Positions 1-64,000 of a stretch of DNA of 64,000 nt are shown here, one piece after another. Position 1 is the first letter of the stretch. The number at the start of each line of letters is the position of its first letter. The stretch is from Candidatus Enterosoma merdigallinarum. GTDB taxonomy: Bacteria > Bacillota_I > Bacilli_A > RFN20 > CAG-288. The notes below the pieces were generated by a model. The model was not told the DNA's origin. It ran no database searches and was given only the letters and a program-made list of their open reading frames with translations. The position numbers were made by a program, and so were the translations under genes. The DNA lies in contig DVNL01000007.1 of assembly GCA_018714385.1 (NCBI GenBank), positions 93,657 to 157,656 on the forward strand, in the 5' to 3' direction.

Positions 1-38
1 AAGGGAATCCCGGATGCCTGTCTCTCTTTCCTCGTCCA

Positions 39-1424
39 TCAGAAGAGCATGTCCTTGTAGCAACGCGGATAGGGGAGGGTGTCACGGATGTTCTGCATGC
101 CGGTCACCAGCATGACCAGACGTTCGAAGCCGAGCCCGAATCCGGAGTGGGGGATGGATCCGTTGCGCCTCAGGTCGAGATACCAGCGGTAGGCATCGAT
201 GTTCATATGGAGCTCGTTCATCCGGGAGAGGAGCTTGTCGTAGTCGCATTCCCTTTCGCTTCCGCCGCAGAGTTCGCCGATTCCGGGAACGAGAAGATCG
301 ACTGCCGCGACGGTCTTTCCGTCATCGTTCTGCTTCATGTAGAAGGCCTTTATCTCCTTGGGATAGTCCGTCAGGAAGATAGGACCCTTGTAGACGACCT
401 CCGTCAGATATTTTTCGTGCTCGCTTCCGAAGTCCAGGCCGAAGGAGAAGTCATCGACCTCGAAATGGTGGCCTTGTTTCTTGGCTTCCTCGAGTTTTTC
501 CAGGGCTTCCGTGTAGGTGACCCGGCGGAAAGGCTTCTTGACGAATTCGTCGAGCCTGTCGATCAGGCCTTTATCGATCCTTTCCTGGAAGAAGGCGATA
601 TCGTCCGGGCACCGCTCCATCGTCTTGGAGACGACATACTTGAGGAAATCCTCCATCAAATCGCAGTCGTCGGAAAGATGGGCGAAGGAAAACTCGGGCT
701 CGATCATCCAGAACTCCGCGGCGTGGCGGGTGGTGTTGCTCTTTTCGGCGCGGAAGGTCGGCCCGAAGGTATAGACCTTGCCGTAGGTGAGGGCGAAGGG
801 TTCGACGTGGAGCTGTCCGGAGACGGTGAGATGGACATTGTCCTTGTTGAAGTATTCCGCCGGTTTCTTGACATCGGCATAGACCTGGAAGGTCTGGCCT
901 TCGCCTTCGCAGTCGTTGGCGGTAAGAATCGGGGTATGGATCCAATAGAAGCCGTGCTCGAAGAAATACTGATGGATGTAGTAGGCCAAAGTCGAGCGGA
1001 CGCGGAAGACAGCGTTGAAGGTATTGGTCTTCATTCGCCATTGCGGAATCGTCCGAAGGTATTCAAAGGTGGCCTTCTTCTTCTGGAGAGGGAAGTCCTC
1101 GCTCACTCCGCCGACAAGTTCGATCCTTTCGGCCTTGAGCTCGAAAGGCTGCTTGGCCTCCGGTGTGAGATGGATCTTGCCCTCGACCGTGACGGAACAG
1201 CCAAGACGAAGGGCCTCGATCTTCTTGTCGCTGGCATCGTAGACGACTTGGATGTTGGTGTAGCAGGAGCCGTCGTTGAGACTCAAAAAGCCGACCTGTC
1301 CCATCGATCTGTTGCTCTTGACGAATCCACCGAGATCGATCGTCTCTCCGTCGATGTCCTTGAGCGTCCCGGCCTTTTCCTTGAGGCACAGATCCCGGAT
1401 GGTATATTTCTCTGTCAAATCCAT
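39..1424 (-). CDS. asnS: Asparagine--tRNA ligase (class IIb aaRS)
   Basis: 461-aa ORF with N-terminal OB-fold region and class II motifs. FRAEKSNTTRHAAEFWMIEPE and GFGLGFERLV are typical of AsnRS. AGGAGG lies 8 nt upstream of the ATG at 1424. Confidence 0.95.
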   Translation of the reverse strand: MDLTEKYTIRDLCLKEKAGTLKDIDGETIDLGGFVKSNRSMGQVGFLSLNDGSCYTNIQVVYDASDKKIEALRLGCSVTVEGKIHLTPEAKQPFELKAERIELVGGVSEDFPLQKKKATFEYLRTIPQWRMKTNTFNAVFRVRSTLAYYIHQYFFEHGFYWIHTPILTANDCEGEGQTFQVYADVKKPAEYFNKDNVHLTVSGQLHVEPFALTYGKVYTFGPTFRAEKSNTTRHAAEFWMIEPEFSFAHLSDDCDLMEDFLKYVVSKTMERCPDDIAFFQERIDKGLIDRLDEFVKKPFRRVTYTEALEKLEEAKKQGHHFEVDDFSFGLDFGSEHEKYLTEVVYKGPIFLTDYPKEIKAFYMKQNDDGKTVAAVDLLVPGIGELCGGSERECDYDKLLSRMNELHMNIDAYRWYLDLRRNGSIPHSGFGLGFERLVMLVTGMQNIRDTLPYPRCYKDMLF

Positions 1425-1437
1425 TTTTCTTTTCCTC

Positions 1438-2478
1438 CTATTGGATGGCGGTTTTCTTTCCTTCTTCTTCGATGTCGCGATTTGGTCGCGTATTGAACGA
1501 CAGCGGACTGAGAAGGTCCATCCGGATCATATGATGGGCGGCCTTGGCGATCATGGCGGCGTTGTCCGTCGTGCACCAGAGCGGGGGAATGACGATCTTC
1601 GGCCCGTTCGGGAACCTTTCCCGGATGCGTTTTCGCAAGTAGCTATTGGCGCTCACACCTCCTCCGACGACGATCATCTTGACCGGCTTGTCGTTCTTGA
1701 GAAGCTCGACCTTGTCCAGAAGCTGGTCGACGAAGGCCATCTCGGTAGACAGGGCATAGCTTTCGACCCGGTGCTGGGGAAGCGTCCCGCCACGTTCCTT
1801 CTTTTCCTTCTCGATCATGCGGATGAGATGGCTCTTGAGTCCGGAATAGGACACGTTGTAGCCGTCGACTTTCGCCTTCGGGAGAGGGAAGCTTTCGATG
1901 CCTTCCTTCTGGCAGGTTCTGTCGATCCAGACGCCGCCGGGATAGGGGAGGCCAAGAGCCCTTGCGACTTTGTCGAAGGCCTCGCCGATGGCATCGTCCT
2001 CCGTTTCGCCCAGGATATGGAACTCGAAGGGCTTCGGGAGATAGACGAGCTCCGTGTTTCCTCCCGAGACGACGACGGCAAGAAGGGGATATTCGAACGA
2101 CTCGACGAATTCATTGGCGTAGATGTGGCCGGCAAGGTGATGGACGTCAACGAGCGGCACGCCGAGGTATTGACTGATGGTCTTCGCCGCCATGGCACCG
2201 ATCTGGAGGGCTCCCGGAAGGCCGGGGCCGCCGGTGACGGCGACATGGGTGATGGTTCGGTAGTCGAAGCCTTTCAAGGAGAGGACGAAGGACAGGACCG
2301 CGGTGATGTTTTCCAGGTGGAGACGGCTGGCCAGTTCGGGATAGACGCCTCCGAAACGCTTGTGGTCCTCAATTTGCGTGTTGACGCTGTTGGCCAAAAG
2401 CTCTTCTCCGTTTTTCAGGATGCTGATTGCCGTCTCGTCGCAGCTCGATTCGATGGCGAGGATGATTTCATCTTTCAT
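1438..2478 (-). CDS. tsaD: tRNA N6-adenosine threonylcarbamoyltransferase TsaD (Kae1/Gcp family)
   Basis: ILAIESSCDETAISI and VHHLAGHIYA motifs, plus GGVSAN near the C-terminus. Start trimmed from the ORF-track 2550 to ATG 2478 (MKDEII), which forms an ATGA overlap with the rimI stop. Confidence 0.93.
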   Translation of the reverse strand: MKDEIILAIESSCDETAISILKNGEELLANSVNTQIEDHKRFGGVYPELASRLHLENITAVLSFVLSLKGFDYRTITHVAVTGGPGLPGALQIGAMAAKTISQYLGVPLVDVHHLAGHIYANEFVESFEYPLLAVVVSGGNTELVYLPKPFEFHILGETEDDAIGEAFDKVARALGLPYPGGVWIDRTCQKEGIESFPLPKAKVDGYNVSYSGLKSHLIRMIEKEKKERGGTLPQHRVESYALSTEMAFVDQLLDKVELLKNDKPVKMIVVGGGVSANSYLRKRIRERFPNGPKIVIPPLWCTTDNAAMIAKAAHHMIRMDLLSPLSFNTRPNRDIEEEGKKTAIQ

Positions 2479-2921
2479 TTCAGCAGCTCCTTTCTGTAGC
2501 ATATGGCGTCTTCTTCGCCGTAGTAGGCCTTGCGTCGCCGATAGGGACAAAAACCGGTCTTTTCATAGAGTCTTCTGGCGCGTTCGTTCTTTTCCCGGAC
2601 CTCCAGAAGACAGCATGTCTTTCCTTCTTCGGCGAGGAGGGCGAGGCAAGAGGCAAGAAGCCTCGCTCCGCTTCCCGTGCCTTCGATCGTTTCTTCGATC
2701 GCGATTTCGTCGATCTCGCCTTCTTCCACCCCGACCCGATAAAGGAGGTAGCCTTGGACGCTTTCACCTGTCAGGACGAGGCCTTTGAGCAGGGGAGAAT
2801 CGAGATAATCCCGCAATCCCTTCCCGTCCAGGAAGCCATGCCGGATGCGTTTTTTCGACAAGGCAAGGACGGCCGGGATGTCTTCTTCACGAAGCGGACG
2901 GATCTCAGATTCGGAATGCAT
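2475..2921 (-). CDS. rimI: Ribosomal-protein-alanine N-acetyltransferase RimI (GNAT)
   Basis: GNAT core (LLEVREKNERARRLYEKTGF). Sits between tsaB and tsaD as in the Bacillus ydiC-ydiD-ydiE arrangement. Start chosen at ATG 2921 (MHSESEIRPL); the ORF extends to 2969. Confidence 0.8.
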   Translation of the reverse strand: MHSESEIRPLREEDIPAVLALSKKRIRHGFLDGKGLRDYLDSPLLKGLVLTGESVQGYLLYRVGVEEGEIDEIAIEETIEGTGSGARLLASCLALLAEEGKTCCLLEVREKNERARRLYEKTGFCPYRRRKAYYGEEDAICYRKELLK

Positions 2922-3519
2922 AATGCGGAAGATAGGATTCCTCCTTCTTGGAATAGTCGAAGAAGGCATCCTTGTGACGGACCATGCTCTCGAGCATGTC
3001 GACCTCTTTGATCTTTCTTCCCTTTAGGGCCTCCTTGGCGAGCATGTCGGCGTCTTCGACGAGGAAGAGGCCTTCGGGAAGCGAGGCGAAGTCCTTCTTC
3101 TCGATTTTTTCCTCGATGACTTTCCCATTTTCCATATGGGCAACGAAGAGATTCCCGTTCCTGTCGGAGAGAGCGGCATAGCCTGTCTCGTCTTCCTGAA
3201 GCATCAAAGCCAGGGTTCCAATCCCATAAAGCTGGATGGTGCTGTCAAAGGCGTATAAAGTCCTCGGGATCGTCAGCCCGAGACGGATTCCCGTATTGCT
3301 TCCCGGGCCAAGAAGGCAATAGAAAGCCTTCACTTCGTCCAGACGGGCATTCATGGCATCCAGGGCCATCGCAATCCCGAGATGTGTCCTTTCCAGACTC
3401 TTCTTGGGATCGCCGAGGGCGATTCGATAGTATTTCCGTCCCTTTCTCAGTTCCAGGGCGAGCTTTTTGCTTGCCGTGTCCAGAAAGAGGGAGAGCCTCT
3501 CTTCATCAGCGGTGGTCAT
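2905..3519 (-). CDS. tsaB: tRNA threonylcarbamoyladenosine biosynthesis protein TsaB (YeaZ)
   Basis: ASKHA-fold N-terminus LFLDTASKKLALEL and GPGSNTGIRLGLTI motif. Located between tsaE and rimI. Confidence 0.88.
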   Translation of the reverse strand: MTTADEERLSLFLDTASKKLALELRKGRKYYRIALGDPKKSLERTHLGIAMALDAMNARLDEVKAFYCLLGPGSNTGIRLGLTIPRTLYAFDSTIQLYGIGTLALMLQEDETGYAALSDRNGNLFVAHMENGKVIEEKIEKKDFASLPEGLFLVEDADMLAKEALKGRKIKEVDMLESMVRHKDAFFDYSKKEESYLPHYAFRI

Positions 3520-3952
3520 CGATGGTGATCCTCCTTCTCTCGTCGTCGAGAATATCGAAACGGATATCGATGAGTGGGTGGGCTTGCTTCAGCGCAGGAA
3601 GGAATTCCGGCCATTCGACATAGACGACATAGGCCTTGTCGCCGACGATCTCGTCAAGACCGATGTCGGTCAAGTTTCCTTCTTTTCCTTCCAGACGATA
3701 GGCATCGACGTGGTAGAGGACGAATCTTTCCCCCTGATAGACCTTGACGAGATTGAAGGTAGGGGAATTGATTGTCCCTTTGACGCCGAGGGCCTTTCCG
3801 AGGCATTTGCAAAAAGCCGTTTTCCCTGCCCCGAGGTCGCCATAGGCAAGGATCGTCTCGCCGCCGTTGAGAGAAAGGGCGAGAGCCTTGGCTATTCGCC
3901 CCGTCTCCTCGACGGAGGATGTCACAAACTCACGCTTCATCTTTGAGGACAC
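3506..3952 (-). CDS. tsaE: tRNA t6A ATPase TsaE (YjeE)
   Basis: GDLGAGKTAF Walker A followed by INSPTFNLVKVY and HVDAYRLE, diagnostic of TsaE. An alternative start at 3940 (MKREF) is possible. Confidence 0.9.
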   Translation of the reverse strand: MSSKMKREFVTSSVEETGRIAKALALSLNGGETILAYGDLGAGKTAFCKCLGKALGVKGTINSPTFNLVKVYQGERFVLYHVDAYRLEGKEGNLTDIGLDEIVGDKAYVVYVEWPEFLPALKQAHPLIDIRFDILDDERRRITIDDHR

Positions 3953-5387
3953 TTGCGCGCTTCTCGACCTCGTCGACGAAGGCGAAGGCCTTTTGGGAGG
4001 CGGTGACGAAAGTGTCCATGCATCCCAGGCTCACGGGATTTCGCATCGGCAGCTCGAAGATGTCGTCGGAGAGGTTCATGCCGATCTTGACACCATAGGA
4101 GTTCATCGACAGGAAGAGGGAATAGACGACGTTGTCGACGGCGATCTCGTTGAGGAGGGAGACCATGGATTCGTCGAAGAACTTCGCCCCCTTTTCGAGG
4201 TCGGCGAGATAGACGACGATGTTCTTCTTGAGCCCGGCGACGTGGACAGGGGTGAAATTCGAGACATAGTCGGGAAGAGTGGTGTTCTCGGGATTGCCGG
4301 TGAAGCAGATGATGAAGCTCTCTTCCGGGTCGATGCGGAGACGATAGGAATAGAAGCGGCCGACGAGACCGTTTCGGATGGTCACGGGCTTTGCCACATT
4401 CTTGCGCATCCTGTCCGCCTCTTTTTCCCGCTTCTCGCGTTCCTTGTGGGAGGAGAGCTCGTCGGCGAGGTCGATGTCGATCATCGTCATGTCGTTTGCC
4501 GGCAGCTCTTGGGTGGAAGTCGTCGTCTCCCGGGGGTCTGGGACATAGGGCGTCCCGTCGAGATTGACGAGGTTCTCGGGACGGGCGTTGGCCTCCTCGA
4601 TGGTTTTGTCGGGAATGCCGATGACGCATTCGCCCGTCACGAAGGGACGGCCGTTCCTTTCGCCGCGGAGGACGCAGCGGGAACGAATATGGTTGATGGT
4701 CTTGAAGCAATGGGCCTGGATGACCTCCTGGTCGTCGATAGTTCCCGCGGCGGAGAAAAGCGGATCCTTCACGTCGAGCTTTTCGGCGATGTATCCGCTG
4801 ACCGCATCCTGATAGACGCTCAGGTATTCCATGCTCACGCCCGTCGCCTTCTTGTAGATGATGTTGCTTCCGACGAAAGAGCCGATGATGAGGACGAGGG
4901 CGATGCCGAAGACAACCCACGTCACCCAGGCGAGTTCTTCGCTGTCGTTGAGGATGATGGTCAGCAGGATGCCGACGAAGGAAACAGCCATCAGGACGAT
5001 GCTGATGATGTTGAAACGGCTGGATTTGCCGATCTTCTTGGCATAGGTCTTGCGGATGTTTTCCAGATCCTCGTCGATGGTGTGCGTCTTGTCGTTGTGA
5101 TAGTGGACAGGGGCGAAGACGTCCGATCCGACTTCGGCGGGATTCGCGACGGGATGGTATTCGCCGTCGATCTGGTCGGGAGCGGATTCCTCGATGCCGC
5201 TCAGGTCATGGACGACGCCGACGGCCTTGGTTTCCTCGGTCTTTTCTTCCGCGATGGTTCCTTCCGTCTCCGGCTTGGCGTTTTCTTCCTGAGCCGTCTC
5301 GACTGCTTTATTTTCCTCGGCGCCTTCTTTTGGAAGGTTTTCTTCCGGGCGCGGATTCGTGTTCTCTTCCATGGTTGTTTCCTCCAT
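3930..5387 (-). CDS. Hypothetical membrane protein: acidic N-terminal tail, two TM helices, about 300-aa C-terminal domain of unknown function
   Basis: 485-aa ORF with GGAGG 8 nt upstream of ATG 5387. TM segments FNIISIVLMAVSFVGILLTIIL and VTWVVFGIALVLIIGSFVGSNII. No motif I recognise. First gene of the tsaE...asnS transcription unit. Confidence 0.75.
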   Translation of the reverse strand: MEETTMEENTNPRPEENLPKEGAEENKAVETAQEENAKPETEGTIAEEKTEETKAVGVVHDLSGIEESAPDQIDGEYHPVANPAEVGSDVFAPVHYHNDKTHTIDEDLENIRKTYAKKIGKSSRFNIISIVLMAVSFVGILLTIILNDSEELAWVTWVVFGIALVLIIGSFVGSNIIYKKATGVSMEYLSVYQDAVSGYIAEKLDVKDPLFSAAGTIDDQEVIQAHCFKTINHIRSRCVLRGERNGRPFVTGECVIGIPDKTIEEANARPENLVNLDGTPYVPDPRETTTSTQELPANDMTMIDIDLADELSSHKEREKREKEADRMRKNVAKPVTIRNGLVGRFYSYRLRIDPEESFIICFTGNPENTTLPDYVSNFTPVHVAGLKKNIVVYLADLEKGAKFFDESMVSLLNEIAVDNVVYSLFLSMNSYGVKIGMNLSDDIFELPMRNPVSLGCMDTFVTASQKAFAFVDEVEKRASVLKDEA

Positions 5388-5407
5388 TTACGATTCTTAA
5401 TAAAAAA

Positions 5408-5416
5408 ATTATAGCA
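5408..5416 (-). promoter_or_regulatory. Extended -10 promoter of the 3930-5387/tsaE...asnS unit
   Basis: Minus strand TGcTATAAT, immediately downstream of the 5455-5490 terminator. About 30-nt leader with a GGAGG SD. Confidence 0.45.
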
Positions 5417-5454
5417 GAAAACATAGTTATTGTGCCGCTAAACAAAGATATTGA

Positions 5455-5490
5455 TGAAAAGAAAAAAGGCATCCTGTCCCAGAAGATGCC
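5455..5490 (-). terminator. Rho-independent terminator after the 5537-6388 gene
   Basis: Minus strand GGCATC-loop-GATGCC followed by TTTTTTCTTTTC. Confidence 0.6.
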
Positions 5491-5536
5491 CTTTTTATGT
5501 CTACACTATGAAAATGCAAAAGTTGTTTTTTGGTTT

Positions 5537-6388
5537 TTAAATCGTAGTTACCTTGATATTGGCGATAGCATAGGCGACAAGACAGCTCGCCTCCATCAGG
5601 ATGGCGAAGAAGGCGCAGAGATGGAAGCCGGTGTGGAATCCCTTCTTGCTCCTTCCGAGGAGCTTGAAGACAACGCCGAGATCCATGACGATCGGGGCGA
5701 TGACAAGAAGGGGACGGGCATCGTTGATGGAGGAAAGGGAATAGGTCTTTGTCAGAATGGGATAGAAAGCGAAGGGGACATAGAGGACGAGGGCGAGGAG
5801 GACGTCTTGAACGGTTTCCTTGACGATATCGTTGGTGCAGATGGCCTGGAAGATCGTTCCGAAGATGGCGAAGGCCCAGGCGATGCCGATGAGGATGAAG
5901 GCCGAGGCGGAGGAGTAGGGGAAGACGTTTGCCGACATGAGGTATTGGTTGATGACAGACGGACGGATGCAAAGCAGGGCGAAGGCGGTGAAGAAGGTGG
6001 CAAAGCAGAAGGCATAGCCGGCGAAGTTGAGAATGGGAAGGATCTTGCCCTTCTTTCCTTTCGTCAGGGCCTCGTGGTGCAGAAAACTCACGACGGCAAG
6101 GAAAGCGATGCCGATGCCGAAAAGGACGATGCCGAAGACGCCCGGGACGCCCCAGTCTTCAAGACGGTATTCGGATATGGTGGCATAGACGGCGCCGAGG
6201 ATGGCGACCAACAGTCCGCTGACAGCCGTCAAGCCGTGGAGGATCGCGGAAAGGATCCTTTCGGTCTTGGAGAAGACTTCCGGTCCTTTTTCGATGAAGA
6301 TATCGTCTGTTTCCGAGGCGCCGATGTAGGCGAAGCGGGAAGGATCGAAGACGTCCTGCTTTTGCTCGGAGATGTTTTTGTCAGGCAT
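5537..6388 (-). CDS. Hypothetical polytopic membrane protein (about 7-8 TM)
   Basis: 283-aa hydrophobic ORF with GAGGAGG upstream of ATG 6388. Flanked by hairpin terminators on both sides, so monocistronic. Confidence 0.75.
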   Translation of the reverse strand: MPDKNISEQKQDVFDPSRFAYIGASETDDIFIEKGPEVFSKTERILSAILHGLTAVSGLLVAILGAVYATISEYRLEDWGVPGVFGIVLFGIGIAFLAVVSFLHHEALTKGKKGKILPILNFAGYAFCFATFFTAFALLCIRPSVINQYLMSANVFPYSSASAFILIGIAWAFAIFGTIFQAICTNDIVKETVQDVLLALVLYVPFAFYPILTKTYSLSSINDARPLLVIAPIVMDLGVVFKLLGRSKKGFHTGFHLCAFFAILMEASCLVAYAIANIKVTTI

Positions 6389-6430
6389 GGGGTGACCTCC
6401 TCAAAAAAGATAAACAAAAAGATTATACAA

Positions 6431-6456
6431 AGAAAAAGGGGAAAGAAATATCCCCT
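6431..6456 (-). terminator. Rho-independent terminator after yhaM
   Basis: Minus strand AGGGGA tatttctt TCCCCT followed by TTTTTCTTTG. Confidence 0.55.
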
Positions 6457-6489
6457 TTTGTTCCTTTTTTGGCAAAATAGGCGAAAAAA

Positions 6490-7428
6490 CTATTTGTCCA
6501 GCTTCCCGGCCTTGAAGAAGGCGGCGTTCTGCATCCAAGGAATCTTGACGGTGAAACTTCCTTCCTCCGTGGCGTTCAAGTAGTTTTCGAGACAGGCCAT
6601 CTTCGCATCGATGTCGTCCATGCAATGGAGGACGAGGGCCTCGGGGGTGGCGGGGACCTTCGGGGAACCGAATTCCAGCTCGCCGTGGTGGGAAAGGATC
6701 ATGTGGATGAGATAGGTCAGCTTTTCCTTGGGCGTGTTCAGCGCTTTCCCCGCTTCCTCCACGATCATGGCACCGAGGGCGATGTGGCCCAGAAGGTTTC
6801 CCTCCGCCGTGTAGGAAGCGGCCTTGTATCCGGAGAGCTCTTCCGTCTTGCCGATGTCGTGGAGAAGGGCGCCGGCGATGAGGAAGTCCTTCTTCAAAAG
6901 CGGGTAGGTCTCCTGCGCCTTCAGGCAGAGATCCAGGACGGAGAGAGAATGGTAGAGAAGGCCTCCCATGTAGGCATGGTGGACGGTGACTGCGGCAGGA
7001 TAGCTCGAGAAGGCATCGCGCCTCTTGTCGAGAATCGTCTTTGTCAGAAGTCGGAGGTCTGCGTCTTCGATCGAAGCGATCCTCTCGTCGAGGGTCTCGA
7101 GCATCTTCTCGATCTGGACCGGCGCGACGGGGATGAAGCGGGACATATCGACATCGCCCTCATGGACGGGGGAAAGCTCGTTGATCTTCAACTGGGGATG
7201 GCCCTTGTAGGTGCCCATGATGCCCATCACGCGGACGATGCTTCCGGGTTGTGCCGTCTCGACATCGGCTTCGGTGATCTGCCACATCTTGCTGTCCAGC
7301 GTGCCGCTCATGTCCTGAAGGACGATGGAGAGATAGCTCGTGCCGTTGTTGCTGGTCGCCCGCGTGGCCTGCTTCACCATGAAGTCCATGTCGATCGGGC
7401 CTTCGAAACCTTGCAAATCTTTGATCAT
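6490..7428 (-). CDS. yhaM: 3'-5' exoribonuclease YhaM (OB fold + HD domain)
   Basis: OB-fold N-terminus (YLSIVLQDMSGTLDSKMW) followed by an HD domain (HHAYMGGLLYHSL, GALLHDIGK). Start at ATG 7428 (MIKDLQG) forms an ATGA overlap with the recX stop. Confidence 0.88.
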   Translation of the reverse strand: MIKDLQGFEGPIDMDFMVKQATRATSNNGTSYLSIVLQDMSGTLDSKMWQITEADVETAQPGSIVRVMGIMGTYKGHPQLKINELSPVHEGDVDMSRFIPVAPVQIEKMLETLDERIASIEDADLRLLTKTILDKRRDAFSSYPAAVTVHHAYMGGLLYHSLSVLDLCLKAQETYPLLKKDFLIAGALLHDIGKTEELSGYKAASYTAEGNLLGHIALGAMIVEEAGKALNTPKEKLTYLIHMILSHHGELEFGSPKVPATPEALVLHCMDDIDAKMACLENYLNATEEGSFTVKIPWMQNAAFFKAGKLDK

Positions 7429-8243
7429 TTGAATGTGTATCGCCTTTCTTCGATGACGGAACGGATGTCTTCCGATCGGAATCCTTTGGTAAGAAGACGC
7501 CGCCAAAACGCTTCTTCCTTCTTCCGGGGATCCGCCGTTTTTCGCATAAGCAGATTATAGCACTTCTCGGCCTCCTGCTTCAGCAGCATCTGCTCCTTTT
7601 TGTCATCTCGGTTTCTTTCCCGGAAGAATTCTTCCACGGCCTCTTTGGCAATGGAAAGGGGGAAGCCTCGGCGCGATAAAGAATCAACCATCTTTTTCTT
7701 TTTCATCAAGAGAGGTTTTTCGGATAGCTTCTTTTCCATGGCCTGCATAATCTTTTCATCGATGACATTGCTGAACAAATCGGATATTTCTTTGTCTTCC
7801 AAAATCTCTTCCGTATGAATGCCTCTTTTTTTCAGCTCGGCGAGGATTCTTGTGCGGCCGTAGCCTTTCTCCGTCCGGTCCTGGATGAAATCGATCGCAT
7901 ATTGCCTGTCGTCGAGGATTCCCGCCTCGATATAGGGAGAAAGAAGCTTTTCCCTGTCCGTCTGAGAGAGGGGGAAACGGGAAAGCTTGTCATGACATCC
8001 GCGGATGGTCATGCGATGGGTGGAAAGCAGACGGGCGAGGTAGCCCTCCGCCTTGTAGAGTCCGGCTTCCTTCCGGAGGGTTGCCATCTCCTTTGAGGAC
8101 AATTTCTTTCCGGGGTAGTAGAAGCCATCCGTATAGATCTGGCGGGAGATTTCCAGCTGGTAGGAGGCAAAGACCAAACGGACTTTTTCCTTGCGGAAAA
8201 GGACTTCCAGGATCTCAAAAGTTTTCTCGGAGCGCTCTTTCAT
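7425..8243 (-). CDS. recX: RecX-family regulatory protein
   Basis: Repeated three-helix RecX modules (DDRQYAIDFIQDRTEKGYGRTRILAELKKRGI; SLSRRGFPLSIAKEAVEEF). Confidence 0.8.
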   Translation of the reverse strand: MKERSEKTFEILEVLFRKEKVRLVFASYQLEISRQIYTDGFYYPGKKLSSKEMATLRKEAGLYKAEGYLARLLSTHRMTIRGCHDKLSRFPLSQTDREKLLSPYIEAGILDDRQYAIDFIQDRTEKGYGRTRILAELKKRGIHTEEILEDKEISDLFSNVIDEKIMQAMEKKLSEKPLLMKKKKMVDSLSRRGFPLSIAKEAVEEFFRERNRDDKKEQMLLKQEAEKCYNLLMRKTADPRKKEEAFWRRLLTKGFRSEDIRSVIEERRYTFK

Positions 8244-9393
8244 AGACGTTCATGAGCCGTTCGTAATAACTGTTACGCGAGAAAAGAAGGAGACAGCGGT
8301 TGAAGCCGCGGCGACGGATGAGATCCCTTTCTTCTTGCGTCATGGAAAAGATGGCGTCGAGTTTCTTTGCCAGGTTCTTCTTTTCGTCATAGAGGAAACC
8401 GGTGACCCCATCTTCGATGAGCCGTTCCAGATTGAAGTCGTACTTGGCCAAGACGAGCGTCTCGCAGGCCATGGCTTCCGAGTAGGTCAATCCTTGCGTT
8501 TCCGTCGTCGAGGAGGAAAGGAAGACGTCGGCGATGCGATAGAAGAAGGCCGTCCTGTCATGTTCGACCTTGCCGAGGAAGAGAAGATCCTTGCCGATGC
8601 TCTCGCCGTATTTTTTGAGGAAATATTCCTTGTCCGGGCCGTCTCCGACGACGAGCATGGCCACGTCCTCTTTGCCGTAGTCCCGCTTGTAGGCCAAAAA
8701 GCCGTCGATGGACTCCTCGAGATTCTTTTCCTTCCCCAGGCGGCCGAGCCATAGGACGATCTTTTTTCCAAGGAGGTTCTCCCTTCGGAGAAAATTGTCT
8801 TTTTCCTCGGGAAGGAGAGGAGTCAAGAATCGTGAGAAGTCGACGGCGTTGGGAATGACGGCGATATGCCTGTCGATGTTGTATTCCCGGAGCATGCGCA
8901 TGGACTTGAGGGAGGGGGTGATTATCTGTCCCCTTGCCTGACCGAGATGGTGAATGACGGCCTTGACGGCTTTCTTGGCGAGTTTGTCGGGTATTTTTCT
9001 GCCGTGAGAAAGATAGCTGGTGTAGTCTTCATAGGAAGTGTGGCAGGTGTAGACGAGCGGGATATCGAAGCGCTTGGCGCACAGACGACCGAAAAGTGAG
9101 ATGCCGAATTCCTGCTGGACGTGGATGAGGTCCAGTTTCGCGGCCTTCAGGATGTCGTATGCGAAGCGGTTGAAGAAGAAGGACATGCGATAGTTGTAAA
9201 GGGATTTCAACGGCTTTCCGGGGATGCGGATGATGCCGTCTTCAAAGCTCGGTTCCTTCTGCCCTTTCAGCCCTGTCGTGACGACGTAGACGTCGTTTCC
9301 CTGCTCCAGGAGGATGTCGCGCTGGATTTTCGTCGCCGTGGCGACGCCGTTGATGTCGGGGAAGTATGTGTCAGTGAAGATTCCGATTCTCAT
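8215..9393 (-). CDS. GT4-family glycosyltransferase, glycolipid (diacylglycerol glucosyltransferase)-like
   Basis: MRIGIFTDTYFPDINGVA N-terminus and EX7E-type motif (TETQGLTYSEAMA). Start trimmed to ATG 9393; the ORF-track extension to 9633 is Arg/Lys-rich antisense-type junk overlapping the upstream gene. Specific acceptor not determinable. Confidence 0.85.
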   Translation of the reverse strand: MRIGIFTDTYFPDINGVATATKIQRDILLEQGNDVYVVTTGLKGQKEPSFEDGIIRIPGKPLKSLYNYRMSFFFNRFAYDILKAAKLDLIHVQQEFGISLFGRLCAKRFDIPLVYTCHTSYEDYTSYLSHGRKIPDKLAKKAVKAVIHHLGQARGQIITPSLKSMRMLREYNIDRHIAVIPNAVDFSRFLTPLLPEEKDNFLRRENLLGKKIVLWLGRLGKEKNLEESIDGFLAYKRDYGKEDVAMLVVGDGPDKEYFLKKYGESIGKDLLFLGKVEHDRTAFFYRIADVFLSSSTTETQGLTYSEAMACETLVLAKYDFNLERLIEDGVTGFLYDEKKNLAKKLDAIFSMTQEERDLIRRRGFNRCLLLFSRNSYYERLMNVYERALRENF

Positions 9394-11023
9394 CTTTGCC
9401 TCCTTCCAGGACGTCGTCTTTCTCCGATTCGTCGCTTGTCGTATACGTCCTTTCTTCTTCGATGATGGGACCGTCGATGGCCATGCCTCTCTTCTCGTCG
9501 TAGGTGATACGCGTTCCCTTGGGATGTCTCTTTTCCAGGAATCGCTTGTCTCTTTCGGCCTGCCGCGCCATTTTCTTCGCTTTCCGAAGCCTGCGTTTTG
9601 CCTCCTGGCGTTTCTGATGCCGGAGATTTTCATCGAGGGCTCGGTTGAATTCTTCCTCGACCTCGGGATCCGGTCGGAACATCTTTCGAAGTTCCTCGGC
9701 TTCCGCGACGGCTTTTGCCAGTTGCTTCTTCTGGAGTTCGAGAGTCATCGTTTTGTCCAGGTCTTCCTCGGAAGGATGATAGGTGCTTTCTTTTTCCATG
9801 TTGCGACGGATCTTGGCGAAGGATTCCTGTACGTCGCGCTTTGTGAGGAGAGGGGATTTCGGCAAGCTGTCGTGTTCTTTCTTGGAACCGTTGATGAATT
9901 CCATCGTCTTCCGGTCGTTTGTCTCGAGGAGATTGAGGACTTCCAGATCGTATATCGTCGCCGTGTTGGAAAGAAGCTCGTATTTTTTCGGTGCGCCTTT
10001 GTAAAAGAAGTAGAAAAGTCCGCCGACGATGAGAGGGATATAGAAAGTCATGATGCGCCAGAGAAGGTTCGCGGCAGCGGCGACGTTGTAGCTGTCGGCG
10101 ATGGCGGACAGGGAGAGAAGATAGCTGAAGATGGTCTGGAAACCGATCTCGGGGGCACCGACCACGACGAAGGAAGTGATGAGCTGGAGATAGCTTGCCC
10201 CGGAGAAGAGGGCGGGGAAAGAAAGAGATCGTGTGTCGATTCCGATCGACCAGAAGACGAGATAGGGAAGGGATAGCAAAATGGTCAGCTTGAGGGCGTT
10301 GAAAAGAAGGGCCATCACAACGAGAGGAAGATTCTTCCCGAGGCGTTTGAGCTCGATTCGATAGGTGGCAAACTGCAACGTCCATTTCTTTCTTGATTCA
10401 TCAGGTTTCTTGACAAGATGAATCTTGGAAAGAAAGTCGATTCCTGTGCCCATAAAGAAACGATGCAACGGCTTGAAAAATGCCAAAGCAAGGATGAGGA
10501 CGAGGATGAGAAGGGAGATGGAAAGGCCGATGAGGGACAAAGGGAAGATTTTCAGACCGCCGAGCAGCTCGATGGGGATGTTCCGGACGAAAGGATAGCC
10601 GACGAAGACCGTGACCAGGGAATAGAGGGTGAAGGTGATCTGGTACATGAGAAACTGCATCGTCAGGATGGAGGCGGCATGGGCTCCTTTGACGTCCTGT
10701 TTGGTGAAGGTATAGGCTTGGATGAACATGGCGCCCGTCTTGTAGATGCAGCCGATGAAGTTCCCGATGATCGTGTTGACAAGACCTTGGCTGAAACGAT
10801 AGCGACGATTGTAAAGCCGGGTGAAGAAGGTCAGGACGATGCCATCGAGGACGGGGGTGAGACAGGCCAAAGCCAAGGCCAGGAGGAAAGGGAAAAAGTG
10901 GACCTCTCCAAGGAAGGAGAAGGTTCGGATTGGGTCGTCCTTGAGGACGTAATAGACGGAAAGGGTCGTGACGATAAGGATGACCAGGATTTTGACGATG
11001 TTTTTGCCGGTCTTCTTTTTCAT
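9371..11023 (-). CDS. Flippase-like (LPG-synthase TM / UPF0104, MprF N-terminal-like) membrane protein with about 200-aa charged coiled-coil C-terminal tail
   Basis: About 8 TM helices with the typical K-rich N-terminus (MKKKTGKNIVKILVILIV). The C-terminal third is highly charged (EELRKMFRPDPEVEEEF...RQEAKRRLRKAKKMARQAERDKR). ATG 11023 shares its A with the gltX TGA. Confidence 0.8.
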   Translation of the reverse strand: MKKKTGKNIVKILVILIVTTLSVYYVLKDDPIRTFSFLGEVHFFPFLLALALACLTPVLDGIVLTFFTRLYNRRYRFSQGLVNTIIGNFIGCIYKTGAMFIQAYTFTKQDVKGAHAASILTMQFLMYQITFTLYSLVTVFVGYPFVRNIPIELLGGLKIFPLSLIGLSISLLILVLILALAFFKPLHRFFMGTGIDFLSKIHLVKKPDESRKKWTLQFATYRIELKRLGKNLPLVVMALLFNALKLTILLSLPYLVFWSIGIDTRSLSFPALFSGASYLQLITSFVVVGAPEIGFQTIFSYLLSLSAIADSYNVAAAANLLWRIMTFYIPLIVGGLFYFFYKGAPKKYELLSNTATIYDLEVLNLLETNDRKTMEFINGSKKEHDSLPKSPLLTKRDVQESFAKIRRNMEKESTYHPSEEDLDKTMTLELQKKQLAKAVAEAEELRKMFRPDPEVEEEFNRALDENLRHQKRQEAKRRLRKAKKMARQAERDKRFLEKRHPKGTRITYDEKRGMAIDGPIIEEERTYTTSDESEKDDVLEGGKDENRNLH

Positions 11024-12690
11024 CAAAGCCTATGGATGACCTCGTTTATCCTGCGGCGGATCTCGTCGGCTCCAAGAATCTTCAGCGTGTCGTAGAGCTT
11101 TGGCGTGTTGGTCGAGCCGCTGATTCCTGTCCGGACGATGGCGATGCTGTCGGCATACCATCCGTTGTAGGCTTGGGGATCCTTCTTGTAGACCTTTCTG
11201 TCGTCGGCGAAATTGTGTCTCGTCCCCAAGGCCTTCATGTTTGCAAACCACGTCTCTTCGTCCACGGAAAGATCCAGAGTATCGGAAAAGTCTTGAAGGA
11301 CTTCCTTGATCAAAGCCGTGTCTAGATGGGGGTTGAAGGGGAAGGGATTTTGAAGTGTCTCGTCGAAACAGTCGGGATAGAAGAAGCGTATCTTGGGGAA
11401 GACATCGGAGAACTTTTCATAGTCCTTGCGAGGCTTCTCTTGCTCTCTTTCGATATTGATGATGCTTTCGAAGTAGGAGGGATCCTTTTCGATGAGCTTA
11501 GCCGATTCGCTGGAGAACGTCTTTGCCCAGGCAAGACACTCGGAAGCAAATGTCGTCTTGTCCATGTTGGCCAGGACTTCCTTGGAGATGTTGCTCAGCT
11601 TCGGAAGATCGAACAGGGCCCCGTCGAGCGAGAACTTGTCGAAGGAGAGGTGGAAATCGTCGAGATTGCCTTTGGGGTTTTCCATAAGCCAAGCCTCGAA
11701 GTTGGAGTTGGCGATGGTGAAGAGATATTCGATGATGCCCTTTTTGGGATAGCCTTCCTGGATGAAGAAGGAAGTCGCCGCCTCCTTGTCCTTCCTCTTT
11801 GAGAGCTTTCTTCGGTTTCCCGTCTCCTTGTCATTGACCATGATGACGGGGAGATGGGCGTATTTCGGAGCTTTCCAGCCCATCGTCTCGAAGAGCTCGA
11901 TATGAATGGGAAGGGAGGAAATCCATTCCTCGCCGCGTGTGATCAGAGTGGTCCGCATGAAATGGTCGTCGACAAGGTGGGCAAAGTGGTAGGTCGGCAA
12001 TCCGTCGGACTTGAGAATGACGATATCCTGGTCGTTCTGGCTCAAATCCATGTCGCCGCGGATTTCGTCGTGGACGCGGACATGGTTGAGATGGTTGCCG
12101 CGGCTCTTGAAGCGAATGACATAGGGCTTTCCCGCCTTGATGAGGGCGATCGCCTCATCGAGAGAATAATGACGGCATTTGGCATATTCGCCATAGTATC
12201 CCGGAATGACCTTGTTGGCTTCCTGGACGAGGCGGAGCTCGTCGAGCTCCTCTTTTGTGCAGAAGCAGGGGTAAGCCCGTCCTTTCTTCAGAAGCTCCTT
12301 GATGACGATTTTGTAGATGTCGGCTCTCTTGGACTGTTCGTAGGGACCATAGTTTCCTTCGTCATGATCGCCGAAATAGCCTTCGTCGGCGACGATTCCG
12401 AAGTTCGCCAGCTGATTCACCAAGTCCATTCCCGTGCCTTTCACTTCTCTCTTCTGATCGGTGTCTTCGAGGCGGAAGAAATAGACGCCGTTTGTCTGCT
12501 TGGCGAATTTGTATGCCATCAATGCGGTGAAGAGCGATCCGGTGTGGAGGAAGCCGGTAGGGGAAGGGGCGAATCGCGTCACTTCCGCGCCATCGGGAAG
12601 ATCCCTTTCGGGATATCGCTTTTCAAGATCCTTGACGGTTTCCTTGATGTCCGGGAAGATCAACTCGGCCAAATCTTTGTTCGTTGCCAT
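11023..12690 (-). CDS. gltX: Glutamate--tRNA ligase
   Basis: Class I HIGH region (RFAPSPTGFLHTGSLFTAL), EDTDQKR, and a KMSKS-like KLSKRK. Start taken at ATG 12690 (MATNKD); the ORF-track start at 12738 is a GTG. Confidence 0.9.
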   Translation of the reverse strand: MATNKDLAELIFPDIKETVKDLEKRYPERDLPDGAEVTRFAPSPTGFLHTGSLFTALMAYKFAKQTNGVYFFRLEDTDQKREVKGTGMDLVNQLANFGIVADEGYFGDHDEGNYGPYEQSKRADIYKIVIKELLKKGRAYPCFCTKEELDELRLVQEANKVIPGYYGEYAKCRHYSLDEAIALIKAGKPYVIRFKSRGNHLNHVRVHDEIRGDMDLSQNDQDIVILKSDGLPTYHFAHLVDDHFMRTTLITRGEEWISSLPIHIELFETMGWKAPKYAHLPVIMVNDKETGNRRKLSKRKDKEAATSFFIQEGYPKKGIIEYLFTIANSNFEAWLMENPKGNLDDFHLSFDKFSLDGALFDLPKLSNISKEVLANMDKTTFASECLAWAKTFSSESAKLIEKDPSYFESIINIEREQEKPRKDYEKFSDVFPKIRFFYPDCFDETLQNPFPFNPHLDTALIKEVLQDFSDTLDLSVDEETWFANMKALGTRHNFADDRKVYKKDPQAYNGWYADSIAIVRTGISGSTNTPKLYDTLKILGADEIRRRINEVIHRL

Positions 12691-12758
12691 ATGTGCGTTA
12701 CCTTTCTTGTTGTCTCTTTCGATTTTCGGCGTGTTCACTTATTTTTGGGATACAAATC

Positions 12759-13829
12759 CTATTCGATGGGTTTGATGTAGAAGCGTCCGTAGACTTGGTT
12801 GAGGTCGATGACCGTGATGAAGGAGAGCTTGTCGACAGCCTTTATCAGCTGGATGGCTTTTTTCTTCTCGGAACGGGAGATGACCATGTAGACCATCAGA
12901 TTCCGCCTCCCCGTGAAGGCGCCGCGGCTCTCGACGACGGTGCAAGAATGCGGGAAGGCGCGGATGAGAACGATTGGAAGCGTTTCATTCGTCGTGAATA
13001 TCTGGAGTTCCTGCTTCTTGTTTTTCGTGTTCAGGACGTCGATGACCTTTCCGGACACGAAGAAGTAGACCAGCGTGTACAGAGCCATCGTCACAGTCGG
13101 CGTGAAGTCGGCCGGCAGGGCTTCGCCGGAAGCATCCAGCAACGGGTTGGTATTCAACCCGATGATGGAGAAGATGACGAAGCAGAGGACTGTTATGCTG
13201 TTGCAGATGACGGAATACTGGCCGACGGAAGAAGATTTTTTCTCCGATATGTACATGGAAATGATGTCGATGCCGCCCGAGGAAGTCCCGACCATCAATG
13301 CCAGTCCTGAGGAGAGACCCGTGGTGATGCCGCCGAAGATCGTTCTCGCCAGATTGTCTTCATAGATGTTGACGACTTCGTAAATCCAGGAATCCGGAAT
13401 GACTTGGTTGAAGAGGGAGACGAAGGCGACGTTGATGAGCGTGAAGACGGCAAACTGCTTGGAGATCTTGAACCATGCCAGGAGGAAGAGAGGAATGTTG
13501 ATGACGAAGTAGAAGATGGATATCAGGGTCGTCTCCATCTTTAGTAGATGGACGCCCGGGAACATCTCGATGAATTTGATGATAGCTTGGGCGATACCGG
13601 ACGCACCGCCGGAGATGAGGGCATTTATCGATGTGACAGGCTCGGGCCGCATCCATTCTTCGACGCAGGCGAGGGAAGGGGAGATGAAGGCGCGGAAACC
13701 ATAAGCGAAGATAAAGGCGGAAAGTGCCTCGAGAAAGAATTTGCCTATCCAGATGGACCATGTTTTGACCTTTGGATGGTCAATCAGGAAGGAGCTCGTT
13801 TCATCCTCGGCCTTGCGGAACCATTTCAT
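12759..13829 (-). CDS. YitT-family membrane protein (DUF161 repeats + C-terminal DUF2179)
   Basis: Twin YitT TM repeats (GGASGIAQAI, GGITTGLSSGLAL) and a soluble C-terminal domain. Start at ATG 13829 (MKWF) with AGAGG 8 nt upstream. Confidence 0.85.
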   Translation of the reverse strand: MKWFRKAEDETSSFLIDHPKVKTWSIWIGKFFLEALSAFIFAYGFRAFISPSLACVEEWMRPEPVTSINALISGGASGIAQAIIKFIEMFPGVHLLKMETTLISIFYFVINIPLFLLAWFKISKQFAVFTLINVAFVSLFNQVIPDSWIYEVVNIYEDNLARTIFGGITTGLSSGLALMVGTSSGGIDIISMYISEKKSSSVGQYSVICNSITVLCFVIFSIIGLNTNPLLDASGEALPADFTPTVTMALYTLVYFFVSGKVIDVLNTKNKKQELQIFTTNETLPIVLIRAFPHSCTVVESRGAFTGRRNLMVYMVISRSEKKKAIQLIKAVDKLSFITVIDLNQVYGRFYIKPIE

Positions 13830-14147
13830 GGTTAAAACCTCTTTTAAAAGAAAACTCATATATAATACTAGCTAAAAGCTTACTTAGGAACAAACTTTTT
13901 TGGCAAGTGCATTCGGCTAAAAAAGGAGGGCGACAGAAAAAAATAGAATATAATTTGCATATTGGAAATTATTACTTTCATAATATGACTTTAAATAAAA
14001 ATTTCAAATGAATAAACGCTTCCTAATGAATCTTGAAAAGTGGCTTAAATTTTCAGCTAAGTGATTGTTATCTTGACACATATTGATCGATCCCAAAAAG
14101 CCTTTAAAAAAGAAAATGTCGCAAAAACGCTTCTTTTTGCCTTTTGG

Positions 14148-14177
14148 CTTTTCCGGAAAAGGATAAATAGTTATAAT
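14148..14177 (+). promoter_or_regulatory. galKT promoter region: perfect -10 TATAAT (14172-14177) with a 14-bp palindrome over the -35 position
   Basis: CTTTTCCGGAAAAG (14148-14161) is a perfect palindrome. TATAAT lies 40 nt upstream of the galK ATG. The -35 hexamer itself is poor (TTTTCC). Confidence 0.4.
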
Positions 14178-14216
14178 TTGTTTTGTAAGCAAAATTCATT
14201 TTTAGGAGGAATAAAG

Positions 14217-15380
14217 ATGAATAAAGAGGAGCTGCTCAGCGGGTTCGCCAAAGCCTTTGGAGGAGGCGGCGACATTCGCGGGTATTTCGCGCCGGGACGG
14301 GTCAATCTGATCGGTGAGCATATCGATTACAATGGCGGCCACGTTTTCCCTTGCGCGCTCAATACGGGAAATACCGCTGTCGTTCGACAAAGAGACGACA
14401 GAAAGCTGAGGTCTTTCTCCGCAAATTATCCTCGGCTAGGCATCCTGGAGGCATCGCTGGACGACCTAGTCAAGAGAAACGAAAGCTGGACGAACTATGT
14501 CAAGGGAGTCATCTGGGTTCTGGAAAAGAGGGGAATGCACGTCACGAAGGGATTCGATATCTATATCTATGGCAACATTCCCGGTTCCGGACTCTCTTCT
14601 TCCGCCGCCATGGAAGTCGTCGTGGGAACCATGTTGAAAGATTATTATGGCTTCGATCTCACGCCGGTGGACATCGCGTGCATCGGTCAGGAAGCGGAAA
14701 ATGCTTTCATCGGGATGAACTGCGGCATCATGGACCAGTTCGCCTCGGCAATGGGGAAAAAGGGACAGGCGATTTTCTTGGATACGGCGACGCTTGAGTA
14801 TCAATACGTCCCTCTCCGTTTGGAAGGGTGCAAGATCGTCGTGACGAATTCCAACAAACCGCACAGCCTTGTTTCTTCCCACTATAACGAAAGGCGCCAG
14901 GAATGCGAAAAGGCTCTTTCCGATTTGCAAAAGGCACTTCCTGTTTCGGCGCTTTGCCAGCTGACCCCGGAACAGTTCGAGGCGAACAAATCTCTGATCG
15001 CAGATCCGCTCTGCCGCATGAGGGCAAAGCACGCCGTCTATGAGGAGGACAGGACGAATAAGGCCGTCAAGGCACTTATGGCGAACGACCTTGTCACCTT
15101 TGGGCGCCTGTTGAATGAGTCTGGCGATTCTTTGCGCTATGACTATGATGCGACTTGCCCGGAGATCGACGCTCTCGTCGAGGAAGCCAGAAAGCAAGAG
15201 GGAGTCTACGGCTCTCGCGAGACTGGCGGCGGATGGGGAGGCAATACCGTCTCCATCGTCCGCGAGGATTGCGTCGAGGCGTTCCGGCGAAACGTGACGG
15301 AGGCCTATCGTGAGCGGACGGGACTCCGCTGCTCTGTCTATGAGCTTGAGGTCGGCGATGGCGGAAGGAGAATCTTCTGA
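14217..15380 (+). CDS. galK: Galactokinase
   Basis: GHMP-kinase galactokinase signature APGRVNLIGEHIDYNGGHVFPCAL and PGSGLSSSAA. AGGAGG lies 6 nt upstream of ATG 14217; the ORF-track start at 14061 lies in an AT-rich spacer. Confidence 0.95.
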   Translation: MNKEELLSGFAKAFGGGGDIRGYFAPGRVNLIGEHIDYNGGHVFPCALNTGNTAVVRQRDDRKLRSFSANYPRLGILEASLDDLVKRNESWTNYVKGVIWVLEKRGMHVTKGFDIYIYGNIPGSGLSSSAAMEVVVGTMLKDYYGFDLTPVDIACIGQEAENAFIGMNCGIMDQFASAMGKKGQAIFLDTATLEYQYVPLRLEGCKIVVTNSNKPHSLVSSHYNERRQECEKALSDLQKALPVSALCQLTPEQFEANKSLIADPLCRMRAKHAVYEEDRTNKAVKALMANDLVTFGRLLNESGDSLRYDYDATCPEIDALVEEARKQEGVYGSRETGGGWGGNTVSIVREDCVEAFRRNVTEAYRERTGLRCSVYELEVGDGGRRIF

Positions 15381-16888
15381 TGGACATCAATCGAAGCATC
15401 AAGAAACTTGCCACCTACGCTCTCGAAAAAGGACTGATCACGACGGAAGAGATGTGCTATTCCATCAACCTTCTTTTGGATGTCTTGAATCTGGACGAAT
15501 ACGATGATCCGGAAGAAAGCTATCGGGACGTGGAGCTGGAACCGACGCTTAAGGAAATCCTCGATTATGCCGTCACGAATCATCTCGTGGAAAATGATTC
15601 CGTCGTTTATCGCGACCTCTTCGACACGAAGGTGATGAATTGTTTTGTCCCTCGTCCGCAAAGCGTCATCGATCGTTTTTATGCCCTTGAGAAGGAAGAC
15701 CCGGTGAAGGCGACCGATTGGTATTATGCCTTCTCCGTGGATTCCGACTATGTCCGCGGCTATCGCATCAAGAAAGACGTGCGGTGGAAGACGACAACGC
15801 CGTATGGCGACTTGGATATCACCATCAATTTGTCGAAGCCTGAAAAGGATCCCAAGGCCATCGCCGCTGCCAAGATGATGAAGCAGTCCAGCTACCCGAA
15901 GTGCATGCTTTGCCGGGAGAACGAAGGCTATCGCGGGAGAGTCAACCATCCGGCCAGGGAGACGATTCGGATCATCCCATTGTCTTTGTGCGATGACGCA
16001 TTCTACCTCCAGTATTCTCCCTATTCGTATTACAACGAGCATTGTATTGTCTTTAATCATGACCATATTCCTATGGTTATCAATGAAAAAGCTATTCGCC
16101 ATCTCTTTGCCTTTGTCGAAAGATTCCCCCACTATATGCTTGGCTCAAATGCCGATTTGCCAATCGTCGGAGGGTCGATTCTCACCCATGACCATTACCA
16201 AGGCGGCCGCTATACGTTCCCTATGTTTTGCGCCAAGGAAGTCGCCACGCTTCATTTCGACGGCTATCCCGATATCCGGGCATCCCATCTCTATTGGCCT
16301 CTTTCCGTCATCCGTTTGAAGGGGAAGGATGTCGAAAGGCTCGTCGCGCTTTCCTGCAAGATTATCGATACGTGGCGGAAGTATTCGGATCCCGAATGCT
16401 TCGTCTATGCCAAGACAGAGGACGTTCCACACAACACCGTCACCCCTATCGTCCACAAGGAAGGTGAGGACTTCGTCATCGATCTCGCCTTGCGTAACAA
16501 CATCACGACGGAAGAATATCCTCTCGGCGTCTATCATCCCCATCAGGAATACTGGAACATCAAGAAAGAGAACATCGGCCTCATCGAGGTCATGGGACTT
16601 GCCGTCCTCCCCTCCCGCTTGAAGGAGGAGATGCAGGTGTTGCGGGATCATGTCTTGAAAGGCGAGGATCTTCTTTTCGACGAGCGGACGGAAAAGCATG
16701 CCGCATGGTACGATTCGTTCCGGAAGGCCTATCCGGAAAAAATGGATGGCGATGCCATCGATTCCATGCTCGAAAAGGAAATCGGAAAGACTTTCATGAA
16801 AGTCCTGGAATGCGCCGGCGTCTACAAGCAGGACGAGAAAGGCCATGAAGGACTTCTTCGATTTGTCAAGGCCGTCAACGAAGGCTAA
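15380..16888 (+). CDS. galT: UDP-glucose--hexose-1-phosphate uridylyltransferase (type 2, long Firmicutes form)
   Basis: 502-aa GalT family-2 architecture (ILTHDHYQGG active-site region). Its ATG shares one nucleotide with the galK TGA. Confidence 0.93.
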   Translation: MDINRSIKKLATYALEKGLITTEEMCYSINLLLDVLNLDEYDDPEESYRDVELEPTLKEILDYAVTNHLVENDSVVYRDLFDTKVMNCFVPRPQSVIDRFYALEKEDPVKATDWYYAFSVDSDYVRGYRIKKDVRWKTTTPYGDLDITINLSKPEKDPKAIAAAKMMKQSSYPKCMLCRENEGYRGRVNHPARETIRIIPLSLCDDAFYLQYSPYSYYNEHCIVFNHDHIPMVINEKAIRHLFAFVERFPHYMLGSNADLPIVGGSILTHDHYQGGRYTFPMFCAKEVATLHFDGYPDIRASHLYWPLSVIRLKGKDVERLVALSCKIIDTWRKYSDPECFVYAKTEDVPHNTVTPIVHKEGEDFVIDLALRNNITTEEYPLGVYHPHQEYWNIKKENIGLIEVMGLAVLPSRLKEEMQVLRDHVLKGEDLLFDERTEKHAAWYDSFRKAYPEKMDGDAIDSMLEKEIGKTFMKVLECAGVYKQDEKGHEGLLRFVKAVNEG

Positions 16889-16923
16889 GGACATCCCCGA
16901 GATTGACTGTCGGAGACAGCGGC

Positions 16924-16953
16924 AAAAGAAAAGGTGGGCAAGCCCACCTTTTT
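16924..16953. terminator. Bidirectional terminator between galT and the NrdD-like small gene
   Basis: GGTGGG caag CCCACC, flanked by AAAAGAAAA and TTTTT. Confidence 0.75.
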
Positions 16954-16958
16954 CAGAT

Positions 16959-17255
16959 TCATTCGTGGTCCGAGACAAGTTGTGAAGCGTCGGAATAGCG
17001 GTTGTGCTTCACCCTGTCGTTGACCTCGGCCTTCTTGGCGTTGTTGAAGCGGTCGAGGGTGCCGACGAGATATCCGGTGATGCGGCGGATCCTCTCGAAG
17101 TCGGCTTCCCGGAAATGATAGTGGCAGTCCAGATATTCCCCGTTGGCTTCTATCTCGAGGGACGTGATTTCCTTGCCCGGGTTCTTGGCCTTGATTTCCC
17201 GGATGCATTTTTCTTTTTCTTCCTCTGTGATATTGCCGATGACTTTGATCTCCAT
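16959..17255 (-). CDS. Small protein with NrdD-type glycyl-radical C-terminal domain (stand-alone)
   Basis: 98 aa from ATG 17255, with GGGAGG 8 nt upstream. The C-terminus RRITGYLVGTLDRFNNAKKAEVNDRVKH matches my recollection of the class III RNR (NrdD) glycyl-radical tail (RRVCGYLGSPDARPFNAGKQEEVKRRVKH in E. coli). No catalytic barrel is present. Confidence 0.65.
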   Translation of the reverse strand: MEIKVIGNITEEEKEKCIREIKAKNPGKEITSLEIEANGEYLDCHYHFREADFERIRRITGYLVGTLDRFNNAKKAEVNDRVKHNRYSDASQLVSDHE

Positions 17256-17409
17256 GGATTTGATCCTCCCGATGGAAATTATAGTTTCTTTTTTCCGGGT
17301 GTGTTGCAGGATGCTCACACTTCTTCCTGCAGGCTTTTCCGGCCGCTTCGAAGAGGCTTTCGCTTAAGCGAAAAGCGGCGTTTATTTCGAGTTATTTCAA
17401 CCTTGATTG

Positions 17410-17418
17410 TGATATACT
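17410..17418 (+). promoter_or_regulatory. Extended -10 element 8 nt upstream of the ftsK ATG (leaderless candidate)
   Basis: TGaTATACT, then ttctttat, then ATG 17427. No SD in between. Confidence 0.4.
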
Positions 17419-17426
17419 TTCTTTAT

Positions 17427-20400
17427 ATGGAAAACGATAGAAAAAACACGGAAGTCCAACCCGGGGCGAAGCGCTCCGTTCTGCCTATCCTTTGGGGAAT
17501 CATCCTTCTTTGCTTTGTCGTTGTGAGCTTTACCGGCATGACGGCCCTGGGAGGTTTCTTGACGTACTCTTTCGCCTTTCTTTTCGGCACCTTTTTCCCG
17601 GTCGTCCTTGTTCTTCTTGCCATCGTCGCCCTTTTGTTGATCATCCGTCGCAAGGTCCTCGAGAAAGGCAATCGGATCTTCGTCACGGGAGCGATCCTCC
17701 TCTTTCTGAGTATGCTTGCTCTGGGATCGAGCGCCCGGATTTCGGAAATCTCGGATTTTGTCTTCCCGCAGTTCCTCGATATTTATCTCGACGATATGTC
17801 CGAATTTTCCGATAAGGTTTTTCAGGTCCAGAATTATGCGGCTTTCGGCTCGCTCGGCGGCGGCTTTTTGGGGACGTTCCTTTTCGCTCTCTTCGCCTCG
17901 TTCATGAAGCCGTCCGGCGCCTTGGCTCTTTTTGTCATCCTTCTTCTCTGCGGGCTGTTCCTCGTCTTGGCAAAGCCGGTCAAGGATCTCGTTTTGATGC
18001 TGATGGGAAAGCGTTCCTCCAAGGTCGTCTATACTTCGCCTTTCCAGGACAAAAAGGGGAAGACACCGAAAGTCGTCAGCAAGAAAAAACAGAAGGAAGA
18101 GGACGAGATCGACCCGGAACTGACCAAGCCTTTTTCCGACAGCTGGTACCGGGATGAGAAACCGGCCTTCTATGGCCCCTCCTCCTCTTCTTTCTCGCAG
18201 CAGAGAGAAGAAACTCCCGTTCCCAGGGAGAAGGAAGAAGACACCGTCTTCCCTCAGCGTGCCGCTTTTGGAGAGCAGGACAATCTCCTCAAGGGATTCC
18301 GTCCGGCCCCTTCGGCCAAGCCTGTCTATGTCGAGGAAAGGAAGACGACCCCTATCGAGGACATTCGAAAAGAGCAGGAGAAGCAAGAGGGGGACAGCTA
18401 TCTCTCTTCCTCTCGCCTGGCATCCCGGGAGTTCCTTTCCGACAGGTCATCTGATCATGACGAGGAAGCGTCATCGAATTCCTTCTTGAGACGAGAGGCG
18501 CCGATGGATGCCCGTTTCCGCTTCGTTCAGGAAAAGCGGGAGGAGCCGGTTCAAGAAGCGTCGGTGGCGCAAGAGCCCGCCTTGGAAAGAGAAGAGGCCG
18601 AAGAAAGGGAAATCGAAGAGAAGATCGTCCGTACCGTCCCTGTCTTCCGGCCAGAGCCCGAGCCGGAACTCGTACAGGAAGTGAAAGCCGTCGAGGAGCC
18701 GGCGCCGAAGCTGAAGAAATCCCTGCCCCTCGACCTTGAGGAACAAGCGTCCAGACGAGCGAAGGACTTCCGTGAATCCTCCTTGAAGGGAGGAAGCACA
18801 TTCGAGGTCCTCCATGAGGAAGAGGAGGAAAGGGAATCCGTGCGGGAAGATCCGCTCGTTCTCCAGGCGAAATCCCTCAAGGACAAGAAAGTCATCGAAG
18901 ACCACCCGCATGAATTCCTCGTCGAAAGCGAAGAACCTGAACCCGAACCGGAGCCGGAACCGCCCCAGGAAGATCCCGAGGAAGTTCTCGAGCAGCGTTA
19001 TTTCGAACTTCGCAGGAAAAAAATCGAGGAAGAGAACGAAAAGAAGAGACGCGAGGAAGAGGAGAGGAAGGCCAAGGTCTACAAATATGTCTCCCCGACC
19101 AATCGTCGTTACGATTATGCCTTGCCTGACGATGCCCTGCTGGAAGAGAGAGACGATTCCGACAAGCTCATCGTCAACAACCAGTCCGCCCAGGAAAAGG
19201 CAAAGGTCATCAACAAGGTCTTCAACGACTTCCGAATCCAGGCGAAGGCCATCTCCTTCACCATCGGCGCATCTGTCACCCGTTTCAATATCCAGACGGA
19301 GCCCGGCGTCCGAAGCGAGAAGATCAGTTCCGTCCTCAGCGAGCTTCAGATCGCCCTCAACGGCGACAAGTCGGTCCGTATCGAGACCGTCGTCGAGGGA
19401 AGGACGACTTCCGGAATCGAAATCGGAAACGCCGCTCCGATGGCCGTCTCCTTCAAGGAGGCCTTCCAGGAAATCGAGAAGCACCCCGAATCCAACCTTC
19501 TCCTTCCTATCGGAAAGGATATCTCCGGGCAGATCGTGACCTATCCCTTGGACCAGATGCCGCATCTCCTCGTTGCCGGAACCACCGGATCAGGCAAATC
19601 TGTCCTCGTCCATTCCTTCATCATGACGCTCATCATGCGCAACTATCCCAGCCAGCTCAAGCTCATGCTGATCGATCCCAAGCAGGTCGAATTCGCAAAG
19701 TACAATCTCGAAAGCCATCTCTATTGTCCCGTGATCTCGGATGCCAATTCCGCTATCGTCGCCCTTCAAAAGCTCTGCGACGAGATGGATCGGCGCTATT
19801 CCGTCCTCAAGCAATGGGAATGCGTCAAGATGAGCGAATACCGGGCCAAGAGAAAGGGCCGGGAAGACGAGATGGAGGAAATGCCCGATGTCGTCTGCGT
19901 CATCGACGAGTTTGCCGATTTGATGCAGACCGGCGGAAGCGAAGTGGCCGAGACCGTTCAAAGGATCTCCCAGAAGGCAAGGGCAGCCGGAATCTACCTC
20001 ATCATCGCGACCCAGAGGCCGAGCAAGGATGTCATCCCGATGGTCATCAAGAGCAACATTTCCTGCCGCATCGGTCTCTCCTGCTCTACGGCGGTCGATT
20101 CCCGTGTCATCCTCGACGAGAACGGCGCGGAGACGCTGCTCGGCCGTGGCGATCTCCTCTTCAAATGCCCTGGCAAGAAATCCCTCATCCGTGCCCAGTC
20201 CCCATATATCTCCAACGCCGACATCGATACCGTCCTCGACTACGTCAAGGGGCATGCCGGCGATCCCAACTACGATCCCGAGTTCCTGGACTTGGAAGTG
20301 AAGAACGACGATCCGACCAACGGCAAGATGGAAGGGGAAGGCGATCTCTACGAGGAAGTCAAGGACTTCGTCATGAAGACGGGAATCGTCAGCAAGTCCG

Positions 20401-20534
20401 CTCTCATGCGCAACTTCTCCATCTCTTATTCCAAGTCCGATCAGTTCATCGCCCGTCTTCGCAATGAAGGCATCGTACAGACGATACAGGGCGGCAAAAA
20501 TGTCGTCGTCCAAAGAATCCCCATGGAGGAATGA
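17427..20534 (+). CDS. ftsK: DNA translocase FtsK/SpoIIIE
   Basis: N-terminal 4-TM anchor, about 350-aa acidic/Pro-rich linker, then a motor domain (HLLVAGTTGSGKSV, Walker B VCVIDEFADL, ATQRPS) and a gamma winged helix. Start set to ATG 17427 (MENDRKN); the ORF-track start at 17004 overlaps the antisense small gene. Confidence 0.92.
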   Translation: MENDRKNTEVQPGAKRSVLPILWGIILLCFVVVSFTGMTALGGFLTYSFAFLFGTFFPVVLVLLAIVALLLIIRRKVLEKGNRIFVTGAILLFLSMLALGSSARISEISDFVFPQFLDIYLDDMSEFSDKVFQVQNYAAFGSLGGGFLGTFLFALFASFMKPSGALALFVILLLCGLFLVLAKPVKDLVLMLMGKRSSKVVYTSPFQDKKGKTPKVVSKKKQKEEDEIDPELTKPFSDSWYRDEKPAFYGPSSSSFSQQREETPVPREKEEDTVFPQRAAFGEQDNLLKGFRPAPSAKPVYVEERKTTPIEDIRKEQEKQEGDSYLSSSRLASREFLSDRSSDHDEEASSNSFLRREAPMDARFRFVQEKREEPVQEASVAQEPALEREEAEEREIEEKIVRTVPVFRPEPEPELVQEVKAVEEPAPKLKKSLPLDLEEQASRRAKDFRESSLKGGSTFEVLHEEEEERESVREDPLVLQAKSLKDKKVIEDHPHEFLVESEEPEPEPEPEPPQEDPEEVLEQRYFELRRKKIEEENEKKRREEEERKAKVYKYVSPTNRRYDYALPDDALLEERDDSDKLIVNNQSAQEKAKVINKVFNDFRIQAKAISFTIGASVTRFNIQTEPGVRSEKISSVLSELQIALNGDKSVRIETVVEGRTTSGIEIGNAAPMAVSFKEAFQEIEKHPESNLLLPIGKDISGQIVTYPLDQMPHLLVAGTTGSGKSVLVHSFIMTLIMRNYPSQLKLMLIDPKQVEFAKYNLESHLYCPVISDANSAIVALQKLCDEMDRRYSVLKQWECVKMSEYRAKRKGREDEMEEMPDVVCVIDEFADLMQTGGSEVAETVQRISQKARAAGIYLIIATQRPSKDVIPMVIKSNISCRIGLSCSTAVDSRVILDENGAETLLGRGDLLFKCPGKKSLIRAQSPYISNADIDTVLDYVKGHAGDPNYDPEFLDLEVKNDDPTNGKMEGEGDLYEEVKDFVMKTGIVSKSALMRNFSISYSKSDQFIARLRNEGIVQTIQGGKNVVVQRIPMEE
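18933..18962 (+). repeat. (GAACCN)5 hexanucleotide repeat encoding EPEPEPEPEP in the FtsK linker
   Basis: gaacct gaaccc gaaccg gagccg gaaccg, read directly. Confidence 0.85.
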
Positions 20535-21631
20535 TGAAAGATATTTCCTGCTATACCGATCACGATTCGCATCGGTCCATCCTTTCAATCCTCGTCCCGA
20601 CGGCCGATGTCGACCGGGACGATCTTGTCCTGCTTTCCGAAATGCTGCATCTGGCCCCCGAAACGGGACTCAAGGGAAGCTACCTTGCCCTGGCCGGTCT
20701 CTCTCTTTCTTTCCGTCCCGTCGTCCTCGGCAAGAAGAATGCCCTTCTTGTCGCCATGGATCAGACGGAGGACAAAAGCCTCACCTATCTTTTCAAGGAT
20801 CCCTATCGCCAGGTCGGCGAGGTTCTCTCCCATCTGCTGAAGGAAGGCTTCGCGAAAGAGGATTCCGTTCTTGCCCAGGCCAAACGCAGGGTTCTCAGGA
20901 GGCATCCTCTCCCTGCGGATAGGATCGCCTATGAAAACAGACTTCCTCTCGCTTTGGTCGTGCCGGATGCCGAGAGACTTCCAGAAAGGAAGCTTGCCGA
21001 CGTGGAAAAGGCCTTGTCTTGCTTCGCTTCAAGCCAGGTCTTGAAAGTCTATTCCGGGTCGGCGAAGAGGGATTTCTCCTTGCCCTATCCTTCTTTCTCT
21101 AAAGCGGAAGATTTCTCCGCCGTCAAGGACATTGTTATCAAGGAGAAGAGCGATGGCGAAAGCCTGCTTCTAGAGCTGTCGCATCGTCCTCTTTCTTCTC
21201 TGGAAGACTTCTTCTCTCTTCTATCGGCCTATGAGACTTTCAAGCGTTCGTGCTCGCTCTATTTCCGGCGGATGATGCTGGCCGACATCGATTACCGCCT
21301 TTGTCCCGTTTCTCCGGAAAAAAGCGCCATCGTCCTTTCCTTTGCCTCAGACAATCTCAGCCTTCTTCGACGGCAGATCCCCTTCAAAGCGAAGGAAAGC
21401 CTGCCTTTCCTCTACGACAGGGCAAGGAGTGACGACGTTTTGTTCCGCCAGGAGGAACTGCTCCTGAATATCGACAGGAGACGCTATCTTTCCTTGCTTC
21501 TCTCCCTTGCTCTTCTTTCCCTTCCGCCGGATGGTCTTTTTGTGGAACACAAAGGGGAAGAAGCCAAGGATATCTACGAATCCATGAAAATCGAGGCCAT
21601 CGCCTGGGCCACCTTGGGAGGACGAAAATGA
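20531..21631 (+). CDS. Hypothetical protein, possible M16 (pitrilysin)-fold non-peptidase homologue
   Basis: 366-aa ORF translationally coupled on both sides (ATGA overlaps). Weak M16-like N-terminus and no HxxEH. Position after ftsK parallels Bacillus ymfF/ymfH (from memory). Confidence 0.6.
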   Translation: MMKDISCYTDHDSHRSILSILVPTADVDRDDLVLLSEMLHLAPETGLKGSYLALAGLSLSFRPVVLGKKNALLVAMDQTEDKSLTYLFKDPYRQVGEVLSHLLKEGFAKEDSVLAQAKRRVLRRHPLPADRIAYENRLPLALVVPDAERLPERKLADVEKALSCFASSQVLKVYSGSAKRDFSLPYPSFSKAEDFSAVKDIVIKEKSDGESLLLELSHRPLSSLEDFFSLLSAYETFKRSCSLYFRRMMLADIDYRLCPVSPEKSAIVLSFASDNLSLLRRQIPFKAKESLPFLYDRARSDDVLFRQEELLLNIDRRRYLSLLLSLALLSLPPDGLFVEHKGEEAKDIYESMKIEAIAWATLGGRK

Positions 21632-22857
21632 TCAAGAGCGACTATGGGCATCTTTCCTGCCCCTTCTATGAACAGAAGCTCAAAAGCGGCCTGAAGGTCC
21701 TTTTCATTCCTGGAAAGGCGAAGACGGAAAGCGCCATCGTCTATCTGTCCCAAGGCGGCTATCTCCACGACGAGAAGATCGAGTCCAGCAAGATTCCTTT
21801 CGGAACGGCATTCTACCTTTCCGAGATGGTGATGGACGAGTCTTTCCGGGCCAAGCTCGCCCAAAAGGGAGCCTATGGCGAAAAGGCCTCCGATCTTTCT
21901 TATACCTATTTCCAGGTGACGTCCGCCAAAGACATCTTCACGCCTCTTTCGATGCTTCTCGAACGCCTTTACAACATGGACTTCTCCGAGGAGATCCTCG
22001 AAGGCAAGAAGGATGTCCTTTCTCCTCGGAACGAGGGCCTTTCCCTTGCCAAGAAGAACCTGCTTCTCAATCTCTATTCGTCCTCACCGATTCGTCTCGG
22101 CGTCGTTCCGGACAGGGATCAGGCCATTCCCATCCATGTCACCGCCCTGAAGAAATATCTTCAGCGCTATTATGTCCCCAATAGGGTCACACTCATCATC
22201 AGGGGAGACTATACGCCTGGGGAATGCATGGCGAAGATCGAAAAACTTCGCCTTCCCAAAGACGTGGTCACTTTCAGCAAGGAACTGACTTTCGACGAGG
22301 ACTACAAGAACCCCCGCGTCGAGTATGCCTCCTCCAAGTCTCCGGACGGAAACTATCTCACTTTCGGAATCAAGTTCCAGCCGAGAGAAACGTTGTATGA
22401 GAAATTCGGGCAATTGATGTTCTTTGCCTACGAAGTCTTGAAAGAGACTCTGTTCTTGGAGAATCCCATTTTCCTGAAAGGGATACGGGATGTCGACAGC
22501 GACCTGATTGATGTTTCTTTCCATGAAGGCGGAGAGGACGGGTATCTTCTGCTTTCCTTCCACACCCAAAAGCCTGTTGCCCTTCTTTCCTTCTTGACGG
22601 ACTATCTCTCCAAGGCGGACAAGATGGTCGACCGTCCTCTTTTCTCGGACGTGCTCGACGGGTATTTTGCCAAAGGCATCGCCCTTTTAAGAGATCCCCA
22701 TGCCTGCGTCCAGGCTTTTTCCAAGGCTTATGCCAACAATCTCCCCTATACTTCCCTGCTTTCCCTGACGGCGAAGATGAACTTCCGTTCCTTCAAGACG
22801 TTCCTGAAAGACTTCTCGACGTTCACGCGGTCGGCTTATTTTCTCAAGAGGGGATGA
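21628..22857 (+). CDS. M16-family (insulinase-like) protein lacking the HxxEH zinc motif
   Basis: The N-terminus follows the M16 pattern (FYEQKLKSGLKVLFIP...GTAFYLSEMVMDE, where GxAHxLEHMxF is expected), and YYVPNRVTLIIRGDY is present. There is no HxxEH anywhere in the 409 aa. Confidence 0.7.
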   Translation: MIKSDYGHLSCPFYEQKLKSGLKVLFIPGKAKTESAIVYLSQGGYLHDEKIESSKIPFGTAFYLSEMVMDESFRAKLAQKGAYGEKASDLSYTYFQVTSAKDIFTPLSMLLERLYNMDFSEEILEGKKDVLSPRNEGLSLAKKNLLLNLYSSSPIRLGVVPDRDQAIPIHVTALKKYLQRYYVPNRVTLIIRGDYTPGECMAKIEKLRLPKDVVTFSKELTFDEDYKNPRVEYASSKSPDGNYLTFGIKFQPRETLYEKFGQLMFFAYEVLKETLFLENPIFLKGIRDVDSDLIDVSFHEGGEDGYLLLSFHTQKPVALLSFLTDYLSKADKMVDRPLFSDVLDGYFAKGIALLRDPHACVQAFSKAYANNLPYTSLLSLTAKMNFRSFKTFLKDFSTFTRSAYFLKRG

Positions 22858-23183
22858 GGATGGAAGGCCTCGGCGTCGATGTCTCCCTCATCGAGAGGTT
22901 CCAGGACAAAGAGGATTTGGCTAGGCGTATCCTCTCTCCGGCGGAATGGGAGACGTATCGGACCAGTCCTTCTCCTGCCGCTTTCCTTTCCAGCCGTTTT
23001 TCCGTCAAGGAAGCCTATGTCAAGGCTAGCGGGGACAAGAGCGTCGACTACCGTGACTTGGAAGTGAGGAAGGACGCGGAAGGAAAGCCGACCCTGTTTC
23101 TCAAGGGGGAAAAGGTGGACTGCCTGCTTTCCCTCAGCCACGATTTCGTCTCCGTCGCCGTCTTGATTCTGAAGAAAGGATGA
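22854..23183 (+). CDS. acpS: Holo-[acyl-carrier-protein] synthase (4'-phosphopantetheinyl transferase)
   Basis: GVDVSLIERF start, FSVKEAYVKA, and LSLSHD near the C-terminus. 109 aa. Confidence 0.88.
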   Translation: MRMEGLGVDVSLIERFQDKEDLARRILSPAEWETYRTSPSPAAFLSSRFSVKEAYVKASGDKSVDYRDLEVRKDAEGKPTLFLKGEKVDCLLSLSHDFVSVAVLILKKG

Positions 23184-25333
23184 GACTTATGAAAAAGATC
23201 ATGATGCAGGCCATTGCCAAGCAGGGCGATGTCCTGGAAGTCACCTTCAGCAAGGATTTCTACACCAAGCCGCAGAACGATTTCCGGATCTATGAAGACG
23301 GCAAGCTGCGGATGAAAGTCCGTCCAGTCAGCCAGTCCGAATCCGGTTCCTCCTATATCTACACCATGATCACAAAGGGCCTTTCCTATGTCCCGGGACG
23401 GAAATATCAGGTCAAGACGAAAGAAAACTATTTCATCGACATCGACATCTCCTTCCTCGCACTCACCCCGGATTTCGAGAGGCGATATCGATACGATGGC
23501 CGTCTCGGTGCGGAATATCATCCCGACAGGACCATCTTCCGCGTCTTCTCTCCTTTCGCCACCATGATCGTCCTCAAGCTCATGAAGAAGGGGGAAACGG
23601 AATACAAGACCTACAGGATGCGCCGCGACGATGGGTACGGCATCTATGAGCTGGAGATCGAAGGCGATCTCGATGAGGCACGATATCTCTATTGCCCGGA
23701 AATCTTCGGCGACATGAGCGATGTCCCCGATCCCTATGCCTATGGCCTCGGGAGAAATTCTCTCTGCTCCTACGTCATCGACCCGGAGAAGGTGAAGCGG
23801 ATCGAGACGTTTTCGGAGCATCTTCCGCCTTTCTCGGATCGTTCCAAGGCCATTCTCTATGAATGTTCCATCCGGGACATGACGTCCAAGACATCCCTTT
23901 CCAACAAAATGACTTACAACGCCCTCGCCAAAGAGGGATTGAAGACCAAGGGCGGATTGCCGATGGGACTGGACTATCTTTCAAGCCTCGGCGTGACGCA
24001 TATCCAGCTCCAGCCCGTCCTGGACTTCCAGACGATCGACGACGACGATCCTGCCTCGACGTACAACTGGGGCTACGATCCTTCGTTCTATTTCGCTCCG
24101 GAAGGATCCTATTGCAGCGATCCCGACGATCCGTATTGCCGCATCGTCGAGCTGAGAAAGCTTGTCGGCGCCCTGCACAAGAAAGGCCTGCGCGTCGTCC
24201 TCGACGTCGTCTACAACCATGTCTATACCGCCATATTCAACCCTCTCTCGATCCTCGTTCCCCGATATTATTTCCGTCACAACAATGACCAGACTCTCTC
24301 CGGCGGCTCCGGCTGCGGAAACGACCTCGAGAGCCGCAAATACATGACGAGAAAGCTCATCAAGGATTCTCTCCACCATCTCGTCGACTTCTATGACTGC
24401 GATGGTTTTCGATTCGATCTCATGGGCATCACCGATATCGAGACGCTTCGGCAGGCCTACGAGGAACTTTCGGAAAAGAAACCGGAAATCCTCTTCTACG
24501 GAGAGGGGTGGGATCTCTTCACGAATCTGCCGGCAGACCTGAAAGCCACTCAATACAATTCTTACAAGATGCCTTTCTGCGCCTTCTTCAATGATCGCTT
24601 CCGCGATGTCGTCAAAGGAAAGACGGGACATACCGAGCTTGCCGTTCGCGGCTACCTCTCCGGCGATACCAACTACCTCGACGGGTTCAAGCACGTCTTC
24701 CTCGGATCTTCCATCGCCATCGCCTTTGCTCCTCTTTTTGCGACACCGGACCAGTCCCTCAACTATGTGGAATGCCATGATAATCATACCCTCTACGACA
24801 AGCTGAAGATATGCTGCCAGGGCGAGAGCGACGAGGAGATCTTCAAACGCATGAAGATGATCACGGTCGCCATATTGACTTCCTGCGGCATTCCTTTCTT
24901 CCATGCCGGACAGGAAATCGGCATGAGCAAGAAGGGGGATGGAAACTCCTACGATGCCGGGGATGCCGTCAACGGATTCGACTATTCGCTCCTCGACCAG
25001 AGGAAGGATCTCTATCTCTTCTTCCGCGATGCCATCCAGCTCAAGAAGAGGCTCGTGAGCCTTGTCGGCAAAGAACACGATGAACTAAGATCCCTCATCT
25101 CGTTTGAGAATCTGCCTTTCGGAGCCGTCAAGATCGACTATCGCCTTCGGGACTTCACCATCTTCGTCATTTTCAACCCGACGCGGAACTCCTTCACCTA
25201 TTCCTTCGCCGACTACAGCCAGCTCATCTTCAACGAGGCCGGCAATGTCGAGGAACAGGATTACTACGTGAAGCTTGCCATCGTCAGCGCCCTTTCCGTC
25301 AGCGTCTATATTTCCAGGAGGAGAGAAGAATGA
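23180..25333 (+). CDS. pulA: Type I pullulanase / debranching enzyme (GH13), no signal peptide
   Basis: YNWGYDPSFYFAPEGSY, VVLDVVYNHV, GFRFDLMG, YGEGWD and YVECHDNHTL are the GH13 conserved regions with the pullulanase-specific YNWGYDP. The N-terminus is not signal-peptide-like. Confidence 0.92.
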   Translation: MRLMKKIMMQAIAKQGDVLEVTFSKDFYTKPQNDFRIYEDGKLRMKVRPVSQSESGSSYIYTMITKGLSYVPGRKYQVKTKENYFIDIDISFLALTPDFERRYRYDGRLGAEYHPDRTIFRVFSPFATMIVLKLMKKGETEYKTYRMRRDDGYGIYELEIEGDLDEARYLYCPEIFGDMSDVPDPYAYGLGRNSLCSYVIDPEKVKRIETFSEHLPPFSDRSKAILYECSIRDMTSKTSLSNKMTYNALAKEGLKTKGGLPMGLDYLSSLGVTHIQLQPVLDFQTIDDDDPASTYNWGYDPSFYFAPEGSYCSDPDDPYCRIVELRKLVGALHKKGLRVVLDVVYNHVYTAIFNPLSILVPRYYFRHNNDQTLSGGSGCGNDLESRKYMTRKLIKDSLHHLVDFYDCDGFRFDLMGITDIETLRQAYEELSEKKPEILFYGEGWDLFTNLPADLKATQYNSYKMPFCAFFNDRFRDVVKGKTGHTELAVRGYLSGDTNYLDGFKHVFLGSSIAIAFAPLFATPDQSLNYVECHDNHTLYDKLKICCQGESDEEIFKRMKMITVAILTSCGIPFFHAGQEIGMSKKGDGNSYDAGDAVNGFDYSLLDQRKDLYLFFRDAIQLKKRLVSLVGKEHDELRSLISFENLPFGAVKIDYRLRDFTIFVIFNPTRNSFTYSFADYSQLIFNEAGNVEEQDYYVKLAIVSALSVSVYISRRREE

Positions 25334-26124
25334 TCAAATATGCACGCATCGTCCTCACCGGAGGATTCTACCTTCTTCGCGATTTTCCGAAAGTCATAAA
25401 GCACAGCAAGCATCCCGAGCGTTACGATCTCATGGACCGTTTCCTCCAAGTGAAGAAGGTCGTCCAGGAGATCAATCGTTCCTCATTCCACGCCGAGTTC
25501 CTCGTCGAAGGGATGGAGGACATTCCCGAGGGCCAAGTCCTCTTCGTCGGAAACCACGTCTCGCTCTACGATCCCGTCGCCATGGCGACCATCATCGACA
25601 GGCCTGTCGGTTTCCTGTGCAAGAAGGAAGTCGAGAAGATGCCCCTCGCCTCGCAGGTGGCAAAATCCCTCGACAGCACGTTCATCGATCGGGAAGACCT
25701 CAGAAGCGAGATCAAGGCGATCGCAAACCTGACGCGGAAAATGGAGAAAGACAAGCGTCTGTCCTATGTCATCTTCCCCGAGGGGACACGGTCCAAGAGG
25801 CCGGATTTCGAACTGCTCCCCTTCCATTCGGGATCCTTCAAGGTGGCGACGAAGCTCCAGATTCCCGTCGTCCCCTTCGCCTTCTATCTGACGGACAGGA
25901 TTCTCAACCAGCGCTACCACTATCATCGCTATCCCGTCCAGGTCCGCTTCCTGAAGCCGATCCTCCCTTCCGAATACGAGAACCTGGACACGAAACAGAT
26001 CGCCGACATCGCCAGGGAGCGCATCGCCTCCGCCCTGTCCGAGATGAAGGCCAAAGACCGGGGACTTGTGAAAAGTCTCAACGGCTATTCCGACAAGAAG
26101 GTCGACAAGATCCTCCACCGCTAA
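25330..26124 (+). CDS. plsC: 1-acyl-sn-glycerol-3-phosphate acyltransferase
   Basis: HX4D block (VGNHVSLYDP) and FPEGTRS block. 264 aa. Confidence 0.9.
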   Translation: MIKYARIVLTGGFYLLRDFPKVIKHSKHPERYDLMDRFLQVKKVVQEINRSSFHAEFLVEGMEDIPEGQVLFVGNHVSLYDPVAMATIIDRPVGFLCKKEVEKMPLASQVAKSLDSTFIDREDLRSEIKAIANLTRKMEKDKRLSYVIFPEGTRSKRPDFELLPFHSGSFKVATKLQIPVVPFAFYLTDRILNQRYHYHRYPVQVRFLKPILPSEYENLDTKQIADIARERIASALSEMKAKDRGLVKSLNGYSDKKVDKILHR

Positions 26125-26131
26125 AATGACT

Positions 26132-26155
26132 GCCGCCCGGAAGGACGGCTTTTTT
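26132..26155 (+). terminator. Terminator after plsC
   Basis: GCCGCCC ggaa GGACGGC (one mismatch) followed by TTTTTT. Confidence 0.65.
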
Positions 26156-26163
26156 CACGCATG

Positions 26164-26191
26164 AGAAAAGCCACGCTTTTCGGCGTAGCTT
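26164..26191 (-). terminator. Terminator after the Sel1-repeat gene
   Basis: Minus strand AAGCTACGC cgaaaa GCGTGGCTT followed by TTCTC. 9 bp including one G-U pair. Confidence 0.55.
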
Positions 26192-26212
26192 CAAATTCAA
26201 GGAAGCGAGGAA

Positions 26213-27478
26213 TCAGAGATGGAGGGCGGAGGAGAGGGGATCTTGTTTGCAGGTATCGGGATCGTAGCCGTTCATGATGGCATATCTCTCATGCTCCCTG
26301 GAAAGGCTGATTTCCTGACGGGAGGCATCGATTTCAGCCATGTTGTGATAACTCAGACCATAGCCTCTCTCGCCGGCGAGGGAGTAGTAGCGATAGGCAA
26401 TCTCGAGATTCTTGGGGTTGGTGACCTTGGAACGATAGGCATCGCCGATGTAGTTGAGGGCAGGGGCATAGCCGAGTCTTGCGGCTTTGACGATGTGCTC
26501 GTGGCCGAGGGCTTCATTGTAGAAATAGGTGTCGGGGGAGAGATAGAGGAGTCCGAGGCGATATTCGGCGACGGAGGAACCGCGGGCGATGGCGATTTCG
26601 TAGTTGCTCTTGGCAAGCTCGAAGTTGGGGGAGACGAAGGAGGACTTGCCTTCGTAGAGATAGGCCAAGAGGACGGCGGCTCTCATGGAGCCTTCCTCGA
26701 CGGCGGTCTTCAGAAGCTCGACGCCATCGGCGACTTCCTTCTCGGTGGAGACAGGAGAGTCGATGAGACGGATGGCACGGATGAGAATCTGATCGCCTTC
26801 GATGACGGTCTGGACTTTCTTGCTGTCGGAAGTATAGGTCTTGCCTTCGGGTTTGACTTCGATAGCCTTCTCGACGGGCTTCTCCTCGACAGGCTCGGGC
26901 TTGGGCTCTTCGACGACGGCCTTCTCCTCGACAGGAGCGACGACGGGTTCGACAGGCTTTTCCTCGGGGGCAGCCTTTTCTTCGTGGGCGGCGACAGGGA
27001 ACGTCTCGGCAGCAGGAGCGGCCTCGACGACAGGCGTGGAAAGAGCGGGAGCCGTGGTGGCGGAACCGGAGGCGAGCTCCTTCTCGAGCTGGCTCAGTCT
27101 TTCCTTGGCGGCATCGTCGCCGAGCTCGATGGCTTTCTTATAGTATTCCATCGCCTTGTTCTTGTCGGCTTCCTCGGTTCCGAGGGCATAATTGTAATAA
27201 TCACCCATCTCGCGATAGTCGAGGCAATCGAGGGTGTTGCTGTCCGCTTTGGAGAAATAGCCATAAGCATTGTCATAGAACTTTCTGGCTTCATCGGCGT
27301 TGCCTTCAAGTCCAGGGATGCCTTCGCGGATGATCCGTCCGATCTCAAAGAAGGACTTGCCCTTGGTCGTGCCGTGTTTGGCGGATTTGTTGATCAGCTT
27401 GAGGGCTGTGTCGATCTTCTTTCCCTCGGCCAACAGGTTCAGACCGGCTTCCAGATTCTTATCCATGGTATAAGACAT
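26213..27478 (-). CDS. Sel1/TPR-like repeat protein with central Pro/Glu/Val-rich linker, cytoplasmic
   Basis: Sel1-type repeats (AMEYYKKAIELGDDAA; AEYRLGLLYL; APALNYIGDAYR) around the linker EEKAAPEEKPVEPVVAPVEEKAVVEEPKPEPVEEKPVEK. GGAGGA SD and a near-consensus promoter upstream. Confidence 0.8.
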   Translation of the reverse strand: MSYTMDKNLEAGLNLLAEGKKIDTALKLINKSAKHGTTKGKSFFEIGRIIREGIPGLEGNADEARKFYDNAYGYFSKADSNTLDCLDYREMGDYYNYALGTEEADKNKAMEYYKKAIELGDDAAKERLSQLEKELASGSATTAPALSTPVVEAAPAAETFPVAAHEEKAAPEEKPVEPVVAPVEEKAVVEEPKPEPVEEKPVEKAIEVKPEGKTYTSDSKKVQTVIEGDQILIRAIRLIDSPVSTEKEVADGVELLKTAVEEGSMRAAVLLAYLYEGKSSFVSPNFELAKSNYEIAIARGSSVAEYRLGLLYLSPDTYFYNEALGHEHIVKAARLGYAPALNYIGDAYRSKVTNPKNLEIAYRYYSLAGERGYGLSYHNMAEIDASRQEISLSREHERYAIMNGYDPDTCKQDPLSSALHL

Positions 27479-27507
27479 ACTTTCTTCCTCCGTTAAAAGT
27501 TAATCAT

Positions 27508-27536
27508 ATTATAAAAACAGGAAAATAGACTTTCAA
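27508..27536 (-). promoter_or_regulatory. Sigma-A-type promoter of the Sel1-repeat gene
   Basis: Minus strand: TTGAAA (27531-27536), 17-nt spacer, TATAAT (27508-27513). Confidence 0.6.
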
Positions 27537-27650
27537 GAAAAGTTGATGAATTGGGCCATTTTCCCCCTTGTTTCTTCTTGTGCGGAAAAAGCAATCTCTT
27601 TTTTCCCGTTTCTTTGCCACTGATTCCAAGGGGAGGGGTGAAAAAAGCCA

Positions 27651-27679
27651 TTGAAGATAAATATCTTTTGTGGTATATT
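27651..27679 (+). promoter_or_regulatory. Sigma-A-type promoter of rplS
   Basis: TTGAAG (27651-27656), 17-nt spacer, then TGgTATATT (extended -10; hexamer at 27674-27679). Confidence 0.6.
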
Positions 27680-27685
27680 CCTTTT

Positions 27686-27775
27686 GCCCATTTTGGGCTT
27701 CACCTTCAGTCCGCTAGGCGCGTCACATGCCCATGAATGAGGGGACAACACAATGAATTCCAAAGGAGAACAGCA
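27686..27775 (+). promoter_or_regulatory. About 90-nt 5' UTR of rplS; candidate L19 autoregulatory leader
   Basis: Long untranslated leader between the predicted TSS and the AAGGAG SD. An L19 leader element is known upstream of rplS in Bacilli, but I could not verify the consensus structure by eye. Confidence 0.3.
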
Positions 27776-28258
27776 ATGAACAAGAACTTGGTTCAGCAGA
27801 TCACTGCCACCCAGATCCGCCACGACATCCCGGACTTCGTCACCGGCGATACCGTCCGTGTCATGGTCACCATCCGTGAAGGAAACAAGGAGAGACAGCA
27901 GGCCTTCGAAGGCGTCGTCATCTCCATCCGCGGAACGGGCGTCAGCAAGACCTTTGTCGTCAGAAAGGATTCTGCCGGCATCGGCGTCGAAAGAAACTTC
28001 TTTGTCAACTCCCCCGTCCTGGCTTCCATCACCGTCCTCAAGCACGGCAAGGTCAGAAGAAAGAAGATCTTCTACCTGAGAGACAGGAGAGGCAAGGCCG
28101 CCCGTCTGGAAGAGGTCATCCGCAAGGACAAGATCGCCGCCAACTTGGCCGCGACCAAGACCAACGCCGACAAGAAGAAGGCCGCCAACAGGGAGAAGGC
28201 CAAGGCCGCCAAGGAAGCCAAGGCTTCCGAGCAGGCCGCTGCTGCCGAAAGCAAGTAA
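27776..28258 (+). CDS. rplS: 50S ribosomal protein L19 with about 45-aa Lys/Ala-rich C-terminal extension
   Basis: [36 protein letters not shown] is the canonical L19 core. AAGGAG upstream of ATG 27776. The tail is [44 protein letters not shown]. Confidence 0.95.
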
Positions 28259-28308
28259 AGGACTTGCACCCAATCGATTCGTCTCATTTCAATCCATGTG
28301 ACAAACAA

Positions 28309-28330
28309 GCCGGCACTCGCCGGCTTTTTT
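28309..28330 (+). terminator. Terminator after rplS
   Basis: GCCGGC actc GCCGGC followed by TTTTTT. Confidence 0.8.
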
Positions 28331-28371
28331 CCTAAAAGAGACGGCATCATGCCGGAAAGGAGAAAAACATT

Positions 28372-30594
28372 ATGAAAAGAAAAATTTTCTTCCTTGTCTT
28401 CCTTCCTACCATGATTTTAATGGCTTCCTGTCAAGGAGAGGGATCTTCCCTTTCTTCTTCTTCTTCTTCTTCGTTGCCTCCATCTTCGACGGGAACAAGC
28501 CAGATAGCCCCGACAGTAGAAAGCTATGCCTTGGAAGTCTCCAGTCTTCCTTCCAAGACGACCTACAATCGCTATGACACCCTGGAACTTTCCGGCCTTG
28601 TCGTTCAGCTTGTCGGTCTGTCTAAAGAGGGAGAGGTCCTCAAGGCGGAAGCGTTCGACGACTACACGCTTTCCATGGATGCCGTTGAAGTCTCAGAAGG
28701 CTTCCTCTTGGCCACTTCGGGAATGAGAAAGACGATTACGGTTCTCTCGCAGAGCGAAGAATATCCGGGGCTGAGCACTTCCTTCACGATTCGAGTCAAT
28801 TCTCTCCAATCCATGAATCAGTGGCTGGAAATGGAGGGAGAGATTCCGACCTATTATTCTCTTGGCGACACCTTCTTACTGCCGGAGATCGCCTTCACTT
28901 TGAGGACGGAGAGAGTCGATATCGACGGAAACGTCCTCAAAAGCGAGACGCTCCTTTCCCTCGACGATCTTTCTTTCACGATCGATGGCGAGGATGCCGA
29001 AGGCTATTTCTTTGAAAATCCCGGACGTCATTCTTTCAAGGCGACAGTCGATGGACTGGAAGAAGAAATCGTTTTTGAAAGAACCATCTATTCGCTTGCA
29101 AAGGAAAATGCCGACCCTGATACATTTCCGGAAGAGGGAAAGCTGACTCCGGACGATTCAACGATGACCGTTCGTATCGTGCAAGACGAAGCGGATGCCA
29201 GTTTCGACAACTTCTACGCTCCGGAGGATGTCGTCATCGATTATGGCATCTACGAGTATGGAAAGAACGCCTATGACGAATGGGTCTATGCGCCGAGCAA
29301 GCCTCTGGAGGAAGCGACAGTGGCCAAAACACCGCTCTTGGTCGTCCCGGTCATTCTTCCGGGGGCGGAAAAGGAAGCCGACGAGTCGAAACGGGAACTC
29401 ATCCGGAAGACGTTCTTCGGCGCTTCCGGGGATCTCGCCTATGAGTCTCTTCACTCCTACTATTGGAAATCGTCCTTCGGGAAGCTGGACATCACCGGCA
29501 CTGTGACCGACTTCTTCTATGCCGGCGACATGAGCGACCTGCCTGCGACGGGATCTTTGACGCCTGCCCTTCTTTCCGACCTCGCCGAGGATGCCTGCGA
29601 ATGGGCAAAGACGGCCTACGACCTGGATTTCGACGATTACGACAGCGATGACGACGGCACCGTCGATGGCGTCTGGATGGTCTTCATCGGAAGGGAGAGC
29701 AACGACCTTTCCGGGTACTGGGGCCTTTCCGGGACCACCGGCTACAAAGGGACGAAAGAGGATCCTGCCGTCAACAACTATGGATTCATCGGCATGGACT
29801 TCATCGATGGCAGCTATTCTTCCGGCATGGACAAGGGAGGCGATGCCCATGTGGTCATCCACGAGACGGGACACATGCTCGGGCTGATGGATTACTACAG
29901 CTATGATGGCGACACCTACAGTCCACTCGGCGGTCTGGACGTCATGGACGGGGGAATCATGGATCACAATCCCTATTCCAAGATGCTCCTTGGATGGACC
30001 AAGCCGTACATCGTCTATGGCAATGCCGAGATCACGATCCCTTCCTGTCAGCAGGAGGATGCCCTTATCGTGATTCCTTACGAAGGGAAGACCTACGACG
30101 TCGATGCGGATGGAAAAGTCCATTTCAACCCGTTTGACGAATATCTCGTCCTGGATTATTACACGGATTCCAACTTCAATGCCGTCGGCTATGACTATGC
30201 CGGCGACTATCCGGTCCAAGGCGAGGGCGGAAGGCTTTACCACGTCGATTCCCGCCTTGCCTATCGTTCCGGAGCGGAATATCTTCTGTTCGAAAATCCC
30301 GATGACGCCCTCTCCTATGACGGCAAGGTCGCCAAGCTGATCACCAACTCCCGTACCTCCGAATATGGCGAGAGTGCCCTCGGTCTCAAGAATGCCGATG
30401 CCTTCGACGAAATCCGGTGGATCTCCAAGGATGGCGTCTATGTCGACTATGCCAAGGGAAAGCCCAACGAGGATGCGCTCTTCCTTCCCGGGGATATCTT
30501 CTCCCTTTCGGAATACGTCTCCCAGTTCGTCGACGGAAGCTTCGACAACGGGAAGGCATGCGATTATCGCTTCGAGATTCTCTCTATCGCCTGA
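28372..30594 (+). CDS. Lipoprotein: two Ig-like (Big_3-type) repeats + M6/InhA-like zinc metalloprotease domain (HExxH intact)
   Basis: Signal peptide with lipobox ILMAS|C and a poly-Ser linker. Ig-like repeats (YALEVSSLPSKTTYNRYDTLELSGLVVQLVG). Catalytic region HVVIHETGHMLGLMDYYSY ... GGLDVMDGGIMDHNPYSKMLLGW resembles the M6 family domain. Confidence 0.85.
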   Translation: MKRKIFFLVFLPTMILMASCQGEGSSLSSSSSSSLPPSSTGTSQIAPTVESYALEVSSLPSKTTYNRYDTLELSGLVVQLVGLSKEGEVLKAEAFDDYTLSMDAVEVSEGFLLATSGMRKTITVLSQSEEYPGLSTSFTIRVNSLQSMNQWLEMEGEIPTYYSLGDTFLLPEIAFTLRTERVDIDGNVLKSETLLSLDDLSFTIDGEDAEGYFFENPGRHSFKATVDGLEEEIVFERTIYSLAKENADPDTFPEEGKLTPDDSTMTVRIVQDEADASFDNFYAPEDVVIDYGIYEYGKNAYDEWVYAPSKPLEEATVAKTPLLVVPVILPGAEKEADESKRELIRKTFFGASGDLAYESLHSYYWKSSFGKLDITGTVTDFFYAGDMSDLPATGSLTPALLSDLAEDACEWAKTAYDLDFDDYDSDDDGTVDGVWMVFIGRESNDLSGYWGLSGTTGYKGTKEDPAVNNYGFIGMDFIDGSYSSGMDKGGDAHVVIHETGHMLGLMDYYSYDGDTYSPLGGLDVMDGGIMDHNPYSKMLLGWTKPYIVYGNAEITIPSCQQEDALIVIPYEGKTYDVDADGKVHFNPFDEYLVLDYYTDSNFNAVGYDYAGDYPVQGEGGRLYHVDSRLAYRSGAEYLLFENPDDALSYDGKVAKLITNSRTSEYGESALGLKNADAFDEIRWISKDGVYVDYAKGKPNEDALFLPGDIFSLSEYVSQFVDGSFDNGKACDYRFEILSIA
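28452..28472 (+). repeat. (TTC)7 trinucleotide microsatellite encoding a poly-Ser linker
   Basis: Read in frame as CTT (TCT)6 TCG = LSSSSSSS, immediately after the lipobox of the M6-like lipoprotein. Confidence 0.9.
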
Positions 30595-30600
30595 GAAAAA

Positions 30601-30627
30601 GGGTGCCATCGAAAGGGCACCCTTTTT
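30601..30627 (+). terminator. Terminator after the M6-like lipoprotein gene
   Basis: GGGTGCC atcgaaa GGGCACCC followed by TTTTT. Confidence 0.75.
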
Positions 30628-30635
30628 GATGCCGG

Positions 30636-30660
30636 AAAAAGGCCGACCCGAAGGCCGGCC
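30636..30660 (-). terminator. Terminator after lipoprotein paralogue A
   Basis: Minus strand GGCCGGCC ttcg GGTCGGCC followed by TTTTT. Confidence 0.65.
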
Positions 30661-30671
30661 ATATCGTCATT

Positions 30672-32204
30672 TCAGTTGCCTTGGAAGGCGTCCCAGGAGT
30701 CGAGGAAGTATTGAGGGAAGGTTGTGCTGTCGATGTCCTTGAGGGTGAAGGTGACGTGGTATTCGTCGCCGGAGACTCCGAAGCGGGCCTCGACCTTGTC
30801 GATCCGCCCGTCCTTGACAGTCAGGCTTAGGCCGTCGCCGTTTGTCTCCAGGGCTTCGGAGTTGACGCCGAGGAACCCGTTGTCGAAGTAGGAGCCGATG
30901 CTCTTGAAGAGCGAAGAATCCGGGGTGTAGACGCCGTTTTCCTCCGTGAACACGTTCGGGGAGACCTGGTCGAAGGAGGGGATGAGATCCTCCCAGGTGT
31001 CGATGACGTAGGGATAGCTGGAGGAGACGTAGATGACGGCCCAGTTCCATCCGAGTGTTCCGGAAAGATAGTTGTAGCCGAGCCATTTTCCGGCGAATTC
31101 GCCGCTCGTCTGCCTGGCGGCGACATAGTCGTAGTTATCGCCGGCTGTGTAAAGGGCGTCATCCTCGCCCTGATGGTAGAAGGCCAATCCCGCTTCGTTG
31201 TCGTAATAGGCGGTGGTGATGGTCTTTGTCTTTTTCGTCACGTTCTCGATCGTCTTGACGTAAGTGAAGTTCTTGGCATCCTTGAGGCAGTTCAACGCTG
31301 TCGCAAGATCCGGATTGTCGTTCGTGAGAGGGACGATGTGGGAAAGGACATTCTCGCCAAAGCGGCTGTAGGAGAGGCGAAGGGTGGAAGTGCGGGTGAA
31401 AGTCTCTCCGACGAGTTCGGGAGTGGTGAAGTCGACTGTCGCCACTTCGCCTTTCGAGTTGAGGTTGACGATGCAGTCGGTGACCCAGTTCACGGAAGTG
31501 GCCTTGTAGCACTCCGTCAGGAACTCCGCCTTGTCGAGAGCAAGATGGATGTTTCCGTCTTCTCCGTAATAAAGATCGTTCGCTGAGATGAAGTCCCAAG
31601 GGTTTCGGTAGTTGTTTTCGAAGACGATGGGGTCGTAGACGCCTGTCTCGGGATTGTATTCGGAAGGCAGGGATGTCGTGACCGAGTTGTCGATGTTGAG
31701 GACTTCGCTATAGGCTAAGCCCGTCTCGCTGTCCTCAAAGATCGTCAACGGCGTGATGTCGTAGACACGTGTGGCATTGGGATCGGGCTCGCCCGTTTCT
31801 TTGATGAGATCGGCGTTGGTGCGGGCGCCTTCCTCGTGATAGCCGCGCTCGATGGTGCCGTCTTCGAGCGTCTTGTAGCTGTAGGTGTAGTTGGCGTCGG
31901 TGCTGGTTTGCAAATCGGCAGTCAGGGGCGAATCGGGATGGAGGACCCGGACGGTGGAGGCGAGATTGACGATGTGGCTGTTGCGCTTCAGGCTGTTGAC
32001 CGCCGTGACGAACTCTTCTTCGGGCTCGGGTTCCGGCTCGATGGAGGGGGTAGAGGGAGCCGGCGTGGACGGGGACTGGGAGGAGGGCGTGTTAGAGGAG
32101 CCGGGGAGGGAAGAAGAAGGTTGAGAGGAAGAGTTGTTCTGGCAAGAGGCAATCAAGAGGAGGGAGGGCAGAAGAAGGAAAAGGGATTTCACTTTACTTT
32201 TCAT
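30672..32204 (-). CDS. Lipoprotein of unknown family (paralogue A of a tandem triplet)
   Basis: Lipobox LLLIAS|C and Ser/Pro-rich linker; 510 aa. Shares motifs with the two upstream genes (YRNPWDFISANDLY, NPDLATALNCLKDAKNFTY, SPNVFTEENGVYTPD). GGAG SD overlaps the stop of the preceding gene. Confidence 0.8.
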   Translation of the reverse strand: MKSKVKSLFLLLPSLLLIASCQNNSSSQPSSSLPGSSNTPSSQSPSTPAPSTPSIEPEPEPEEEFVTAVNSLKRNSHIVNLASTVRVLHPDSPLTADLQTSTDANYTYSYKTLEDGTIERGYHEEGARTNADLIKETGEPDPNATRVYDITPLTIFEDSETGLAYSEVLNIDNSVTTSLPSEYNPETGVYDPIVFENNYRNPWDFISANDLYYGEDGNIHLALDKAEFLTECYKATSVNWVTDCIVNLNSKGEVATVDFTTPELVGETFTRTSTLRLSYSRFGENVLSHIVPLTNDNPDLATALNCLKDAKNFTYVKTIENVTKKTKTITTAYYDNEAGLAFYHQGEDDALYTAGDNYDYVAARQTSGEFAGKWLGYNYLSGTLGWNWAVIYVSSSYPYVIDTWEDLIPSFDQVSPNVFTEENGVYTPDSSLFKSIGSYFDNGFLGVNSEALETNGDGLSLTVKDGRIDKVEARFGVSGDEYHVTFTLKDIDSTTFPQYFLDSWDAFQGN

Positions 32205-32216
32205 GTCGTTGTCTCC

Positions 32217-33491
32217 TTACAGGATGTCCAGGTCGATCCAGGCGGGGAGGGATGTCGTCCCGTAATCGGAGAAGCTGTCACGGAAGGTGACATTGTTCGC
32301 ACCGGCGATGACGCCGACGGCTTCCTGGACCTTGCCGTCGGAAAGGGTAACATATCCGCTGACGCCGTTTCCGCTTCCCATGCCGAAGGTGGACGGGATC
32401 ATGGCGCTGGCGCCATAGGCGGTCGCTTCGTCGATGAGGAGATAGAGTCCTTCTCTGTCTTCCTCGAAGAGGGCGGGAGAAATCGTGAACAAGCCATTGA
32501 GATATTGATCGACAGGGCTGACCCTGTTGATGCCTTCTTGGACGGGAAGGCCGTTTTCCATGCGGTAGACGGTGTAGATGCCGCCGGCTCCCGTACGATA
32601 GAGCCTATCATCGTTTTTTGGACCTTTGCTGCGGCTGTCGGCCTGGAAGTAGACAGCATCCTCGGTGACGAAGAGGCGGCTTTCTTTCTCCAGTCCGTTG
32701 GAGGAGAAACTGGCAGTGAAGTTGCTTCCGAAGCCTTCCAGGGCCGTTTTCAGGTCGGCGTTCTCGCGGGTGCTGGGGGAGAGGTGGTCGAATTCGGGAA
32801 TGTTTCTGTCGATTTCCACGACGACATCCATGGTCGAGACGATGTTGGCAAAGCCGCTATCGGTGGCAATGCCCATCTGCTTGTCGGCGATTTGGAATGT
32901 CATGCCGATGATTTCATCGCCATCCAGGACGAAGGAGGCGGAAAGGACATGACGATCGATTCCGGCCCATGTCTCAAGAAGGAAGGACGCTTTCTGGCTG
33001 TCCAGGGAGAGGTCTTCGCCGATATCGGAGACTTCGATGTAGTTGAAAGGATTGCGGAAGACGTCCGCATAGAGGATATCCATGCCAAGGGATCCGTAGG
33101 CGACGGTTCCGACGGTGTTGTCCGGAAGGAGGACTTCCTGGTAGGCTCCGTTGTTTTCGCCCCGGAAGTAGACTTCCGTGCGCGAGCCGATATATTCCCG
33201 GACGGCAGGAACGGATTTTCCCTCTTCGACGATATGGCCATAGTCTCGACGGAAGGAAGCGGAATAGCTTGTGTCGAGGAACTCATAGCCCTCGGGATAG
33301 ATGAGGGTCTCGGTATAGTTGCCCTGCACGCCATAGCCATCCTTCATCAAAGACAGAATCTGGGAAGGCGTCAATCCGGTCGCCGAGGCGCCGTTGGCCT
33401 TCTTGAGGAGCTCGGAGGTAGAGGCTCCTGCGCAGCCGGGAAGGGCGAGAAGGAGGGCGGGCAGGAGAAGGAACAGTTTATTCGTTTTCAT
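32217..33491 (-). CDS. Lipoprotein of unknown family (paralogue B)
   Basis: Start set to ATG 33491 (MKTNKLFLLLPALLLALPG|C). Motifs FRNPFNYIEVSDIG, NADLKTALEGFGSNFTA, SPALFEEDREGLYLLID and FSDYGTTSLP match paralogues A and C. Confidence 0.8.
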   Translation of the reverse strand: MKTNKLFLLLPALLLALPGCAGASTSELLKKANGASATGLTPSQILSLMKDGYGVQGNYTETLIYPEGYEFLDTSYSASFRRDYGHIVEEGKSVPAVREYIGSRTEVYFRGENNGAYQEVLLPDNTVGTVAYGSLGMDILYADVFRNPFNYIEVSDIGEDLSLDSQKASFLLETWAGIDRHVLSASFVLDGDEIIGMTFQIADKQMGIATDSGFANIVSTMDVVVEIDRNIPEFDHLSPSTRENADLKTALEGFGSNFTASFSSNGLEKESRLFVTEDAVYFQADSRSKGPKNDDRLYRTGAGGIYTVYRMENGLPVQEGINRVSPVDQYLNGLFTISPALFEEDREGLYLLIDEATAYGASAMIPSTFGMGSGNGVSGYVTLSDGKVQEAVGVIAGANNVTFRDSFSDYGTTSLPAWIDLDIL

Positions 33492-34980
33492 TTTGCACTC
33501 CAAAGATATTGAGGATGGCGATGTCGACCGCATCGGAAAGGGAATCGACCGTCCTCAAGTCGGTGGTTCCGAAGTCGGAGAAGGACGTTTGAGTGGTCTG
33601 AAGGGTGCCGGCCGTATCGAGATAGGTCAATTCGAAGGTGGGGTTCTCGGGTTTCGTGATATCGATGGTCAACGTCTTGAAGCCGAAGGTCAGGGCAACG
33701 CTGTCATCGACGTAGAACTGGGCGGAGATATGGGAGAGATAGTCGCCGACGCCGAGGATGGCCGTGAGGACCTCGATGGCAAATTCCCTGTTGTAGTGTT
33801 CGAAGGCGGAAAGGTCGAAACAATAGACACCTTCCTCCTCTTTTTCGAAGAATTCGGCGCTCAGTTGGGAAAGAGTCGGGATGGCCTGGGCGATGGAAGG
33901 ATAGAATTCGTTGCTGACCATGCCGAACTGGCCGGAGACCGGCGTGACGCCGACTGCCCAATAGCCGTAGGTGACTTGCTGGCTTTCGTCGCTTTGCCAG
34001 CCGTAGCCAAGGCCGGTGTAGACCGTCCCTGTCCCATCGTTGAGTCCGCCGAAGTCGGAGAGCATGAGGCCAAGGCCTTCTTCCATGTCGCCGGTGTAGG
34101 GGAGGTCGTAGTAATTGCGATAAATCGCCGGCAAACCGCTGTCGCCGGCTTCCGTCATGAGAACACGCTGGGTGAAGTTTCCGGAGCGGATGTTGTCGCC
34201 GAGGGTGTCGATGGCGTTTTGAAGGGCTTCTCTCTCCGAGGCAGGGAGGGTCGAGGCGATCGGGGCAAGACGCGGGATGGAAGGCAGGACCTCCAACGTG
34301 GCTTCGACGTGTTCCACGATGCCGCCATAGGCATCCGTCTTGACATGGTCGAAGGAAAGCGTTTCAGGAATTCCATTTTCATCAGCCGTGATGACGATAT
34401 CATCGGCATAGCTCGTAAGAGAATAAGAATCCCAAGTATAGGAGTCGTGCATGGGATAGAAGGCGTCAAGGCTTGTCGCCAAGATGGGTTCGCCATAGGC
34501 GCTCGGCAGGACACGATAGCCTTCTTCCGTCTCTTCAAGAGTGAAGAACTTGTCGATGTTGTCTTCGGTAAGGGCTTGGAAGGGGCTGCCGTAGGTGCTG
34601 TCGAAATCGATGAGCGTCGGTTCCGTCTTGCCGTCGTCCAAGGCCGTGGAGACGACATCGTTGTGGATGTTGAGCGTCTCTTCGATGGTATTGCCATCCT
34701 CATCACGGATATAGCTGTGTCTTTCGCCGATTCCGTTTCCGATGGCCGTCATCGTGTTCCTTGCCGTTTCCCCGACCTCATCGACGAGGCGGTATGTGGT
34801 GTCGCTATAGTTGCTGGTGATCTGGGCTTGGATGCGGACATCTCCGGAAAGGGAATCGAGGAGATTGTCGAGAACGACGGAATCGGCCTTTGGGGCCTTC
34901 TTGACAGGCGCAGTGGTGTCGAGCGTCTGGCATGCGGAAAGAAGGAGAACGGGAAGGACGAGCAATGCTTTCTTTTTCAT
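33478..34980 (-). CDS. Lipoprotein of unknown family (paralogue C)
   Basis: MKKKALLVLPVLLLSA|C lipobox. Motifs SAEFFEKEEEGVYCFD and FSDFGTTDLR are shared with B and A. The start ATG shares its A with the TGA of the upstream gene. Confidence 0.8.
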   Translation of the reverse strand: MKKKALLVLPVLLLSACQTLDTTAPVKKAPKADSVVLDNLLDSLSGDVRIQAQITSNYSDTTYRLVDEVGETARNTMTAIGNGIGERHSYIRDEDGNTIEETLNIHNDVVSTALDDGKTEPTLIDFDSTYGSPFQALTEDNIDKFFTLEETEEGYRVLPSAYGEPILATSLDAFYPMHDSYTWDSYSLTSYADDIVITADENGIPETLSFDHVKTDAYGGIVEHVEATLEVLPSIPRLAPIASTLPASEREALQNAIDTLGDNIRSGNFTQRVLMTEAGDSGLPAIYRNYYDLPYTGDMEEGLGLMLSDFGGLNDGTGTVYTGLGYGWQSDESQQVTYGYWAVGVTPVSGQFGMVSNEFYPSIAQAIPTLSQLSAEFFEKEEEGVYCFDLSAFEHYNREFAIEVLTAILGVGDYLSHISAQFYVDDSVALTFGFKTLTIDITKPENPTFELTYLDTAGTLQTTQTSFSDFGTTDLRTVDSLSDAVDIAILNIFGVQNENE

Positions 34981-36677
34981 CAGTTGGCCCTCCTGAGAGT
35001 AAGGACGGCGCTTCCGGAAGCCTCGTCGATGGACTTCACCGTGAAGGTGATGCCCAAGGCCGTGCCGCTGTCGAAGGCGAAATCCTTGTAGAAACCGGGG
35101 ACATCGCCTTGGTCGAAGGCATCCCCGGCGTGGAAGAGATCATCGTCGGAAAGGCTGACATTGAAATCCGTGATGTGACGGTTCATGCCTTTTTTGGAGA
35201 GGAGGGAGAGAAGAGGCTCCTTGTCCATGATGCCATACTCGCTAAGAGGGTTGACGGAAGAATTGGAGTGGCGATAGGCATAGCTGTATTTTTGCTGGCT
35301 CCCGTTTGCGGAGAGGTAGGTCGCCTCGTAGTCGGGCTCGCCGACATAGGGGACATACTGGTTCTCGCGGCCTCGGGCAAGGGTCGAATTGACCTCATAG
35401 ACGCGGATTCCGGCTTTGGAGAAGGTAGAACGGCCGTAGATGTAAGGCTCTTTGGCATCGGCCTGATTCAGGCCGGTAGGCGTATACAGGTCGACGAGAA
35501 GATATTCGCCATAGAGTCCGTCATCGGCATAGGAGAGGACGATCGGGCTTTCGGCGCTGACGGTGACATCGACGCCTTCGGCGGGAACGTTCTCGGGCGT
35601 GTAGACGCTGGGAGAGAGCCATCCCAATTGATATTTGCTGAAGGGGTTGTGGTCGCCGATATATCCGTCCATCCTATCGGTCATGGCAAGGGGGGCACGA
35701 TAGGTCTCGGTCGTGGAATTTCCCGTGAAGTCGTAATAGCTGTCCAGTCCCATCATGGCACCGACGAAATTGATGTAGAAGTGGGAATCCGGAATGAGAG
35801 GGATCTGCTCCAGTCCGTAGTGGATGATCGAGTAGTAGAGAGAGGCGAAGACGCTTGTCCAGGAGACGGAATTCACAGGGGCGGAGAGGGAGTCTTCAAA
35901 GAGAGAGGCGTCGGAGAGGAGAGCATCGTAGCTCGTGTCGCCCGTGGAAGAGATGCCGAACATCTGGTAGACGAGCAAAGAAAGCATCGGATTGACTAAG
36001 ACGATGCCGTCGATCTTTCCGTCGTCATCGCTGTCGAAATCGGCAGGATCATACGTCCTCGTCTCGTCGACGAAGAGATAGTCATAGACTTCGCTGGTGA
36101 CGCCGGAAAGGAATCCCGCCATCCCCTTGCTGCCGATCGTGGCGACGGCATCGTTGAGCGTCTCTTCGATTTCGACGACGGGAGTGGTGACACCGTCCAA
36201 GTGGAGATTGTATCCGCTCGATTCCTCATAGAATTCCTTGACGGAAGGGAAATCGGCGCCTTCTCCGAAGAAAGTGCCGTCGAGATTTTTGAGAAGCTGA
36301 TCATCGAAGACTTCACCGACGTCTTCCTGGTCGGAAAGCTGGACGGGAACGACCAGAAGATTGACATCGCCCAAAGAAGGCATGCCAGGCTTCCCTTGGG
36401 AAGCGTTGAGCCTGTTGAGGGCGCTTCTAGCCCCGATCGGATCTTTGACTTCCGGCTGTTTTGCGTCTTCCAAGGCGTCACTGCCCGGTGTCCAGGGTGT
36501 GCTGCTGGAAGAGGAGCTTCCCGGGGTGGAGGAACTGCTCACAGAGGAATTCGGCGTCGAAGGGGGCACGGTCGAAGTGCTGGAAGAGGGGCTGCTTTCC
36601 TGCCCTTGGCATCCGGCGAGAACCGCCAGACACAAAAGGAGAGAAGACAGTCCAATGGTTTTTTTCTTTTTTTCCAT
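34980..36677 (-). CDS. Lipoprotein: full-length paralogue of the M6-like protease with the HExxH motif destroyed (predicted pseudo-protease)
   Basis: Lipobox LAVLAG|C and Ser/Thr/Pro linker. Collinear with 28372-30594 (LLVVPVQLSD / LLVVPVILPG; DSDDDGKIDGIVLV / DSDDDGTVDGVWMV), but reads HFYINFVGAMMGLDSYYDF where the paralogue has HVVIHETGHMLGLMDYYSY. Start taken at ATG 36677 (MEKKKK, GGAG 5 nt upstream); the ORF-track start at 36692 is a TTG. Confidence 0.8.
   Translation of the reverse strand: MEKKKKTIGLSSLLLCLAVLAGCQGQESSPSSSTSTVPPSTPNSSVSSSSTPGSSSSSSTPWTPGSDALEDAKQPEVKDPIGARSALNRLNASQGKPGMPSLGDVNLLVVPVQLSDQEDVGEVFDDQLLKNLDGTFFGEGADFPSVKEFYEESSGYNLHLDGVTTPVVEIEETLNDAVATIGSKGMAGFLSGVTSEVYDYLFVDETRTYDPADFDSDDDGKIDGIVLVNPMLSLLVYQMFGISSTGDTSYDALLSDASLFEDSLSAPVNSVSWTSVFASLYYSIIHYGLEQIPLIPDSHFYINFVGAMMGLDSYYDFTGNSTTETYRAPLAMTDRMDGYIGDHNPFSKYQLGWLSPSVYTPENVPAEGVDVTVSAESPIVLSYADDGLYGEYLLVDLYTPTGLNQADAKEPYIYGRSTFSKAGIRVYEVNSTLARGRENQYVPYVGEPDYEATYLSANGSQQKYSYAYRHSNSSVNPLSEYGIMDKEPLLSLLSKKGMNRHITDFNVSLSDDDLFHAGDAFDQGDVPGFYKDFAFDSGTALGITFTVKSIDEASGSAVLTLRRAN
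36659..36673 (-). repeat. A7-G-A7 homopolymer pair directly after the start codon of the pseudo-protease lipoprotein gene
   Basis: Minus strand reads ATG G AAAAAAA G AAAAAAA CC (MEKKKKT). The plus strand shows T7 c T7 at 36659-36673. Confidence 0.9.
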
Positions 36678-36794
36678 AGAGTCTCCATTCAAAAAAGTTC
36701 GCGCCGATTATACAAGAAAGGGCAGAAAAAGGAAAAATAATAATTAAGGTTAGGGCCAAATGTCATGATGTAAGCGGTTATCCCGAGAGAATTG

Positions 36795-36823
36795 TAGACT
36801 TGATATTATCAATACACTATAAT
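36795..36823 (+). promoter_or_regulatory. Promoter of the Big_2 lipoprotein gene
   Basis: TAGACT (36795-36800), 17-nt spacer, TATAAT (36818-36823). Confidence 0.45.
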
Positions 36824-36852
36824 CCCGCTATCAGACTTTTAGGAGGAAACTC

Positions 36853-38436
36853 ATGAAAAAGATTCATAGAATCGCTTCTCTTGCCCTGCTTCTTTCCGGC
36901 ATCGGATTGGCTTCTTGCGGGAACGGCGCCTCTTCGTCTTCCGCCACACCAACGCCTGCCCCTTCCACGCCTGCTTCCAGCTCGTCTTCGCCGTCCACTC
37001 CTGCGCCCTCAAGTCCTTCTTCCCCCTCTTCTCCATCCTCCCCTTCGTCTCCCTCTTCCTCGACCCCGGAACCGGATCCGGGTCCGACTGTTCAGGAGCA
37101 GTTTGCCGACTTTGCCGATTATATCGTGACGGACGTTCTCTCCAAGGACATCCTGGAAGTCACGTTTTCCGAGACGAACACGCAAGACGGAATCAACAAC
37201 AGGGTTCGCACGAGCAAATTCGGTGTCGATGAGATCTATACGACGGTCGAAACAAAAGACGACAATTATCAATACGCCTCGATTCGAGATGGTGTCTATT
37301 ACACTGCAACGCTGTCCAATTCTGAAAGAAACGTTAGCAGACAAAAGATCTCGACTTCGACAGGAGCTGACACGATCACTCAGGAAGTCGCTGAGAACAC
37401 CTTGAATGCATACATGCAAATCGGATCGCTTGAAGGATCGGGCGTGTTCGATGTCTTCTATGGCGAAGAGGTCATTGCCGACACCTTCTCCGATGAGACG
37501 GATGGCGGTGTCCGCACGGTCACCATCGGCGCCTATGACGAATCCGGCGATGGTTTCAATTATTCCTATACGGCCATATTGGAACTTAACGAGGATGACG
37601 AGATTCTTTCTCTCACGTCCAGCACCCAGTGGGCTTTCGATGATTATTGGGACGATGCCACGCATAGTCCGATCGCCGGAAGCAAAGAGGCCTATAGTTC
37701 GCTTGTCGTCATCGAAGAAGGAGACATCGTCTTCGGCACTTATGATCCCGAGGCCCCCCTACTTTACGATTTCTCCGGCGATTTCATCACCAGCGTGGAA
37801 GCCTACGTCACGGCAGAAAGCACTGACATGGGCGGCGGATCTACCGGTGAAAGGAATGTTCTCCAGGTCGGAGATTATCCTTTGGTCCATGTTGAGTCTT
37901 ACCTTCCTGTCACGGCGATGGAAGACACTTCCAGCGTCGTGATCCTTTCTTCCAGCGACACGGGAGTCATCGGATACGATGACTTTGGCTCCTTCTATGC
38001 CAAAGGCATCGGCCATGCCACGTTGACTGTCGGCAATATCTTCAACGCGAACCTCGGCACGATCGAGGTCGAGGTCGTCGAGGCGTCCTCCGTCGACACG
38101 AACCCGCCGTCGATCGGATTCACCATTACGGGCGATGGGTATGAGGACGTTTATGATCAGAGCAATCCGGATCTGTGGGGACGTTTCACCATCAGTCTTG
38201 CCAATGGCCCTGTTGTCTTCCGGGCCGACACGATGACACCGCCTCCCTTCGACATCGAGGGTGACGAGATTTCGTCTCAAAATGCCGGCATTGCCACGGC
38301 GGTGTTCCAGAATCCGACCGATACCACGGGGATGTTCGTCGACATTGTCATCACTCCGGTCTCTGTCGGAAAGACCATCATCACGATTCCGTCAGCGATG
38401 GGTTCACATCAGTACGAAGTCGTCGTTGAAGCCTAA
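36853..38436 (+). CDS. Lipoprotein with long Ser/Pro linker and two Big_2-like Ig domains
   Basis: Lipobox GIGLAS|C. Linker SSSSATPTPAPSTPASSSSSPSTPAPSSPSSPSSPSSPSSPSSSTPEPDPGP. C-terminal Ig-like modules (SSSDTGVIGYDDFGSFYAKGIGHATLTVGN; GIATAVFQN...VSVGKTIITIP). AGGAGG SD, and a strong terminator downstream. Confidence 0.8.
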   Translation: MKKIHRIASLALLLSGIGLASCGNGASSSSATPTPAPSTPASSSSSPSTPAPSSPSSPSSPSSPSSPSSSTPEPDPGPTVQEQFADFADYIVTDVLSKDILEVTFSETNTQDGINNRVRTSKFGVDEIYTTVETKDDNYQYASIRDGVYYTATLSNSERNVSRQKISTSTGADTITQEVAENTLNAYMQIGSLEGSGVFDVFYGEEVIADTFSDETDGGVRTVTIGAYDESGDGFNYSYTAILELNEDDEILSLTSSTQWAFDDYWDDATHSPIAGSKEAYSSLVVIEEGDIVFGTYDPEAPLLYDFSGDFITSVEAYVTAESTDMGGGSTGERNVLQVGDYPLVHVESYLPVTAMEDTSSVVILSSSDTGVIGYDDFGSFYAKGIGHATLTVGNIFNANLGTIEVEVVEASSVDTNPPSIGFTITGDGYEDVYDQSNPDLWGRFTISLANGPVVFRADTMTPPPFDIEGDEISSQNAGIATAVFQNPTDTTGMFVDIVITPVSVGKTIITIPSAMGSHQYEVVVEA

Positions 38437-38441
38437 GAGTC

Positions 38442-38473
38442 AGCCGGTCCCGACGGGCCGGCTTTTTCTTTTT
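38442..38473 (+). terminator. Terminator after the Big_2 lipoprotein gene
   Basis: AGCCGGTCCC gac GGGCCGGCT followed by TTTTCTTTTT. Confidence 0.8.
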
Positions 38474-38495
38474 CTCACCTGTCAATATAAAAACA

Positions 38496-38524
38496 TTGAC
38501 ACCTGCCTCTTTTGGCGGTATATT
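38496..38524 (+). promoter_or_regulatory. Sigma-A-type promoter of rpsP-khpA-rimM-trmD
   Basis: TTGACA (38496-38501), 17-nt spacer, TATATT (38519-38524), right after a strong terminator. Confidence 0.6.
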
Positions 38525-38559
38525 CTTAGGGCCAATAATCATATCGGAGGATATTCAAC

Positions 38560-38856
38560 ATGGTCAAAATCAGACTTGCCAGAATCGGAAGAAAGGCTCT
38601 TCCTTCCTACAGAATCGTTGTCAGCGATTCCAGAAAGACCCCTCGTTCCGACAATCTCGCCGACCTCGGCTATTTCGATCCCAAGACCCACAACTTCAAC
38701 ATCGACGAAGAAGAGGCCCTCAAGTGGCTCAACCACGGTGCCATCCCCTCGGATTCCGTCAAGACTCTTCTGACGAAGAAGGGCATCTACAAGAAGTTCG
38801 TCGACGCCAAGATCGCTGCCAGGAAGGCCGCCAAGGCTAACAGCGAGGCGAAGTAA
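38560..38856 (+). CDS. rpsP: 30S ribosomal protein S16 (short Lys/Ala-rich tail)
   Basis: MVKIRLARIGRKALPSYRIVV start is canonical S16. GGAGG lies upstream. Confidence 0.95.
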   Translation: MVKIRLARIGRKALPSYRIVVSDSRKTPRSDNLADLGYFDPKTHNFNIDEEEALKWLNHGAIPSDSVKTLLTKKGIYKKFVDAKIAARKAAKANSEAK

Positions 38857-38858
38857 GA

Positions 38859-39176
38859 ATGAACACAGGAACTGATATCGATCTCACCCAAGATATCCGC
38901 TCCCTCGTCGAACCCCTTGTCAGCAATCCCGAGAAGGTCATCATCCAGAGAATGGACAAGCCCGAATATCGGACGCGCAGGGAACAGAACTATCTCATCC
39001 TTTGCGAGAAGGACGACTTGGGGAAGCTGATCGGACGTCATGGAGTCATTTCCGACTCCCTCAGGACCATCCTCAATGTTTCTATCAAGAACATGAGGAA
39101 GAAGGTCCATCTGCGCTTTGAGTCCTATAGCGACTACAAGGCCAGCCATCCGGATTTCGTCCCGGAGCAGGAATAA
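38859..39176 (+). CDS. khpA: KH-domain RNA-binding protein KhpA (YlqC/UPF0109)
   Basis: KH motif DDLGKLIGRHGVISDSLRTIL. Conserved position between rpsP and rimM. Confidence 0.85.
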   Translation: MNTGTDIDLTQDIRSLVEPLVSNPEKVIIQRMDKPEYRTRREQNYLILCEKDDLGKLIGRHGVISDSLRTILNVSIKNMRKKVHLRFESYSDYKASHPDFVPEQE

Positions 39177-39232
39177 CAGATGCGGAAGGGGGAGCCAAGC
39201 TCCCTCTTTCCTTTCGGAAAGGAAAAAAGACA

Positions 39233-39730
39233 ATGGCAATCAAGAACATCGGAAAAATCGTCAATACCTTCGGAATCAAGGGACAACTCAAGATTTCCAT
39301 CTCCACCTCGACACCGGAGACGCGATTTGCTGTAGGAAAGAAAATCCTCATCGATGATGAGACCGGGATCGAGAAGGAATACGTCATCTCCTCTTTCCGG
39401 ATGAAGGGAGACAGGATTGCCATCATCGGACTGGAAGGCTATGACGACATCAACGACATCGAATGGATGGTCGGCAGGATCGTCAAGGAAAACGTCCGGG
39501 CCCCGAAGGGGACTTTCTTCTACGACGACCTCGTCGGCATGGACATCGTCGACCATGAAGGGAACGTCTATGGAAAGGTCGAGACCGTCAACAAGATGCC
39601 GGCCGGCGACTATCTCGTCTCCGGAAAGTCCTATATCCCCTTCAAGGAGGGCATCTTCATCGAGTCCGTCGACAAGAAGGAGAAGAAGATCGTCCTGACG
39701 GCGCTTGGAAGCGAGGTTCTCGCGAGGTGA
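39233..39730 (+). CDS. rimM: 16S rRNA processing protein RimM
   Basis: IGKIVNTFGIKGQLKI N-terminal barrel and a PRC barrel (FYDDLVGMDIVDHEGNVYGKV). Confidence 0.9.
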   Translation: MAIKNIGKIVNTFGIKGQLKISISTSTPETRFAVGKKILIDDETGIEKEYVISSFRMKGDRIAIIGLEGYDDINDIEWMVGRIVKENVRAPKGTFFYDDLVGMDIVDHEGNVYGKVETVNKMPAGDYLVSGKSYIPFKEGIFIESVDKKEKKIVLTALGSEVLAR

Positions 39731-40512
39731 AAATCACCATATTGACGATCTTTCCGGACTTCTTCGACAAGTTTCTGGACTCCTCCATCGTCAAAAGAGC
39801 GATCGCCAAGGGCGTGGTCTCTTTCGAGATCGTCAATATCCGCGATTATTCCCTGGACAAAAACCATCGGGTGGACGATCATCCTTTCGGAGGCGGAGCA
39901 GGGCTTGTCATGCGGTTGGAACCCCTTGTCGGTGCCTTGAGAGCCCATTCTGGGAAAGACACCCACAAGATCTTTCTGGGGCCGAGAGGCAAGAGATATT
40001 CCCAGGAGGATGCCATCCGTCTGAGCTGGAAAGAGGACATTCTTTTGGTCTGCGGCCATTACGAAGGTGTCGACTCCCGTTTTCTGGACTATGTCGACGA
40101 GGAGATCTCCCTCGGCGACTTCGTCTTGACGGGAGGGGAAATCGCGGCAATGGCCGTTGCCGACAGCGTCACGAGGCTTCTCAAGGGAGCCATCAGCGAG
40201 GAGTCGACCAAAGAGGAGTCCTTCGACGGCTCGCTTCTGGAATACGATCAATACACCTATCCTGTCGAGTTCGAGGGGAAAAAGGTTCCGGATATTCTCT
40301 TCTGCGGAAACCATGAGGCCGTCAAGGAATATCGAAGGAAGGAAAGCCTTCGAATCACATATGAAAAAAGAAGGGACCTTTTCGACAGGGCCCCTTACGA
40401 TAGGAAAGACTACGAATATCTCCAGGAACTGAAGAAAGGGAAAAAGACTTTGTCCCGCCGCGAGAAAGACGCCTTGGAAAAAGGAAAACGCTTCGTCCCG
40501 GAGTCGGAGTGA
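39727..40512 (+). CDS. trmD: tRNA (guanine37-N1)-methyltransferase
   Basis: ILTIFPDFFD, DDHPFGGGAGLVM and a GRYEG-like CGHYEGVD. The GTG start at 39727 overlaps the rimM TGA. Confidence 0.95.
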   Translation: MKITILTIFPDFFDKFLDSSIVKRAIAKGVVSFEIVNIRDYSLDKNHRVDDHPFGGGAGLVMRLEPLVGALRAHSGKDTHKIFLGPRGKRYSQEDAIRLSWKEDILLVCGHYEGVDSRFLDYVDEEISLGDFVLTGGEIAAMAVADSVTRLLKGAISEESTKEESFDGSLLEYDQYTYPVEFEGKKVPDILFCGNHEAVKEYRRKESLRITYEKRRDLFDRAPYDRKDYEYLQELKKGKKTLSRREKDALEKGKRFVPESE

Positions 40513-40514
40513 GC

Positions 40515-41021
40515 TTACTTTTCGCTCTTTTGGAAGGCTTCCTTGGGATTGATGCGGAATGTCAAGTCGCGCAGGACGATGTCTTCCGTCTTTCCGGCGA
40601 TCCCGGTCGATAAAGTCACCGTGTCGATGGACGTGAAGCCGAGGCGGTGATAGAGTTTCAATGCCCGGACGTTGTTCGGTGAAACCTCGATCTGCACTCT
40701 CTCGTTGTCTTTTGCCAAGACCATCTTCTTGATTTCTTCGATGGCGAAGGTCGCCAGGCCCTTTCCCCGGAAGGCTTTGTCGATATAGAGATATTCGATG
40801 TTGTTGAGATAGCCGTACTTTTCATTCACATAGATGAAGCCGGCGATGTCATCGCCGTGACAGACGAGCCTTCCGATCCCTTTCGGATCGAGCATGCGGC
40901 GGATGTCCTCCAGGACATCGCTTTCGCTCGGCGAACAAAGCTGACTCTTCCAGAAAGCCATCAAAAGCTCGGAAAGACGGGAAATGTCCCTCAATTCGAT
41001 TTTTCTCAAAGTGTTTTTCAT
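40515..41021 (-). CDS. GNAT-family N-acetyltransferase
   Basis: Motif A YIDKAFRGKGLATFAIEEI and RALKLYHRLGF. Its stop is 2 nt from the convergent trmD stop. No SD; an extended -10 lies 9 nt upstream of the ATG. Confidence 0.85.
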   Translation of the reverse strand: MKNTLRKIELRDISRLSELLMAFWKSQLCSPSESDVLEDIRRMLDPKGIGRLVCHGDDIAGFIYVNEKYGYLNNIEYLYIDKAFRGKGLATFAIEEIKKMVLAKDNERVQIEVSPNNVRALKLYHRLGFTSIDTVTLSTGIAGKTEDIVLRDLTFRINPKEAFQKSEK

Positions 41022-41030
41022 ACTATATTA

Positions 41031-41039
41031 ATTTTATCA
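41031..41039 (-). promoter_or_regulatory. Extended -10 element 9 nt upstream of the GNAT ATG (leaderless candidate)
   Basis: Minus strand TGaTAAAAT, then taatatagt, then ATG 41021. No SD. Confidence 0.4.
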
Positions 41040-41094
41040 TAAAAGAGTACAAAATACTATTTTTGGAAATCGGCACTGCGCCTAGTAGAAAAGA

Positions 41095-41123
41095 TTGAAA
41101 AGTCACTAAGCCGAGTGTAGACT
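41095..41123 (+). promoter_or_regulatory. Candidate promoter of the ABC pair
   Basis: TTGAAA (41095-41100), 17-nt spacer, TAGACT (41118-41123). Confidence 0.4.
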
Positions 41124-41152
41124 TCTCAATAAAAAGGAGTTATGCAATCTAT

Positions 41153-43183
41153 ATGGAAGCAAGTCAAGTGTCTTCTAGAGGTGGATATGCAAAAAGCAGT
41201 AAGGGCTCTATTGAAATTTCTTTGGTGGACTTTGGTGTCCATTTCGACAGTCGGCCTCTTTTGACGGACATCAGCTTCGAATTTCATGGACCGAGCCTCT
41301 ATGTTTTGACAGGAAAGAACGGATCCGGAAAGAGCACTCTTCTTTCTGTCCTTTCGGGCCAGAATGCCCATTATACCGGAACGATGCTTGTCAACGGGCG
41401 GAAGATCGATGCTCGGAATCGCGAAGGCTATGCCATCGATGACGTCTCCTATTTGACCCAGGACAGCATCGTGTTCGATGATCTCACGATAGTGGACAAT
41501 GTCTTGCTTCCTTATGCCAAGAAAGACAGAAAGAAAGCCGAGGAAATCCTGAAAAAGCTTTGTCTGGAAAATGTCCTTGATTCGCAAGCCTCCTCTCTTT
41601 CAGAGGGCGAGAAGCAGCGCGTGGCTTTTGCCCGTCTTCTTTATGATCCAAAGCCGATAGTTCTTCTTGACGAGATCACGACCGCATTGGATAAGGACAA
41701 TGTGGCAATTCTTTTGAAAGCGGTCGCCGAATTGGCTGAGAATCACTTGGTGATTTTTGTCACGCACGAAGATTTTGTGAAACAGTTAGACACCCAATAT
41801 ATTGAGATTCACATTGAAAAAGAGAAATTAGTATCTTCTAGCGAAAACAACAAGTCGGTTGCTTATGATATGCCAATTAAACATCAGAAGAATTCTCTGT
41901 TTTCGTTCCTGGGGACTTTCTTTAAGGCGGATCGTTTTCTTTACCTTGTCTCTTTTGTCTTTGGGATTCTGTTCACCCTTTTGACGATTCTGAGTGATTC
42001 CTTCAGCGCCACGTTCCGCCCCATTCTCAATGGCTATTCCCCTGTCCAACAGGCCGTGCTCCGGAATTATATCGAGACCTTTCCCGCCTATTCTTTGAAT
42101 CGGCCAGTTGCAGCGATTCGACCGGAAGCGGATGAGGGGACCTGTTTTTCCTATCGCGGCGATTCCTTCTTTTCCTCACATTTGGATGATGGGATTGGCA
42201 TCGGTTCCATGGTCAGTGGTGTCCTCTATGTCTCGGGCAGAGAAGACATCGACCGTCTCCATGTGGAGCTTGCCGATGTCGGAGACGAGAGAAATCGTTT
42301 TCCTTCGGCGATGGGAGAATCCCTTATTTCCGATGTCTGCTTTGCTCGGCTTCTTGCACAGTGGATGAAGGAGGATTCTTTGACGGAAGAAGAAGCCGTC
42401 GATCGTTTCTTTTCGGAACCTTTTGCCTTGGATGGCATGGCTTCTCTTTCTCCTGTCATGACAGTGATCGGTGTCTATCGCACCTTCGGCAAGACGGAGG
42501 CCCCTGAACATTTTTTGCAGAGAACGGACGGCAAGGTCTGTGACATCAATCTTCGTGGCTGCTATCTTTTCGGGACGGAGACCTTGATCGGAATCAGCGA
42601 TGCCGATATCAGCTCTTGCCTTCTTCTTGCGACGGAGCACAATAGGACGATTCCGACGATCGAGATGGTTTCCTCGGGACTTTATTCCGAATTGGACGGA
42701 AGCGGCTACTTCTCCCCGCTCCTTTTGGACAGAGACGGGACTGCGGCTTTCGACGGATACAGCTTTCGTGCCGAGTCGTTTACCAACAATCTTTACCTTC
42801 TTTCAGCCTTCATTTTGTCCCTTGACATCGTCTTGATCGCCTCCCTCTATGTCCGGAACAGGAGACAGTTCATTCTCTACCGCGTCGTCGGGTTCTCGAG
42901 ATCGATCCTGAACAGAGCATCGATCGGCCTTTTTGTCCTCTTTATCTTGTCTGGTCTATCCATCGGATATGTTCTTGGAAGTGTCGGCGTTGCTATCCTG
43001 GATATCCTTCTGACCTCGTCCACCTTGCTGCCTTTTTCCGGCCTTTTAGTGTTCACTCCGCTTTCTTTCCTTCTGCCCCTTGCCGTCTCCCTCTGTGCTA
43101 TCTTGCTATATTCTGCCATCGTCCTTTCGGCTCTTTGCCCGAAAGACCTCTCCCGGAAATTGCTGGAGATCCGTCGCAAATGA
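41153..43183 (+). CDS. Fused ABC ATPase + FtsX-type 4-TM permease with about 270-aa extracytoplasmic domain (MacB-like, type VII ABC), subunit 1
   Basis: Walker A GKNGSGKST, signature LSEGEKQRV, Walker B VLLDEITTALD, H-loop VTHED. Then TM1, a long hydrophilic loop and three C-terminal TM helices. Start uncertain: the AAGGAG is 13 nt from ATG 41153. Confidence 0.85.
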   Translation: MEASQVSSRGGYAKSSKGSIEISLVDFGVHFDSRPLLTDISFEFHGPSLYVLTGKNGSGKSTLLSVLSGQNAHYTGTMLVNGRKIDARNREGYAIDDVSYLTQDSIVFDDLTIVDNVLLPYAKKDRKKAEEILKKLCLENVLDSQASSLSEGEKQRVAFARLLYDPKPIVLLDEITTALDKDNVAILLKAVAELAENHLVIFVTHEDFVKQLDTQYIEIHIEKEKLVSSSENNKSVAYDMPIKHQKNSLFSFLGTFFKADRFLYLVSFVFGILFTLLTILSDSFSATFRPILNGYSPVQQAVLRNYIETFPAYSLNRPVAAIRPEADEGTCFSYRGDSFFSSHLDDGIGIGSMVSGVLYVSGREDIDRLHVELADVGDERNRFPSAMGESLISDVCFARLLAQWMKEDSLTEEEAVDRFFSEPFALDGMASLSPVMTVIGVYRTFGKTEAPEHFLQRTDGKVCDINLRGCYLFGTETLIGISDADISSCLLLATEHNRTIPTIEMVSSGLYSELDGSGYFSPLLLDRDGTAAFDGYSFRAESFTNNLYLLSAFILSLDIVLIASLYVRNRRQFILYRVVGFSRSILNRASIGLFVLFILSGLSIGYVLGSVGVAILDILLTSSTLLPFSGLLVFTPLSFLLPLAVSLCAILLYSAIVLSALCPKDLSRKLLEIRRK

Positions 43184-45177
43184 TTGTATCGGATATAAGC
43201 AAGAGCACGAATCGGCTTCTCTTTCGGAATCTTTCTTTTCAAATAGACAAAGGGATTCTTCTTTTGTCCGGGCCTTCCGGATGTGGAAAGAGCACTCTGA
43301 TACGGATTCTGGAAGGACGCATCCGACCAGACAGCGGCAAGGTTGAAGGCATCGGAAACGATTTTGCCTATGCCGGGCAGGAACCGAGTCTGTTCTACAA
43401 CGATTCCCTGCGGAAAAACCTTTCCTACTTTTCTTTGGACGAGAAGGAAAAGAAGAGGGCGGAAGAACTCTCGGCACTCTTCGACTTTTCTTCCTTGATG
43501 GACAAAAAACTTTTGACTCTGAGCGGAGGAGAAAGAAGGAAGGCCGAGCTGATTGCGGCTCTGTGCAGAGATAGGAAGGTTTATTTTCTCGACGAGCCCT
43601 TCGCCTCTCTTGATGGTGAAGGCAAGAAAAAGTTGGTTTCGGAGATGGAAAGGCTTCGTAAAGAGGCTTTGATCGTTCTGGTGAACCATGACGAATTTTC
43701 CCTTCCGGCCAAATGTGATGTGGAAGTGCTTTTCCTTGGAGAAGGCAGGACGGAAGTCATCGGAAAAACGGACCCCGGAAAGAATGACGATAGTGAACTG
43801 AGGAAAGGAAGGAGACTGTTCCTCCCGCTTCTTCGGTCCTATGCCAGAGACAATCCCTTTCTTGTTTTCCTGGACAGCCTTCTTCTTCTGGCGATGACTA
43901 TTTTCCTCATTTTCGGATGCTCTTTCATTAACACAAAAAGCGATTACGAGAACGACATCATCTCTCTTGAAGCCGACCCGTTTTCTTATCAGCGCTACAT
44001 CGCAAGAAACAAGGCGAGTTTGTCGCCGGAAGCCTTCACCATGGGAGATTCGCGTTTGGAAATTATCTTGACTAGTGAGGAAAAGCTGGATCGTTTATGC
44101 ATCGTGGAGACGAGCACGATCACTTCTCCGAACCTTTGGACTGTGAAAAATGATTCTGTAAAAACATTGTATCTTGGGGATAATATTTCAATAAAGCCGT
44201 CAAAAACGCCTTCTATATCGAATGAGGAAATGGACTTTCTTTTGGCCAACTATCGGGATCAAGGCTCTCTTTCTGGCATCGATGCCGTTCTTTTCCTTCC
44301 GGAAGCGGACATGGAGACGCTCCTTCTTTCCGGAACGGCTTCCTGGCGATGGGGAGACGAGGAATTTCTTCCCCTTCCCGGCCTTTCCTATGACGGCGTG
44401 AAGTGGCGTGTGTCGGAAGAACGGGAGGAACGATTCGAGCTTGTCCCAGACGATGCTTTTTCTCTTAGTCTTCCGGGGTGGAAGAATGATTCCGTGACGC
44501 TTTACGATGCCACGGGAAGCCGGCTTTTGTTGGAGACGGATGCCACAGATTCCCATTCGGACAAGATCGTCCTCTCCATAGGCCAATACAAGGACATTCT
44601 GCTTCATATTTCACGCCCTGGTCTTTCTTATTATGCGCTCTCTTTTTCCAGGGAGGACTATCGGCGGCTGGGGCGGGACTTTAACTTGGAACCGCTGGAT
44701 GTGATTCCTTGCTCTTCCTCCGCGGGCCAGACGAGTGGCCTTCTTTTCCTTTCGCTTTCCGGGGGTTCTCTTTTCCTTCTGCTTTTGTTTCTCCTGCTCA
44801 CCGGAAAAGTGCGTCGCAAGTGGCTTCTCTCCGCTTCGGCTCTTTTCGGGAACCTTGGAAGAAAGGGGCGGGAACCTTTCCGGATCCTTATTGGGGCGAG
44901 CATCGTCTTCTGTCTTGCCCTCTTTGCTTTCGGTCTTCTTTTCTATCCTCTTGTCTTCATTCCCTTTGCCAATCGTGCAAATACCCTTGCCATGTATCCG
45001 ACACCGCTCTCCGGATACTTCTACTATTCGCAGCAGCCGATGAATGACTACTACGACGGCATTAAGGACTTTCTTGCCTTCAATACCTTCGAGCCTGTCT
45101 TTCTTGTCTTGCTTCTTGCCTTGGCTCTTTTCATCGGTCTTTCTGCCTTCGTTTTGGGAAGAAAAGAAAGGCGTTGA
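43180..45177 (+). CDS. Fused ABC ATPase + FtsX-type permease (MacB-like), subunit 2
   Basis: Start at ATG 43180 (MIVSDI) forms an ATGA overlap with subunit 1. Walker A GPSGCGKST, signature LSGGERRKA, Walker B YFLDEPFASLD. Same TM1-big loop-TM2-4 layout. Confidence 0.85.
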   Translation: MIVSDISKSTNRLLFRNLSFQIDKGILLLSGPSGCGKSTLIRILEGRIRPDSGKVEGIGNDFAYAGQEPSLFYNDSLRKNLSYFSLDEKEKKRAEELSALFDFSSLMDKKLLTLSGGERRKAELIAALCRDRKVYFLDEPFASLDGEGKKKLVSEMERLRKEALIVLVNHDEFSLPAKCDVEVLFLGEGRTEVIGKTDPGKNDDSELRKGRRLFLPLLRSYARDNPFLVFLDSLLLLAMTIFLIFGCSFINTKSDYENDIISLEADPFSYQRYIARNKASLSPEAFTMGDSRLEIILTSEEKLDRLCIVETSTITSPNLWTVKNDSVKTLYLGDNISIKPSKTPSISNEEMDFLLANYRDQGSLSGIDAVLFLPEADMETLLLSGTASWRWGDEEFLPLPGLSYDGVKWRVSEEREERFELVPDDAFSLSLPGWKNDSVTLYDATGSRLLLETDATDSHSDKIVLSIGQYKDILLHISRPGLSYYALSFSREDYRRLGRDFNLEPLDVIPCSSSAGQTSGLLFLSLSGGSLFLLLLFLLLTGKVRRKWLLSASALFGNLGRKGREPFRILIGASIVFCLALFAFGLLFYPLVFIPFANRANTLAMYPTPLSGYFYYSQQPMNDYYDGIKDFLAFNTFEPVFLVLLLALALFIGLSAFVLGRKERR

Positions 45178-45201
45178 TTTTTGTGGGACTTGACGTCATG
45201 T

Positions 45202-45227
45202 AAAAAGCCGGTCAACGCCGGCTTTTT
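45202..45227. terminator. Bidirectional terminator between ABC subunit 2 and ffh
   Basis: AAAAA GCCGG tcaacg CCGGC TTTTT. Confidence 0.75.
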
Positions 45228-45230
45228 GTG

Positions 45231-46568
45231 TCACTTCCTTCCGAACATGCCCCGGAGGAGCATCGGGTTGCTCTTCATCATCTTCATGCTCTGTTTCATC
45301 TTGTCGAAGCTTTCGATGATCTGCGTCACGTCCTTGGGCGTGGTCCCGGAGCCGTTTGCGATACGGATCTTGCGATTGGACTTGATGATCTCGGGTTTCC
45401 TTCTCTCGTCCCGTGTCATCGAGGAGATGATGACCTCGGTCTTTTTGAGCTGCTTCTGGGCCATGTCGACCTGGTCGTCGGAGAGCTTTGGCATGCCGGG
45501 AAGCATGGTCAGGATCTTTCTGAGGGGGCCGAGCTTGTTCATCTGCTTCATCATGGAAAGCATGTCCGTGAGGTCGAACTGGCCGTTCATCATGCGACGG
45601 CTGGTCTTCTCGGCCTGCTTCTCGTCGAGTTTCGCCTGGACTTCCTCGACCAGGGAGACGATGTCGCCCATGCCGAGGATTCTCGAGGCCATCCTGTCGG
45701 GATGGAAGTTCTCCAGATCGTCCATCTTTTCGCCCGTTCCGGCATACTTGATGGGAAGGCCTGTCATCTTCTTGATGGAAAGGGCGGCACCGCCTCTCGA
45801 GTCGCCGTCGAGCTTGGTCATGACAAGACCGGTGATCTTGATCTCCTTGGCGAAGGTGAGGGCGACGTTCGTGGCGTTCTGGCCGACCATGGAATCGACC
45901 GTCAAGAGGGTCTCGTCGACGTCGATCAGACTTTGAATCTGTCTTAGCTCGTCCATCAGGGGTTCGTCGATCTCAAGACGGCCGGCGGTATCGAGGATGA
46001 GGATGTCGTATTTCTCCGAGACGGCCTTCTTGTAGGCCTCCTGGGCGATATGGGGCGGCTTGTCCCCGGGGGCGGAGAAGGTCTCGATCTGCGGATCGCA
46101 CTTGAGGCCGAGATTGATGAGCTGCTCGATGGCGGCGGGACGGTAGACGTCCAATGCGGCAAGAAGGACCTTCTTGCGGTTCTTTCTTTCGTAGAGCTGT
46201 GCGAGCTTTGCGGCGGATGTCGTTTTTCCGGTTCCTTGGAGACCGACCATCATGATGACGGTGGGACGGCCGTCCATGCGGAAGCAGACGTCGTTGTCTC
46301 CGTCGCCCAGAAGCTTCTCCATCTTGTCATGGACGATCTTGACGACCATGTCGCCAGGAGAGACCTTGTCCAGGACCTTCTGGCCGATGGCCTCGCTGCG
46401 GACCTCGGCGATGAAATCCGAGACGACGGTGTAGCTGACGTCCGCTTCCAGAAGGGCCTTCCGGACCTCCTGGAGCATGTCGTCCATGTTTCTTTCGGTG
46501 AGGGTCGCCTGTCCGCGGATTTTCTTGACGATGCGACCGAGACGATCGCCCAATGCTTCAAATGCCAT
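45231..46568 (-). CDS. ffh: Signal recognition particle protein Ffh
   Basis: NG domain (MMVGLQGTGKTTSAAKLA, DTAGRL, TKLDGDSRGGAALS) and a Met-rich M domain. Confidence 0.96.
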   Translation of the reverse strand: MAFEALGDRLGRIVKKIRGQATLTERNMDDMLQEVRKALLEADVSYTVVSDFIAEVRSEAIGQKVLDKVSPGDMVVKIVHDKMEKLLGDGDNDVCFRMDGRPTVIMMVGLQGTGKTTSAAKLAQLYERKNRKKVLLAALDVYRPAAIEQLINLGLKCDPQIETFSAPGDKPPHIAQEAYKKAVSEKYDILILDTAGRLEIDEPLMDELRQIQSLIDVDETLLTVDSMVGQNATNVALTFAKEIKITGLVMTKLDGDSRGGAALSIKKMTGLPIKYAGTGEKMDDLENFHPDRMASRILGMGDIVSLVEEVQAKLDEKQAEKTSRRMMNGQFDLTDMLSMMKQMNKLGPLRKILTMLPGMPKLSDDQVDMAQKQLKKTEVIISSMTRDERRKPEIIKSNRKIRIANGSGTTPKDVTQIIESFDKMKQSMKMMKSNPMLLRGMFGRK

Positions 46569-46902
46569 TGTCCAATACTCCTTTGGCCTCTTTCAGGAGG
46601 CTCTTTCTTTTCGTGTCGTCCTCTTCCTTCCCCAACCTGTCGAGAAGATCTTCCAGACGCTTCGTCCTTTTCAGGACGCCGACTTTCTCCTCGTATCTTT
46701 CAAGTTCCTTTTCGCCGTCTTTGATGGCTTGCTGAACGGCGCTTCTCGAGACGCCTTCGTTGAGGGCGATCTCGCTCAAGGAGAGATCGTCGAGATAGAA
46801 GCTTTCCATCCGCTTCGCCGTCTTTCTGGAGAGGAGTTTTCCGTAGATGAGATAGAGGGAGGCGAAATGTTCCTTCCTCCGGATGATGTTTTCCTCTTTC
46901 AT
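46558..46902 (-). CDS. ylxM: YlxM (UPF0122) putative HTH protein of the SRP operon
   Basis: YGKLLSRKTAKRMESFYLDDLSLSEIALNEGVSRSAVQQAI is a sigma-70 region-4-like HTH. Conserved position upstream of ffh. Confidence 0.85.
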   Translation of the reverse strand: MKEENIIRRKEHFASLYLIYGKLLSRKTAKRMESFYLDDLSLSEIALNEGVSRSAVQQAIKDGEKELERYEEKVGVLKRTKRLEDLLDRLGKEEDDTKRKSLLKEAKGVLDNGI

Positions 46903-46903
46903 C

Positions 46904-47155
46904 CTAGATGAGGAAGGTGATCAGGTCCACCAGAAGGAAGACGATCGCCGTGATCATGAAGTACATCCAGAACTCTTTGTACCGGTAGAAATGCTTTCTG
47001 TCATAGCGGGAGCTCATCAATGCCAGGAGGAAGGAGAGGACGAGGGAAGTGATCATCGTCGCCAGATAGGCGTTTCCGCCCAAGGAGCCGACGAGCATGG
47101 AGATGATGGCGTTGACAACGAGACAGACAAAGAGCCATATGACGAAGGAAACCAT
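46904..47155 (-). CDS. Small hypothetical membrane protein (83 aa, 3 TM)
   Basis: MVSFVIWLFVCLVVNAIISMLVG... The ATG lies 1 nt after the ftsY TGA, with GGAGG inside the ftsY 3' end; the stop is 1 nt before the ylxM start. The remaining 5' part of ORF 46904-47476 is Ser/Arg-rich antisense junk. Confidence 0.55.
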   Translation of the reverse strand: MVSFVIWLFVCLVVNAIISMLVGSLGGNAYLATMITSLVLSFLLALMSSRYDRKHFYRYKEFWMYFMITAIVFLLVDLITFLI

Positions 47156-47156
47156 G

Positions 47157-48593
47157 TCAGTCCTCCTCTCCGTCCCCGACCAGGAGACCATAGAGATATT
47201 TGTCCAGGTCGAACTCCTCGAGATCCCCCATCTTCTCGCCGAGACCGATGAAGCGGACGGGAAGGGAGAGCTGCTTTCGGATGGCGAGGATGATGCCGCC
47301 CTTGCTGGTTCCGTCCATCTTGGAGATGACGATGCCAGTGAGAGGGACGCTCTGGCAGAAGACCTGCGCCTGGTCGATGCCGTTCTGTCCCGTGTTGGCA
47401 TCGATGACAAGAAGCGCCTCGTGAGGGGCCTCCGGGATGATCTTCTTGATGACGCGGACGACCTTGGAAAGCTCATCCATCAAGGCCTTCTTGTTCTGGA
47501 GCCTTCCGGCCGTGTCGATGAAGACGATGTCGTAGTTCTCCTCCTTGGCTTTTTTCATCGCATCGAAGCAGAGGGAAGCCGGATCGGCCTGGGGACGGGA
47601 TATGATGTCCACCCCGACCCTTTCTGCCCAATAGGAAAGCTGCTCGACGGCACCGGCGCGGAAAGTGTCGGCGGCGACGAGGAGGACCTTCATGCCGCGA
47701 TCCTTGTATTTCTTGGCGAGCTTCGCGGTGGTGGTCGTCTTTCCGCCGCCATTGACGCCGCACATGAAGACGATCGTCGGGCCTTCCTTGGCAAGCTTGA
47801 GATCCGTGGAGAACGAACCGCCTTCGTTGGCATAGCCGATGAACATCTTGTCGATGAGGAGATCGTTGAGCGCATGGGGATCGTCGATCTTTTGGACGGC
47901 GGCCTCGCTTGCCGTCTCCTTGATCAGCTCCAAAGCGAGGTCGACGCCGACATCGGCCTCGATGAGGATTCTCTCCAGCTGGTCGAAGTATTCCCTGTTG
48001 ATGACCTTGCTGGCGTTGGCGAGCTTCCGTATCCTGTCGGTGAATCCCATGCGGGACTTGTCCAGTCCTGCGACATATTTGTCCATCACTTCCTGTTCGG
48101 ATTCCTTTGCGGGGACTTCCTTTTGTTTGTCCGATGCGGTTTCCGGAATCGAGGAAAGAGGCTTTTCATTAATTGCTTCCGGACCTTCTTTTCCTCTCGC
48201 TTCTTCTTCTTCTTCTTCTTTTTCTTCGGGAATCTTTCCGTCTTCCGAGGCTGTCTCTTCCTCTGCTTTTGCGAGGTCGGGAGTCTCTTCGGATGCGATG
48301 TCTTCCGCGGGGAGAGCGGTCACATCTTGGGAAAAACTCTCCGTATTGACGGCCTTTTCCTCATTCTTTTCGGCCTGGGGAAGAGGACTGTCTTCTTCTT
48401 GGGACGTCTTCCTTTCAGAATCGAGAGTTTCTTCTTGTGCTTTTTGTTCATCTTTGGCCGGCAAAGAAAGAGGAGTCCCTTCCTCTTGTCCGGAAGAAAC
48501 TTTTTGAACCTCTTCTTCCTTTGCGCGTTGCTTTTCCTCGCGTCTCTTGGCGAACTTTTCTTTGAGGAAATTGATCAATCCCATTTTAATCAC
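47157..48593 (-). CDS. ftsY: SRP receptor FtsY with about 170-aa acidic N-terminal (A-domain-like) extension
   Basis: NG domain (MCGVNGGGKTTTTAKLA, DTAGRLQNK, SKMDGTSKGG). The N-terminus is Glu/Lys-rich (EEKEEEEEEARGKE). Confidence 0.95.
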   Translation of the reverse strand: MIKMGLINFLKEKFAKRREEKQRAKEEEVQKVSSGQEEGTPLSLPAKDEQKAQEETLDSERKTSQEEDSPLPQAEKNEEKAVNTESFSQDVTALPAEDIASEETPDLAKAEEETASEDGKIPEEKEEEEEEARGKEGPEAINEKPLSSIPETASDKQKEVPAKESEQEVMDKYVAGLDKSRMGFTDRIRKLANASKVINREYFDQLERILIEADVGVDLALELIKETASEAAVQKIDDPHALNDLLIDKMFIGYANEGGSFSTDLKLAKEGPTIVFMCGVNGGGKTTTTAKLAKKYKDRGMKVLLVAADTFRAGAVEQLSYWAERVGVDIISRPQADPASLCFDAMKKAKEENYDIVFIDTAGRLQNKKALMDELSKVVRVIKKIIPEAPHEALLVIDANTGQNGIDQAQVFCQSVPLTGIVISKMDGTSKGGIILAIRKQLSLPVRFIGLGEKMGDLEEFDLDKYLYGLLVGDGEED

Positions 48594-49266
48594 CTACCCT
48601 TTTCGAGAGGGCATCCCGTGCCGAGGCCATTTCGGCCTCCTTGATGTTGTGCCCTTTTCCGACACCGAGGACGGTGCCTTTCACCCTCGCCTCGACGACG
48701 TAGCAGACATCCGGGGAGTTGAGGTTCTTCTGGTCGACGCAGACATAGTCGATGTTGCTGATGAGGATTTCTTGGAGACGGCTCTTCGGATCGGAATTGT
48801 CCAGTTCCTTGAGGAGGTCGGGAATGACGGGGACATAGATGTCCAAAAGAAGCCTTTCGGCGAAGGCGAAGCCCTGGTCGAGGTAGACGGCGCCGATGAA
48901 GGCTTCGAAGATATCCTCATTGATATGCTTGTGGAAGCGGGTATTGCCTTTCTCGCCGACGGAATAACGGACGAGGCTTGCAAAACCGAACCTGTTTTCG
49001 GAGAAGTCCGTCAATGTCTTGCCTTCGACCAAGAGGGCCCGGACCTTGGAAAGCTGGCCGGAATTGAGCGTCGGAAAGTTTTTGTAGGCGTAGCTTGCGA
49101 TGACCAGATCCAGGACGGCGTCTCCGAGGAACTCCAGTCTGTCGTAGCTAGGGCTGTTGGGATGCTCGTTTGTGTAGGAGGCGTGCGTAAAGGCCATCTC
49201 GTAGAGGGAGACGTCCTTCGGGACGATGCCAAAACGCCCAAGGAGGGCATCAAGGCCCTCAATCAT
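48586..49266 (-). CDS. rnc: Ribonuclease III
   Basis: FTHASYTNEH...YDRLEFLGDAVLDL signature and a C-terminal dsRBD. Start at ATG 49266 (MIEGLD) overlaps the plsX stop. Confidence 0.92.
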   Translation of the reverse strand: MIEGLDALLGRFGIVPKDVSLYEMAFTHASYTNEHPNSPSYDRLEFLGDAVLDLVIASYAYKNFPTLNSGQLSKVRALLVEGKTLTDFSENRFGFASLVRYSVGEKGNTRFHKHINEDIFEAFIGAVYLDQGFAFAERLLLDIYVPVIPDLLKELDNSDPKSRLQEILISNIDYVCVDQKNLNSPDVCYVVEARVKGTVLGVGKGHNIKEAEMASARDALSKRVGD

Positions 49267-50248
49267 GGCTTTCCATGCCTCCGATTTTCTCGACGATATG
49301 GCTCTCCGCCATCCTCCTTGCGACGTCGATGGCGTTGTAGAAGGCATAGGAGTCGGAGTTCCCGTGGGCCTTGACGGCCACGCCGTTGACACCAAGAAGG
49401 ATCGCGCCGCCGTACTTCTTGTAGTCCATGCTCTCTTTCATGTCCTTGAATCCGGAGGAGGCGAAGAGATAGCCGACTTTCGTGATCGGGGACTTCATGA
49501 AGGCCTTCTTGATCAGCTTGTTCATCAGGCTGGCCGTTCCTTCGCACGCCTTCAAGAGGATGTTGCCGGCAAAGCCCGGCGTGACGACGACGTCATGGTC
49601 GCCGTCGAGCACTTCCCTGGCTTCTGCGTTTCCCGCAAAGCCCGGGAAGTCTTGCTCCTTGAAAAGGGAGTAGGCCTTCACGATCTCATCGGTTCCCTTG
49701 CCCTCCTCGAGGCCGTTGGAGAGGGTGTAGACCTTGGGTTCTTCGACGCCGAGGACTTCCCTGGCGTAGAGTCTTCCCATCTTGGCAAAGCAGAGGAGGT
49801 CTTCCGCCGTGTTGACATTGTTGGCGCCGACATCGAGGATGACGGCGGCCTTTCCCTTCTTGAAAGTCGGAAAGGCGGCGCAAAGCCCGGCCCTTGTGAC
49901 GCCGGGGATGTTTCTTAGGAGGATGGTCGCACCGGAGATGAAACCGCCGGTGGAACCGGCCGAAACGACGGCCGTGCACGTCTTGTCGCGGACGGCCTCG
50001 ATGGCCTTGTACATCGAGGAGTCTTTCTTTCTCAGAAAGTCGAGCGGCTTGATTTCCATCGGGATGATGGATTGGGTGTCGACGATTTGCACGGCGGACA
50101 TGCCCGAGAGGAGGGGATGAAGTCTTTTTTCGTCGCCGAAACAGCGGAAGGCGACGTCTTTGTGGTCCGCGGCATAGTTTTTGACCGCTTCGCTCAGTGT
50201 CTCGGGACCGAGATCGGATCCCATCATGTCGACGGCTATTTCAATCAT
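49259..50248 (-). CDS. plsX: Phosphate acyltransferase PlsX
   Basis: IAVDMMGSDLGPE, GNAEAREVL and GVAVKAHGNS motifs. ATG 50248 with GAGG 8 nt upstream; the ORF-track start at 50266 is a TTG. Confidence 0.93.
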   Translation of the reverse strand: MIEIAVDMMGSDLGPETLSEAVKNYAADHKDVAFRCFGDEKRLHPLLSGMSAVQIVDTQSIIPMEIKPLDFLRKKDSSMYKAIEAVRDKTCTAVVSAGSTGGFISGATILLRNIPGVTRAGLCAAFPTFKKGKAAVILDVGANNVNTAEDLLCFAKMGRLYAREVLGVEEPKVYTLSNGLEEGKGTDEIVKAYSLFKEQDFPGFAGNAEAREVLDGDHDVVVTPGFAGNILLKACEGTASLMNKLIKKAFMKSPITKVGYLFASSGFKDMKESMDYKKYGGAILLGVNGVAVKAHGNSDSYAFYNAIDVARRMAESHIVEKIGGMESHD

Positions 50249-50322
50249 GGCAAAAACCTCAAACAAAAGATATGCAGCTAATATGATAACAAAAATTAAG
50301 TTAGAACTATATATCGGACGGT

Positions 50323-52305
50323 TTAGCTCAAGAGCATTTCCTTCCGTCTGTCCAGGGCGGAAAGATATTCGGCGTTTTCTCTCTCCTCCGGCGACTCGAG
50401 GATTTCCTTGGCGTCCTCCTTGGCGCAGCGGAAGATATTGTAGTCGGAGACAAAGTTGCAGACGCTCAGCTCGCTCTTTCCCGATTGTCTCTCGCCGGAA
50501 TAGGAACCGGCTCCGCGAAGCTTCAAATCGTATTGGGAAATCTGGAATCCGTCATTGCTTCCGGCCAAAAAGGAAAGCTTGTCCTGGCTCTCTTCGTCTC
50601 TGCCGTCATAGACGAGAAGGCAGAGGGCGAAGTCTCCGGAACGGCCGATCCTTCCGCGCAGCTGGTGAAGGCTCGACAGACCGAAGCAATTGGCGTCGTA
50701 GACGATCAAAAGGGCGGCCCTGGAAACGTCGATTCCGACTTCGACTATGGTCGTTGAAACCAGAATCGGCTTGTCGCCTTTGAGGAAGGCGTCATAGACT
50801 TCCTTTTGGTCCTCTTTTTTCATTCTCCCGTGAAGAAGCTGGCAATTTTCAGAACCATAACGTTGGCACATCTCTTTAAAGATGCTTTTTGCGTTTGCCT
50901 TGTCTTTGTCGTTTTCGTCAATCTTCGGTGCCACAACGAAAATCTGTCTTTTCACCTCGAGACACTTTCGGATGGCATCGTCGATTATCGGATCGGTGGA
51001 GCGGACGACTTTCGTCTTGACGTTGCGCTTTCCTTGCGGGAACTGTTCCAGGGTGGAGACATCCAGATCGGCGTTGATGATCTGCGACAGCGTCCTCGGG
51101 ATGGGGGTCGCCGTGACCATGAGCAGATCGCTTTCTCCCTTGGACAGAAGGCTGTCCCTTTGCTCCACGCCGAAGAGTTGCTGCTCGTCGATGACGGAGA
51201 GTCCGAGATCGTGGAATTGGATCTTTTCCGAGAGGGCGGCATGCGTGCCGATGAGGATGTCGATCTCGCCGTTTTTCAACCCTTCTTCGATCTCCCTCTT
51301 TTCCTTGGCCTTCATCGAGGCGGCGTTGGCGAGGAAGGCGAGACGGACAGGAGTGTCCTTGAAGAAGAGGAGAGCATTCCGGAAGTGCTGATGGGCGAGT
51401 TCGAACGTCGGCGCCATCAGGACGCCCTGCTTGCCGCGGAGAGAGTTGGCGTAGAGACAGACGAGGCAGACGATCGTCTTTCCCGTTCCGACATCGCCTT
51501 GGAGAAGACGGTACATGACCCTTTCTTTTTCCATGTCCAGGACGATTTCGCGGATGGCGGTGAGCTGGTCCTGGGTCAGGCGGTAGGGAATGGTCTTGAC
51601 GATGGCATTGATCTTTCTGTGGTCGATGGGAGGGTTCCTGCGTTTCTTTTTCCTGTCTGCCTTTCTCTTCAGAAGAAGGGAACGGACGGAATAGGACAGG
51701 GCCTCTTCGTATTTGAAGACGCGAAGTCCGTTCTTGAGCTCTTCTTCCGTGCGCGGGAAGTGGACTGCCCTGTAGGCATCCTTTTCATCGAGAAGGCGAT
51801 ATTTTTCCTGAAGCCTTCTCGGGACGGGGGACAGGAGATAGGAGGCCTCCGAGGGGCTCTGGAGCATCTTCTTCAGATAGTTGGTGAAATAGCTTGTCGG
51901 GACGCTCTTCGGAAGCGAATAGACTGGGCGGATTCCGGTCATGGCATAGAAGGAATCCGGGTCGTGGACGCCGTGGACGATGAAAGCCTTCCTCGGCTCG
52001 GAATAGTACAAGACGAAGAGAAGTTCTTTTTTCCCGGATAGCCGGGTCAGATAGAAGGGCTGATTGAAAAGGATGGCGCTGAGGACAGCCGTCTGGGATT
52101 TGATCTTGAAGCGGATGATGGAGGTGTTTCTGGGAGAGATAGCGTGAACGGAGAAGGGAAGGCCGAGGACGACGCATCTTTCCCCGTCGTGAGGAGAGAG
52201 GGGATTCCCGGAGGGCAATAGGGATTCGTAGCGAACCGGAAAATGCCGAAGGATGTCCTCGACCCCTTCGGCGTTCATCGCCTTGTAGAAATCCGAGAGA
52301 TTCAT
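50323..52305 (-). CDS. recG: ATP-dependent DNA helicase RecG
   Basis: Wedge domain plus SF2 motifs (LLQGDVGTGKT, VIDEQQLFGV, MVTATPIPRT, QLRGRIGRS). Start at ATG 52305 (MNLSDF), 1 nt after the upstream TGA. Confidence 0.93.
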   Translation of the reverse strand: MNLSDFYKAMNAEGVEDILRHFPVRYESLLPSGNPLSPHDGERCVVLGLPFSVHAISPRNTSIIRFKIKSQTAVLSAILFNQPFYLTRLSGKKELLFVLYYSEPRKAFIVHGVHDPDSFYAMTGIRPVYSLPKSVPTSYFTNYLKKMLQSPSEASYLLSPVPRRLQEKYRLLDEKDAYRAVHFPRTEEELKNGLRVFKYEEALSYSVRSLLLKRKADRKKKRRNPPIDHRKINAIVKTIPYRLTQDQLTAIREIVLDMEKERVMYRLLQGDVGTGKTIVCLVCLYANSLRGKQGVLMAPTFELAHQHFRNALLFFKDTPVRLAFLANAASMKAKEKREIEEGLKNGEIDILIGTHAALSEKIQFHDLGLSVIDEQQLFGVEQRDSLLSKGESDLLMVTATPIPRTLSQIINADLDVSTLEQFPQGKRNVKTKVVRSTDPIIDDAIRKCLEVKRQIFVVAPKIDENDKDKANAKSIFKEMCQRYGSENCQLLHGRMKKEDQKEVYDAFLKGDKPILVSTTIVEVGIDVSRAALLIVYDANCFGLSSLHQLRGRIGRSGDFALCLLVYDGRDEESQDKLSFLAGSNDGFQISQYDLKLRGAGSYSGERQSGKSELSVCNFVSDYNIFRCAKEDAKEILESPEERENAEYLSALDRRKEMLLS

Positions 52306-52306
52306 G

Positions 52307-52699
52307 TCAATCGAGCTTGTCGGCCAGCTCCGCCAGCTTTGCAAAGGTCTCCTGGTGGATGATGTGCTCCACGCGACAGGCATCCGTCTCGGCGATGTCG
52401 GAGTCGATCCCGAGCTTTTTGAAAAGCTTCGTCAGGACGCGATGGCGGGCGAGAGTCTCCTCCGCCTTCTTCCTGCCTTCCTCGGTCAGCTCCAGCTGTC
52501 CTTTGTTTCCGACCAGGATGAAGCCGTCCTCCTTGAGGACTTTCACTGCGCGGGAAATGGCTGGCCTAGAATAGCCAAAGGCCGCGGCGAGGTCGACGGA
52601 GCGGACGTTCTTGTCCTGCTCTTGGAGCATAAGTATCTTTTCGAGGTAGTCCTCACCCGATTCGTGGATGTGGCCGGTGTATTCGATTCTGTTTTTCAT
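52307..52699 (-). CDS. mntR: DtxR/MntR-family metal-dependent transcriptional regulator (short MntR-type)
   Basis: SGEDYLEKILML...VRSVDLAAAFGYSRPAISRAVKVLKEDGF winged HTH and a metal-site region ACRVEHIIH. 130 aa from ATG 52699. The metal specificity implied by the symbol is not proven. Confidence 0.85.
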   Translation of the reverse strand: MKNRIEYTGHIHESGEDYLEKILMLQEQDKNVRSVDLAAAFGYSRPAISRAVKVLKEDGFILVGNKGQLELTEEGRKKAEETLARHRVLTKLFKKLGIDSDIAETDACRVEHIIHQETFAKLAELADKLD

Positions 52700-52706
52700 T
52701 TGCTTG

Positions 52707-52715
52707 ATTATAGCA
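52707..52715 (-). promoter_or_regulatory. Extended -10 element 7 nt upstream of the mntR-like ATG (leaderless candidate)
   Basis: Minus strand TGcTATAAT, then caagcaa, then ATG 52699. No SD. Confidence 0.45.
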
Positions 52716-52742
52716 CACGGAAAGAAAGAAATCTCGGCAACG

Positions 52743-52769
52743 AAAAAGGCCGACCCCAAAGGGTTGGCC
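52743..52769 (-). terminator. Terminator after rpmE
   Basis: Minus strand GGCCAACCC tttg GGGTCGGCC followed by TTTTTCG. Confidence 0.7.
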
Positions 52770-52795
52770 TTGCCTATCGCTTTCGAAGAGGAGGC

Positions 52796-53020
52796 TTACT
52801 TGCCGGCTTTCTTGGCTTCGCTGTCCTTGAGCTTGCGGTTGAACTTGGCAACGCGGCCCGTGTCGGCGGCGAAGGTGAGCTTGCCGGTGTAGAAGCTGTG
52901 GCAGTGGGAGCAGGTATCGACCTTGATCTCGGGAAGCGTGGAACCCGTCTCGAAGGTGTTGCCGCAAGTCATGCAGGTGACCTTGGTCCGATGATATTTC
53001 GGATGGATGTCTTTCTTCAT
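52796..53020 (-). CDS. rpmE: 50S ribosomal protein L31, Zn-binding (C+) form
   Basis: MKKDIHPKYH start, CMTC and CSHCH cysteine pairs, and FYTGK. Confidence 0.95.
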   Translation of the reverse strand: MKKDIHPKYHRTKVTCMTCGNTFETGSTLPEIKVDTCSHCHSFYTGKLTFAADTGRVAKFNRKLKDSEAKKAGK

Positions 53021-53085
53021 TTCGTTGTCCTCCTCGTCTATTTTTGTTTCAGTCGGTTTGCCTCACGAAACGCAAGGCAACGATT

Positions 53086-53114
53086 ACTATACTCTTTTGT
53101 CTTTCTCTCTTCAA
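53086..53114 (-). promoter_or_regulatory. Promoter of rpmE
   Basis: Minus strand: TTGAAG (53109-53114), 17-nt spacer, TATAGT (53086-53091). It is followed by a 5' UTR hairpin TTGCCT...AGGCAA. Confidence 0.5.
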
Positions 53115-53135
53115 GGATTTATTTCAGCAGTTTGG

Positions 53136-53384
53136 TCATTCTTCGCGGAAGGAAGAAGAGAAGGGCTGATCGGGCTCCAGGGAGTCGTCATCGTCGTCAC
53201 GCATCCGAGACTTGTCCCGAATCATCGAACGGTCTTCTTTCGAGACATCGAAACGGCCTTCGTCTTCCTCCGTTCCGGAAGAGGCGTGTCCCTTGATCTC
53301 CTTTGGCGGCTGCGGTTTTCCGCAGCAAGGGCAGAGCCAACGCCAATCATCGATCTTCTCATGGCAGAACGGACATTCTTTCAT
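53136..53384 (-). CDS. Small zinc-ribbon protein with acidic disordered tail (hypothetical)
   Basis: MKECPFCHEKIDDWRWLCPCCGKP (CxxC...CxxC), then a D/E-rich tail. AAGGA lies 7 nt upstream. No homologue recognised. Confidence 0.55.
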   Translation of the reverse strand: MKECPFCHEKIDDWRWLCPCCGKPQPPKEIKGHASSGTEEDEGRFDVSKEDRSMIRDKSRMRDDDDDSLEPDQPFSSSFREE

Positions 53385-53433
53385 GGTTCATTCCTTTCGA
53401 TTTGCGGATAAAACGTTTTCCGTTTCCACCTTA

Positions 53434-53442
53434 TGTTACAAT
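53434..53442 (+). promoter_or_regulatory. Extended -10 promoter of the HAD hydrolase gene
   Basis: TGtTACAAT, 33 nt upstream of ATG 53476. Confidence 0.4.
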
Positions 53443-53475
53443 GAAAGAAAACAAAAGTCAGCCGAGGAAGGAAAA

Positions 53476-54324
53476 ATGAAAAAGAAACCGAAGATCGCGC
53501 TTCTCTATGATTTCGACAAGACCTTGTCGACGACCGACATGCAGAACTATACATTCATTCCGGCCCTGAACATTCATCCGAGCGAATTTTGGGAAGAGTG
53601 CAATCGATTTTCCAGGCTCCATCATATGGATTCTCTCCTCGTCTACATGTACAAGATGATCGAGCTTTCCAAGCAGAAGCACCTGCCCATCAACAGGGAA
53701 GCCTTCGTCAGCATGGGAAAAGACATTCGTTTCTTCCCCGGCGTCGAATCCTGGTTTCCCAGAATCGACGATTTCGGAGAGTCTCTCGGCGTCCATATCG
53801 AGCATTACATCATCTCCAGCGGAAACCGGGAAATCATCGAGGGATCTTCCATCTACAAATATTTCAAGAAAGTCTTCGCCTGCGAATTTCTCTATGTCAA
53901 CGACGAGGCCGTCTGGCCCAAGAGCGTCATCAACTATACGACGAAGACCCAGTTCCTCTTCCGCGTCAACAAAGGCGTCCTGGACATATCCGAGGACGAG
54001 AAGGTCAATGCCTCCACTCCGGACGAGGAAAGGGTGATCCCCTTCCGCAACATGATCTATATCGCCGACGGACTCACCGATGTCCCATGCATGAAGCTCA
54101 TCCGACAGAAAGGCGGCTATGCCATCGCCGTCTATGCCCCGGCGAAGATGCCGCAGGCAAAGCAGCTCTTTTCGGACCACAGGGTGGACTACATCGCCGA
54201 GGCCGACTATCGCGATAAGAGCGAACTCGACAAAATCGTCCGCCTCATCATCCGGCGCATGGCCGTGGAGGACGAGCTTGTCCGTCTGCACAACAGGCAG
54301 GCGAAGAAGGTCGAGGAAGAATAG
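53476..54324 (+). CDS. HAD-superfamily hydrolase (subfamily IB-like)
   Basis: Motif I YDFDKTL and motif IV IYIADGLTDVPCM. Start set at ATG 53476 (MKKKPKIALL) with GAGGAAGGA upstream; the ORF-track start at 53212 is an antisense extension. Confidence 0.8.
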   Translation: MKKKPKIALLYDFDKTLSTTDMQNYTFIPALNIHPSEFWEECNRFSRLHHMDSLLVYMYKMIELSKQKHLPINREAFVSMGKDIRFFPGVESWFPRIDDFGESLGVHIEHYIISSGNREIIEGSSIYKYFKKVFACEFLYVNDEAVWPKSVINYTTKTQFLFRVNKGVLDISEDEKVNASTPDEERVIPFRNMIYIADGLTDVPCMKLIRQKGGYAIAVYAPAKMPQAKQLFSDHRVDYIAEADYRDKSELDKIVRLIIRRMAVEDELVRLHNRQAKKVEEE

Positions 54325-54345
54325 CGCTCTTGTTCAAAGGAATTT

Positions 54346-54364
54346 AAAAAGGCGCCGAAGCGCC
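54346..54364 (-). terminator. Terminator after rsmI (hairpin also faces the HAD gene)
   Basis: Minus strand GGCGC ttcg GCGCC followed by TTTTTAAA. There is no T-run on the plus strand. Confidence 0.6.
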
Positions 54365-54379
54365 GGATTCGGATTCGCT

Positions 54380-55237
54380 TTACTTTGTTTTGCCTTGCAT
54401 CGCAAGAGCCATTTCGTAAACATCGCTCTTTTTGATGCCGTGACGCTCCGCGATGAGGCGGCTGACATCCTTGACGCTTGATCCTTCCTTGAGGAGGGAA
54501 CGGATCTCTTTTTCCAAGGCTTTGGAATCGACTGATCTTTCTTTTGCGCCTTCCACGACGATGACGCACTCGCCCTTGATGTCCGAAAGAGAAGAAAGCT
54601 CGTCCAGTGTCCCGAAGATGGTTTCTTCGTGGATTTTCGTCAATTCACGGACTATAGTCGCTTTTCTTTCTCCAGAAAAGACCTCTTTCATAATTGAGAG
54701 GGTCTCGATGATTCGCTTGGGGGATTCATAAAAGATCAGTGTCTCTTCCCGTTCCTTGAGGCTTGAGAAGAATTTTGTCATCGCCCCCTTCTTCGTCGGC
54801 GGAAAGCCGAAGAAGGAAAAGTCCGCCGTGTCGAGACCGGAAAGCACCAGAGCGGAGAGGGCAGCCGTCGGCCCGGGAAGGACGGTGACGGGAACAGACA
54901 GATCCTGGCACTTCTTGGCCAAGAGGGCCCCGGGGTCGGAGATGCCCGGCATGCCGGCGTCGGAGCAGTAGGAAAGGATGAGGTTCTTCTCCTTGACCTC
55001 CTTGACGAGTCTCTCGCCTTCTTTCTCTTCGATCTGGCTGTAGAGGGAGACAAGCTTCTTCGGGCGGATTCCGTAGTGCTTCAAAAGGACGGCCGTGTTC
55101 CGCGTGTCCTCGCAGGCGACGATGTCGCTTTTCTTCAGGATGCTTATGGCGCGGTAAGTGATGTCCTCGAGGTTTCCTATCGGCGTGCCGACCAGGTAGA
55201 CGATGCCTTTTTCTTCGGCGGGGCTACTTCTTTTCAT
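54380..55237 (-). CDS. rsmI: 16S rRNA (cytidine1402-2'-O)-methyltransferase RsmI
   Basis: LVGTPIGNLEDITYRAISILKKSDIVACEDTR is the tetrapyrrole-methylase-like N-terminus typical of RsmI. Confidence 0.92.
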   Translation of the reverse strand: MKRSSPAEEKGIVYLVGTPIGNLEDITYRAISILKKSDIVACEDTRNTAVLLKHYGIRPKKLVSLYSQIEEKEGERLVKEVKEKNLILSYCSDAGMPGISDPGALLAKKCQDLSVPVTVLPGPTAALSALVLSGLDTADFSFFGFPPTKKGAMTKFFSSLKEREETLIFYESPKRIIETLSIMKEVFSGERKATIVRELTKIHEETIFGTLDELSSLSDIKGECVIVVEGAKERSVDSKALEKEIRSLLKEGSSVKDVSRLIAERHGIKKSDVYEMALAMQGKTK

Positions 55238-56450
55238 TCCCCTTCTTTTCCTCTTCGCTCTTGACGTGCCCCTTGATGGAGAGGACTTCCTTGTCAGCGA
55301 TCTGACTCACGGGGATGAAGCCGGATTCCCTTGCCCGGGCATTGGAATAGGAGTGGCTATAGTGGTTGCTCCGATTGAAGTTCCGGCTCTGGCCGTTTCT
55401 GTTGCCGTTTTGATTGCGGTTGTTGCCTCCGTTTTGATGATGGGGGCTGTTGCGGTTGTTTCCGGAAGCCTTTTTCGCCATCTCGTTCTTCTTGGCACGG
55501 TTGGCGAGTTCCTCTTTCCTTCTCTCTTCGGAGCGACGGATCTGGGCGATGCGCTCGTTGGTGTCCTGGATGCCTCTTCCGGAGAGGTCGACGCCGGAAT
55601 TGATGTCCTTGAACACGGTCTTTTCCTCGACCTTGTCGAGCCCTTTCCGGATCCTTTCCAGCTGTTCCCGGTTGACATTCTCATAGCCGCTCCCGTTGTA
55701 GAGGGTGATGCTGTCGGTCAGGACGTTGATGCCGGTGACGGTATAGTCGGTGTTCCGGTAATGGATCTTCTCGTTCATCTTCGGATAGGTCGGACGCAAT
55801 TCGCTGTAGGCCTTGTCCTCGAATTTCAGGCAGCACATGAGCTTGTTGCAGGCTCCGGAAAGCTTCGGGATGTTGATGGCCAAAAGCTGATTCTTCGCCA
55901 TGGCGATGGAAATGCCGTCAAAGGTCTTCAAAAAAGTCGTACAGCAAAGCGGAAGGCCGCAGGTGCCGATGCCGCCGACAAGGCGAGCCTGATCCCTCGG
56001 CCCGATCTGCCTCAATTCGATTCGGAGACGGAACATGCCGTTGAGGATCTTGACCAGTTCGCGGAAATCCACCCTGCCCTCGGCGGTGAAGGTGATGAGG
56101 ACCTTGTTGTCGTCGACGTCAAGATGGGCGGCGTGGATCTTCATCTCCAGATTCAGGTTGTCGGCCTGCTTTTGCGTCTCGCGGCAGATGAGCCTTTCCT
56201 TTTCGCACGCCTTTGCCGCAAAGGCCTGGTCCTGGAACGTGGCGATGCGGACGATCGGCGGGAAAAGCGTCGAAAAATCGGCTTTGGCCATTTCTTCGTC
56301 GGTCGCTTCGCGTTTCTTTTCGACTTTGCCAAGGTAGGTGCCGTGGCTCGTCTGGCAGACGACCAGGTCGCCGATCTCGACGTCTTTGTTCGTCTGATAG
56401 AAGGTCAGGCCTTGGAAGTCGAATGTGATTCCCAATAAGGTTGCATGCAT
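55224..56450 (-). CDS. ricT: PSP1-domain protein RicT (YaaT) with Asn/Gly/Arg-rich C-terminal tail
   Basis: PSP1 C-terminal domain (RIELRQIGPRDQARLVGGIGTCGLPLCCTTFL). The last 110 aa or so are low complexity (NNRNSPHHQNGGNNRNQNGNRNGQSRNFNRSNH). Confidence 0.88.
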   Translation of the reverse strand: MHATLLGITFDFQGLTFYQTNKDVEIGDLVVCQTSHGTYLGKVEKKREATDEEMAKADFSTLFPPIVRIATFQDQAFAAKACEKERLICRETQKQADNLNLEMKIHAAHLDVDDNKVLITFTAEGRVDFRELVKILNGMFRLRIELRQIGPRDQARLVGGIGTCGLPLCCTTFLKTFDGISIAMAKNQLLAINIPKLSGACNKLMCCLKFEDKAYSELRPTYPKMNEKIHYRNTDYTVTGINVLTDSITLYNGSGYENVNREQLERIRKGLDKVEEKTVFKDINSGVDLSGRGIQDTNERIAQIRRSEERRKEELANRAKKNEMAKKASGNNRNSPHHQNGGNNRNQNGNRNGQSRNFNRSNHYSHSYSNARARESGFIPVSQIADKEVLSIKGHVKSEEEKKGNEKK

Positions 56451-56451
56451 G

Positions 56452-57450
56452 TCAGTTGTCCTCGCTGAGTCTTTGAAGGAGCTTGGCCATCTGGCAAGTC
56501 GGGGAGAGATTGATCTGCCGTAGGCTCAATGCCCTTCTTACGATTTCCTTGCCGCGACGGATGGCCGCCTTCTTTTCTTCGAGGGCGGAAAGGACGTCGT
56601 GGAAAGGATTCTGTTCGTCATAGGCGCCGGAGAGCACTTCGCCGAAGAGCTCGTCCAATGCCAAGTACATCCAATTATAGCACTTGCCTTCCCGTATCTG
56701 GTGGCAGGAAAGAAGGAGGGAGGACATGCCCGCCAAGGCGGAACGGGAGAAATCGGAGAGGAAACACTCCACTGAAGACAGGGCAGGAAGGATCGTCTCG
56801 TCCTCCGCCAAGGCGGAAAGGATCTCCTCACGGGAAGGGAAGAGGCGTGAAAGGAGGAAGAGGGAAGGGAGGGAGATGCCATATTCCTGGCCTTTTGCGT
56901 CGCACAAGGGGGAAGAAGACAGCGAATCGAAGAAGGCCTTCGGTTCGATGGGGTCGACACGGATGGCGATGGAACGGGAGCGGATGGTGGGAAGGACACG
57001 CGTGATGTTCGTGGTGGTCAGGAAAGCAACCTGTCCTTCGCGGGGCTCTTCCAAAAACTTCAGAAGGGCATTGGCCGCCTCTTCTGTGATGTTGTCCGCC
57101 TGATGGATGACATAGGTCAGGGTGTGTCCCTTTTCCAGGGCGGAAAGGGAAAAGGCCTCTTCCAGCGCTTTGACCTGTTCCTTCTTGATCGTCGCCCGAT
57201 CCCCCTCGATGAGGTGGAAATCCGGCCGTATTCCCTTCCGGAAGCGAAGGCAGTCATCGCAGTCGTTGCAGGCCAGGGCTTCTTTCTTGCAGGAAAGGGA
57301 CTGGGCGAGATAGATGGCGATTTCTTTCAAGGGCGCATTTCTTTGCCCATAAAGAATATAGGCATTCGAAAGTCGATTTCTTTTTCTGGAATTGATAAAA
57401 AGCTTAGCCAACTTCGGTTCATATTGAAGAAGCGTCTTGCTGTCCATCAC
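56452..57450 (-). CDS. holB: DNA polymerase III subunit delta'
   Basis: AAA+-like N-terminus (NAYILYGQRNAPLKEIAIYLAQSLSC), Zn-module Cys residues and LKFLEEP. Conserved position after tmk. Confidence 0.88.
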   Translation of the reverse strand: MMDSKTLLQYEPKLAKLFINSRKRNRLSNAYILYGQRNAPLKEIAIYLAQSLSCKKEALACNDCDDCLRFRKGIRPDFHLIEGDRATIKKEQVKALEEAFSLSALEKGHTLTYVIHQADNITEEAANALLKFLEEPREGQVAFLTTTNITRVLPTIRSRSIAIRVDPIEPKAFFDSLSSSPLCDAKGQEYGISLPSLFLLSRLFPSREEILSALAEDETILPALSSVECFLSDFSRSALAGMSSLLLSCHQIREGKCYNWMYLALDELFGEVLSGAYDEQNPFHDVLSALEEKKAAIRRGKEIVRRALSLRQINLSPTCQMAKLLQRLSEDN

Positions 57451-58079
57451 CTCATGATCCTTTTTGCCAGAATGTCGAAGATTTCCTGGCTCTCCTCTTC
57501 GACCGTCTTTTTGGCATCGATTCGGACGATGCGTTCCGGATAGTTTTCCAGAAGGATCTTGTAGCCTTCATAGACTTTTTTGTGGAAGTTCTCCTTTTCC
57601 AGGTCGAGACGGTTGACCTCCCGCGTTTCGTTCTTGCGGATGCGGGCAAGGCCCTCCTCGGGGGGAAGGTCGAGGAAGAAGGTCAGATCCGGGAGCATGC
57701 CGTCGATGGCGAAAAGGTTGATGGAATAGACTTCCTCCATGCCGATGCCTCTGGCATAGCCTTGGTAGGCAAGGGAGGAGTCCAGGTAACGATCGGAGAG
57801 CACATGGATCCCTTTTTCCAATGCCGGGAGGACGATCTCGACGAGGTGCTGTCGCCTCGAAGCGGCATAGAGCAAGGCTTCGCATCGCGGATCCATCTCG
57901 GTGTTTTTCTTGTCCAGGATCACGTTTCTTATCTCTTCGGCGATTTTGCTGCCGCCGGGTTCCCTGGTCAGAAGGAAGGGGATTCCCTTTTCCCTGAGCA
58001 GGACGCTGACGCGATTGAGGACGGTCGTCTTTCCGCAACCGTCGCAGCCTTCGAAAGTCAGAAAAAGTCCTCTAGCCAT
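57447..58079 (-). CDS. tmk: Thymidylate kinase
   Basis: FLTFEGCDGCGKTT P-loop and a DRY motif (SDRYLDSSLAYQG). Start at ATG 58079 (MARGLF). Confidence 0.93.
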   Translation of the reverse strand: MARGLFLTFEGCDGCGKTTVLNRVSVLLREKGIPFLLTREPGGSKIAEEIRNVILDKKNTEMDPRCEALLYAASRRQHLVEIVLPALEKGIHVLSDRYLDSSLAYQGYARGIGMEEVYSINLFAIDGMLPDLTFFLDLPPEEGLARIRKNETREVNRLDLEKENFHKKVYEGYKILLENYPERIVRIDAKKTVEEESQEIFDILAKRIMR

Positions 58080-58689
58080 TGTCCTGTCCTCCTTTGTCCA
58101 TGTCCGTCCTGTGCCGTATCGACTGGGCAATCGTCAGGTTGTCGAGATATTCGAGATTCGTTCCGACGGGGATGCCATAGGCAAGCCTTGTGACTTTGAT
58201 GCCCTTTTTGGCGAAGAGATCGGCGATATAAAGAGCCGTCGTCTCCCCGTCGAGATCCGTCGGGAGGGCGAGGATGATTTCGCTCGCGCCGTTTTCTTCC
58301 GCTTCCTTCAAAAGACGAAGGATGCCGATGCTTTCCGGCGTCTTGTTCCGAAGAGGGGAGAGCGTTCCGTCGAGAACGAAATAGATTCCGCCGTAGCCTT
58401 TCGCCTTTTCGATGGCGATGATATCCTTGCTGTCGCAGACGACCATGATTTGATGGTGGTCACGGCTCGGATCGGCGCAGAGGGGGCAGGATTCTTCGAA
58501 ATAGAAGCCGCAATGAGGGCATCTTTTGACCTTGTCCATGGAATCCTGGATGGCTTGGATGAAAAGTTCCCGATCCTCTGGGCTCATCCGCAAGGTCGCA
58601 TAGGCGAGCCTTTCCGCTGTCTTCGGCCCGATTCCGGGAAGCTTCTTGTAGGCATCGGCGAGCGCGAGGATGGTCTTAATAGGCTCCAT
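58072..58689 (-). CDS. recR: Recombination protein RecR
   Basis: LPGIGPKTAERLAY HhH, a C4 zinc finger (CPHCGFYFEESCPLC), and a Toprim domain. Start at ATG 58689 (MEPIKT). Confidence 0.95.
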   Translation of the reverse strand: MEPIKTILALADAYKKLPGIGPKTAERLAYATLRMSPEDRELFIQAIQDSMDKVKRCPHCGFYFEESCPLCADPSRDHHQIMVVCDSKDIIAIEKAKGYGGIYFVLDGTLSPLRNKTPESIGILRLLKEAEENGASEIILALPTDLDGETTALYIADLFAKKGIKVTRLAYGIPVGTNLEYLDNLTIAQSIRHRTDMDKGGQDNG

Positions 58690-59014
58690 TGCTCTTCTCG
58701 ATCTCCATAAGCTGGCTTTGAACGTCCTTTTGCAGCTGCTCGACATCCGTGACGATGGCGTTGTGGAGGTTTGTCAGGCAGCGCATGATGGCGATCTCCA
58801 TCGTCCCTTTTCCGCTCGTCTCGTAGAAGGATTGGTCGATGCGGACCTCGATGACTTCGTGGCTTCCCTTCATCGTGATGCTGATTCCCTGGACGGTGCC
58901 TTGGTAGATCTTGTTCTGCAAAGCGATCGTTTTTTCCTGGAATTCCTTTGCCTTGCTCTGGAGCAGGGCCATGCTGGCAGCCTGTTTCGCCTTCTTGATG
59001 TTCTCGTCGTCCAT
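58676..59014 (-). CDS. ybaB: Nucleoid-associated protein YbaB/EbfC
   Basis: 112 aa (MALLQSKAKEFQEK...VEQLQKDVQSQL). Conserved position between dnaX and recR. Confidence 0.9.
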   Translation of the reverse strand: MDDENIKKAKQAASMALLQSKAKEFQEKTIALQNKIYQGTVQGISITMKGSHEVIEVRIDQSFYETSGKGTMEIAIMRCLTNLHNAIVTDVEQLQKDVQSQLMEIEKSNGAY

Positions 59015-59029
59015 GTTTGTTGTCTCCTT

Positions 59030-60691
59030 TTAATTTCCCATCAGTTCATTGAAGAATTCGGTCGATGGTGAGAGCGTCTCCCGTTTTCCGAAGTCGATCG
59101 CGCAAGCCTTCTTCGTCTTTTCCGTCTGACCCTTGAAACGCTCCAGGGCCTCCTTGAACGTCGCTTCCGATATCGCCAAGACGTCATATTCCTTTCCCAG
59201 GACTTCCTTGGTCAGGAATCGGAAAGCCTTCTGCTCTTTCTTCAGGGCGAAGGTTTCCAGATCGGAAAGACTTCTCGATGTCAGAAGGAGGACGTCCAAG
59301 GCGACAAGCCTTAGCTTTGCACCATGGAGGGCCTTGGCCTCAAAGGCATTGTCGGAGGAGAGGAAAGTGCTGAAATTCTCCCATTTTGCCGCCAGGGAAA
59401 TCCGTTCCTCCTTGTCGGCCTGATTCATCAGGTTGACGATATCGTCGAGAGTATATTCCAAGACCTGGTCGTCTTCTTTCTTCTCTATGGCCTTGGTGGA
59501 GAAACCTTTTCCTTCGGTCTTGATTTCCATCGGCTTTGAGGCCAGCGTTTCTTCGGCCTTTTCTTTTTCTGCTTTCGGGGCAGGAGACGTTTCGACCTTT
59601 TGGAATGTGGCGGTCTCGGAAGGGGAATCGTCCGTCAAGGCCAGGATGGCGAGTTCCAGGTTTGATAGCAGGCTTTCGCTGTGGCGATATTCCCTTCTTG
59701 CGGAAAGCAGGGCATCGATATCTTTTCTCAAGATGCGAAGAGGCATCGAAAGCGATTCACAATCAGTGGCGGCAAGTTTGGTAAGCAGGGATTCGTCCCT
59801 CGTCGCCTGATAGATCGCAAGATCCTTGAAAATGGTGATGAGATCGTCATGGAGACGGAGAATATCCATTCCTTGAACATATTTTTCTCTTACGAGATGA
59901 AGGCATTCATCAGTTTTCCGACCTTCTATCAAAGAAACAAGTCGGAGTTCGTCTTTGATGGAAAGAAGACCGAAAAGATTGTCGACATCGTCTATGGTTA
60001 TTTTGCTTTCCGCATAGGAAACAAGTTGATCCAGGAGGGAAAGGGAATCGCGGACGCCACCATCGGAAAGAGAGGCGATCGCCTTCAAGGCCTCTTCTTG
60101 ATATCCGATTCCTTCATGGTCGAGGACGCGTCTCATGTTGGCGACGAGGTCCTCCTTCGTGACTTTCGAGAAATCGAAGCGCTGGACGCGGGAGAGAATC
60201 GTCGGAATGATCTTCTGGGGTTCGGTCGTGCAAAGGATGAATACGACGAAGGAAGGGGGTTCTTCCAGGGTCTTGAGAAGGGCGTTGAAGGCGGAGTTGG
60301 ACATATTATGGACTTCGTCGATGATGTAGACCTTGTAGCGGGACATGATCGGCTGATAGGAGACATTGTCGATAAGCTGCCTCACGGAATCCACCGTGGA
60401 ATTGGAGGCGGCGTCGATTTCGATGACGTCAGGGTGCTCCCCTTTTGCGATCGCCCGGCAGGATTCACATTCCAGGCATTGATGCCCGAGCCCTTCCTTG
60501 CAATCGAGTGCCTTGCTGAAAAGTCTCGCCATTGTCGTCTTTCCCGTGCCTCTGGGACCGCAGAAAAGATAGGCGTGGGCGATCTTGTCTTCGCGGATAG
60601 CGTTCTTGAGCGTCGTTACGATGCTCTTCTGTCCGAAAACCTCGTCGAACGTTTGCGGACGATATTTGTTATACAGCGCTTGATAGGCCAT
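59030..60691 (-). CDS. dnaX: DNA polymerase III subunit gamma/tau
   Basis: YRPQTFDEVFGQ, GPRGTGKTT, a Zn module (CLECESC), VYIIDEVHNMS and SRVQRF. AGGAG SD. Confidence 0.95.
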   Translation of the reverse strand: MAYQALYNKYRPQTFDEVFGQKSIVTTLKNAIREDKIAHAYLFCGPRGTGKTTMARLFSKALDCKEGLGHQCLECESCRAIAKGEHPDVIEIDAASNSTVDSVRQLIDNVSYQPIMSRYKVYIIDEVHNMSNSAFNALLKTLEEPPSFVVFILCTTEPQKIIPTILSRVQRFDFSKVTKEDLVANMRRVLDHEGIGYQEEALKAIASLSDGGVRDSLSLLDQLVSYAESKITIDDVDNLFGLLSIKDELRLVSLIEGRKTDECLHLVREKYVQGMDILRLHDDLITIFKDLAIYQATRDESLLTKLAATDCESLSMPLRILRKDIDALLSARREYRHSESLLSNLELAILALTDDSPSETATFQKVETSPAPKAEKEKAEETLASKPMEIKTEGKGFSTKAIEKKEDDQVLEYTLDDIVNLMNQADKEERISLAAKWENFSTFLSSDNAFEAKALHGAKLRLVALDVLLLTSRSLSDLETFALKKEQKAFRFLTKEVLGKEYDVLAISEATFKEALERFKGQTEKTKKACAIDFGKRETLSPSTEFFNELMGN

Positions 60692-60935
60692 GTCCGATCT
60701 CCTGAAATGCTTTCTTATTATATCGTAAAAGGACTATTCATCGTGCAGGGAAATGGCAAATTTGACACGTATTTCCGATATGCAAAAATTGGGATTTTTA
60801 AGAGCCATAAAGCCAGGGGGAAGAGGAGGCGGCTTTTAATTTGGCTTCATAGCTGTTTTCCGCTGAAAGATGACAAATCTTTGGAGAAAGAGTCTGAGCC
60901 TTGAGAAGGACTGGGGAAAAAGGATGTCCGTCCCA

Positions 60936-60976
60936 AGCAAAAACGGGCAAGGAAAGCGTCCAAATTTCGCTTGCCC
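60936..60976 (-). terminator. Orphan terminator-like hairpin in the dnaX/CBS spacer
   Basis: Minus strand GGGCAAGCG aaatttgga CGC(tttc)CTTGCCC followed by GTTTTTGCTT. I cannot identify a minus-strand gene upstream of it. Confidence 0.45.
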
Positions 60977-61018
60977 AGTTGATTGGAGGGGGTCTTTTGG
61001 CCTATCATATTTTCCCGT

Positions 61019-61423
61019 ATGAATATACTTTTCTTTCTGTTGCCGAAGAGCCAAGTCGCCTACGTTCAGGATAATTTCACTCTCCGTCAGACAGTGGAGA
61101 AACTGCGCTTCCACCACTATACGGCCATTCCTCTGCTCGACCGGGAGGGGAAGTATCTGAAAACGATCTCCGAGGGAGACATCCTTTGGTATCTGAAGGA
61201 CCATGACGGATTGAATTTCAAGACCGCGGAAGATGTCCCGATTTTGGATGTCCCGATCGAGAGAGACATTCGTCCGATCCATTCCGTCGCGAAGATGGAA
61301 GATCTTTACGCCTTGGCGATGAGTCAGAACTTCGTCCCTGTCGTCGATGACAAGGGGGTTTTCATCGGCATCATCACCCGTCAACAGATCCTGAAGTATT
61401 ATTTCTATAGCAATCGAGAATAG
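61019..61423 (+). CDS. CBS-domain pair protein
   Basis: Two CBS motifs (YTAIPLLDREGKYLKTISEGDIL; FVPVVDDKGVFIGIITRQQIL). Start taken at ATG 61019 (MNILFF). No SD visible. Confidence 0.8.
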   Translation: MNILFFLLPKSQVAYVQDNFTLRQTVEKLRFHHYTAIPLLDREGKYLKTISEGDILWYLKDHDGLNFKTAEDVPILDVPIERDIRPIHSVAKMEDLYALAMSQNFVPVVDDKGVFIGIITRQQILKYYFYSNRE

Positions 61424-61435
61424 GAGGAAGCGCAG

Positions 61436-63043
61436 ATGGAGAAGTATGTTTTCGTTACGGGCGGCGTCATTTCCGGATTGGGCAAAGGCATCACCGCGGC
61501 CTCCCTCGGCCGTCTTCTCAAGGCGCGAGGATACAAGGTCACCATGCAGAAGTTCGATCCTTATCTCAACGTCGATCCTGGAACCATGTCTCCAATCCAG
61601 CATGGTGAAGTCTTCGTCACGGACGATGGGACGGAAACGGACCTTGATTTGGGACATTATGAACGTTTCATCGATGAGAACCTTGACAAGAACTCCAATG
61701 TCACGACAGGCAAGATTTACGAGGAAGTTCTCGCCAAGGAAAGACATGGCGATTATGGCGGAGGCACTGTCCAAGTCATCCCGCACGTCACCAACACGAT
61801 CAAAAGCAAATTCCACCGGAATTACAAGGCCGATGAGACGGAAATCACCATTGTTGAAATCGGAGGAACGATCGGCGATATTGAATCACAGCCTTTCTTT
61901 GAAGCCATCCGTCAATTCCGCTATGAAATCGGCGTCGATAACTGCTGCATCGTCATGGTCTCTCTCATCCCTTATCTCAAGGCCAGCCAGGAGCTGAAGA
62001 CGAAGCCGACGCAGATGGCCGTCAAGTCGCTTCAATCCATGGGACTTCAGCCGGACATCATCGTCTGCCGCTCCGAATACCCCATCCCCAAGGGCGTCAT
62101 GGACAAGATCTCTCTCTTCTGTAACGTTCCCACCAATCACGTCCTTCCCAATCTCGACGTCGAGACAGTCTATGAGCTTCCTCTCATGCTCGAGAACGAA
62201 AACCTCGCCCAAGCCGTCGGGGAATCTCTCCATCTGCCGATGCCCGAGCCTGACCTTGCCGGATGGAAGCGCATGGTCGATCGCATCAAGACATCCAAGA
62301 AAGAAGTCAAGATCGCCCTCGTCGGCAAATATACCGCGCTTCACGATGCCTATATCTCTGTCAACGAAGCCTTGAAGGCTGCCGGCTTCCATAGCCGCAA
62401 CAAAGTCGACATCCAGTGGATCGAGGCGGAGGACGTCACGCCCGAGACGGTCGATTCTCTTCTTTCGTCCGCCGATGGCCTTATTGTCCCTGGTGGCTTC
62501 GGGAATCGAGGCATACCCGGCATGATCGAAGCTATCCGCTACGCCAGAACGCATGCCCTTCCGTTCCTCGGCATCTGTCTTGGCCTTCAGACCGCGATCA
62601 TCGAATTCTCCCGCGACGTTTTGGGGTTCGAAGATGCCGATTCCACGGAATTCAATCCTGCCACGATGCATCCGGTCATCCATCTGATGCCGGAGCAGAA
62701 CGCCGTCGAAAATCTCGGCGGGACGATGCGTCTGGGCTCCTATCCTTGCGTCCTTGAGACGGATTCCAAGGCCTACAAGCTCTACGGCGCCAAGAAGATA
62801 AACGAAAGGCATCGCCATCGTTACGAGGTCAACAACGATTATCGCAACGCCCTTCTCGATAAGGGCCTCAGACCTGTCGGATTCTCTCCTGATGGGCGGA
62901 TCGTCGAGATGGTCGAGATTCCGACCCATCCCTTCTTTGTCGCCACGCAGGCCCATCCCGAGTTCAAGTCGAGGCCGGACAGGCCGCATCCCCTCTTCCG
63001 CGGTTTCGTCGATGCGTGCGTCCGCCATCGCGACGAGAAGTAA
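61436..63043 (+). CDS. pyrG: CTP synthase
   Basis: MEKYVFVTGGVISGLGKGI, the GTIGDIES region, and a GATase domain (GICLGLQ, HRHRYEVN). Confidence 0.97.
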   Translation: MEKYVFVTGGVISGLGKGITAASLGRLLKARGYKVTMQKFDPYLNVDPGTMSPIQHGEVFVTDDGTETDLDLGHYERFIDENLDKNSNVTTGKIYEEVLAKERHGDYGGGTVQVIPHVTNTIKSKFHRNYKADETEITIVEIGGTIGDIESQPFFEAIRQFRYEIGVDNCCIVMVSLIPYLKASQELKTKPTQMAVKSLQSMGLQPDIIVCRSEYPIPKGVMDKISLFCNVPTNHVLPNLDVETVYELPLMLENENLAQAVGESLHLPMPEPDLAGWKRMVDRIKTSKKEVKIALVGKYTALHDAYISVNEALKAAGFHSRNKVDIQWIEAEDVTPETVDSLLSSADGLIVPGGFGNRGIPGMIEAIRYARTHALPFLGICLGLQTAIIEFSRDVLGFEDADSTEFNPATMHPVIHLMPEQNAVENLGGTMRLGSYPCVLETDSKAYKLYGAKKINERHRHRYEVNNDYRNALLDKGLRPVGFSPDGRIVEMVEIPTHPFFVATQAHPEFKSRPDRPHPLFRGFVDACVRHRDEK

Positions 63044-63062
63044 AGCGAGAAAGTGATTTCTC

Positions 63063-63092
63063 GGGCACCCGACTCGGGTGCCTTTTTGTTTT
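63063..63092 (+). terminator. Terminator after pyrG
   Basis: GGGCACCC gactc GGGTGCC followed by TTTTTGTTTTGTT. Confidence 0.8.
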
Positions 63093-63253
63093 GTTAAAAT
63101 CGGCCGGTTTGTCAAAGAAGATTTTTAAGAGTTTTGAAAAGAAACCATAAGGAAAATACCCAATTATCGCAAATACATAATAATAAATAGTCTATTGATC
63201 GGAAGGTTTGGAAAAATGTCGCAAAACAAAATGTAAGGGCTTTTATGAAAATC

Positions 63254-63282
63254 TTGAAAGCCTTTCTTTTTGTTGTTATTCT
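63254..63282 (+). promoter_or_regulatory. Candidate promoter of the GH3 gene
   Basis: TTGAAA (63254-63259), 17-nt spacer, TATTCT (63277-63282). Confidence 0.35.
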
Positions 63283-63314
63283 GTTGGCAGAATTCTGAAT
63301 CACAGGAGGTCATC

Positions 63315-64000
63315 ATGACTAGAAAACGCAGAATTTCGACACGTTCTCTCTTCACCCTTTCTGCGGCTGCGATTCTCTCTCTTGCTTGCCTGGCATCGAC
63401 TCAGGCAACAGTGCGGGGGGGGTTGATGTAGCCACAAAAAGGCTTCTCGCCAATCAGACCTATTCTTCTGACTATTCTTCCAAGCAGGAGGCTATGGAAG
63501 CAGGACTTGCCATCAACGAGCAGATTGCCGAAGAGGGCATGGTCCTTCTGAAAAACGAGAGAAACACCCTTCCGTTGACGACGCGTTCGGGAAGCGAGGC
63601 GACCAGGGTCACCCTGTTTGGCTATGCTTCTTATGCTCCTCAAGGCGGTGCCGAGGGCGGTGGCGACAGCTCCGCAGGTACCGTCCATTTGACGTCCGAC
63701 ATTTATTCCAGTCTCCGTAGCGCCGGCTATGTGACGAACCCGGCCGTTCGTGCCTTCTATGAGGAGAAGACGGCGGAAGGCGCCGCCCAGGAGACTCCGA
63801 CGACTCCCACGGATTTCACGACGGTCGATGAACTAATCAAGGACACTTCCATCACCGGCACTTACAACAACTACGGCGATGCCGCCATCGTCGTCTTTTC
63901 CATCGGCAATGTCGCCGATACCAGCATTCAGCACAAGTATCAGCTCGACTCCAAGCAGATGGCTCTTCTCAAGCACGCCGAGGACAATTTCGACAAGGTC
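63315..64000 (+). pseudogene. Secreted or lipoprotein GH3-family glycoside hydrolase, frame interrupted at a G8 tract (5' part; runs off the window)
   Basis: AGGAGG-ATG 63315 opens the signal peptide MTRKRRISTRSLFTLSAAAILSLACLASTQATVRGGLM*, with its stop at 63429-63431. From the G tract a different frame is open to 64000 (VDVATKRLLANQ...AINEQIAEEGMVLLKNERNTLPL...RVTLFGY). This looks like GH3, but it has no start codon of its own. Confidence 0.6.
63415..63422 (+). repeat. Homopolymeric G8 tract at the signal-peptide/mature-domain junction of the GH3 gene
   Basis: Counted directly: g63415-g63422. G9 or G6 would put both halves in one frame. Confidence 0.95.

Follow-up and report, generated by a model that had tools for sequence, protein, structure and literature searches.

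Metalloproteases of the peptidase M6 family, which comprises InhA ("immune inhibitor A") of Bacillus and PrtV of Vibrio, are recognized by the models TIGR03296 and PF05547. LolA, LolB, LprG, LppX, and ependymin (EPDR1) are unclosed β-barrels that bind acyl chains and lipids. In the MIB–MIP system of Mycoplasma, an immunoglobulin-binding protein and an immunoglobulin protease are encoded in tandem, MIP being a DUF31 serine protease. TbpB, the haemophore HphA, and Sus-like sets belong to diderm systems with an outer-membrane transporter. In Clostridioides difficile, the LolA-like lipoprotein GerS is an allosteric activator of the CwlD amidase (bioRxiv 10.1101/2025.01.13.632879). M6-like proteins and a family with a predicted LolA-like fold meet in the locus described here, a conserved six-gene surface-lipoprotein cluster of an uncultured gut bacterium. 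The cluster is real and uncharacterized, and we infer its function. It lies in a 64-kb stretch of DNA (the window), with the following features:

About 27776–28258: rplS, the left neighbor, assigned from PF01245-annotated orthologs at the syntenic position
28307–28326, plus strand: terminator-like hairpin 3' of rplS at the left block boundary (8-bp stem, 6 GC pairs, T-run)
28372–30594, plus strand: M6a lipoprotein, a divergent M6-like Zn-metalloprotease (ORF, TIGR03296, motif)
30601–30627 (plus) and 30660–30641 (minus): a pair of terminator hairpins, back to back, where the M6a and A genes converge
30672–32204, minus strand: A lipoprotein, last gene of the core operon
32217–33491, minus strand: B lipoprotein, a paralog of A
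33478–34980, minus strand: C lipoprotein, the most divergent of the three paralogs
34980–36677, minus strand: M6d lipoprotein, an M6-like pseudoprotease whose gene opens the core operon (paralogy, motif alignment)
36737–36823: two divergent promoter-like sites within the 175 nt that separate M6d and the sixth gene
36853–38436, plus strand: sixth lipoprotein ("Ig"), divergent from the core (ORF)
38442–38463, plus strand: terminator-like hairpin at the right block boundary (9-bp stem, 7 GC pairs)
38496–38524: rpsP promoter, 3' of the right hairpin (11/12 match)
38560–40512: rpsP-KH-rimM-trmD, downstream of the rpsP promoter

The preliminary description placed all six ORFs at the correct coordinates and on the correct strands, and the terminators with which it bracketed the block are present as the two boundary hairpins. 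Between M6a and A, the minus-strand hairpin has an 8-bp stem with 7 GC pairs, while the plus-strand one was recognized by eye in a direct reading of the sequence. The divergent promoter-like sites each match at 10 of 12 positions, with 36766–36737 (minus) directed toward the core operon and 36795–36823 (plus) toward the sixth gene. Near-consensus promoters had been ascribed to both flanking ribosomal genes. This holds for rpsP, but the rplS site at 27651–27679 is weaker (9/12, with TG). Both rplS and rpsP adjoin the block as described. The canonical ribosomal order is rpsP-rimM-trmD-rplS, and therefore the block is not simply inserted into one operon. The G+C content of the block (0.53–0.57) matches that of the remaining window. 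The block contains neither an integrase nor a tRNA gene, and no flanking inverted repeats were found around the M6a gene, the sole segment searched for them.

All six products carry a K/R-rich n-region, a hydrophobic core, and a Cys lipobox, and a regular-expression scan of the whole window revealed no other credible lipobox ORFs. The Ser/Thr/Pro-rich linkers reported for all six are not a feature of B and C, in which the linker is short and of different composition. The coupling claimed for the minus-strand genes can be read directly in the sequence at all three junctions: M6d and C share one base of a TGATG stop/start at 34980, the start of B lies within the end of C in a 14-nt overlap (33478–33491), and the stop of B falls inside the TAAGGAG ahead of A. 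Such overlapping or Shine–Dalgarno-embedded junctions imply co-translation of the core genes. The true start of B is the ATG at 33491, not 33533, as the orthologs align from residue 1. In lineages L092 and L093, the signal peptides of B and C lack the lipobox Cys, which is kept in A of both and in M6d of L093 (partially in L092). This combination of Cys-less B and C with lipobox-bearing A and M6d would fit surface retention via partner subunits.

M6a matches TIGR03296 with E = 5.7e-23, at a score of 82 bits that lies under the cut-off of 110.8, and motif alignment revealed an intact HExxHxxGxxD zinc motif (HETGHMLGLMD), in agreement with the M6-like protease call. M6a itself has no Pfam match. 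Among its 59 homologs, some carry PF05547 or the name "M6 family metalloprotease-like" (JGI), and PF05547 is matched by 11 of 26 relatives. Against solved structures, the M6a profile retrieved the M7 snapalysins alone, and the match covers the region around the zinc motif. The Ig-like repeats attributed to M6a were not recovered, as a Pfam search of its N-terminus yielded neither Big_2 nor Big_3; Big_3 matches occur in 2 of 26 homologs. M6d had been called a dead paralog, and this call stands: M6d and M6a share 29% identity (E = 8e-17), M6d matches TIGR03296 with E = 1e-6, and the HETGH of M6a is replaced by INFVG. HExxH is absent from all M6d orthologs examined, including six compared in a motif alignment, and the flanking DSH..MMGL..Y.D..PL..D.MDG..GD residues are retained. 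The persistence of these residues despite the loss of HExxH indicates that the M6d fold is maintained under selection. Judging from its sequence, M6d is an M6-like protease homolog with all catalytic residues lost.

The proposed relationship among A, B, and C is borne out by profile–profile comparison, in which hhalign probabilities reach 99.9% (A–B), 98.2% (A–C), and 97.3% (B–C) over 326–381 columns. Pairwise BLAST within the trio detected only A–B (E = 3e-9), and C matches the B-like protein of L005 with E = 4e-6. Such full-length homology, combined with deep divergence and the retention of each member everywhere, argues for non-redundant roles. The description of the triplet as lacking an assignable motif also holds, since it matched neither a Pfam family nor a relative of solved structure; likewise, 70 A/B/C family members showed no sequence similarity to the LolA-clan Pfam families. 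Exhaustive HMMER searches place about 209 representative clusters in the family worldwide; nine clusters are close to A. By these profile searches, A, B, and C are an undescribed protein family. Distant members stand in tandem without any M6 gene in L090 and upstream in L053, and the family is not bound to proteases as such.

Structure prediction and Foldseek searches, suggested earlier for the triplet, gave a LolA/LprG/ependymin-like fold for the model of A. Its residues 1–57 are predicted to be a disordered Ser/Pro-rich tether, followed by two β-rich halves of similar topology with no mutual sequence similarity; the model is a confident one (AF2 pLDDT 82.1, pTM 0.70). The top high-probability Foldseek matches are LolA, LprG, and EPDR1 at probability 0.99–1.00, with moderate target-normalized TM values of 0.34–0.47 over about 200–250 aligned columns, an extent that is sure to span no more than one half. 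This predicted fold points to a binding role, with a hydrophobic ligand or a protein partner as the target. The sixth lipoprotein has a long Ser/Pro tether, and its AF2 model reached a pLDDT of 31. It had been described as Big_2-like, but Pfam found no Big_2 or Big_3 in this protein or in eight relatives. Residues 332–400 align with two Big_2 segments at an hhalign probability of 44%, and the region of residues ~330–410 may form a Big_2-like domain. Orthologs were found in L001, L004, L007, L011, and L071. In total, six lineages have a recognizable copy and another shows a weak match. The protein is probably a lineage-specific accessory.

The gene order M6d-C-B-A is fixed in all 12 lineages with a dead M6 gene, which belong to uncultured gut Bacilli, some labeled "Mollicutes"; where measured, identities to the window proteins are about 27–58%. 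In the window and in three close relatives (L001, L004, and L007), the core is flanked by rplS and rpsP. Wherever else flanks could be seen they are unrelated, as in L005, L011, L071, L093, L094, and L096. Even the relatives sharing the rplS/rpsP position have orthologs only 45–58% identical. The surface proteins of the window and L008 are 46–55% identical, against 82–90% for rimM, KH, and rpsP, a difference typical of exposed proteins. Recurrence of these families with unchanged order, across a dozen divergent lineages and in varied contexts, indicates a dedicated surface module rather than a chance cluster, as originally suggested. The suggested co-occurrence of active M6, dead M6, and triplet holds only in part, because dead M6-C-B-A is invariant but an active M6 gene adjoins it in 6 of 11 lineages. 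About 110 loci have M6 genes of the active type only, and the C-B-A triplet is absent from every one of them; active M6 lipoprotein genes occur without the core at no fewer than 541 loci. In five lineages, M6a comes immediately after A and in the same orientation; in the window, it points the opposite way from its counterparts in five of the six other lineages that bear the module, an orientation shared by L004. By gene order, M6a is an accessory neighbor and not part of the invariant core. The gene 3' of A is variable: an M6 protease in six lineages, Endonuclease_1 with Big_2 in L096, and genes that are no obvious surface hydrolases in L092 (patatin-like, lacking an evident signal), L093 (PALP), and L094 (Carb_kinase, on the other strand). 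Further downstream, an S8+PA subtilase is found in L005, and GH97/GH2 genes follow M6a in L011.

We tentatively favor a binding assembly at the cell surface that has a pseudoprotease as its base and feeds adjoining surface hydrolases, with a likelihood a little short of even. The four core products would form a 1:1:1:1 complex at the external membrane surface, in which M6d would provide a scaffold and bind substrate without catalysis and the three LolA-like proteins would be non-redundant binders of a hydrophobic or lipid-bearing ligand or of partner proteins. The assembly would capture host or dietary macromolecules and pass them to a neighboring surface hydrolase for nutrient scavenging. In the window, this hydrolase would be M6a; elsewhere, Endonuclease I with Big_2 (L096), the S8+PA subtilase (L005), or the GH97/GH2 glycosidases (L011) could take its place. 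The putative harvesting of host proteins or glycoproteins, as first proposed, is plausible. The transfer step is weakened by the genes that follow A in L092, L093, and L094, none of which is an obvious surface hydrolase.

The predicted fold also bears on an unlikely but credible alternative, in which the LolA-like trio carries hydrophobic ligands, supplying a bacterium whose own lipid synthesis is limited with fatty acids, sterols, or lipids extracted from the host or the diet, and the proteases, active or dead, merely strip or dock protein–lipid particles. All of the high-probability Foldseek matches, including mycobacterial LprG with bound PIM, are lipid or acyl-chain binders, the hosts include "Mollicutes"-labeled gut Bacilli, and distant family members lack M6 genes; however, lipid carriage alone leaves the strict linkage of C-B-A to the pseudoprotease (12/12) unexplained. 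Dead paralogs are often regulators of their active relatives, and the lipoprotein PrtM matures PrtP, which provides a parallel for control of the active M6 enzyme through maturation, allosteric activation, or inhibition by the pseudoprotease and the LolA-like lipoproteins. GerS, a Firmicutes LolA-like lipoprotein that activates a hydrolase allosterically, is a further precedent (bioRxiv 10.1101/2025.01.13.632879), and the same-strand M6a after A in five lineages would suit such control. Nevertheless, we regard it as rather improbable: five of 11 lineages have no active M6 gene by the core, at least 541 active M6 lipoprotein loci do without the core, and three paralogs plus a pseudoenzyme are much machinery for one enzyme.

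The kinship of M6 with InhA, the surface exposure and faster evolution of the proteins relative to their housekeeping neighbors, and the gut association of the organisms would suit a system that binds and cuts host immunoglobulin, mucosal defense proteins, or antimicrobial peptides, akin to Mycoplasma MIB–MIP or Bacillus InhA. This has a low probability, as neither MIB nor MIP resembles these proteins, searches revealed no Ig-binding domain, and the locus lacks an active protease in about half of the lineages. The terminator-bracketed position between rplS and rpsP might instead suggest that unrelated lipoprotein genes came together by chance or that a mobile island was recently inserted into a ribosomal-protein neighborhood. 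Such an origin is highly improbable, being contradicted by the synteny of order and content across 12 lineages in different contexts, by the matching G+C content, by the lack of an integrase, a tRNA gene, and (around M6a, the segment searched) inverted repeats, and by the shared position in relatives with such diverged orthologs.

The favored binding assembly resembles each of the known systems only in part. M6a shares the model match and zinc motif of peptidase M6, but it is lipid-anchored and not secreted, scores under the curated cut-off, and is paired with a conserved catalytically dead paralog. With MIB–MIP, the locus shares the concept of a surface-anchored binder beside a protease gene in a Mollicutes-related, host-associated bacterium; in contrast, the protein families are unrelated, and it is the dead "protease" that is tightly linked in this locus, an active one being optional. 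TbpB, HphA, and Sus-like sets are likewise lipid-anchored, β-rich, two-lobed captors of host macromolecules for uptake, and TbpB chains are among the low-E-value Foldseek matches of A (TM only 0.10–0.12), but this module has no transporter gene. A is not a periplasmic carrier; instead, it resembles LprG and LppX in being a lipoprotein of a cell envelope of the monoderm or mycolate type. Unlike the single ~180-aa domain of the LolA type, A, B, and C are two-lobed proteins of 420–510 aa that form a fixed trio behind a pseudoprotease, and their ligand binding is a prediction. GerS differs in being a small, strand-swapped, sporulation-specific homodimer with an amidase partner, and no homology of A, B, or C to GerS was detected; as a Firmicutes LolA-like lipoprotein that binds a hydrolase rather than carrying lipid, it nevertheless provides a precedent for a partner-binding role.

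The block between rplS and rpsP consists of six consecutive open reading frames (ORFs) encoding an M6-like zinc protease (M6a), three paralogous lipoproteins (A, B and C, the triplet), a dead paralogue of M6a (M6d) and a divergently transcribed lipoprotein beside M6d (the sixth protein). The ORF positions agree exactly with those in the preliminary description, and the lipoprotein signals, gene junctions and terminators claimed there were likewise recovered.

Features of the six-gene block
28307-28326: terminator-like hairpin after rplS
28372-30594, plus strand: M6a, ORF with lipobox MASC
30601-30627 and 30660-30641: terminator-like hairpins between the convergent M6a and A genes
30672-32204, minus strand: A, ORF with lipobox IASC
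32217-33491, minus strand: B, ORF with lipobox LPGC
33478-34980, minus strand: C, ORF with lipobox LSAC
34980-36677, minus strand: M6d, ORF with lipobox LAGC
36693-36852: gap with promoter-like sites in both directions
36853-38436, plus strand: sixth lipoprotein ("Ig"), ORF with lipobox LASC
38442-38463: terminator-like hairpin after the sixth gene

All six products start with a basic n-region and a hydrophobic core that lead to a lipobox cysteine. Tested against the lipobox pattern [LVI][ASTVIP][GAS]C, with the lipoboxes lying within the first 17–27 residues after the chosen starts, they are predicted to be lipoproteins; the lipobox of B has an unusual Pro at position -2. A pattern scan covering all ORFs of 120 aa or more in the 64-kb window found these six and no other credible lipoprotein, indicating that their clustering is not a background property of the genome. 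M6d and C share a one-base overlap (TGATG), C and B overlap by 14 nt, and the stop codon of B lies inside a TAAGGAG located 6 nt upstream of the A start. The promoter-like site upstream of rpsP shows 11 of 12 matches. The G+C content across the block (0.53–0.57) is similar to that in the remainder of the window. Scans of the whole 64-kb window for tRNA genes and for Rfam families (gathering threshold) returned neither, and the Rfam scan revealed no ribosomal-protein leader before rplS or rpsP.

The textbook operon order in E. coli and Bacillus is rpsP-rimM-trmD-rplS. In the window, rplS (27776-28258) is detached from this operon and placed upstream of the block, rpsP-KH-rimM-trmD (38560-40512) lies downstream, and a convergent GNAT acetyltransferase gene (40515-41021) occupies the expected place of rplS, 3' of trmD. 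Because of this departure from the textbook order, the block marks a rearranged junction rather than a simple insertion. Its position between rplS and rpsP is common to the window and three close relatives. Several other genes of the window were also noted. A 421-aa protein with Sel1 repeats and a long central linker rich in Ala, Pro, Glu and Val (26213-27478, minus strand) is kept beside rplS in close relatives. Two consecutive ORFs of about 680 aa (41153-45177, plus strand; 49-nt overlap in the ORF list) each contain an N-terminal ABC ATPase domain, and the first has a weak C-terminal match to an FtsX-like permease (E=0.35). A 515-aa ORF (47097-48644, plus strand) has no Pfam match at E<=1.

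Pfam and NCBIfam scans of the six proteins yielded only M6 domain matches. M6a matches TIGR03296 of NCBIfam (E=5.7e-23) with 82.2 bits, below the curated cut-off of 110.8, and has no Pfam match of its own, PF05547 included. PF05547 is matched by 11 of 26 aligned M6a relatives (best E 7e-7), and several of the 59 homologues detected carry PF05547 or the name "M6 family metalloprotease-like". The zinc motif HExxHxxGxxD is present as HETGHMLGLMD at residues 497–507, its H, E, H, G and D positions being invariant in the 26 relatives. Searched against the sequences of solved structures, the M6a family profile recovered only M7 snapalysins, over a stretch including the zinc motif. Taken together, these matches characterize M6a, at the sequence level, as a divergent, putatively lipid-anchored M6-like metalloprotease. 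The earlier assignment as an M6/InhA-like protease with Ig-like repeats holds for the M6-like character and the intact motif; for the repeats, at the N-terminus of M6a, the backing is indirect and consists of Big_3 matches in just two of the 26 relatives.

M6d is homologous to M6a (29% identity, E=8e-17), in agreement with its initial identification as a collinear paralogue without the catalytic motif. HExxH is replaced by INFVG, with the loss of both histidines and the glutamate, and is also missing in the orthologues that were aligned or scanned (comparison loci L001, L004, L007, L011, L071, L093, L094 and L095). In the orthologues compared, the residues flanking the lost motif stay conserved. 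Since the homology to M6a is clear and the motif is absent, M6d is classified as a pseudoprotease of the M6 family that is maintained by selection. It would provide a clear example from nature of a pseudoprotease that selection has preserved in strict linkage to binding partners.

The triplet had been described as three mutually related lipoproteins without an assignable motif, and both points stand. Pairwise BLAST detects the relationship for A and B alone (E=3e-9), and profile–profile comparison of the orthologue alignments connects all three over nearly their whole length (A–B, 99.9%, E=2e-34; A–C, 98.2%, E=5e-14; B–C, 97.3%, E=2e-11). Among 70 diverse triplet members, no Pfam match was obtained at E<=0.01, the LolA clan (LolA, LolB, LppX_LprAFG, MucB_RseB and others) included. 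A profile search of PDB sequences found no related solved structure, matching only signal-peptide regions. A word-index search for A gave 9 clusters, which suggested an extremely rare family; this was corrected by an exhaustive HMMER search of 1.84 billion representatives, which detected 209 triplet-family clusters, 64 of them with E <1e-30. A metagenome scan with alignment A7 found no relatives.

An AlphaFold2 model of A, built from an 11-sequence alignment, has a mean pLDDT of 82.1 and a pTM of 0.70. Residues 1–57 are disordered, in keeping with a Ser/Pro tether; beyond them, the chain forms two beta-rich halves whose secondary-structure elements come in the same order. A sequence-level duplication within A was considered and rejected, the halves showing no sequence similarity (hhalign probability 2%). 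Foldseek comparison of the model with the PDB returned LolA from several species, mycobacterial LprG and an ependymin-related protein with probabilities of 0.99–1.00 over approximately 200–250 aligned columns (TM 0.34–0.47, normalised to the target). Among them, the LolA chains 2w7q, 8v1k, 9gtx, 7arm and 9c89 gave a probability of 1.00 and TM of 0.39–0.47 by target, and LprG 3mha a probability of 0.99. TbpB-type bilobed lipoproteins gave low E-values with a TM of only about 0.1. On the basis of these matches and the topology of the model, at least one half of A, and by topology probably both, is predicted to form an unclosed LolA/LprG-like barrel; the same fold is assigned to B and C through their homology to A. 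The triplet represents a new protein family without a Pfam model, comprising about 200 clusters at 50% identity and having a confident predicted fold. In one A-family member (P0009, L006:411-2210), a further N-terminal domain of some 100 aa separates the tether from the first lobe. Distant LolA-like members occur as tandem pairs with no M6 gene beside them in L053:2244-8442 and L090:1281-6984, neighboured by CotH-like, BspA-type LRR or large Big_2 lipoproteins.

For the sixth protein and seven relatives, Pfam found no domain even at E<=1. The AF2 model has a pLDDT of 31 and is unusable, and a word-index search returned three matches, a scarcity that probably reflects low-complexity linkers swamping the search. 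Alignment of the family with two verified Big_2 segments by hhalign gave a probability of only 44% (E=2.4e-4) at residues 332–400. The initial label "Big_2-like" was a fair guess by eye and is not established. The flanking lipoproteins of L005 and L093 were tested as relatives of the sixth protein and are unrelated to it.

A scan of one genome per species yielded at least 541 M6a-like loci. The kept records are nearly all uncultured gut MAGs, mostly labelled Bacilli, Bacillales, Firmicutes or Mollicutes, and include "Ca. Enterosoma" and "Clostridium sp. CAG:568". A metagenome scan with the M6d alignment A8 also gave matches, and all retrieved loci were searched with an HMM for each family. The closest relatives (L001/L002/L003/L008, L004 and L007) carry the same block between rplS and rpsP-KH-rimM-trmD, their M6a, A, B, C and M6d being 45–58% identical to those of the window and the sixth protein less so. 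Compared with L008, the window shows 46–55% identity in the surface proteins and 82–90% in rimM, KH and rpsP. L011 and L071 carry the module too, with neither rplS nor rpsP in the flanks, and M6d-C-B-A recurs in the same order in L005, L092, L093, L094, L095 and L096. In every lineage with a dead M6 of this type (12 of 12), C adjoins M6d and, on contigs that extend far enough, B and A come next; no triplet was found in loci with only active M6 genes (about 77 genome-scan and 31 metagenome-scan loci). The association of the triplet with an M6-like gene, whose conservation in relatives had been in question, is retained. The active M6a adjoins this core in six lineages, in five of them directly after A on the same strand, and is absent beside it in five others (L005, L092, L093, L094 and L096). 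The conserved unit is not the originally proposed combination of protease, dead paralogue, triplet and Ig protein; it is the dead paralogue with the triplet, and we class the active M6a and the sixth protein as accessory to it. The inverted orientation of M6a is common to the window and L004. Together with the lack of repeats, inverted repeats included, flanking the gene, this led us to reject M6a as an invertible, phase-variable segment.

Where M6a is absent beside the core, the genes after A differ among lineages. An Endonuclease I + Big_2 protein follows in L096 (5307-7292), and L005 has an uncharacterised 819-aa lipoprotein, a 708-aa lipoprotein and then an S8+PA subtilase (region 9907-13818). 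A patatin-like protein follows in L092, and unrelated genes in L093 and L094. In L011, M6a is followed by a GH97 lipoprotein with collagen-like repeats and a GH2 enzyme (region 12314-20170). The core lies near different secreted or surface hydrolases by lineage (L096, L005 and L011). In two more distant lineages (L092:413-3278 and L093:7110-9976), the C and B orthologues have a signal peptide and no lipobox Cys; A keeps this residue in both, and M6d keeps it in L093. A second, more widespread lipoprotein operon was observed in gut Bacilli (L045, L047, L053, L060, L062 and L071; for example, L071:9896-19596). It comprises two tandem M6-like lipoprotein genes (about 580 and 520 aa) and, after them, lipoproteins of about 550, 650 and 950 aa, sometimes with a further one of about 1000 aa; in L071, the only example scanned, the ~950-aa member contains Big_2. 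HExxH is usually intact in both M6 genes, but the first has lost it in L053 and L062. L071 has this operon fused immediately behind M6d-C-B-A.

The core is a solid, conserved and uncharacterised module, for which we can only infer a function. The simplest explanation for its fixed gene order, translational coupling, retention of all three deeply diverged paralogues, kept pseudoprotease fold and loss of the B and C anchors in some lineages would be a surface hetero-oligomer whose subunits each do a different job. The variable hydrolases near the core in several lineages suggest that this assembly may present what it captures to the surface enzyme available in each lineage. To this overall reading, with a surface assembly that would bind and present material, we give slightly less than even odds. 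The LolA/LprG fold suggests hydrophobic-ligand binding; pure lipid scavenging is a rival reading that we consider unlikely. The fold may instead bind a partner protein, as in C. difficile, where the LolA-like lipoprotein GerS activates the amidase CwlD (bioRxiv 10.1101/2025.01.13.632879); A, B and C resemble GerS in their predicted LolA-like fold and lipoprotein character. If the trio does bind lipids or lipoproteins, the LolA fold would take on roles in monoderm bacteria beyond those of LprG/LppX and GerS.

Control or maturation of the M6 protease is a further rival reading, which we regard as improbable. Immune evasion of the MIB-MIP or InhA kind has a small chance of being correct. The synteny data contradict a cluster that arose by chance or is mobile, and we consider this very improbable.

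Human and animal guts commonly contain uncultured Bacilli related to Mollicutes, and to our knowledge very little has been learnt of their surface biology; the core is a small operon that could reveal how such bacteria take hold of nutrients or of molecules from the host. Searches of the literature turned up no description of this combination of genes. Its components are each of a familiar type: surface lipoproteins, among them an M6-like protease and a pseudoenzyme, and a LolA-like fold. Systems joining a surface binder to a hydrolase are known in outline, among them MIB-MIP, PrtP/PrtM, Sus-like and TbpB. A bolder and doubtful form of the surface-assembly reading is that M6d-C-B-A constitutes a new kind of Gram-positive surface capture machine in wall-reduced gut Bacilli, a pseudoprotease-nucleated hetero-oligomer with three specialised LolA-like lipoproteins, which would bind lipid-bearing or other host and dietary macromolecules and couple them to interchangeable surface hydrolases. 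Such a machine would be functionally similar to Sus-like or TbpB-type systems, although built from unrelated parts.

What the first reader, a model, noticed from the sequence alone, without database searches (positions are those of the whole stretch)
34980..36677. Full-length M6-like paralogue with HExxH replaced by NFVGA: predicted pseudo-protease lipoprotein
The two M6-like lipoproteins align along their whole catalytic and C-terminal regions. In each pair below, the first string is 28372-30594 and the second is 34980-36677:
- LLVVPVILPG / LLVVPVQLSD
- DSDDDGTVDGVWMV / DSDDDGKIDGIVLV
- GGIMDHNPYSKMLLGWTKP / GYIGDHNPFSKYQLGWLSP
- DEYLVLDYYT / GEYLLVDLYT
- GGRLYHVDSRLA / AGIRVYEVNSTLA

At the zinc site, however, HVVIHETGHMLGLMDYYSY becomes HFYINFVGAMMGLDSYYDF. 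Both His ligands and the catalytic Glu are lost while the surrounding scaffold is kept. Retention of a 565-aa intact ORF heading a four-gene operon argues for a non-catalytic role such as regulator, decoy or substrate receptor, rather than decay.
Basis: seen in the sequence. Interest (0 to 1): 0.6.

Follow-up and report, generated by a model that had tools for sequence, protein, structure and literature searches.

The report
Dead M6-like protease lipoprotein operon
A surface lipoprotein that keeps the fold of a zinc protease but has lost its whole zinc site is kept under purifying selection in a group of uncultured, probably wall-less gut bacteria. It is always the first gene of a four-gene operon with three related lipoproteins that look like lipid carriers, so it most likely works as a non-catalytic binding subunit.

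Summary
The ORF at 34980-36677 (minus strand, 565 aa, lipobox LAGC) is a homologue of the active M6-like lipoprotein at 28372-30594. BLASTP, three multiple alignments and a profile-profile alignment (probability 100%, E 7e-87) all place NFVGAMMGLDS under HETGHMLGLMD, so both His ligands, the catalytic Glu and the third ligand Asp are gone. The AlphaFold model (pLDDT 86.5) best matches InhA2, the solved M6 peptidase.

It is not decaying:
- The dead proteins form one clade (SH-aLRT 100), with about 29 clusters at 50% identity in a 1.84-billion-protein library. All lack HExxH and all have a lipobox.
- Twelve strain-level copies have no stop or frameshift, and their dN/dS is 0.11.
- The clade has about 27 invariant residues of its own.

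In all 10 genomes with flanking DNA it heads the same tightly packed operon with three paralogous lipoproteins. A model of one of them shows two LolA/LprG-like half-barrels. Dead M6 and this partner occur together in 10 of 61 related genomes and are absent together from the other 51. The genome has no detectable PBP, MurA or ketoacyl synthase.

Best reading: a non-catalytic binding or scaffold subunit of a surface lipoprotein module, possibly for scavenging lipid or lipoprotein. It is a new variant of a known kind (a pseudopeptidase), of moderate interest.

The parts
34980..36677 (-). Dead M6-like (thuringilysin-fold) lipoprotein, 565 aa. It has a signal peptide with lipobox LAGC, a Ser/Pro/Thr-rich linker, then the M6-like body.
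   Evidence: The RBS GGAG (36686-36683) lies 5 nt before the ATG at 36677.
35739..35771 (-). Degenerate zinc site NFVGAMMGLDS, in place of HExxHxxGxxD. In 565-aa numbering: His1 to N303, Glu to F304, His2 to A307, Asp to S313.
33478..34980 (-). Operon gene 2: lipoprotein of 500 aa (lipobox LSAC), a member of the tandem LolA/LprG-like family. Its start overlaps the stop of the dead M6 gene by 1 nt.
32217..33491 (-). Operon gene 3: lipoprotein of 424 aa (lipobox LPGC), a paralogue of genes 2 and 4. It overlaps gene 2 by 14 nt.
30672..32204 (-). Operon gene 4: lipoprotein of 510 aa (lipobox IASC). The AF2 model shows two tandem beta half-barrels that match LolA, LprG and ependymin-related folds.
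36702..36766 (-). Promoter-like region of the operon: ATGACA-18-TATTAT at 36766-36737, and a perfect TATAAT at 36712-36707.
   Evidence: These are consensus matches only.
30641..30660 (-). Terminator-like GC-rich hairpin followed by a T-run, directly after gene 4 and shared with the convergent active M6 gene.
28372..30594 (+). Active M6-like lipoprotein paralogue of 740 aa (HETGHMLGLMD), convergent with the operon. It is the immediate neighbour of the cassette in 5 of 10 related loci.
36853..38436 (+). Divergently transcribed lipoprotein of 527 aa with no family hit. A homologue sits in the same position in 6 of 10 related loci.

Best explanation
The gene encodes a membrane-anchored pseudopeptidase: an M6/InhA-like metzincin-fold lipoprotein that cannot bind the catalytic zinc or activate water. 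It lost both His ligands, the general-base Glu and the Asp third ligand, and also a His (YHVD) that is invariant in the active relatives. The loss happened once, in the ancestor of a clade of uncultured, small-genome gut Bacilli that probably lack a cell wall. The protein was then kept under purifying selection and acquired its own set of invariant residues. It is co-transcribed, and probably translationally coupled, with three paralogous lipoproteins. The one that was modelled is built of two LolA/LprG-like half-barrels, a fold that carries hydrophobic ligands. Inferred mechanism: the four proteins work together on the cell surface. The dead protease scaffold acts as a non-catalytic binding or docking subunit for a polypeptide ligand or for its partners, and the three LolA/LprG-like proteins hold or pass on hydrophobic cargo. 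A plausible purpose is scavenging of lipid or lipoprotein by an organism with no detectable fatty-acid synthase. What is shown: homology, loss of the site, monophyly, purifying selection, operon conservation and co-occurrence. What is inferred: physical interaction, the ligand and the link to lipid.
For: - Site loss and column assignment. No alternative metal motif exists.
- Fold: the AF2 model has pLDDT 86.5 and pTM 0.85. Its top PDB matches are InhA2 4YU6/4YU5 (E about 1e-9, probability 1.0), followed by ADAM and adamalysin catalytic domains.
- Definition of the metzincin motif HExxHxxG/NxxH/D, with Asp as third ligand in thuringilysins: PMC12237041.
- Single origin: 26 dead sequences form one clade (SH-aLRT 100, stem of 1.16 substitutions per site, one change of state).
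- Clade size: the top 29 full-length representatives in the 50%-identity library all lack HExxH and all have a lipobox. Below a clear score gap, every hit has HExxH.
- Selection: among 12 strain copies (5 haplotypes) there are no stops or frameshifts, and dN/dS is 0.107, against 0.11-0.16 for the operon partners. Between species, dN/dS is 0.25-0.26 at dS 0.66-0.99.
- Change of constraint: 11 positions conserved in at least 85% of 36 active relatives are not conserved in the dead clade, while 27 positions are conserved in the dead clade only, among them D316, R327 and N499-R500.
- Operon: the same four genes in the same order, with overlapping or near-abutting junctions, occur in 10 of 10 loci. 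Promoter-like and terminator-like sites bracket it.
- Partners: genes 2-4 are mutually homologous (hhalign probability 98-100%). The model of gene 4 has pLDDT 90 and matches LolA, LprG and ependymin-related proteins at probability 1.0 and TM 0.4-0.48 per domain.
- Phyletic coupling: the dead M6 and the gene-4 orthologue are present together in exactly 10 of 61 related genomes and absent together from 51.
- Host biology: no PBP transpeptidase, MurA or ketoacyl synthase was found in the 88.5%-complete genome, while the control genomes were positive.
Against: - There is no direct evidence of expression, of zinc absence, of physical interaction among the four proteins, or of any ligand.
- The LolA/LprG similarity has modest TM scores (0.4-0.48 per domain), and no sequence family model matches the partners.
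- The genome is a MAG at 88.5% completeness, so the absence of wall and fatty-acid genes is probable rather than proven.
- An active M6 paralogue sits next to the cassette in the 5 closest loci. Distant genomes also pair active M6 genes with members of the LolA-like family. A protease-directed role is therefore not excluded.
- Between-species dN/dS of 0.3-0.45 rests on saturated dS and is uninformative.
Confidence: 0.6

Rival explanations
1. The dead M6 is a regulator, cofactor or decoy for the active M6-like lipoproteins. Five of these are present in this genome and one lies next door. It could act by heterodimerising with them, presenting substrate to them, or soaking up host inhibitors or antibodies aimed at them.
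For: An active M6 paralogue lies immediately beside the cassette in the window and in the 4 closest loci, so 5 of 10 in all. The genome carries 5 active paralogues. Pseudopeptidases often regulate their active cousins (review PMC11266112). The active and dead proteins share the whole scaffold, including the DHNPxSK..LGW block and the Met-turn Met.
Against: The 5 more distant cassette loci have no active M6 gene within the sequence held, whereas linkage to the three LolA-like genes holds in 10 of 10 loci and co-occurrence is 61 of 61. The orientation of the active gene relative to the cassette also varies: convergent in the window and L010, co-directional in L009, L015 and L033.
Confidence: 0.2
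2. It is mainly a variable surface-coat or antigen protein. The protease fold serves only as a stable exposed scaffold for immune evasion or adhesion, with no specific partnership with the downstream genes.
For: It is a lipoprotein with a Ser/Pro-rich linker on a probably wall-less cell. It diverges quickly between species, with 38-57% identity within one GTDB genus. The distribution is patchy, in 9 of 36 same-genus genomes besides the window's own. Two A7 tracts follow the start codon.
Against: Strain-level dN/dS is 0.11, with no sign of diversifying selection. The A7 tracts and the reading frame are identical in 7 of 7 aligned copies, and all 12 copies keep an intact frame. There are 27 clade-specific invariant residues. 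Order and co-occurrence with the three partners are strictly conserved.
Confidence: 0.1
3. It is a pseudogene or a decaying duplicate, kept open by chance or by polar requirements of the downstream genes.
For: All catalytic residues are lost.
Against: The ORF is intact in every one of 13 genomes and 12 strain copies. The clade is deep, with 29 clusters at 50% identity. dN/dS is 0.11. The AF2 model is confident. The clade has gained invariant residues of its own.
Confidence: 0.02
4. It is still a hydrolase that uses a different catalytic apparatus.
For: Asp297 of the D-S-H triplet just before the active-site helix is conserved in both clades (D302 in 570-aa numbering). A few clade members keep a Glu or a single His in the helix, for example KEVGR and HEVGA.
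Against: No metal-binding motif remains. The former ligand positions vary freely within the clade (N/T/R/S/K, variable, S/R/Q/T/K/A), which is not what a working site would show. The His of the D-S-H triplet is not kept throughout the clade.
Confidence: 0.05

Closest known systems
Immune inhibitor A / thuringilysins (MEROPS M6; InhA2 structures 4YU5, 4YU6)
   Same: It is the best structural match of the model. Active relatives carry the same extended motif HExxHxxGxxD with Asp as third ligand (PMC12237041). There is a sub-threshold TIGR03296 match, and one clade member has a precomputed PF05547 hit.
   Different: The zinc site and general base are absent. The protein is lipid-anchored rather than secreted, and about 200 residues shorter than InhA2. 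Sequence identity is only 11-12% in the structural alignment, and the protein falls below curated HMM cut-offs.
Degenerate LytM (M23) factors EnvC and NlpD of Gram-negative bacteria (from my own knowledge, not tested here)
   Same: These are bacterial envelope proteins, and NlpD is a lipoprotein. They keep a metallopeptidase fold but have lost the zinc ligands, and they act through protein-protein contacts using the former substrate groove.
   Different: The fold and clan differ (M23 against metzincin). Their known partners are cell-wall amidases, which this organism probably lacks. They have no operon with LolA-like proteins.
Catalytically dead ADAMs (M12 pseudopeptidases such as ADAM11/22/23) and other pseudometallopeptidases reviewed in PMC11266112
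   Same: They have a metzincin fold, have lost HExxH, are retained under selection, and act as surface receptors or scaffolds.
   Different: They are eukaryotic multidomain transmembrane proteins. The review does not mention M6 or immune inhibitor A at all.
LolA / LprG / ependymin-related hydrophobic-ligand carriers (for operon genes 2-4)
   Same: The modelled partner shares the unclosed beta half-barrel fold of these carriers (probability 1.0, TM 0.4-0.48 per domain). LprG is also a lipoprotein.
   Different: Here there are two such domains in tandem per protein and three paralogues in a row. No sequence-family match was found, and cargo binding is untested.

Membership tests
MEROPS M6 / thuringilysin metallopeptidases | Zinc-binding consensus HExxHxxGxxD (two His, catalytic Glu, Asp third ligand) | tested here: not met
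   NFVGAMMGLDS occupies these columns, and there is no HExxH anywhere in the protein. It is therefore not an M6 peptidase in the functional sense.
MEROPS M6 / thuringilysin metallopeptidases | Catalytic-domain fold like InhA | tested here: met
   Foldseek's top four PDB hits are InhA2 chains (E 8.5e-10 to 1e-8, probability 1.0). The global TM is only 0.40-0.42, because InhA2 is larger. The model has pLDDT 86.5.
MEROPS M6 / thuringilysin metallopeptidases | Match to curated family HMMs (TIGR03296, PF05547) above cut-off | tested here: not met
   TIGR03296 scores 28.7 bits against a cut-off of 110.8, covering residues 130-228 only. Pfam gives no hit at E below 0.1. The active paralogue is also below the cut-off at 82.2 bits, so the whole lineage is a distant branch.
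MEROPS M6 / thuringilysin metallopeptidases | Met-turn methionine downstream of the zinc motif | tested here: inconclusive
   One Met of the D-M-M-D block (M341 in 570-aa numbering) is conserved in both the dead and the active clade, and the other is lost. That this Met is the Met-turn residue is inferred from its position, not checked in the structure.
Pseudoenzyme (pseudopeptidase) | Clear homology to an enzyme family, with catalytic residues missing | tested here: met
   hhalign gives probability 100% and E 7e-87 against the active clade. Four catalytic or ligand positions are invariant in 36 active relatives and are replaced in the dead clade.
Pseudoenzyme (pseudopeptidase) | Retained under purifying selection rather than decaying | tested here: met
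   dN/dS is 0.107 among strains and 0.25-0.26 between species at unsaturated dS. Frames are intact in all copies, and the clade is monophyletic and deep.
Pseudoenzyme (pseudopeptidase) | Demonstrated lack of activity and a demonstrated non-catalytic function | not testable with these tools
   This needs protein biochemistry.
Bacterial lipoprotein | Signal peptide ending in a lipobox with an invariant Cys | tested here: met
   The N-terminus reads MEKKKKTIGLSSLLLCLAVLAGC. A lipobox is present in all 29 clade representatives. Lgt and Lsp were not searched for.
LolA/LprG-like carriers (operon partners) | Unclosed beta-barrel with a hydrophobic cavity that binds acyl chains | tested here: inconclusive
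   The fold match has probability 1.0 but TM of only 0.4-0.48. The cavity and ligand were not examined, and there is no HMM match.

The most novel reading that the evidence does not exclude
The four lipoproteins form a previously undescribed surface machine of wall-less, fatty-acid-auxotrophic gut bacteria. In it, a dead protease has been re-purposed as the receptor that captures a host, dietary or microbial lipoprotein or protein-lipid particle. The three tandem LolA/LprG-like paralogues then extract its lipids and relay them to the membrane. This would be a lipid-acquisition route unrelated to the known mycoplasma systems.
Probability: 0.2. Interest if true: 0.75.

Novelty: new variant of a known kind. 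Interest (0 to 1): 0.45.

Why it matters
Pseudoenzymes are common, but well-supported bacterial pseudo-metzincins are few. The 2024 review of inactive metallopeptidase homologues does not mention M6 at all. This case combines four things:
- one ancient loss of the catalytic site;
- clear purifying selection;
- a fixed operon partnership with an unannotated family of tandem LolA/LprG-like lipoproteins;
- perfect co-occurrence of the dead protease with the operon's fourth gene, the one partner whose distribution was tested.

That gives a concrete, testable four-protein module in a lineage of uncultured, reduced-genome gut bacteria whose surface biology and nutrient acquisition are essentially unknown. 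If the lipid link holds, it would show how such organisms obtain membrane lipids. It also warns annotators that 'M6 family metalloprotease-like' labels in these genomes cover both active and inactive proteins.

Tried and rejected
- **Phase variation or N-terminal truncation.** The 90%-identity cluster holds many 467-aa 'members' that start at the internal Met99. I fetched six of their contigs. The DNA upstream is collinear with the window, with the same ATG, the same A7-G-A7 tract and the same lipobox, and it translates without a stop. The short forms are therefore gene-caller start choices, not frameshift variants. Consensus assemblies cannot exclude minority length variants.
- **HExxH elsewhere or an alternative metal site.** None was found.
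- **Solved relatives by sequence.** phmmer against the PDB gave nothing meaningful for either paralogue. Only the fold search found InhA2.
- **Pfam and NCBIfam for the three partner lipoproteins and the divergent lipoprotein.** No hits.
- **TbpB-like reading of the partners.** The Foldseek E-values are good, but TM is about 0.1 and rmsd about 26 A. I treat this as local beta-rich similarity only.
- **Between-species dN/dS beyond about 55% identity.** dS is saturated or undefined, so I did not use it.
- **Word-based homologue search for gene 4.** It returned only 9 proteins. The alignment for its structure prediction was built mainly from the syntenic loci instead.
Full report
**1. What is at the coordinates**

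The window has an open frame on the minus strand from 36692 (TTG) or 36677 (ATG) down to 34980. It begins MEKKKKTIGLSSLLLCLAVLAGC, a signal peptide with a lipobox. A Ser/Pro/Thr-rich linker of about 45 residues follows, then a body of about 500 residues. The comparison protein at 28372-30594 (+) is a 740-aa lipoprotein with HETGHMLGLMD. All six peptide pairs quoted in the finding are present in the two translations.

**2. Is the alignment right?**

- BLASTP gives E 5e-17 and puts DSHFYINFVGAMMGLDSYYDF under DAHVVIHETGHMLGLMDYYSY.
- Three independent multiple alignments give the same columns.
- A profile-profile alignment of 21 dead-clade sequences against 17 active relatives does too (probability 100%, E 7e-87, 437 columns).
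- Window 35739-35771 (minus) translates to NFVGAMMGLDS.

Metzincins carry HExxHxxG/NxxH/D, and the third ligand is Asp in thuringilysins (M6) and snapalysins (PMC12237041). Against that motif the protein has lost His1 (N303), Glu (F304), His2 (A307) and the Asp (S313), in 565-aa numbering. No HExxH, HxxEH, HxxH or CxxC occurs anywhere in the protein.

**3. Is it M6-like?**

By sequence models, only weakly. TIGR03296 (M6 domain) scores 28.7 bits for the dead protein and 82.2 bits for the active paralogue, both under the 110.8-bit cut-off, and Pfam gives nothing. By fold, yes. The AlphaFold2 model built on a 31-sequence alignment has pLDDT 86.5 and pTM 0.85. Its four best PDB matches are chains of the Bacillus anthracis InhA2 zymogen (4YU6, 4YU5; E 8.5e-10 to 1e-8, probability 1.0). 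ADAM and snake-venom adamalysin catalytic domains come next. The whole lineage is thus a distant branch of the M6/thuringilysin metzincins.

**4. One old loss, then retention**

A word-indexed search found 23 full-length relatives at 38-57% identity. None of them has HExxH, whereas more distant hits (24-30% identity) do. From related genomes I extracted 12 further orthologues. All are open and all lack the motif. The former ligand positions vary freely:
- His1 position: N/T/R/S/K
- Glu position: variable
- His2 position: S/R/Q/T/K/A
- Asp position: mostly S/T/Y

A maximum-likelihood tree of 26 dead and 15 active sequences puts all dead ones on one side of a branch, with SH-aLRT 100, a stem of 1.16 substitutions per site and a single change of state.

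A full HMMER scan of 1.84 billion 50%-identity representatives with the dead-clade profile found 3049 relatives, 1010 of them at E 1e-30 or better. The top 29 full-length hits (337-752 bits) all lack HExxH and all carry a lipobox. After a clear score gap (261 bits and below), all hits checked have HExxH. The window's own genome has five active paralogues and this single dead one.

**5. Selection**

The 90%-identity cluster around the window's protein gave 11 further copies from independent metagenomes. With the window that makes 12 copies and 5 haplotypes.
- No stop or frameshift occurs in any copy.
- There are 25 synonymous-only against 9 amino-acid-changing segregating codons.
- Mean pairwise dN/dS is 0.107, like the three downstream genes at 0.11-0.16.
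- The window compared with one strain shows 15 synonymous and 2 non-synonymous changes, a ratio of 0.04.
- Between species, where dS is still below 1, dN/dS is 0.25-0.26. More distant pairs are saturated.

I also compared column conservation in 26 dead and 36 active sequences. Eleven positions that are conserved in at least 85% of the active proteins are not conserved in the dead clade. They include the four site residues, the first Met of the D-M-M-D block, and the His of Y-H-V-D (mostly Lys in the dead clade, Glu in the window's protein). Conversely, 27 positions are invariant or nearly so only in the dead clade, for example D316, R327, Y466, G482 and N499-R500. That pattern fits a change of function, not decay.

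**6. Context**

Downstream on the same strand lie three more lipoprotein genes: 33478-34980, 32217-33491 and 30672-32204. The junctions are a 1-nt overlap, a 14-nt overlap and a 12-nt gap. A promoter-like site and a perfect TATAAT lie upstream of the first gene. The only strong terminator-like hairpin on this strand follows the fourth gene.

The three downstream proteins have no Pfam or NCBIfam hit, but they are homologous to one another (hhalign probability 98-100%). A model of the last one (pLDDT 90, pTM 0.78) shows two tandem beta half-barrels. Each matches LolA, LprG and ependymin-related proteins at probability 1.0 and TM 0.4-0.48. Whole-protein matches to TbpB have TM of about 0.1, and I discount them.

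In all 10 loci with enough flanking DNA, the order dead M6, gene 2, gene 3, gene 4 is kept, with tight junctions. A homologue of the divergent upstream lipoprotein (36853-38436) is present in 6 of 10 loci. An active M6 gene follows the cassette in 5 of 10, in either orientation.

Among 61 related genomes, the dead M6 and the gene-4 orthologue are present in exactly the same 10 (the window's own plus 9 of 36 in the same genus). Both are absent from the other 51, including all 24 genomes from other families of the order. The hit in G008 is an active HETGH protein.

Elsewhere, larger members of the LolA-like family sit between active M6 genes in two distant MAGs. In this genome a weak family member lies next to another active M6 gene. 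This hints at an older functional link between the two families.

**7. The organism**

Titles of the related records call it an uncultured Bacilli/Firmicutes bacterium from animal gut and faecal metagenomes. The assembly is 1.38 Mb and 88.5% complete. Searches for PBP transpeptidase (PF00905), MurA (TIGR01072) and ketoacyl synthase (PF00109) found nothing, although each family was found above its cut-off in at least 10 of the 14 control genomes. The organism is therefore probably wall-less and unable to make fatty acids. Lipoproteins would then be directly exposed on its surface, and it would need lipids from outside.

**8. Interpretation**

Shown:
- a catalytically dead M6-fold lipoprotein;
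- a single ancient origin;
- purifying selection;
- a conserved operon with three tandem LolA/LprG-like paralogues, and co-inheritance with the one whose distribution was tested.

Inferred:
- it is a non-catalytic binding or scaffold subunit of a four-lipoprotein surface module;
- the partners carry hydrophobic cargo;
- the purpose may be lipid or lipoprotein scavenging.

I give the overall statement a confidence of 0.6 and the specific lipid-scavenging machine 0.2. The main rival (0.2) is a regulator or decoy for the active M6 paralogues. It is favoured by adjacency in the closest genomes and weakened by the looser conservation of that adjacency. A pure surface-coat role (0.1), residual non-canonical hydrolysis (0.05) and pseudogene decay (0.02) are less likely, for the reasons listed under each rival.

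**9. Comparison with known systems, and novelty**

It works like other pseudopeptidases that keep a protease scaffold for binding: dead ADAMs, and the degenerate LytM factors EnvC and NlpD (the latter from my own knowledge). It is a structural relative of InhA, but it fails the defining motif and the curated HMM cut-offs of M6. I therefore file it as an M6-derived pseudopeptidase, not as an M6 peptidase. The 2024 review of inactive metallopeptidase homologues does not mention M6 or immune inhibitor A. I rate it a new variant of a known kind, with interest 0.45. It is solid and gives a testable module in an obscure lineage, but loss of catalysis with retention is a familiar theme and the function remains inferred.

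**10. Limits**

- No complex prediction was possible.
- Gene absences rest on an incomplete MAG.

Noticed in passing
window 36400-36677 (minus); loci L044-L049: Many database 'members' of this protein are 467 aa and start at the internal Met99, with a spurious 44-aa ORF called upstream. The DNA of six such contigs has the full 565-codon frame intact, so these are gene-caller artefacts. The same probably applies to the 457-aa P0013.
   Followed up: yes
window 36659-36673 (minus): Two A7 tracts (ATG G A7 G A7 CC) sit right after the start codon. They are identical in all 7 aligned copies, and all 12 strain copies keep an intact frame. Consensus assemblies therefore show no sign of slippage, but minority variants could not be checked.
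   Followed up: partly
whole genome G000: No match was found to PBP transpeptidase (PF00905), MurA (TIGR01072) or ketoacyl synthase (PF00109) in the 1.38-Mb, 88.5%-complete assembly. The organism is probably a wall-less, fatty-acid-auxotrophic, Mollicutes-like gut bacterium that uses the standard code (long ORFs under table 11).
   Followed up: partly
G000 C4:70496-72901, C5:85424-87730, C13:181507-183819, C12:32103-33761, and window 28372-30594: There are five active M6-like lipoprotein paralogues (HETGH..GLxDYY) in a 1.4-Mb genome. Four are 740-800 aa with long N-terminal extensions and one is 553 aa. That is a large investment in surface metalloproteases.
   Followed up: partly
G000 C13:9891-11345 and C4:16528-17922; also C4:68530-70485: Two further confident members of the tandem LolA/LprG-like lipoprotein family lie outside the operon. 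A weak 652-aa hit sits divergently next to an active M6 gene.
   Followed up: no
L022:10028-12184 and L031:5379-7640: In two distant gut MAGs, a 719-754-aa member of the LolA-like family lies between two active M6-like genes. The link between the two families may therefore predate the dead clade.
   Followed up: no
P0015 (457 aa, 1399-bp contig): This is a chimeric protein: an unrelated N-terminal half fused to the last roughly 220 residues of the dead M6 at 92% identity. It is probably a misassembly on a short contig.
   Followed up: no
window 27737-28258, 38560-40512: The lipoprotein island (28372-38436) lies between rplS and an inverted rpsP-khpA-rimM-trmD block. The same arrangement is seen in strain contigs L050-L053, so it is stable within the species.
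   Followed up: partly
window 28372-30594 versus L050-L053: The active M6 neighbour is called at 725, 738, 716 (cut by the locus end) and 740 aa in different strains. This is start-site or N-terminal length variation that I did not resolve.
   Followed up: no
G013:C3:36722-38233: The genome search reported one TAA inside the gene-4 orthologue match of this genome. ORF extraction from the same contig (L033:7544-9064) nevertheless gave an intact 506-aa frame. The stop probably lies in the read-through N-terminal extension of the match.
   Followed up: partly

Follow-up and report, generated by a model that had tools for sequence, protein, structure and literature searches.

What does a run of eight guanines mean when it lies directly behind the signal peptide of a glycosidase gene and throws the rest of that gene out of frame? 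The question is raised by a locus near the end of the window, by which we mean the whole 64,000-nt stretch of DNA analysed here (contig C4, positions 93657-157656), drawn from a metagenome-assembled genome (MAG) of 1.38 Mb in 14 contigs, with 52% GC and an estimated completeness of 88.5%. The original prediction, made from the window alone, took the locus for a phase-variable (contingency) gene, to be set against an error of assembly or, should a G8 be accompanied by further disabling mutations downstream, against a plain pseudogene; it also pointed to the length of the tract in related genomes and to other poly-G or poly-C tracts genome-wide as informative. The features at and ahead of the 5' end of the gene are listed below by their coordinates in the window.

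61436-63043, upstream: pyrG (CTP synthase), identified as an open reading frame (ORF) with a Pfam CTP_synth_N domain.
63063-63083, forward strand: terminator-like hairpin and T-run after pyrG, 9 pairs of which 7 are GC, then TTTTTGTTTTG.
63254-63282, forward strand: sigma-70-like promoter TTGAAA-17-TATTCT, with 9/12 matches and a TG before the -10 box, a consensus match only.
63290-63337, forward strand: leader and first 8 codons, 48 nt, GAATTCTGAATCACAGGAGGTCATCATGACTAGAAAACGCAGAATTTC, nearly identical in four species-level lineages.
63304-63309, forward strand: Shine-Dalgarno sequence AGGAGG, read directly, 5 nt ahead of the ATG.
63315-63317, forward strand: ATG start of the GH3 gene, read directly.
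63315-63431, forward strand: 38-codon ORF, the OFF-state product, with its TAG stop at 63429-63431.
63415-63422, forward strand: G8 homopolymer, read directly and uninterrupted, with 100 nt from the ATG to the tract.
63422-64000 and on past the window, forward strand: GH3 body frame VDVATKRLLANQ..., which ends at C4:160299 of its own genome.
63494-63496, forward strand: internal in-frame ATG (MEAGLAINE...), with AGGAGG at 63486-91 just 2 nt upstream.

Read from the ATG at 63315, the zero frame gives MTRKRRISTRSLFTLSAAAILSLACLASTQATVRGGLM and then the TAG, and this short ORF shows, by eye, a positive n-region (MTRKRRISTR), a hydrophobic core, a possible lipobox (LSLAC) and a terminal ...ATVRGGLM. 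When the sequence was read again, the ATG, the AGGAGG, the G8 and the stop were all found where the original prediction had placed them. The frame of the GH3 body, which is -1 relative to the ATG frame, is open from 63323, directly past a TAG at 63320-22, via the tract to the window end, as had also been claimed, and beyond the tract it extends over 1073 codons, up to window-equivalent position 66643, with no further stop or frameshift in these codons on its own contig. The accompanying claim that the body frame has no start codon or Shine-Dalgarno sequence of its own had to be corrected, as it holds a TTG at 63386, without a Shine-Dalgarno sequence, in addition to the ATG at 63494, whose AGGAGG derives from conserved Q-E-A codons. 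Public annotation starts at this second ATG and accordingly reports a truncated 1049-aa product (P0121) on the window's own 286,642-nt contig. Neither the TTG nor the internal ATG would give a signal peptide or export signal. By arithmetic on the sequence, the G8 of the window allele is out of frame, and a G9 or a G6 would be in frame.

The gene appears to be transcribed on its own account. The hairpin behind pyrG is predicted to part it from the upstream transcription unit, and the promoter-like TTGAAA-17-TATTCT sits ahead of the ATG at a distance of about 33 nt. Two genes follow, one for a putative lipoprotein of 226 aa and one for a GH3 paralog (47% identical) about 1 kb past the stop of the GH3 gene, and no terminator-like site was detected between the GH3 gene and these two. 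The block at 63290-63337 is identical in the four species-level lineages bar one base, a C/T difference directly before the ATG in the lineage designated G016. Within the leader, an 8-bp stem (GAAUUCUG / CAGAAUU-C) encloses the Shine-Dalgarno sequence and the AUG; it is without covariation because the leader block is virtually invariant among the four lineages.

The GH3 identity proposed for the body was borne out by Pfam, with both the C-terminal domain (PF01915, 1.1e-26, 94.5 bits against a cut-off of 31) and the catalytic N-domain (PF00933, 1.2e-18, 68.1 bits against a cut-off of 27) above the curated thresholds, in permuted order; PF14310 (54.5 bits, cut-off 25) and PF05345 were also matched. 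The domains follow one another as GH3 C-domain, Fn3-like domain, GH3 catalytic N-domain, He_PIG Ig domain and a C-terminal transmembrane helix ending in ...HFFKKN. The protein is co-linear with the beta-glucosidase of PDB entry 5wug over three stretches (E 6e-69), and its nucleophile-Asp region, ...WGFRGFVVTD, aligns with ...WGFEGFVMSD of PDB entry 2x40, the Bgl3B of T. neapolitana (TnBgl3B), in which we take that Asp, D242, to be the nucleophile. To the permuted GH3 C-domain, Fn3-like and catalytic domains the protein described here adds a signal peptide, the He_PIG Ig-like domain and a C-terminal transmembrane anchor. The product is therefore best described as a predicted domain-permuted GH3 glycosidase with a signal peptide and a C-terminal membrane anchor. 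Its status as a lipoprotein is uncertain, since the lipobox, judged by eye, reads LSLAC here and LSIAC in the lineages G005 and G016, and the P0004 lineage has LSLAS, from which the Cys is absent. The enzyme belongs to an expanded family, with 20-35 copies of GH3 paralogs per genome in the genus.

A protein search retrieved a close relative, P0001, 98% identical and 1102 aa long, which begins MTRKRR...ATVRGGVDVATK and whose N-terminus is the in-frame fusion ...ATVRGG-VDVATK. The original prediction had deduced exactly this N-terminus for a G9 or a G6; the arithmetic holds, and P0001 represents a natural product of that form. Among the 15 of 23 members listed for the 90% cluster of P0001, 1102-aa forms occur on at least 25 contigs and truncated calls of 1042/1049 aa on at least nine. 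Reading of the underlying DNA distinguished the following alleles.

Allele A, ...ACAGTGC followed by G8, OFF: the window, ERZ1682843, ERZ1682845 and SRR22579483.
Allele B, ...ACGGTGCGA followed by G7, ON: ERZ24773492, ERZ28614286, SRR27381167 and SRR27381325.
Allele B, ...ACGGTGCGA followed by G8, OFF: ERZ28614401 and ERZ809412.

The allele B contigs that were read have identical flanks and carry G7 in four cases (L025, L026, L073, L074) and G8 in two (L029, L031); ERZ28614286 holds 12 further similar contigs beyond those read. The ON form of allele B corresponds to a G9 in which the second G is replaced by A, a synonymous CGG-to-CGA change that leaves CGA GGG GGG G. Two further short calls, uninformative as to the state of the tract, came from a scaffold with an N-gap beside it and from a contig that ends 72 nt from it; gap and break are at most suggestive of mixed tract lengths. 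A scan of JGI metagenomes for a G6 joined to the 3' flank returned 0 matches. ERZ1682845 agrees with the window in all tracts that were compared, and the two may represent one strain.

Two observations on these alleles speak against a switch. Allele A was not seen in an ON state among the four assemblies that carry it, all of which have G8, a pattern equally compatible with a loss fixed in the lineage and with a switch held OFF. The G-to-A change in the ON form of allele B shortens the run, and looks like stabilisation rather than promotion of switching.

The comparison with related genomes showed that three sister lineages have the tract at the corresponding codon, in differing phase (G8 ON in two, G9 OFF in one), in agreement with the original prediction. 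The orthologs of G005 and G016, two MAGs labelled 'uncultured Firmicutes' that were, to judge by the names of their contigs and bins, assembled from short reads with MEGAHIT and IDBA, have 83-84% amino acid identity and carry a G8 at the same site, which is in frame because the bases upstream differ (...SGAGG-VNVATN and ...SAPGG-VNVATN). In the P0004 lineage (79% identity; L075) the same site has a G9 that is out of frame, and the protein is called from a GTG directly before the run. The G-run is absent from more distant orthologs (53-56% identity), and a 49%-identical homolog is present in an 'Anaeroplasmataceae' MAG. Counting the OFF contigs of allele B (ERZ28614401 and ERZ809412) as one state, the frame appears to have been broken at the run at least three independent times, in allele A, in the G8 form of allele B and in the P0004 lineage. 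No second lesion was found in any OFF allele across more than 1000 codons, and dN/dS between OFF and ON alleles was 0.05-0.11. The further disabling mutations that the original prediction expected downstream of the G8 in a plain pseudogene are thus not present.

Conservation of the run is all the more telling given how this genome otherwise encodes pairs of glycine. Of the 1793 Gly-Gly pairs in 665 long ORFs, 3 are written GGGGGG where codon usage would predict 33.6, an 11-fold avoidance, and the coding sequences of this organism are as a rule cleared of G-runs. The tract is therefore maintained against the genome's own codon bias. Moreover, dS to the sister species G005 and G016 is 0.61-0.69, yet the eight Gs, three of them at third codon positions, have been kept, so that their retention is not neutral.

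Long G/C runs proved to be over-represented genome-wide. By length, there are 4459 runs of 4, 891 of 5, 66 of 6, 5 of 7, 6 of 8, 4 of 9 and 1 of 10. Analytic extrapolation from the 973 runs of at least 5, with an extension probability of 82/973 = 0.084, gives about 0.6 runs of at least 8 in 1.38 Mb, or about 0.03 per 64-kb window, and 11 were observed, an excess of about 20-fold. No comparable excess exists among A/T runs, apart from one T13. The tract is thus more than a product of chance. The other long runs are listed below by contig and position, with their lengths in other strains where these were compared.

C4:13123: C8, in frame, 158 nt into the gene of a Ser-rich lipoprotein; C8 in 3/3 near-identical strains.
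C13:175214: G10, 45 nt into a small ORF led by a Shine-Dalgarno sequence, out of frame.
C10:42383: G9 in a promoter spacer, TTGACA-N19(G9)-TATGAT, ahead of a DUF975 membrane protein; G9, G9, G12, GGGGTGGG between near-identical strains.
C6:10670: G9 in a promoter, G9-TAAAAT, ahead of a zinc-ribbon membrane protein; G9 in 6/6 assemblies when strains were compared.
C9:1198: C8 in a promoter, TTGCTT-N16(C8)-TAAAAT, ahead of another GH3 paralog.
C4:12197: G8 between a divergent ABC transporter and a TetR-like gene; G8, G8, G7 between near-identical strains.
C8:5522: G9 in G9-TAAAAA, upstream of a second TetR-like gene.
C5:77382: G9 upstream of a gene cluster; G9 in 2/2 near-identical strains.
C10:45581: G8, intergenic.
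C1:21938: G8 between a LytTR regulator and its kinase.

The genome-wide check for other poly-G/C tracts thus spoke for the original prediction, with tracts located at 5' gene ends and in promoter spacers and several of them variable in length. Differences also extend to the sister species: the run at the C5 site is G9 here and G8 in G005 and G016, where it lies within textbook TTGACA-N17-TATTAT and TTGACA-N17-TATATT promoters, and at the C9 site the G8 of this genome corresponds to a G9 in G005. Of the six runs for which strains were compared, three were invariant, and long G-runs in this group are not uniformly hypervariable. Because the G9 at C6:10670 was reproduced in 6/6 assemblies, and runs of G9, G10 and G12 were resolved, assembly noise at such runs is low. 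A genome-wide frameshift scan, in which +1 or -1 was introduced at every homopolymer of at least 6, was abandoned as a measure of assembly quality, being too noisy because adjacent genes fuse by chance.

Taken together, these results support the phase-variable reading of the original prediction, through ON and OFF alleles with identical flanks and a tract kept in sister lineages, and we consider it likely that the G-run is a slipped-strand contingency tract that switches a surface GH3 glycosidase ON and OFF at the level of translation. As far as can be read from the sequence, the locus appears to show every hallmark of simple-sequence-repeat contingency loci: an uninterrupted mononucleotide run of at least about 7 in the 5' coding region (here G8, 100 nt after the ATG), a change of one G that toggles between full-length and truncated product with no other lesion, a length that is polymorphic within the species between identical flanks (allele B), retention of the tract by position across four lineages and against codon bias, and over-representation of long G/C runs genome-wide. 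In the proposed mechanism, the GH3 gene would be expressed from its own promoter with a strong Shine-Dalgarno sequence and an N-terminal signal peptide, directly past which lies the tract, and gain or loss of one G during replication would shift the ribosome between two frames. The ON frame would yield the full 1109-aa enzyme, with signal peptide, permuted GH3 domains, Ig-like domain and C-terminal membrane anchor, and the OFF frame would end after 38 codons, as a signal-peptide stub. The window, with its G8, would represent the OFF state, and a G9 would be ON. Switching, whose defining mark at the level of the population would be mixed tract lengths within a clone, would presumably be frequent and reversible, and it might be adaptive, for example as bet-hedging over a surface enzyme that could serve as antigen or phage receptor or could be costly to the cell.

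Loss of mismatch repair as a cause of tract instability was considered and rejected, since MutS (MutS_I) and MutL domains are present here and in nearly all members of the genus; with both present, slippage rates may be modest.

The alternative that survives best is that the run is a mutational hot spot without switch function, in which allele A would be a young pseudogene, fixed and effectively irreversible, and the ON and OFF forms would be stable polymorphisms between strains. This would account for the G8 of allele A in 4/4 assemblies, never ON, and for the invariance of some other long G-runs between strains, and it is compatible with the presence of mismatch-repair genes; in a genome with 20-35 GH3 paralogs, one of them 47% identical and about 1 kb downstream, the loss of one copy would also be tolerable. 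However, a merely fragile site should be broken by synonymous change, and the run has been kept at the same codon in four lineages across a dS of about 0.6, despite the 11-fold avoidance of GGGGGG, which argues against a hot spot. Likewise, the OFF state has at least three origins (in allele A, in allele B and in the P0004 lineage), the OFF alleles are free of second lesions, with a dN/dS of 0.05-0.11, and the genome-wide excess of runs in promoters and 5' coding regions argues for a maintained class of elements. We therefore regard the hot spot as unlikely.

A different possibility is that the frameshift is read through, either by a -1 ribosomal slip on G GGG GGG or by addition of a G by RNA polymerase, so that full-length enzyme is made from the G8 and the frameshift serves as a programmed setter of expression level. 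Transcriptional slippage at homopolymers is an established phenomenon, and in allele A the zero-frame CGG GGG GGG is a formal X XXY YYZ heptamer, at which a -1 slip would give ...VRGG-VDV. Such recoding is nevertheless very improbable in our judgement, as no stimulatory structure was found downstream (folding z-score of -1.1 for 63423-63500), no Rfam match was obtained, and no single rule fits all alleles, the OFF form of allele B (G8 after CGA) and the G9 OFF lineage requiring the opposite shift. In addition, in-frame genomic alleles exist, meaning that the length of the DNA itself differs.

An error of sequencing or assembly, with a G9 in reality and an intact gene in the window, would have some points in its favour: consensus errors classically occur at homopolymers, the genome is an incomplete, multi-contig MAG, and an N-gap in one scaffold and the end of one contig, 72 nt away, fall close to the tract. 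We nevertheless judge it exceedingly improbable. The G8 with allele A flanks recurs in four assemblies, which stem from two or more studies and include one from Logan; runs of G9, G10 and G12 are present elsewhere in these assemblies, and another G9 run is identical in 6/6 assemblies. Judged by their names (NODE_ with cov_, k141_), the contigs look like the output of short-read assemblers, with which homopolymer errors would presumably be uncommon.

The slipped-strand contingency reading of the GH3 tract leads to a broader and more tentative suggestion, about which we remain in some doubt, namely that the locus may be one element of a genus-wide poly-G 'phasome'. In such a system, G-runs set against -10 boxes and behind signal peptides would stochastically reshuffle which members of the 20-35-copy surface GH3 family are displayed, together with other envelope proteins, transporters and regulators, amounting to bet-hedging in glycan foraging by replication slippage. 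If this were so, it would constitute a commensal counterpart, centred on carbohydrate-active enzymes, of the contingency genes of pathogens, and one readable from metagenomes; the runs in promoter spacers also offer a concrete set for studying how spacer length tunes expression in this group. If the switch at the GH3 gene itself is real, part of the 'pseudogene' load annotated in MAGs of this kind, exemplified here by the truncated 1049-aa call, would be reversible regulation, and repertoires of carbohydrate-active enzymes taken from consensus MAGs could misstate what individual cells display. Ratios of tract lengths in metagenomes could then read out selection on surface enzymes by diet, antibody or phage, without cultivation.

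Among known systems, the invertible promoters of capsule and glycan-utilisation loci in Bacteroides resemble the present case in that a gut commensal diversifies surface and glycan functions within a population, but they rely on site-specific DNA inversion by a recombinase and not on replication slippage, and no promoter flanked by inverted repeats was seen here. The variable surface lipoproteins of Mycoplasma, such as those governed by the poly-A of the M. hyorhinis vlp promoter, belong to small-genome relatives within the Bacilli and are likewise membrane-anchored surface proteins controlled by homopolymer length. The runs described here differ in being G/C and not A or short repeats, and the protein is an enzyme with intact catalytic motifs and not a member of a repetitive antigen family.

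The poly-G genes of Campylobacter jejuni, with intragenic G8-G13 runs in surface-structure genes, share with the GH3 locus a poly-G tract in the 5' part of the ORF, toggling by one G, a genome-wide excess of runs of G8 and longer, which there is concentrated in surface-related genes, and the occurrence of ON and OFF forms among natural isolates. C. jejuni is without MutS/MutL mismatch repair, whereas MutS_I and MutL domains are present here, and the target here is a GH3 enzyme of an uncultured gut Firmicute instead of a glycosyltransferase or a flagellar or capsule gene.

The same combination of features recurs in Neisseria meningitidis and Haemophilus influenzae, which have poly-G/C runs both in coding sequences and in promoter spacers (porA, opc, fetA). 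Both classes also occur here, including runs between the -35 and -10 boxes such as TTGACA-N19(G9)-TATGAT and, in sister species, TTGACA-N17(G8)-TATTAT, and these organisms are likewise proficient in mismatch repair. They differ in phylum and lifestyle, the present organism being a commensal whose genome measures about 1.4-1.6 Mb, and in that the G-run here typically abuts the -10 box directly, any effect of spacer length on expression being putative. A full-text literature search yielded no account of phase variation through poly-G tracts, either for this lineage or for glycoside hydrolases, GH3 included, and to our knowledge homopolymer contingency loci, textbook examples in a handful of cultured pathogens, are hardly documented in uncultured gut commensals. 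What is new here is thus probably the setting, a known contingency mechanism acting in an uncultured small-genome gut Firmicute on a GH3 glycosidase of an expanded family.

The start of the GH3 gene carries a conserved leader block. The 48 nt of window 63290-63337, which run from the putative 5' UTR to codon 8, are the same in four species-level lineages except for one base, a C/T difference immediately 5' of the ATG in the sister species G016, and both the promoter 5' of the block and the codons 3' of it diverge among these lineages. Within the block, pairing of GAAUUCUG with CAGAAU(U)UC would enclose the SD and the AUG, and the CAGAATTCTG motif occurs only once in the whole genome. The block could be a translational or an operator element. 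At the other end of the protein, near the C-terminus and just N-terminal of the TM anchor (contig C4, ~160170-160230), a heptad-like repeat carries an indel of 7 aa between allele A, that of the window, and allele B, represented by locus L025 (DDLDGKIDDLTGKVD vs DDLDGKID); this stalk repeat is longer in the sister species.

The domain-permuted GH3 family is greatly expanded in most genus members, with 20-35 matches per genome of 1.2-2.2 Mb. One paralog lies ~1 kb downstream of the stop of the G8-tract GH3 gene, and the promoter of another in the same genome contains a G8 run. Paralogs of this genome include:
C4:161271-163847, GH3 paralog
C4:22983-25670, GH3 paralog
C5:28410-31091, GH3 paralog
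C9:114-1139, GH3 paralog

In several promoters of this genome, outside the window, and of the two sister species, a G8-G9 run directly adjoins the -10 hexamer. The combinations found in these putative promoters were G9-TATGAT, G9-TAAAAT, G9-TAAAAA, G8-TATTAT and G8-TATATT and, where a -35 box was recognisable, the G-run set a spacer of 16-19 nt. The runs are:
C10:42383-42391, promoter run; G9, G12 or GGGGTGGG among close strains
C6:10670-10678, promoter run
C8:5522-5530, promoter run
C9:1198-1205, promoter run
C5:77382-77390, promoter run
C4:12197-12204, promoter run
L033, promoter run of sister species G005
L046, promoter run of sister species G016

The run at C6:10670-10678 was an identical G9 in all six assemblies compared, from different strains (this genome and loci L076-L080), with flanks that differ by SNPs. 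Two readings of this constancy are a selective constraint to nine G's, no more and no fewer, and a slippage rate below that implied by the other tracts. Long A/T runs occur at one place in the genome only, C6:23294-23374, where a T13 and two flanking T8 runs all lie inside 80 nt.

Neither MutS_I nor MutL had a domain match in the three genomes of family f3 (G026, G033 and G039), order-level relatives that are 99-100% complete; one of these (G039) had 20 G8 pattern matches.

Tracts were also found inside other genes. At C13:175214-175223, a G10 lies out of frame in an ORF preceded by an SD (MPNEKTFEFGDKDEW-RGGG...), 45 nt from the ORF start; fusion of this ORF to a 101-aa acidic protein (no Pfam match) would need G11 or G8. 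The run is a second intragenic tract in the OFF state. The gene of a 740-aa lipoprotein (C4:12966-15188), which includes a long poly-Ser linker, has a run of eight C's in frame (C4:13123-13130), of the same length in 3/3 assemblies compared; its arrangement, with the tract immediately after the signal peptide, is that of the GH3 locus.
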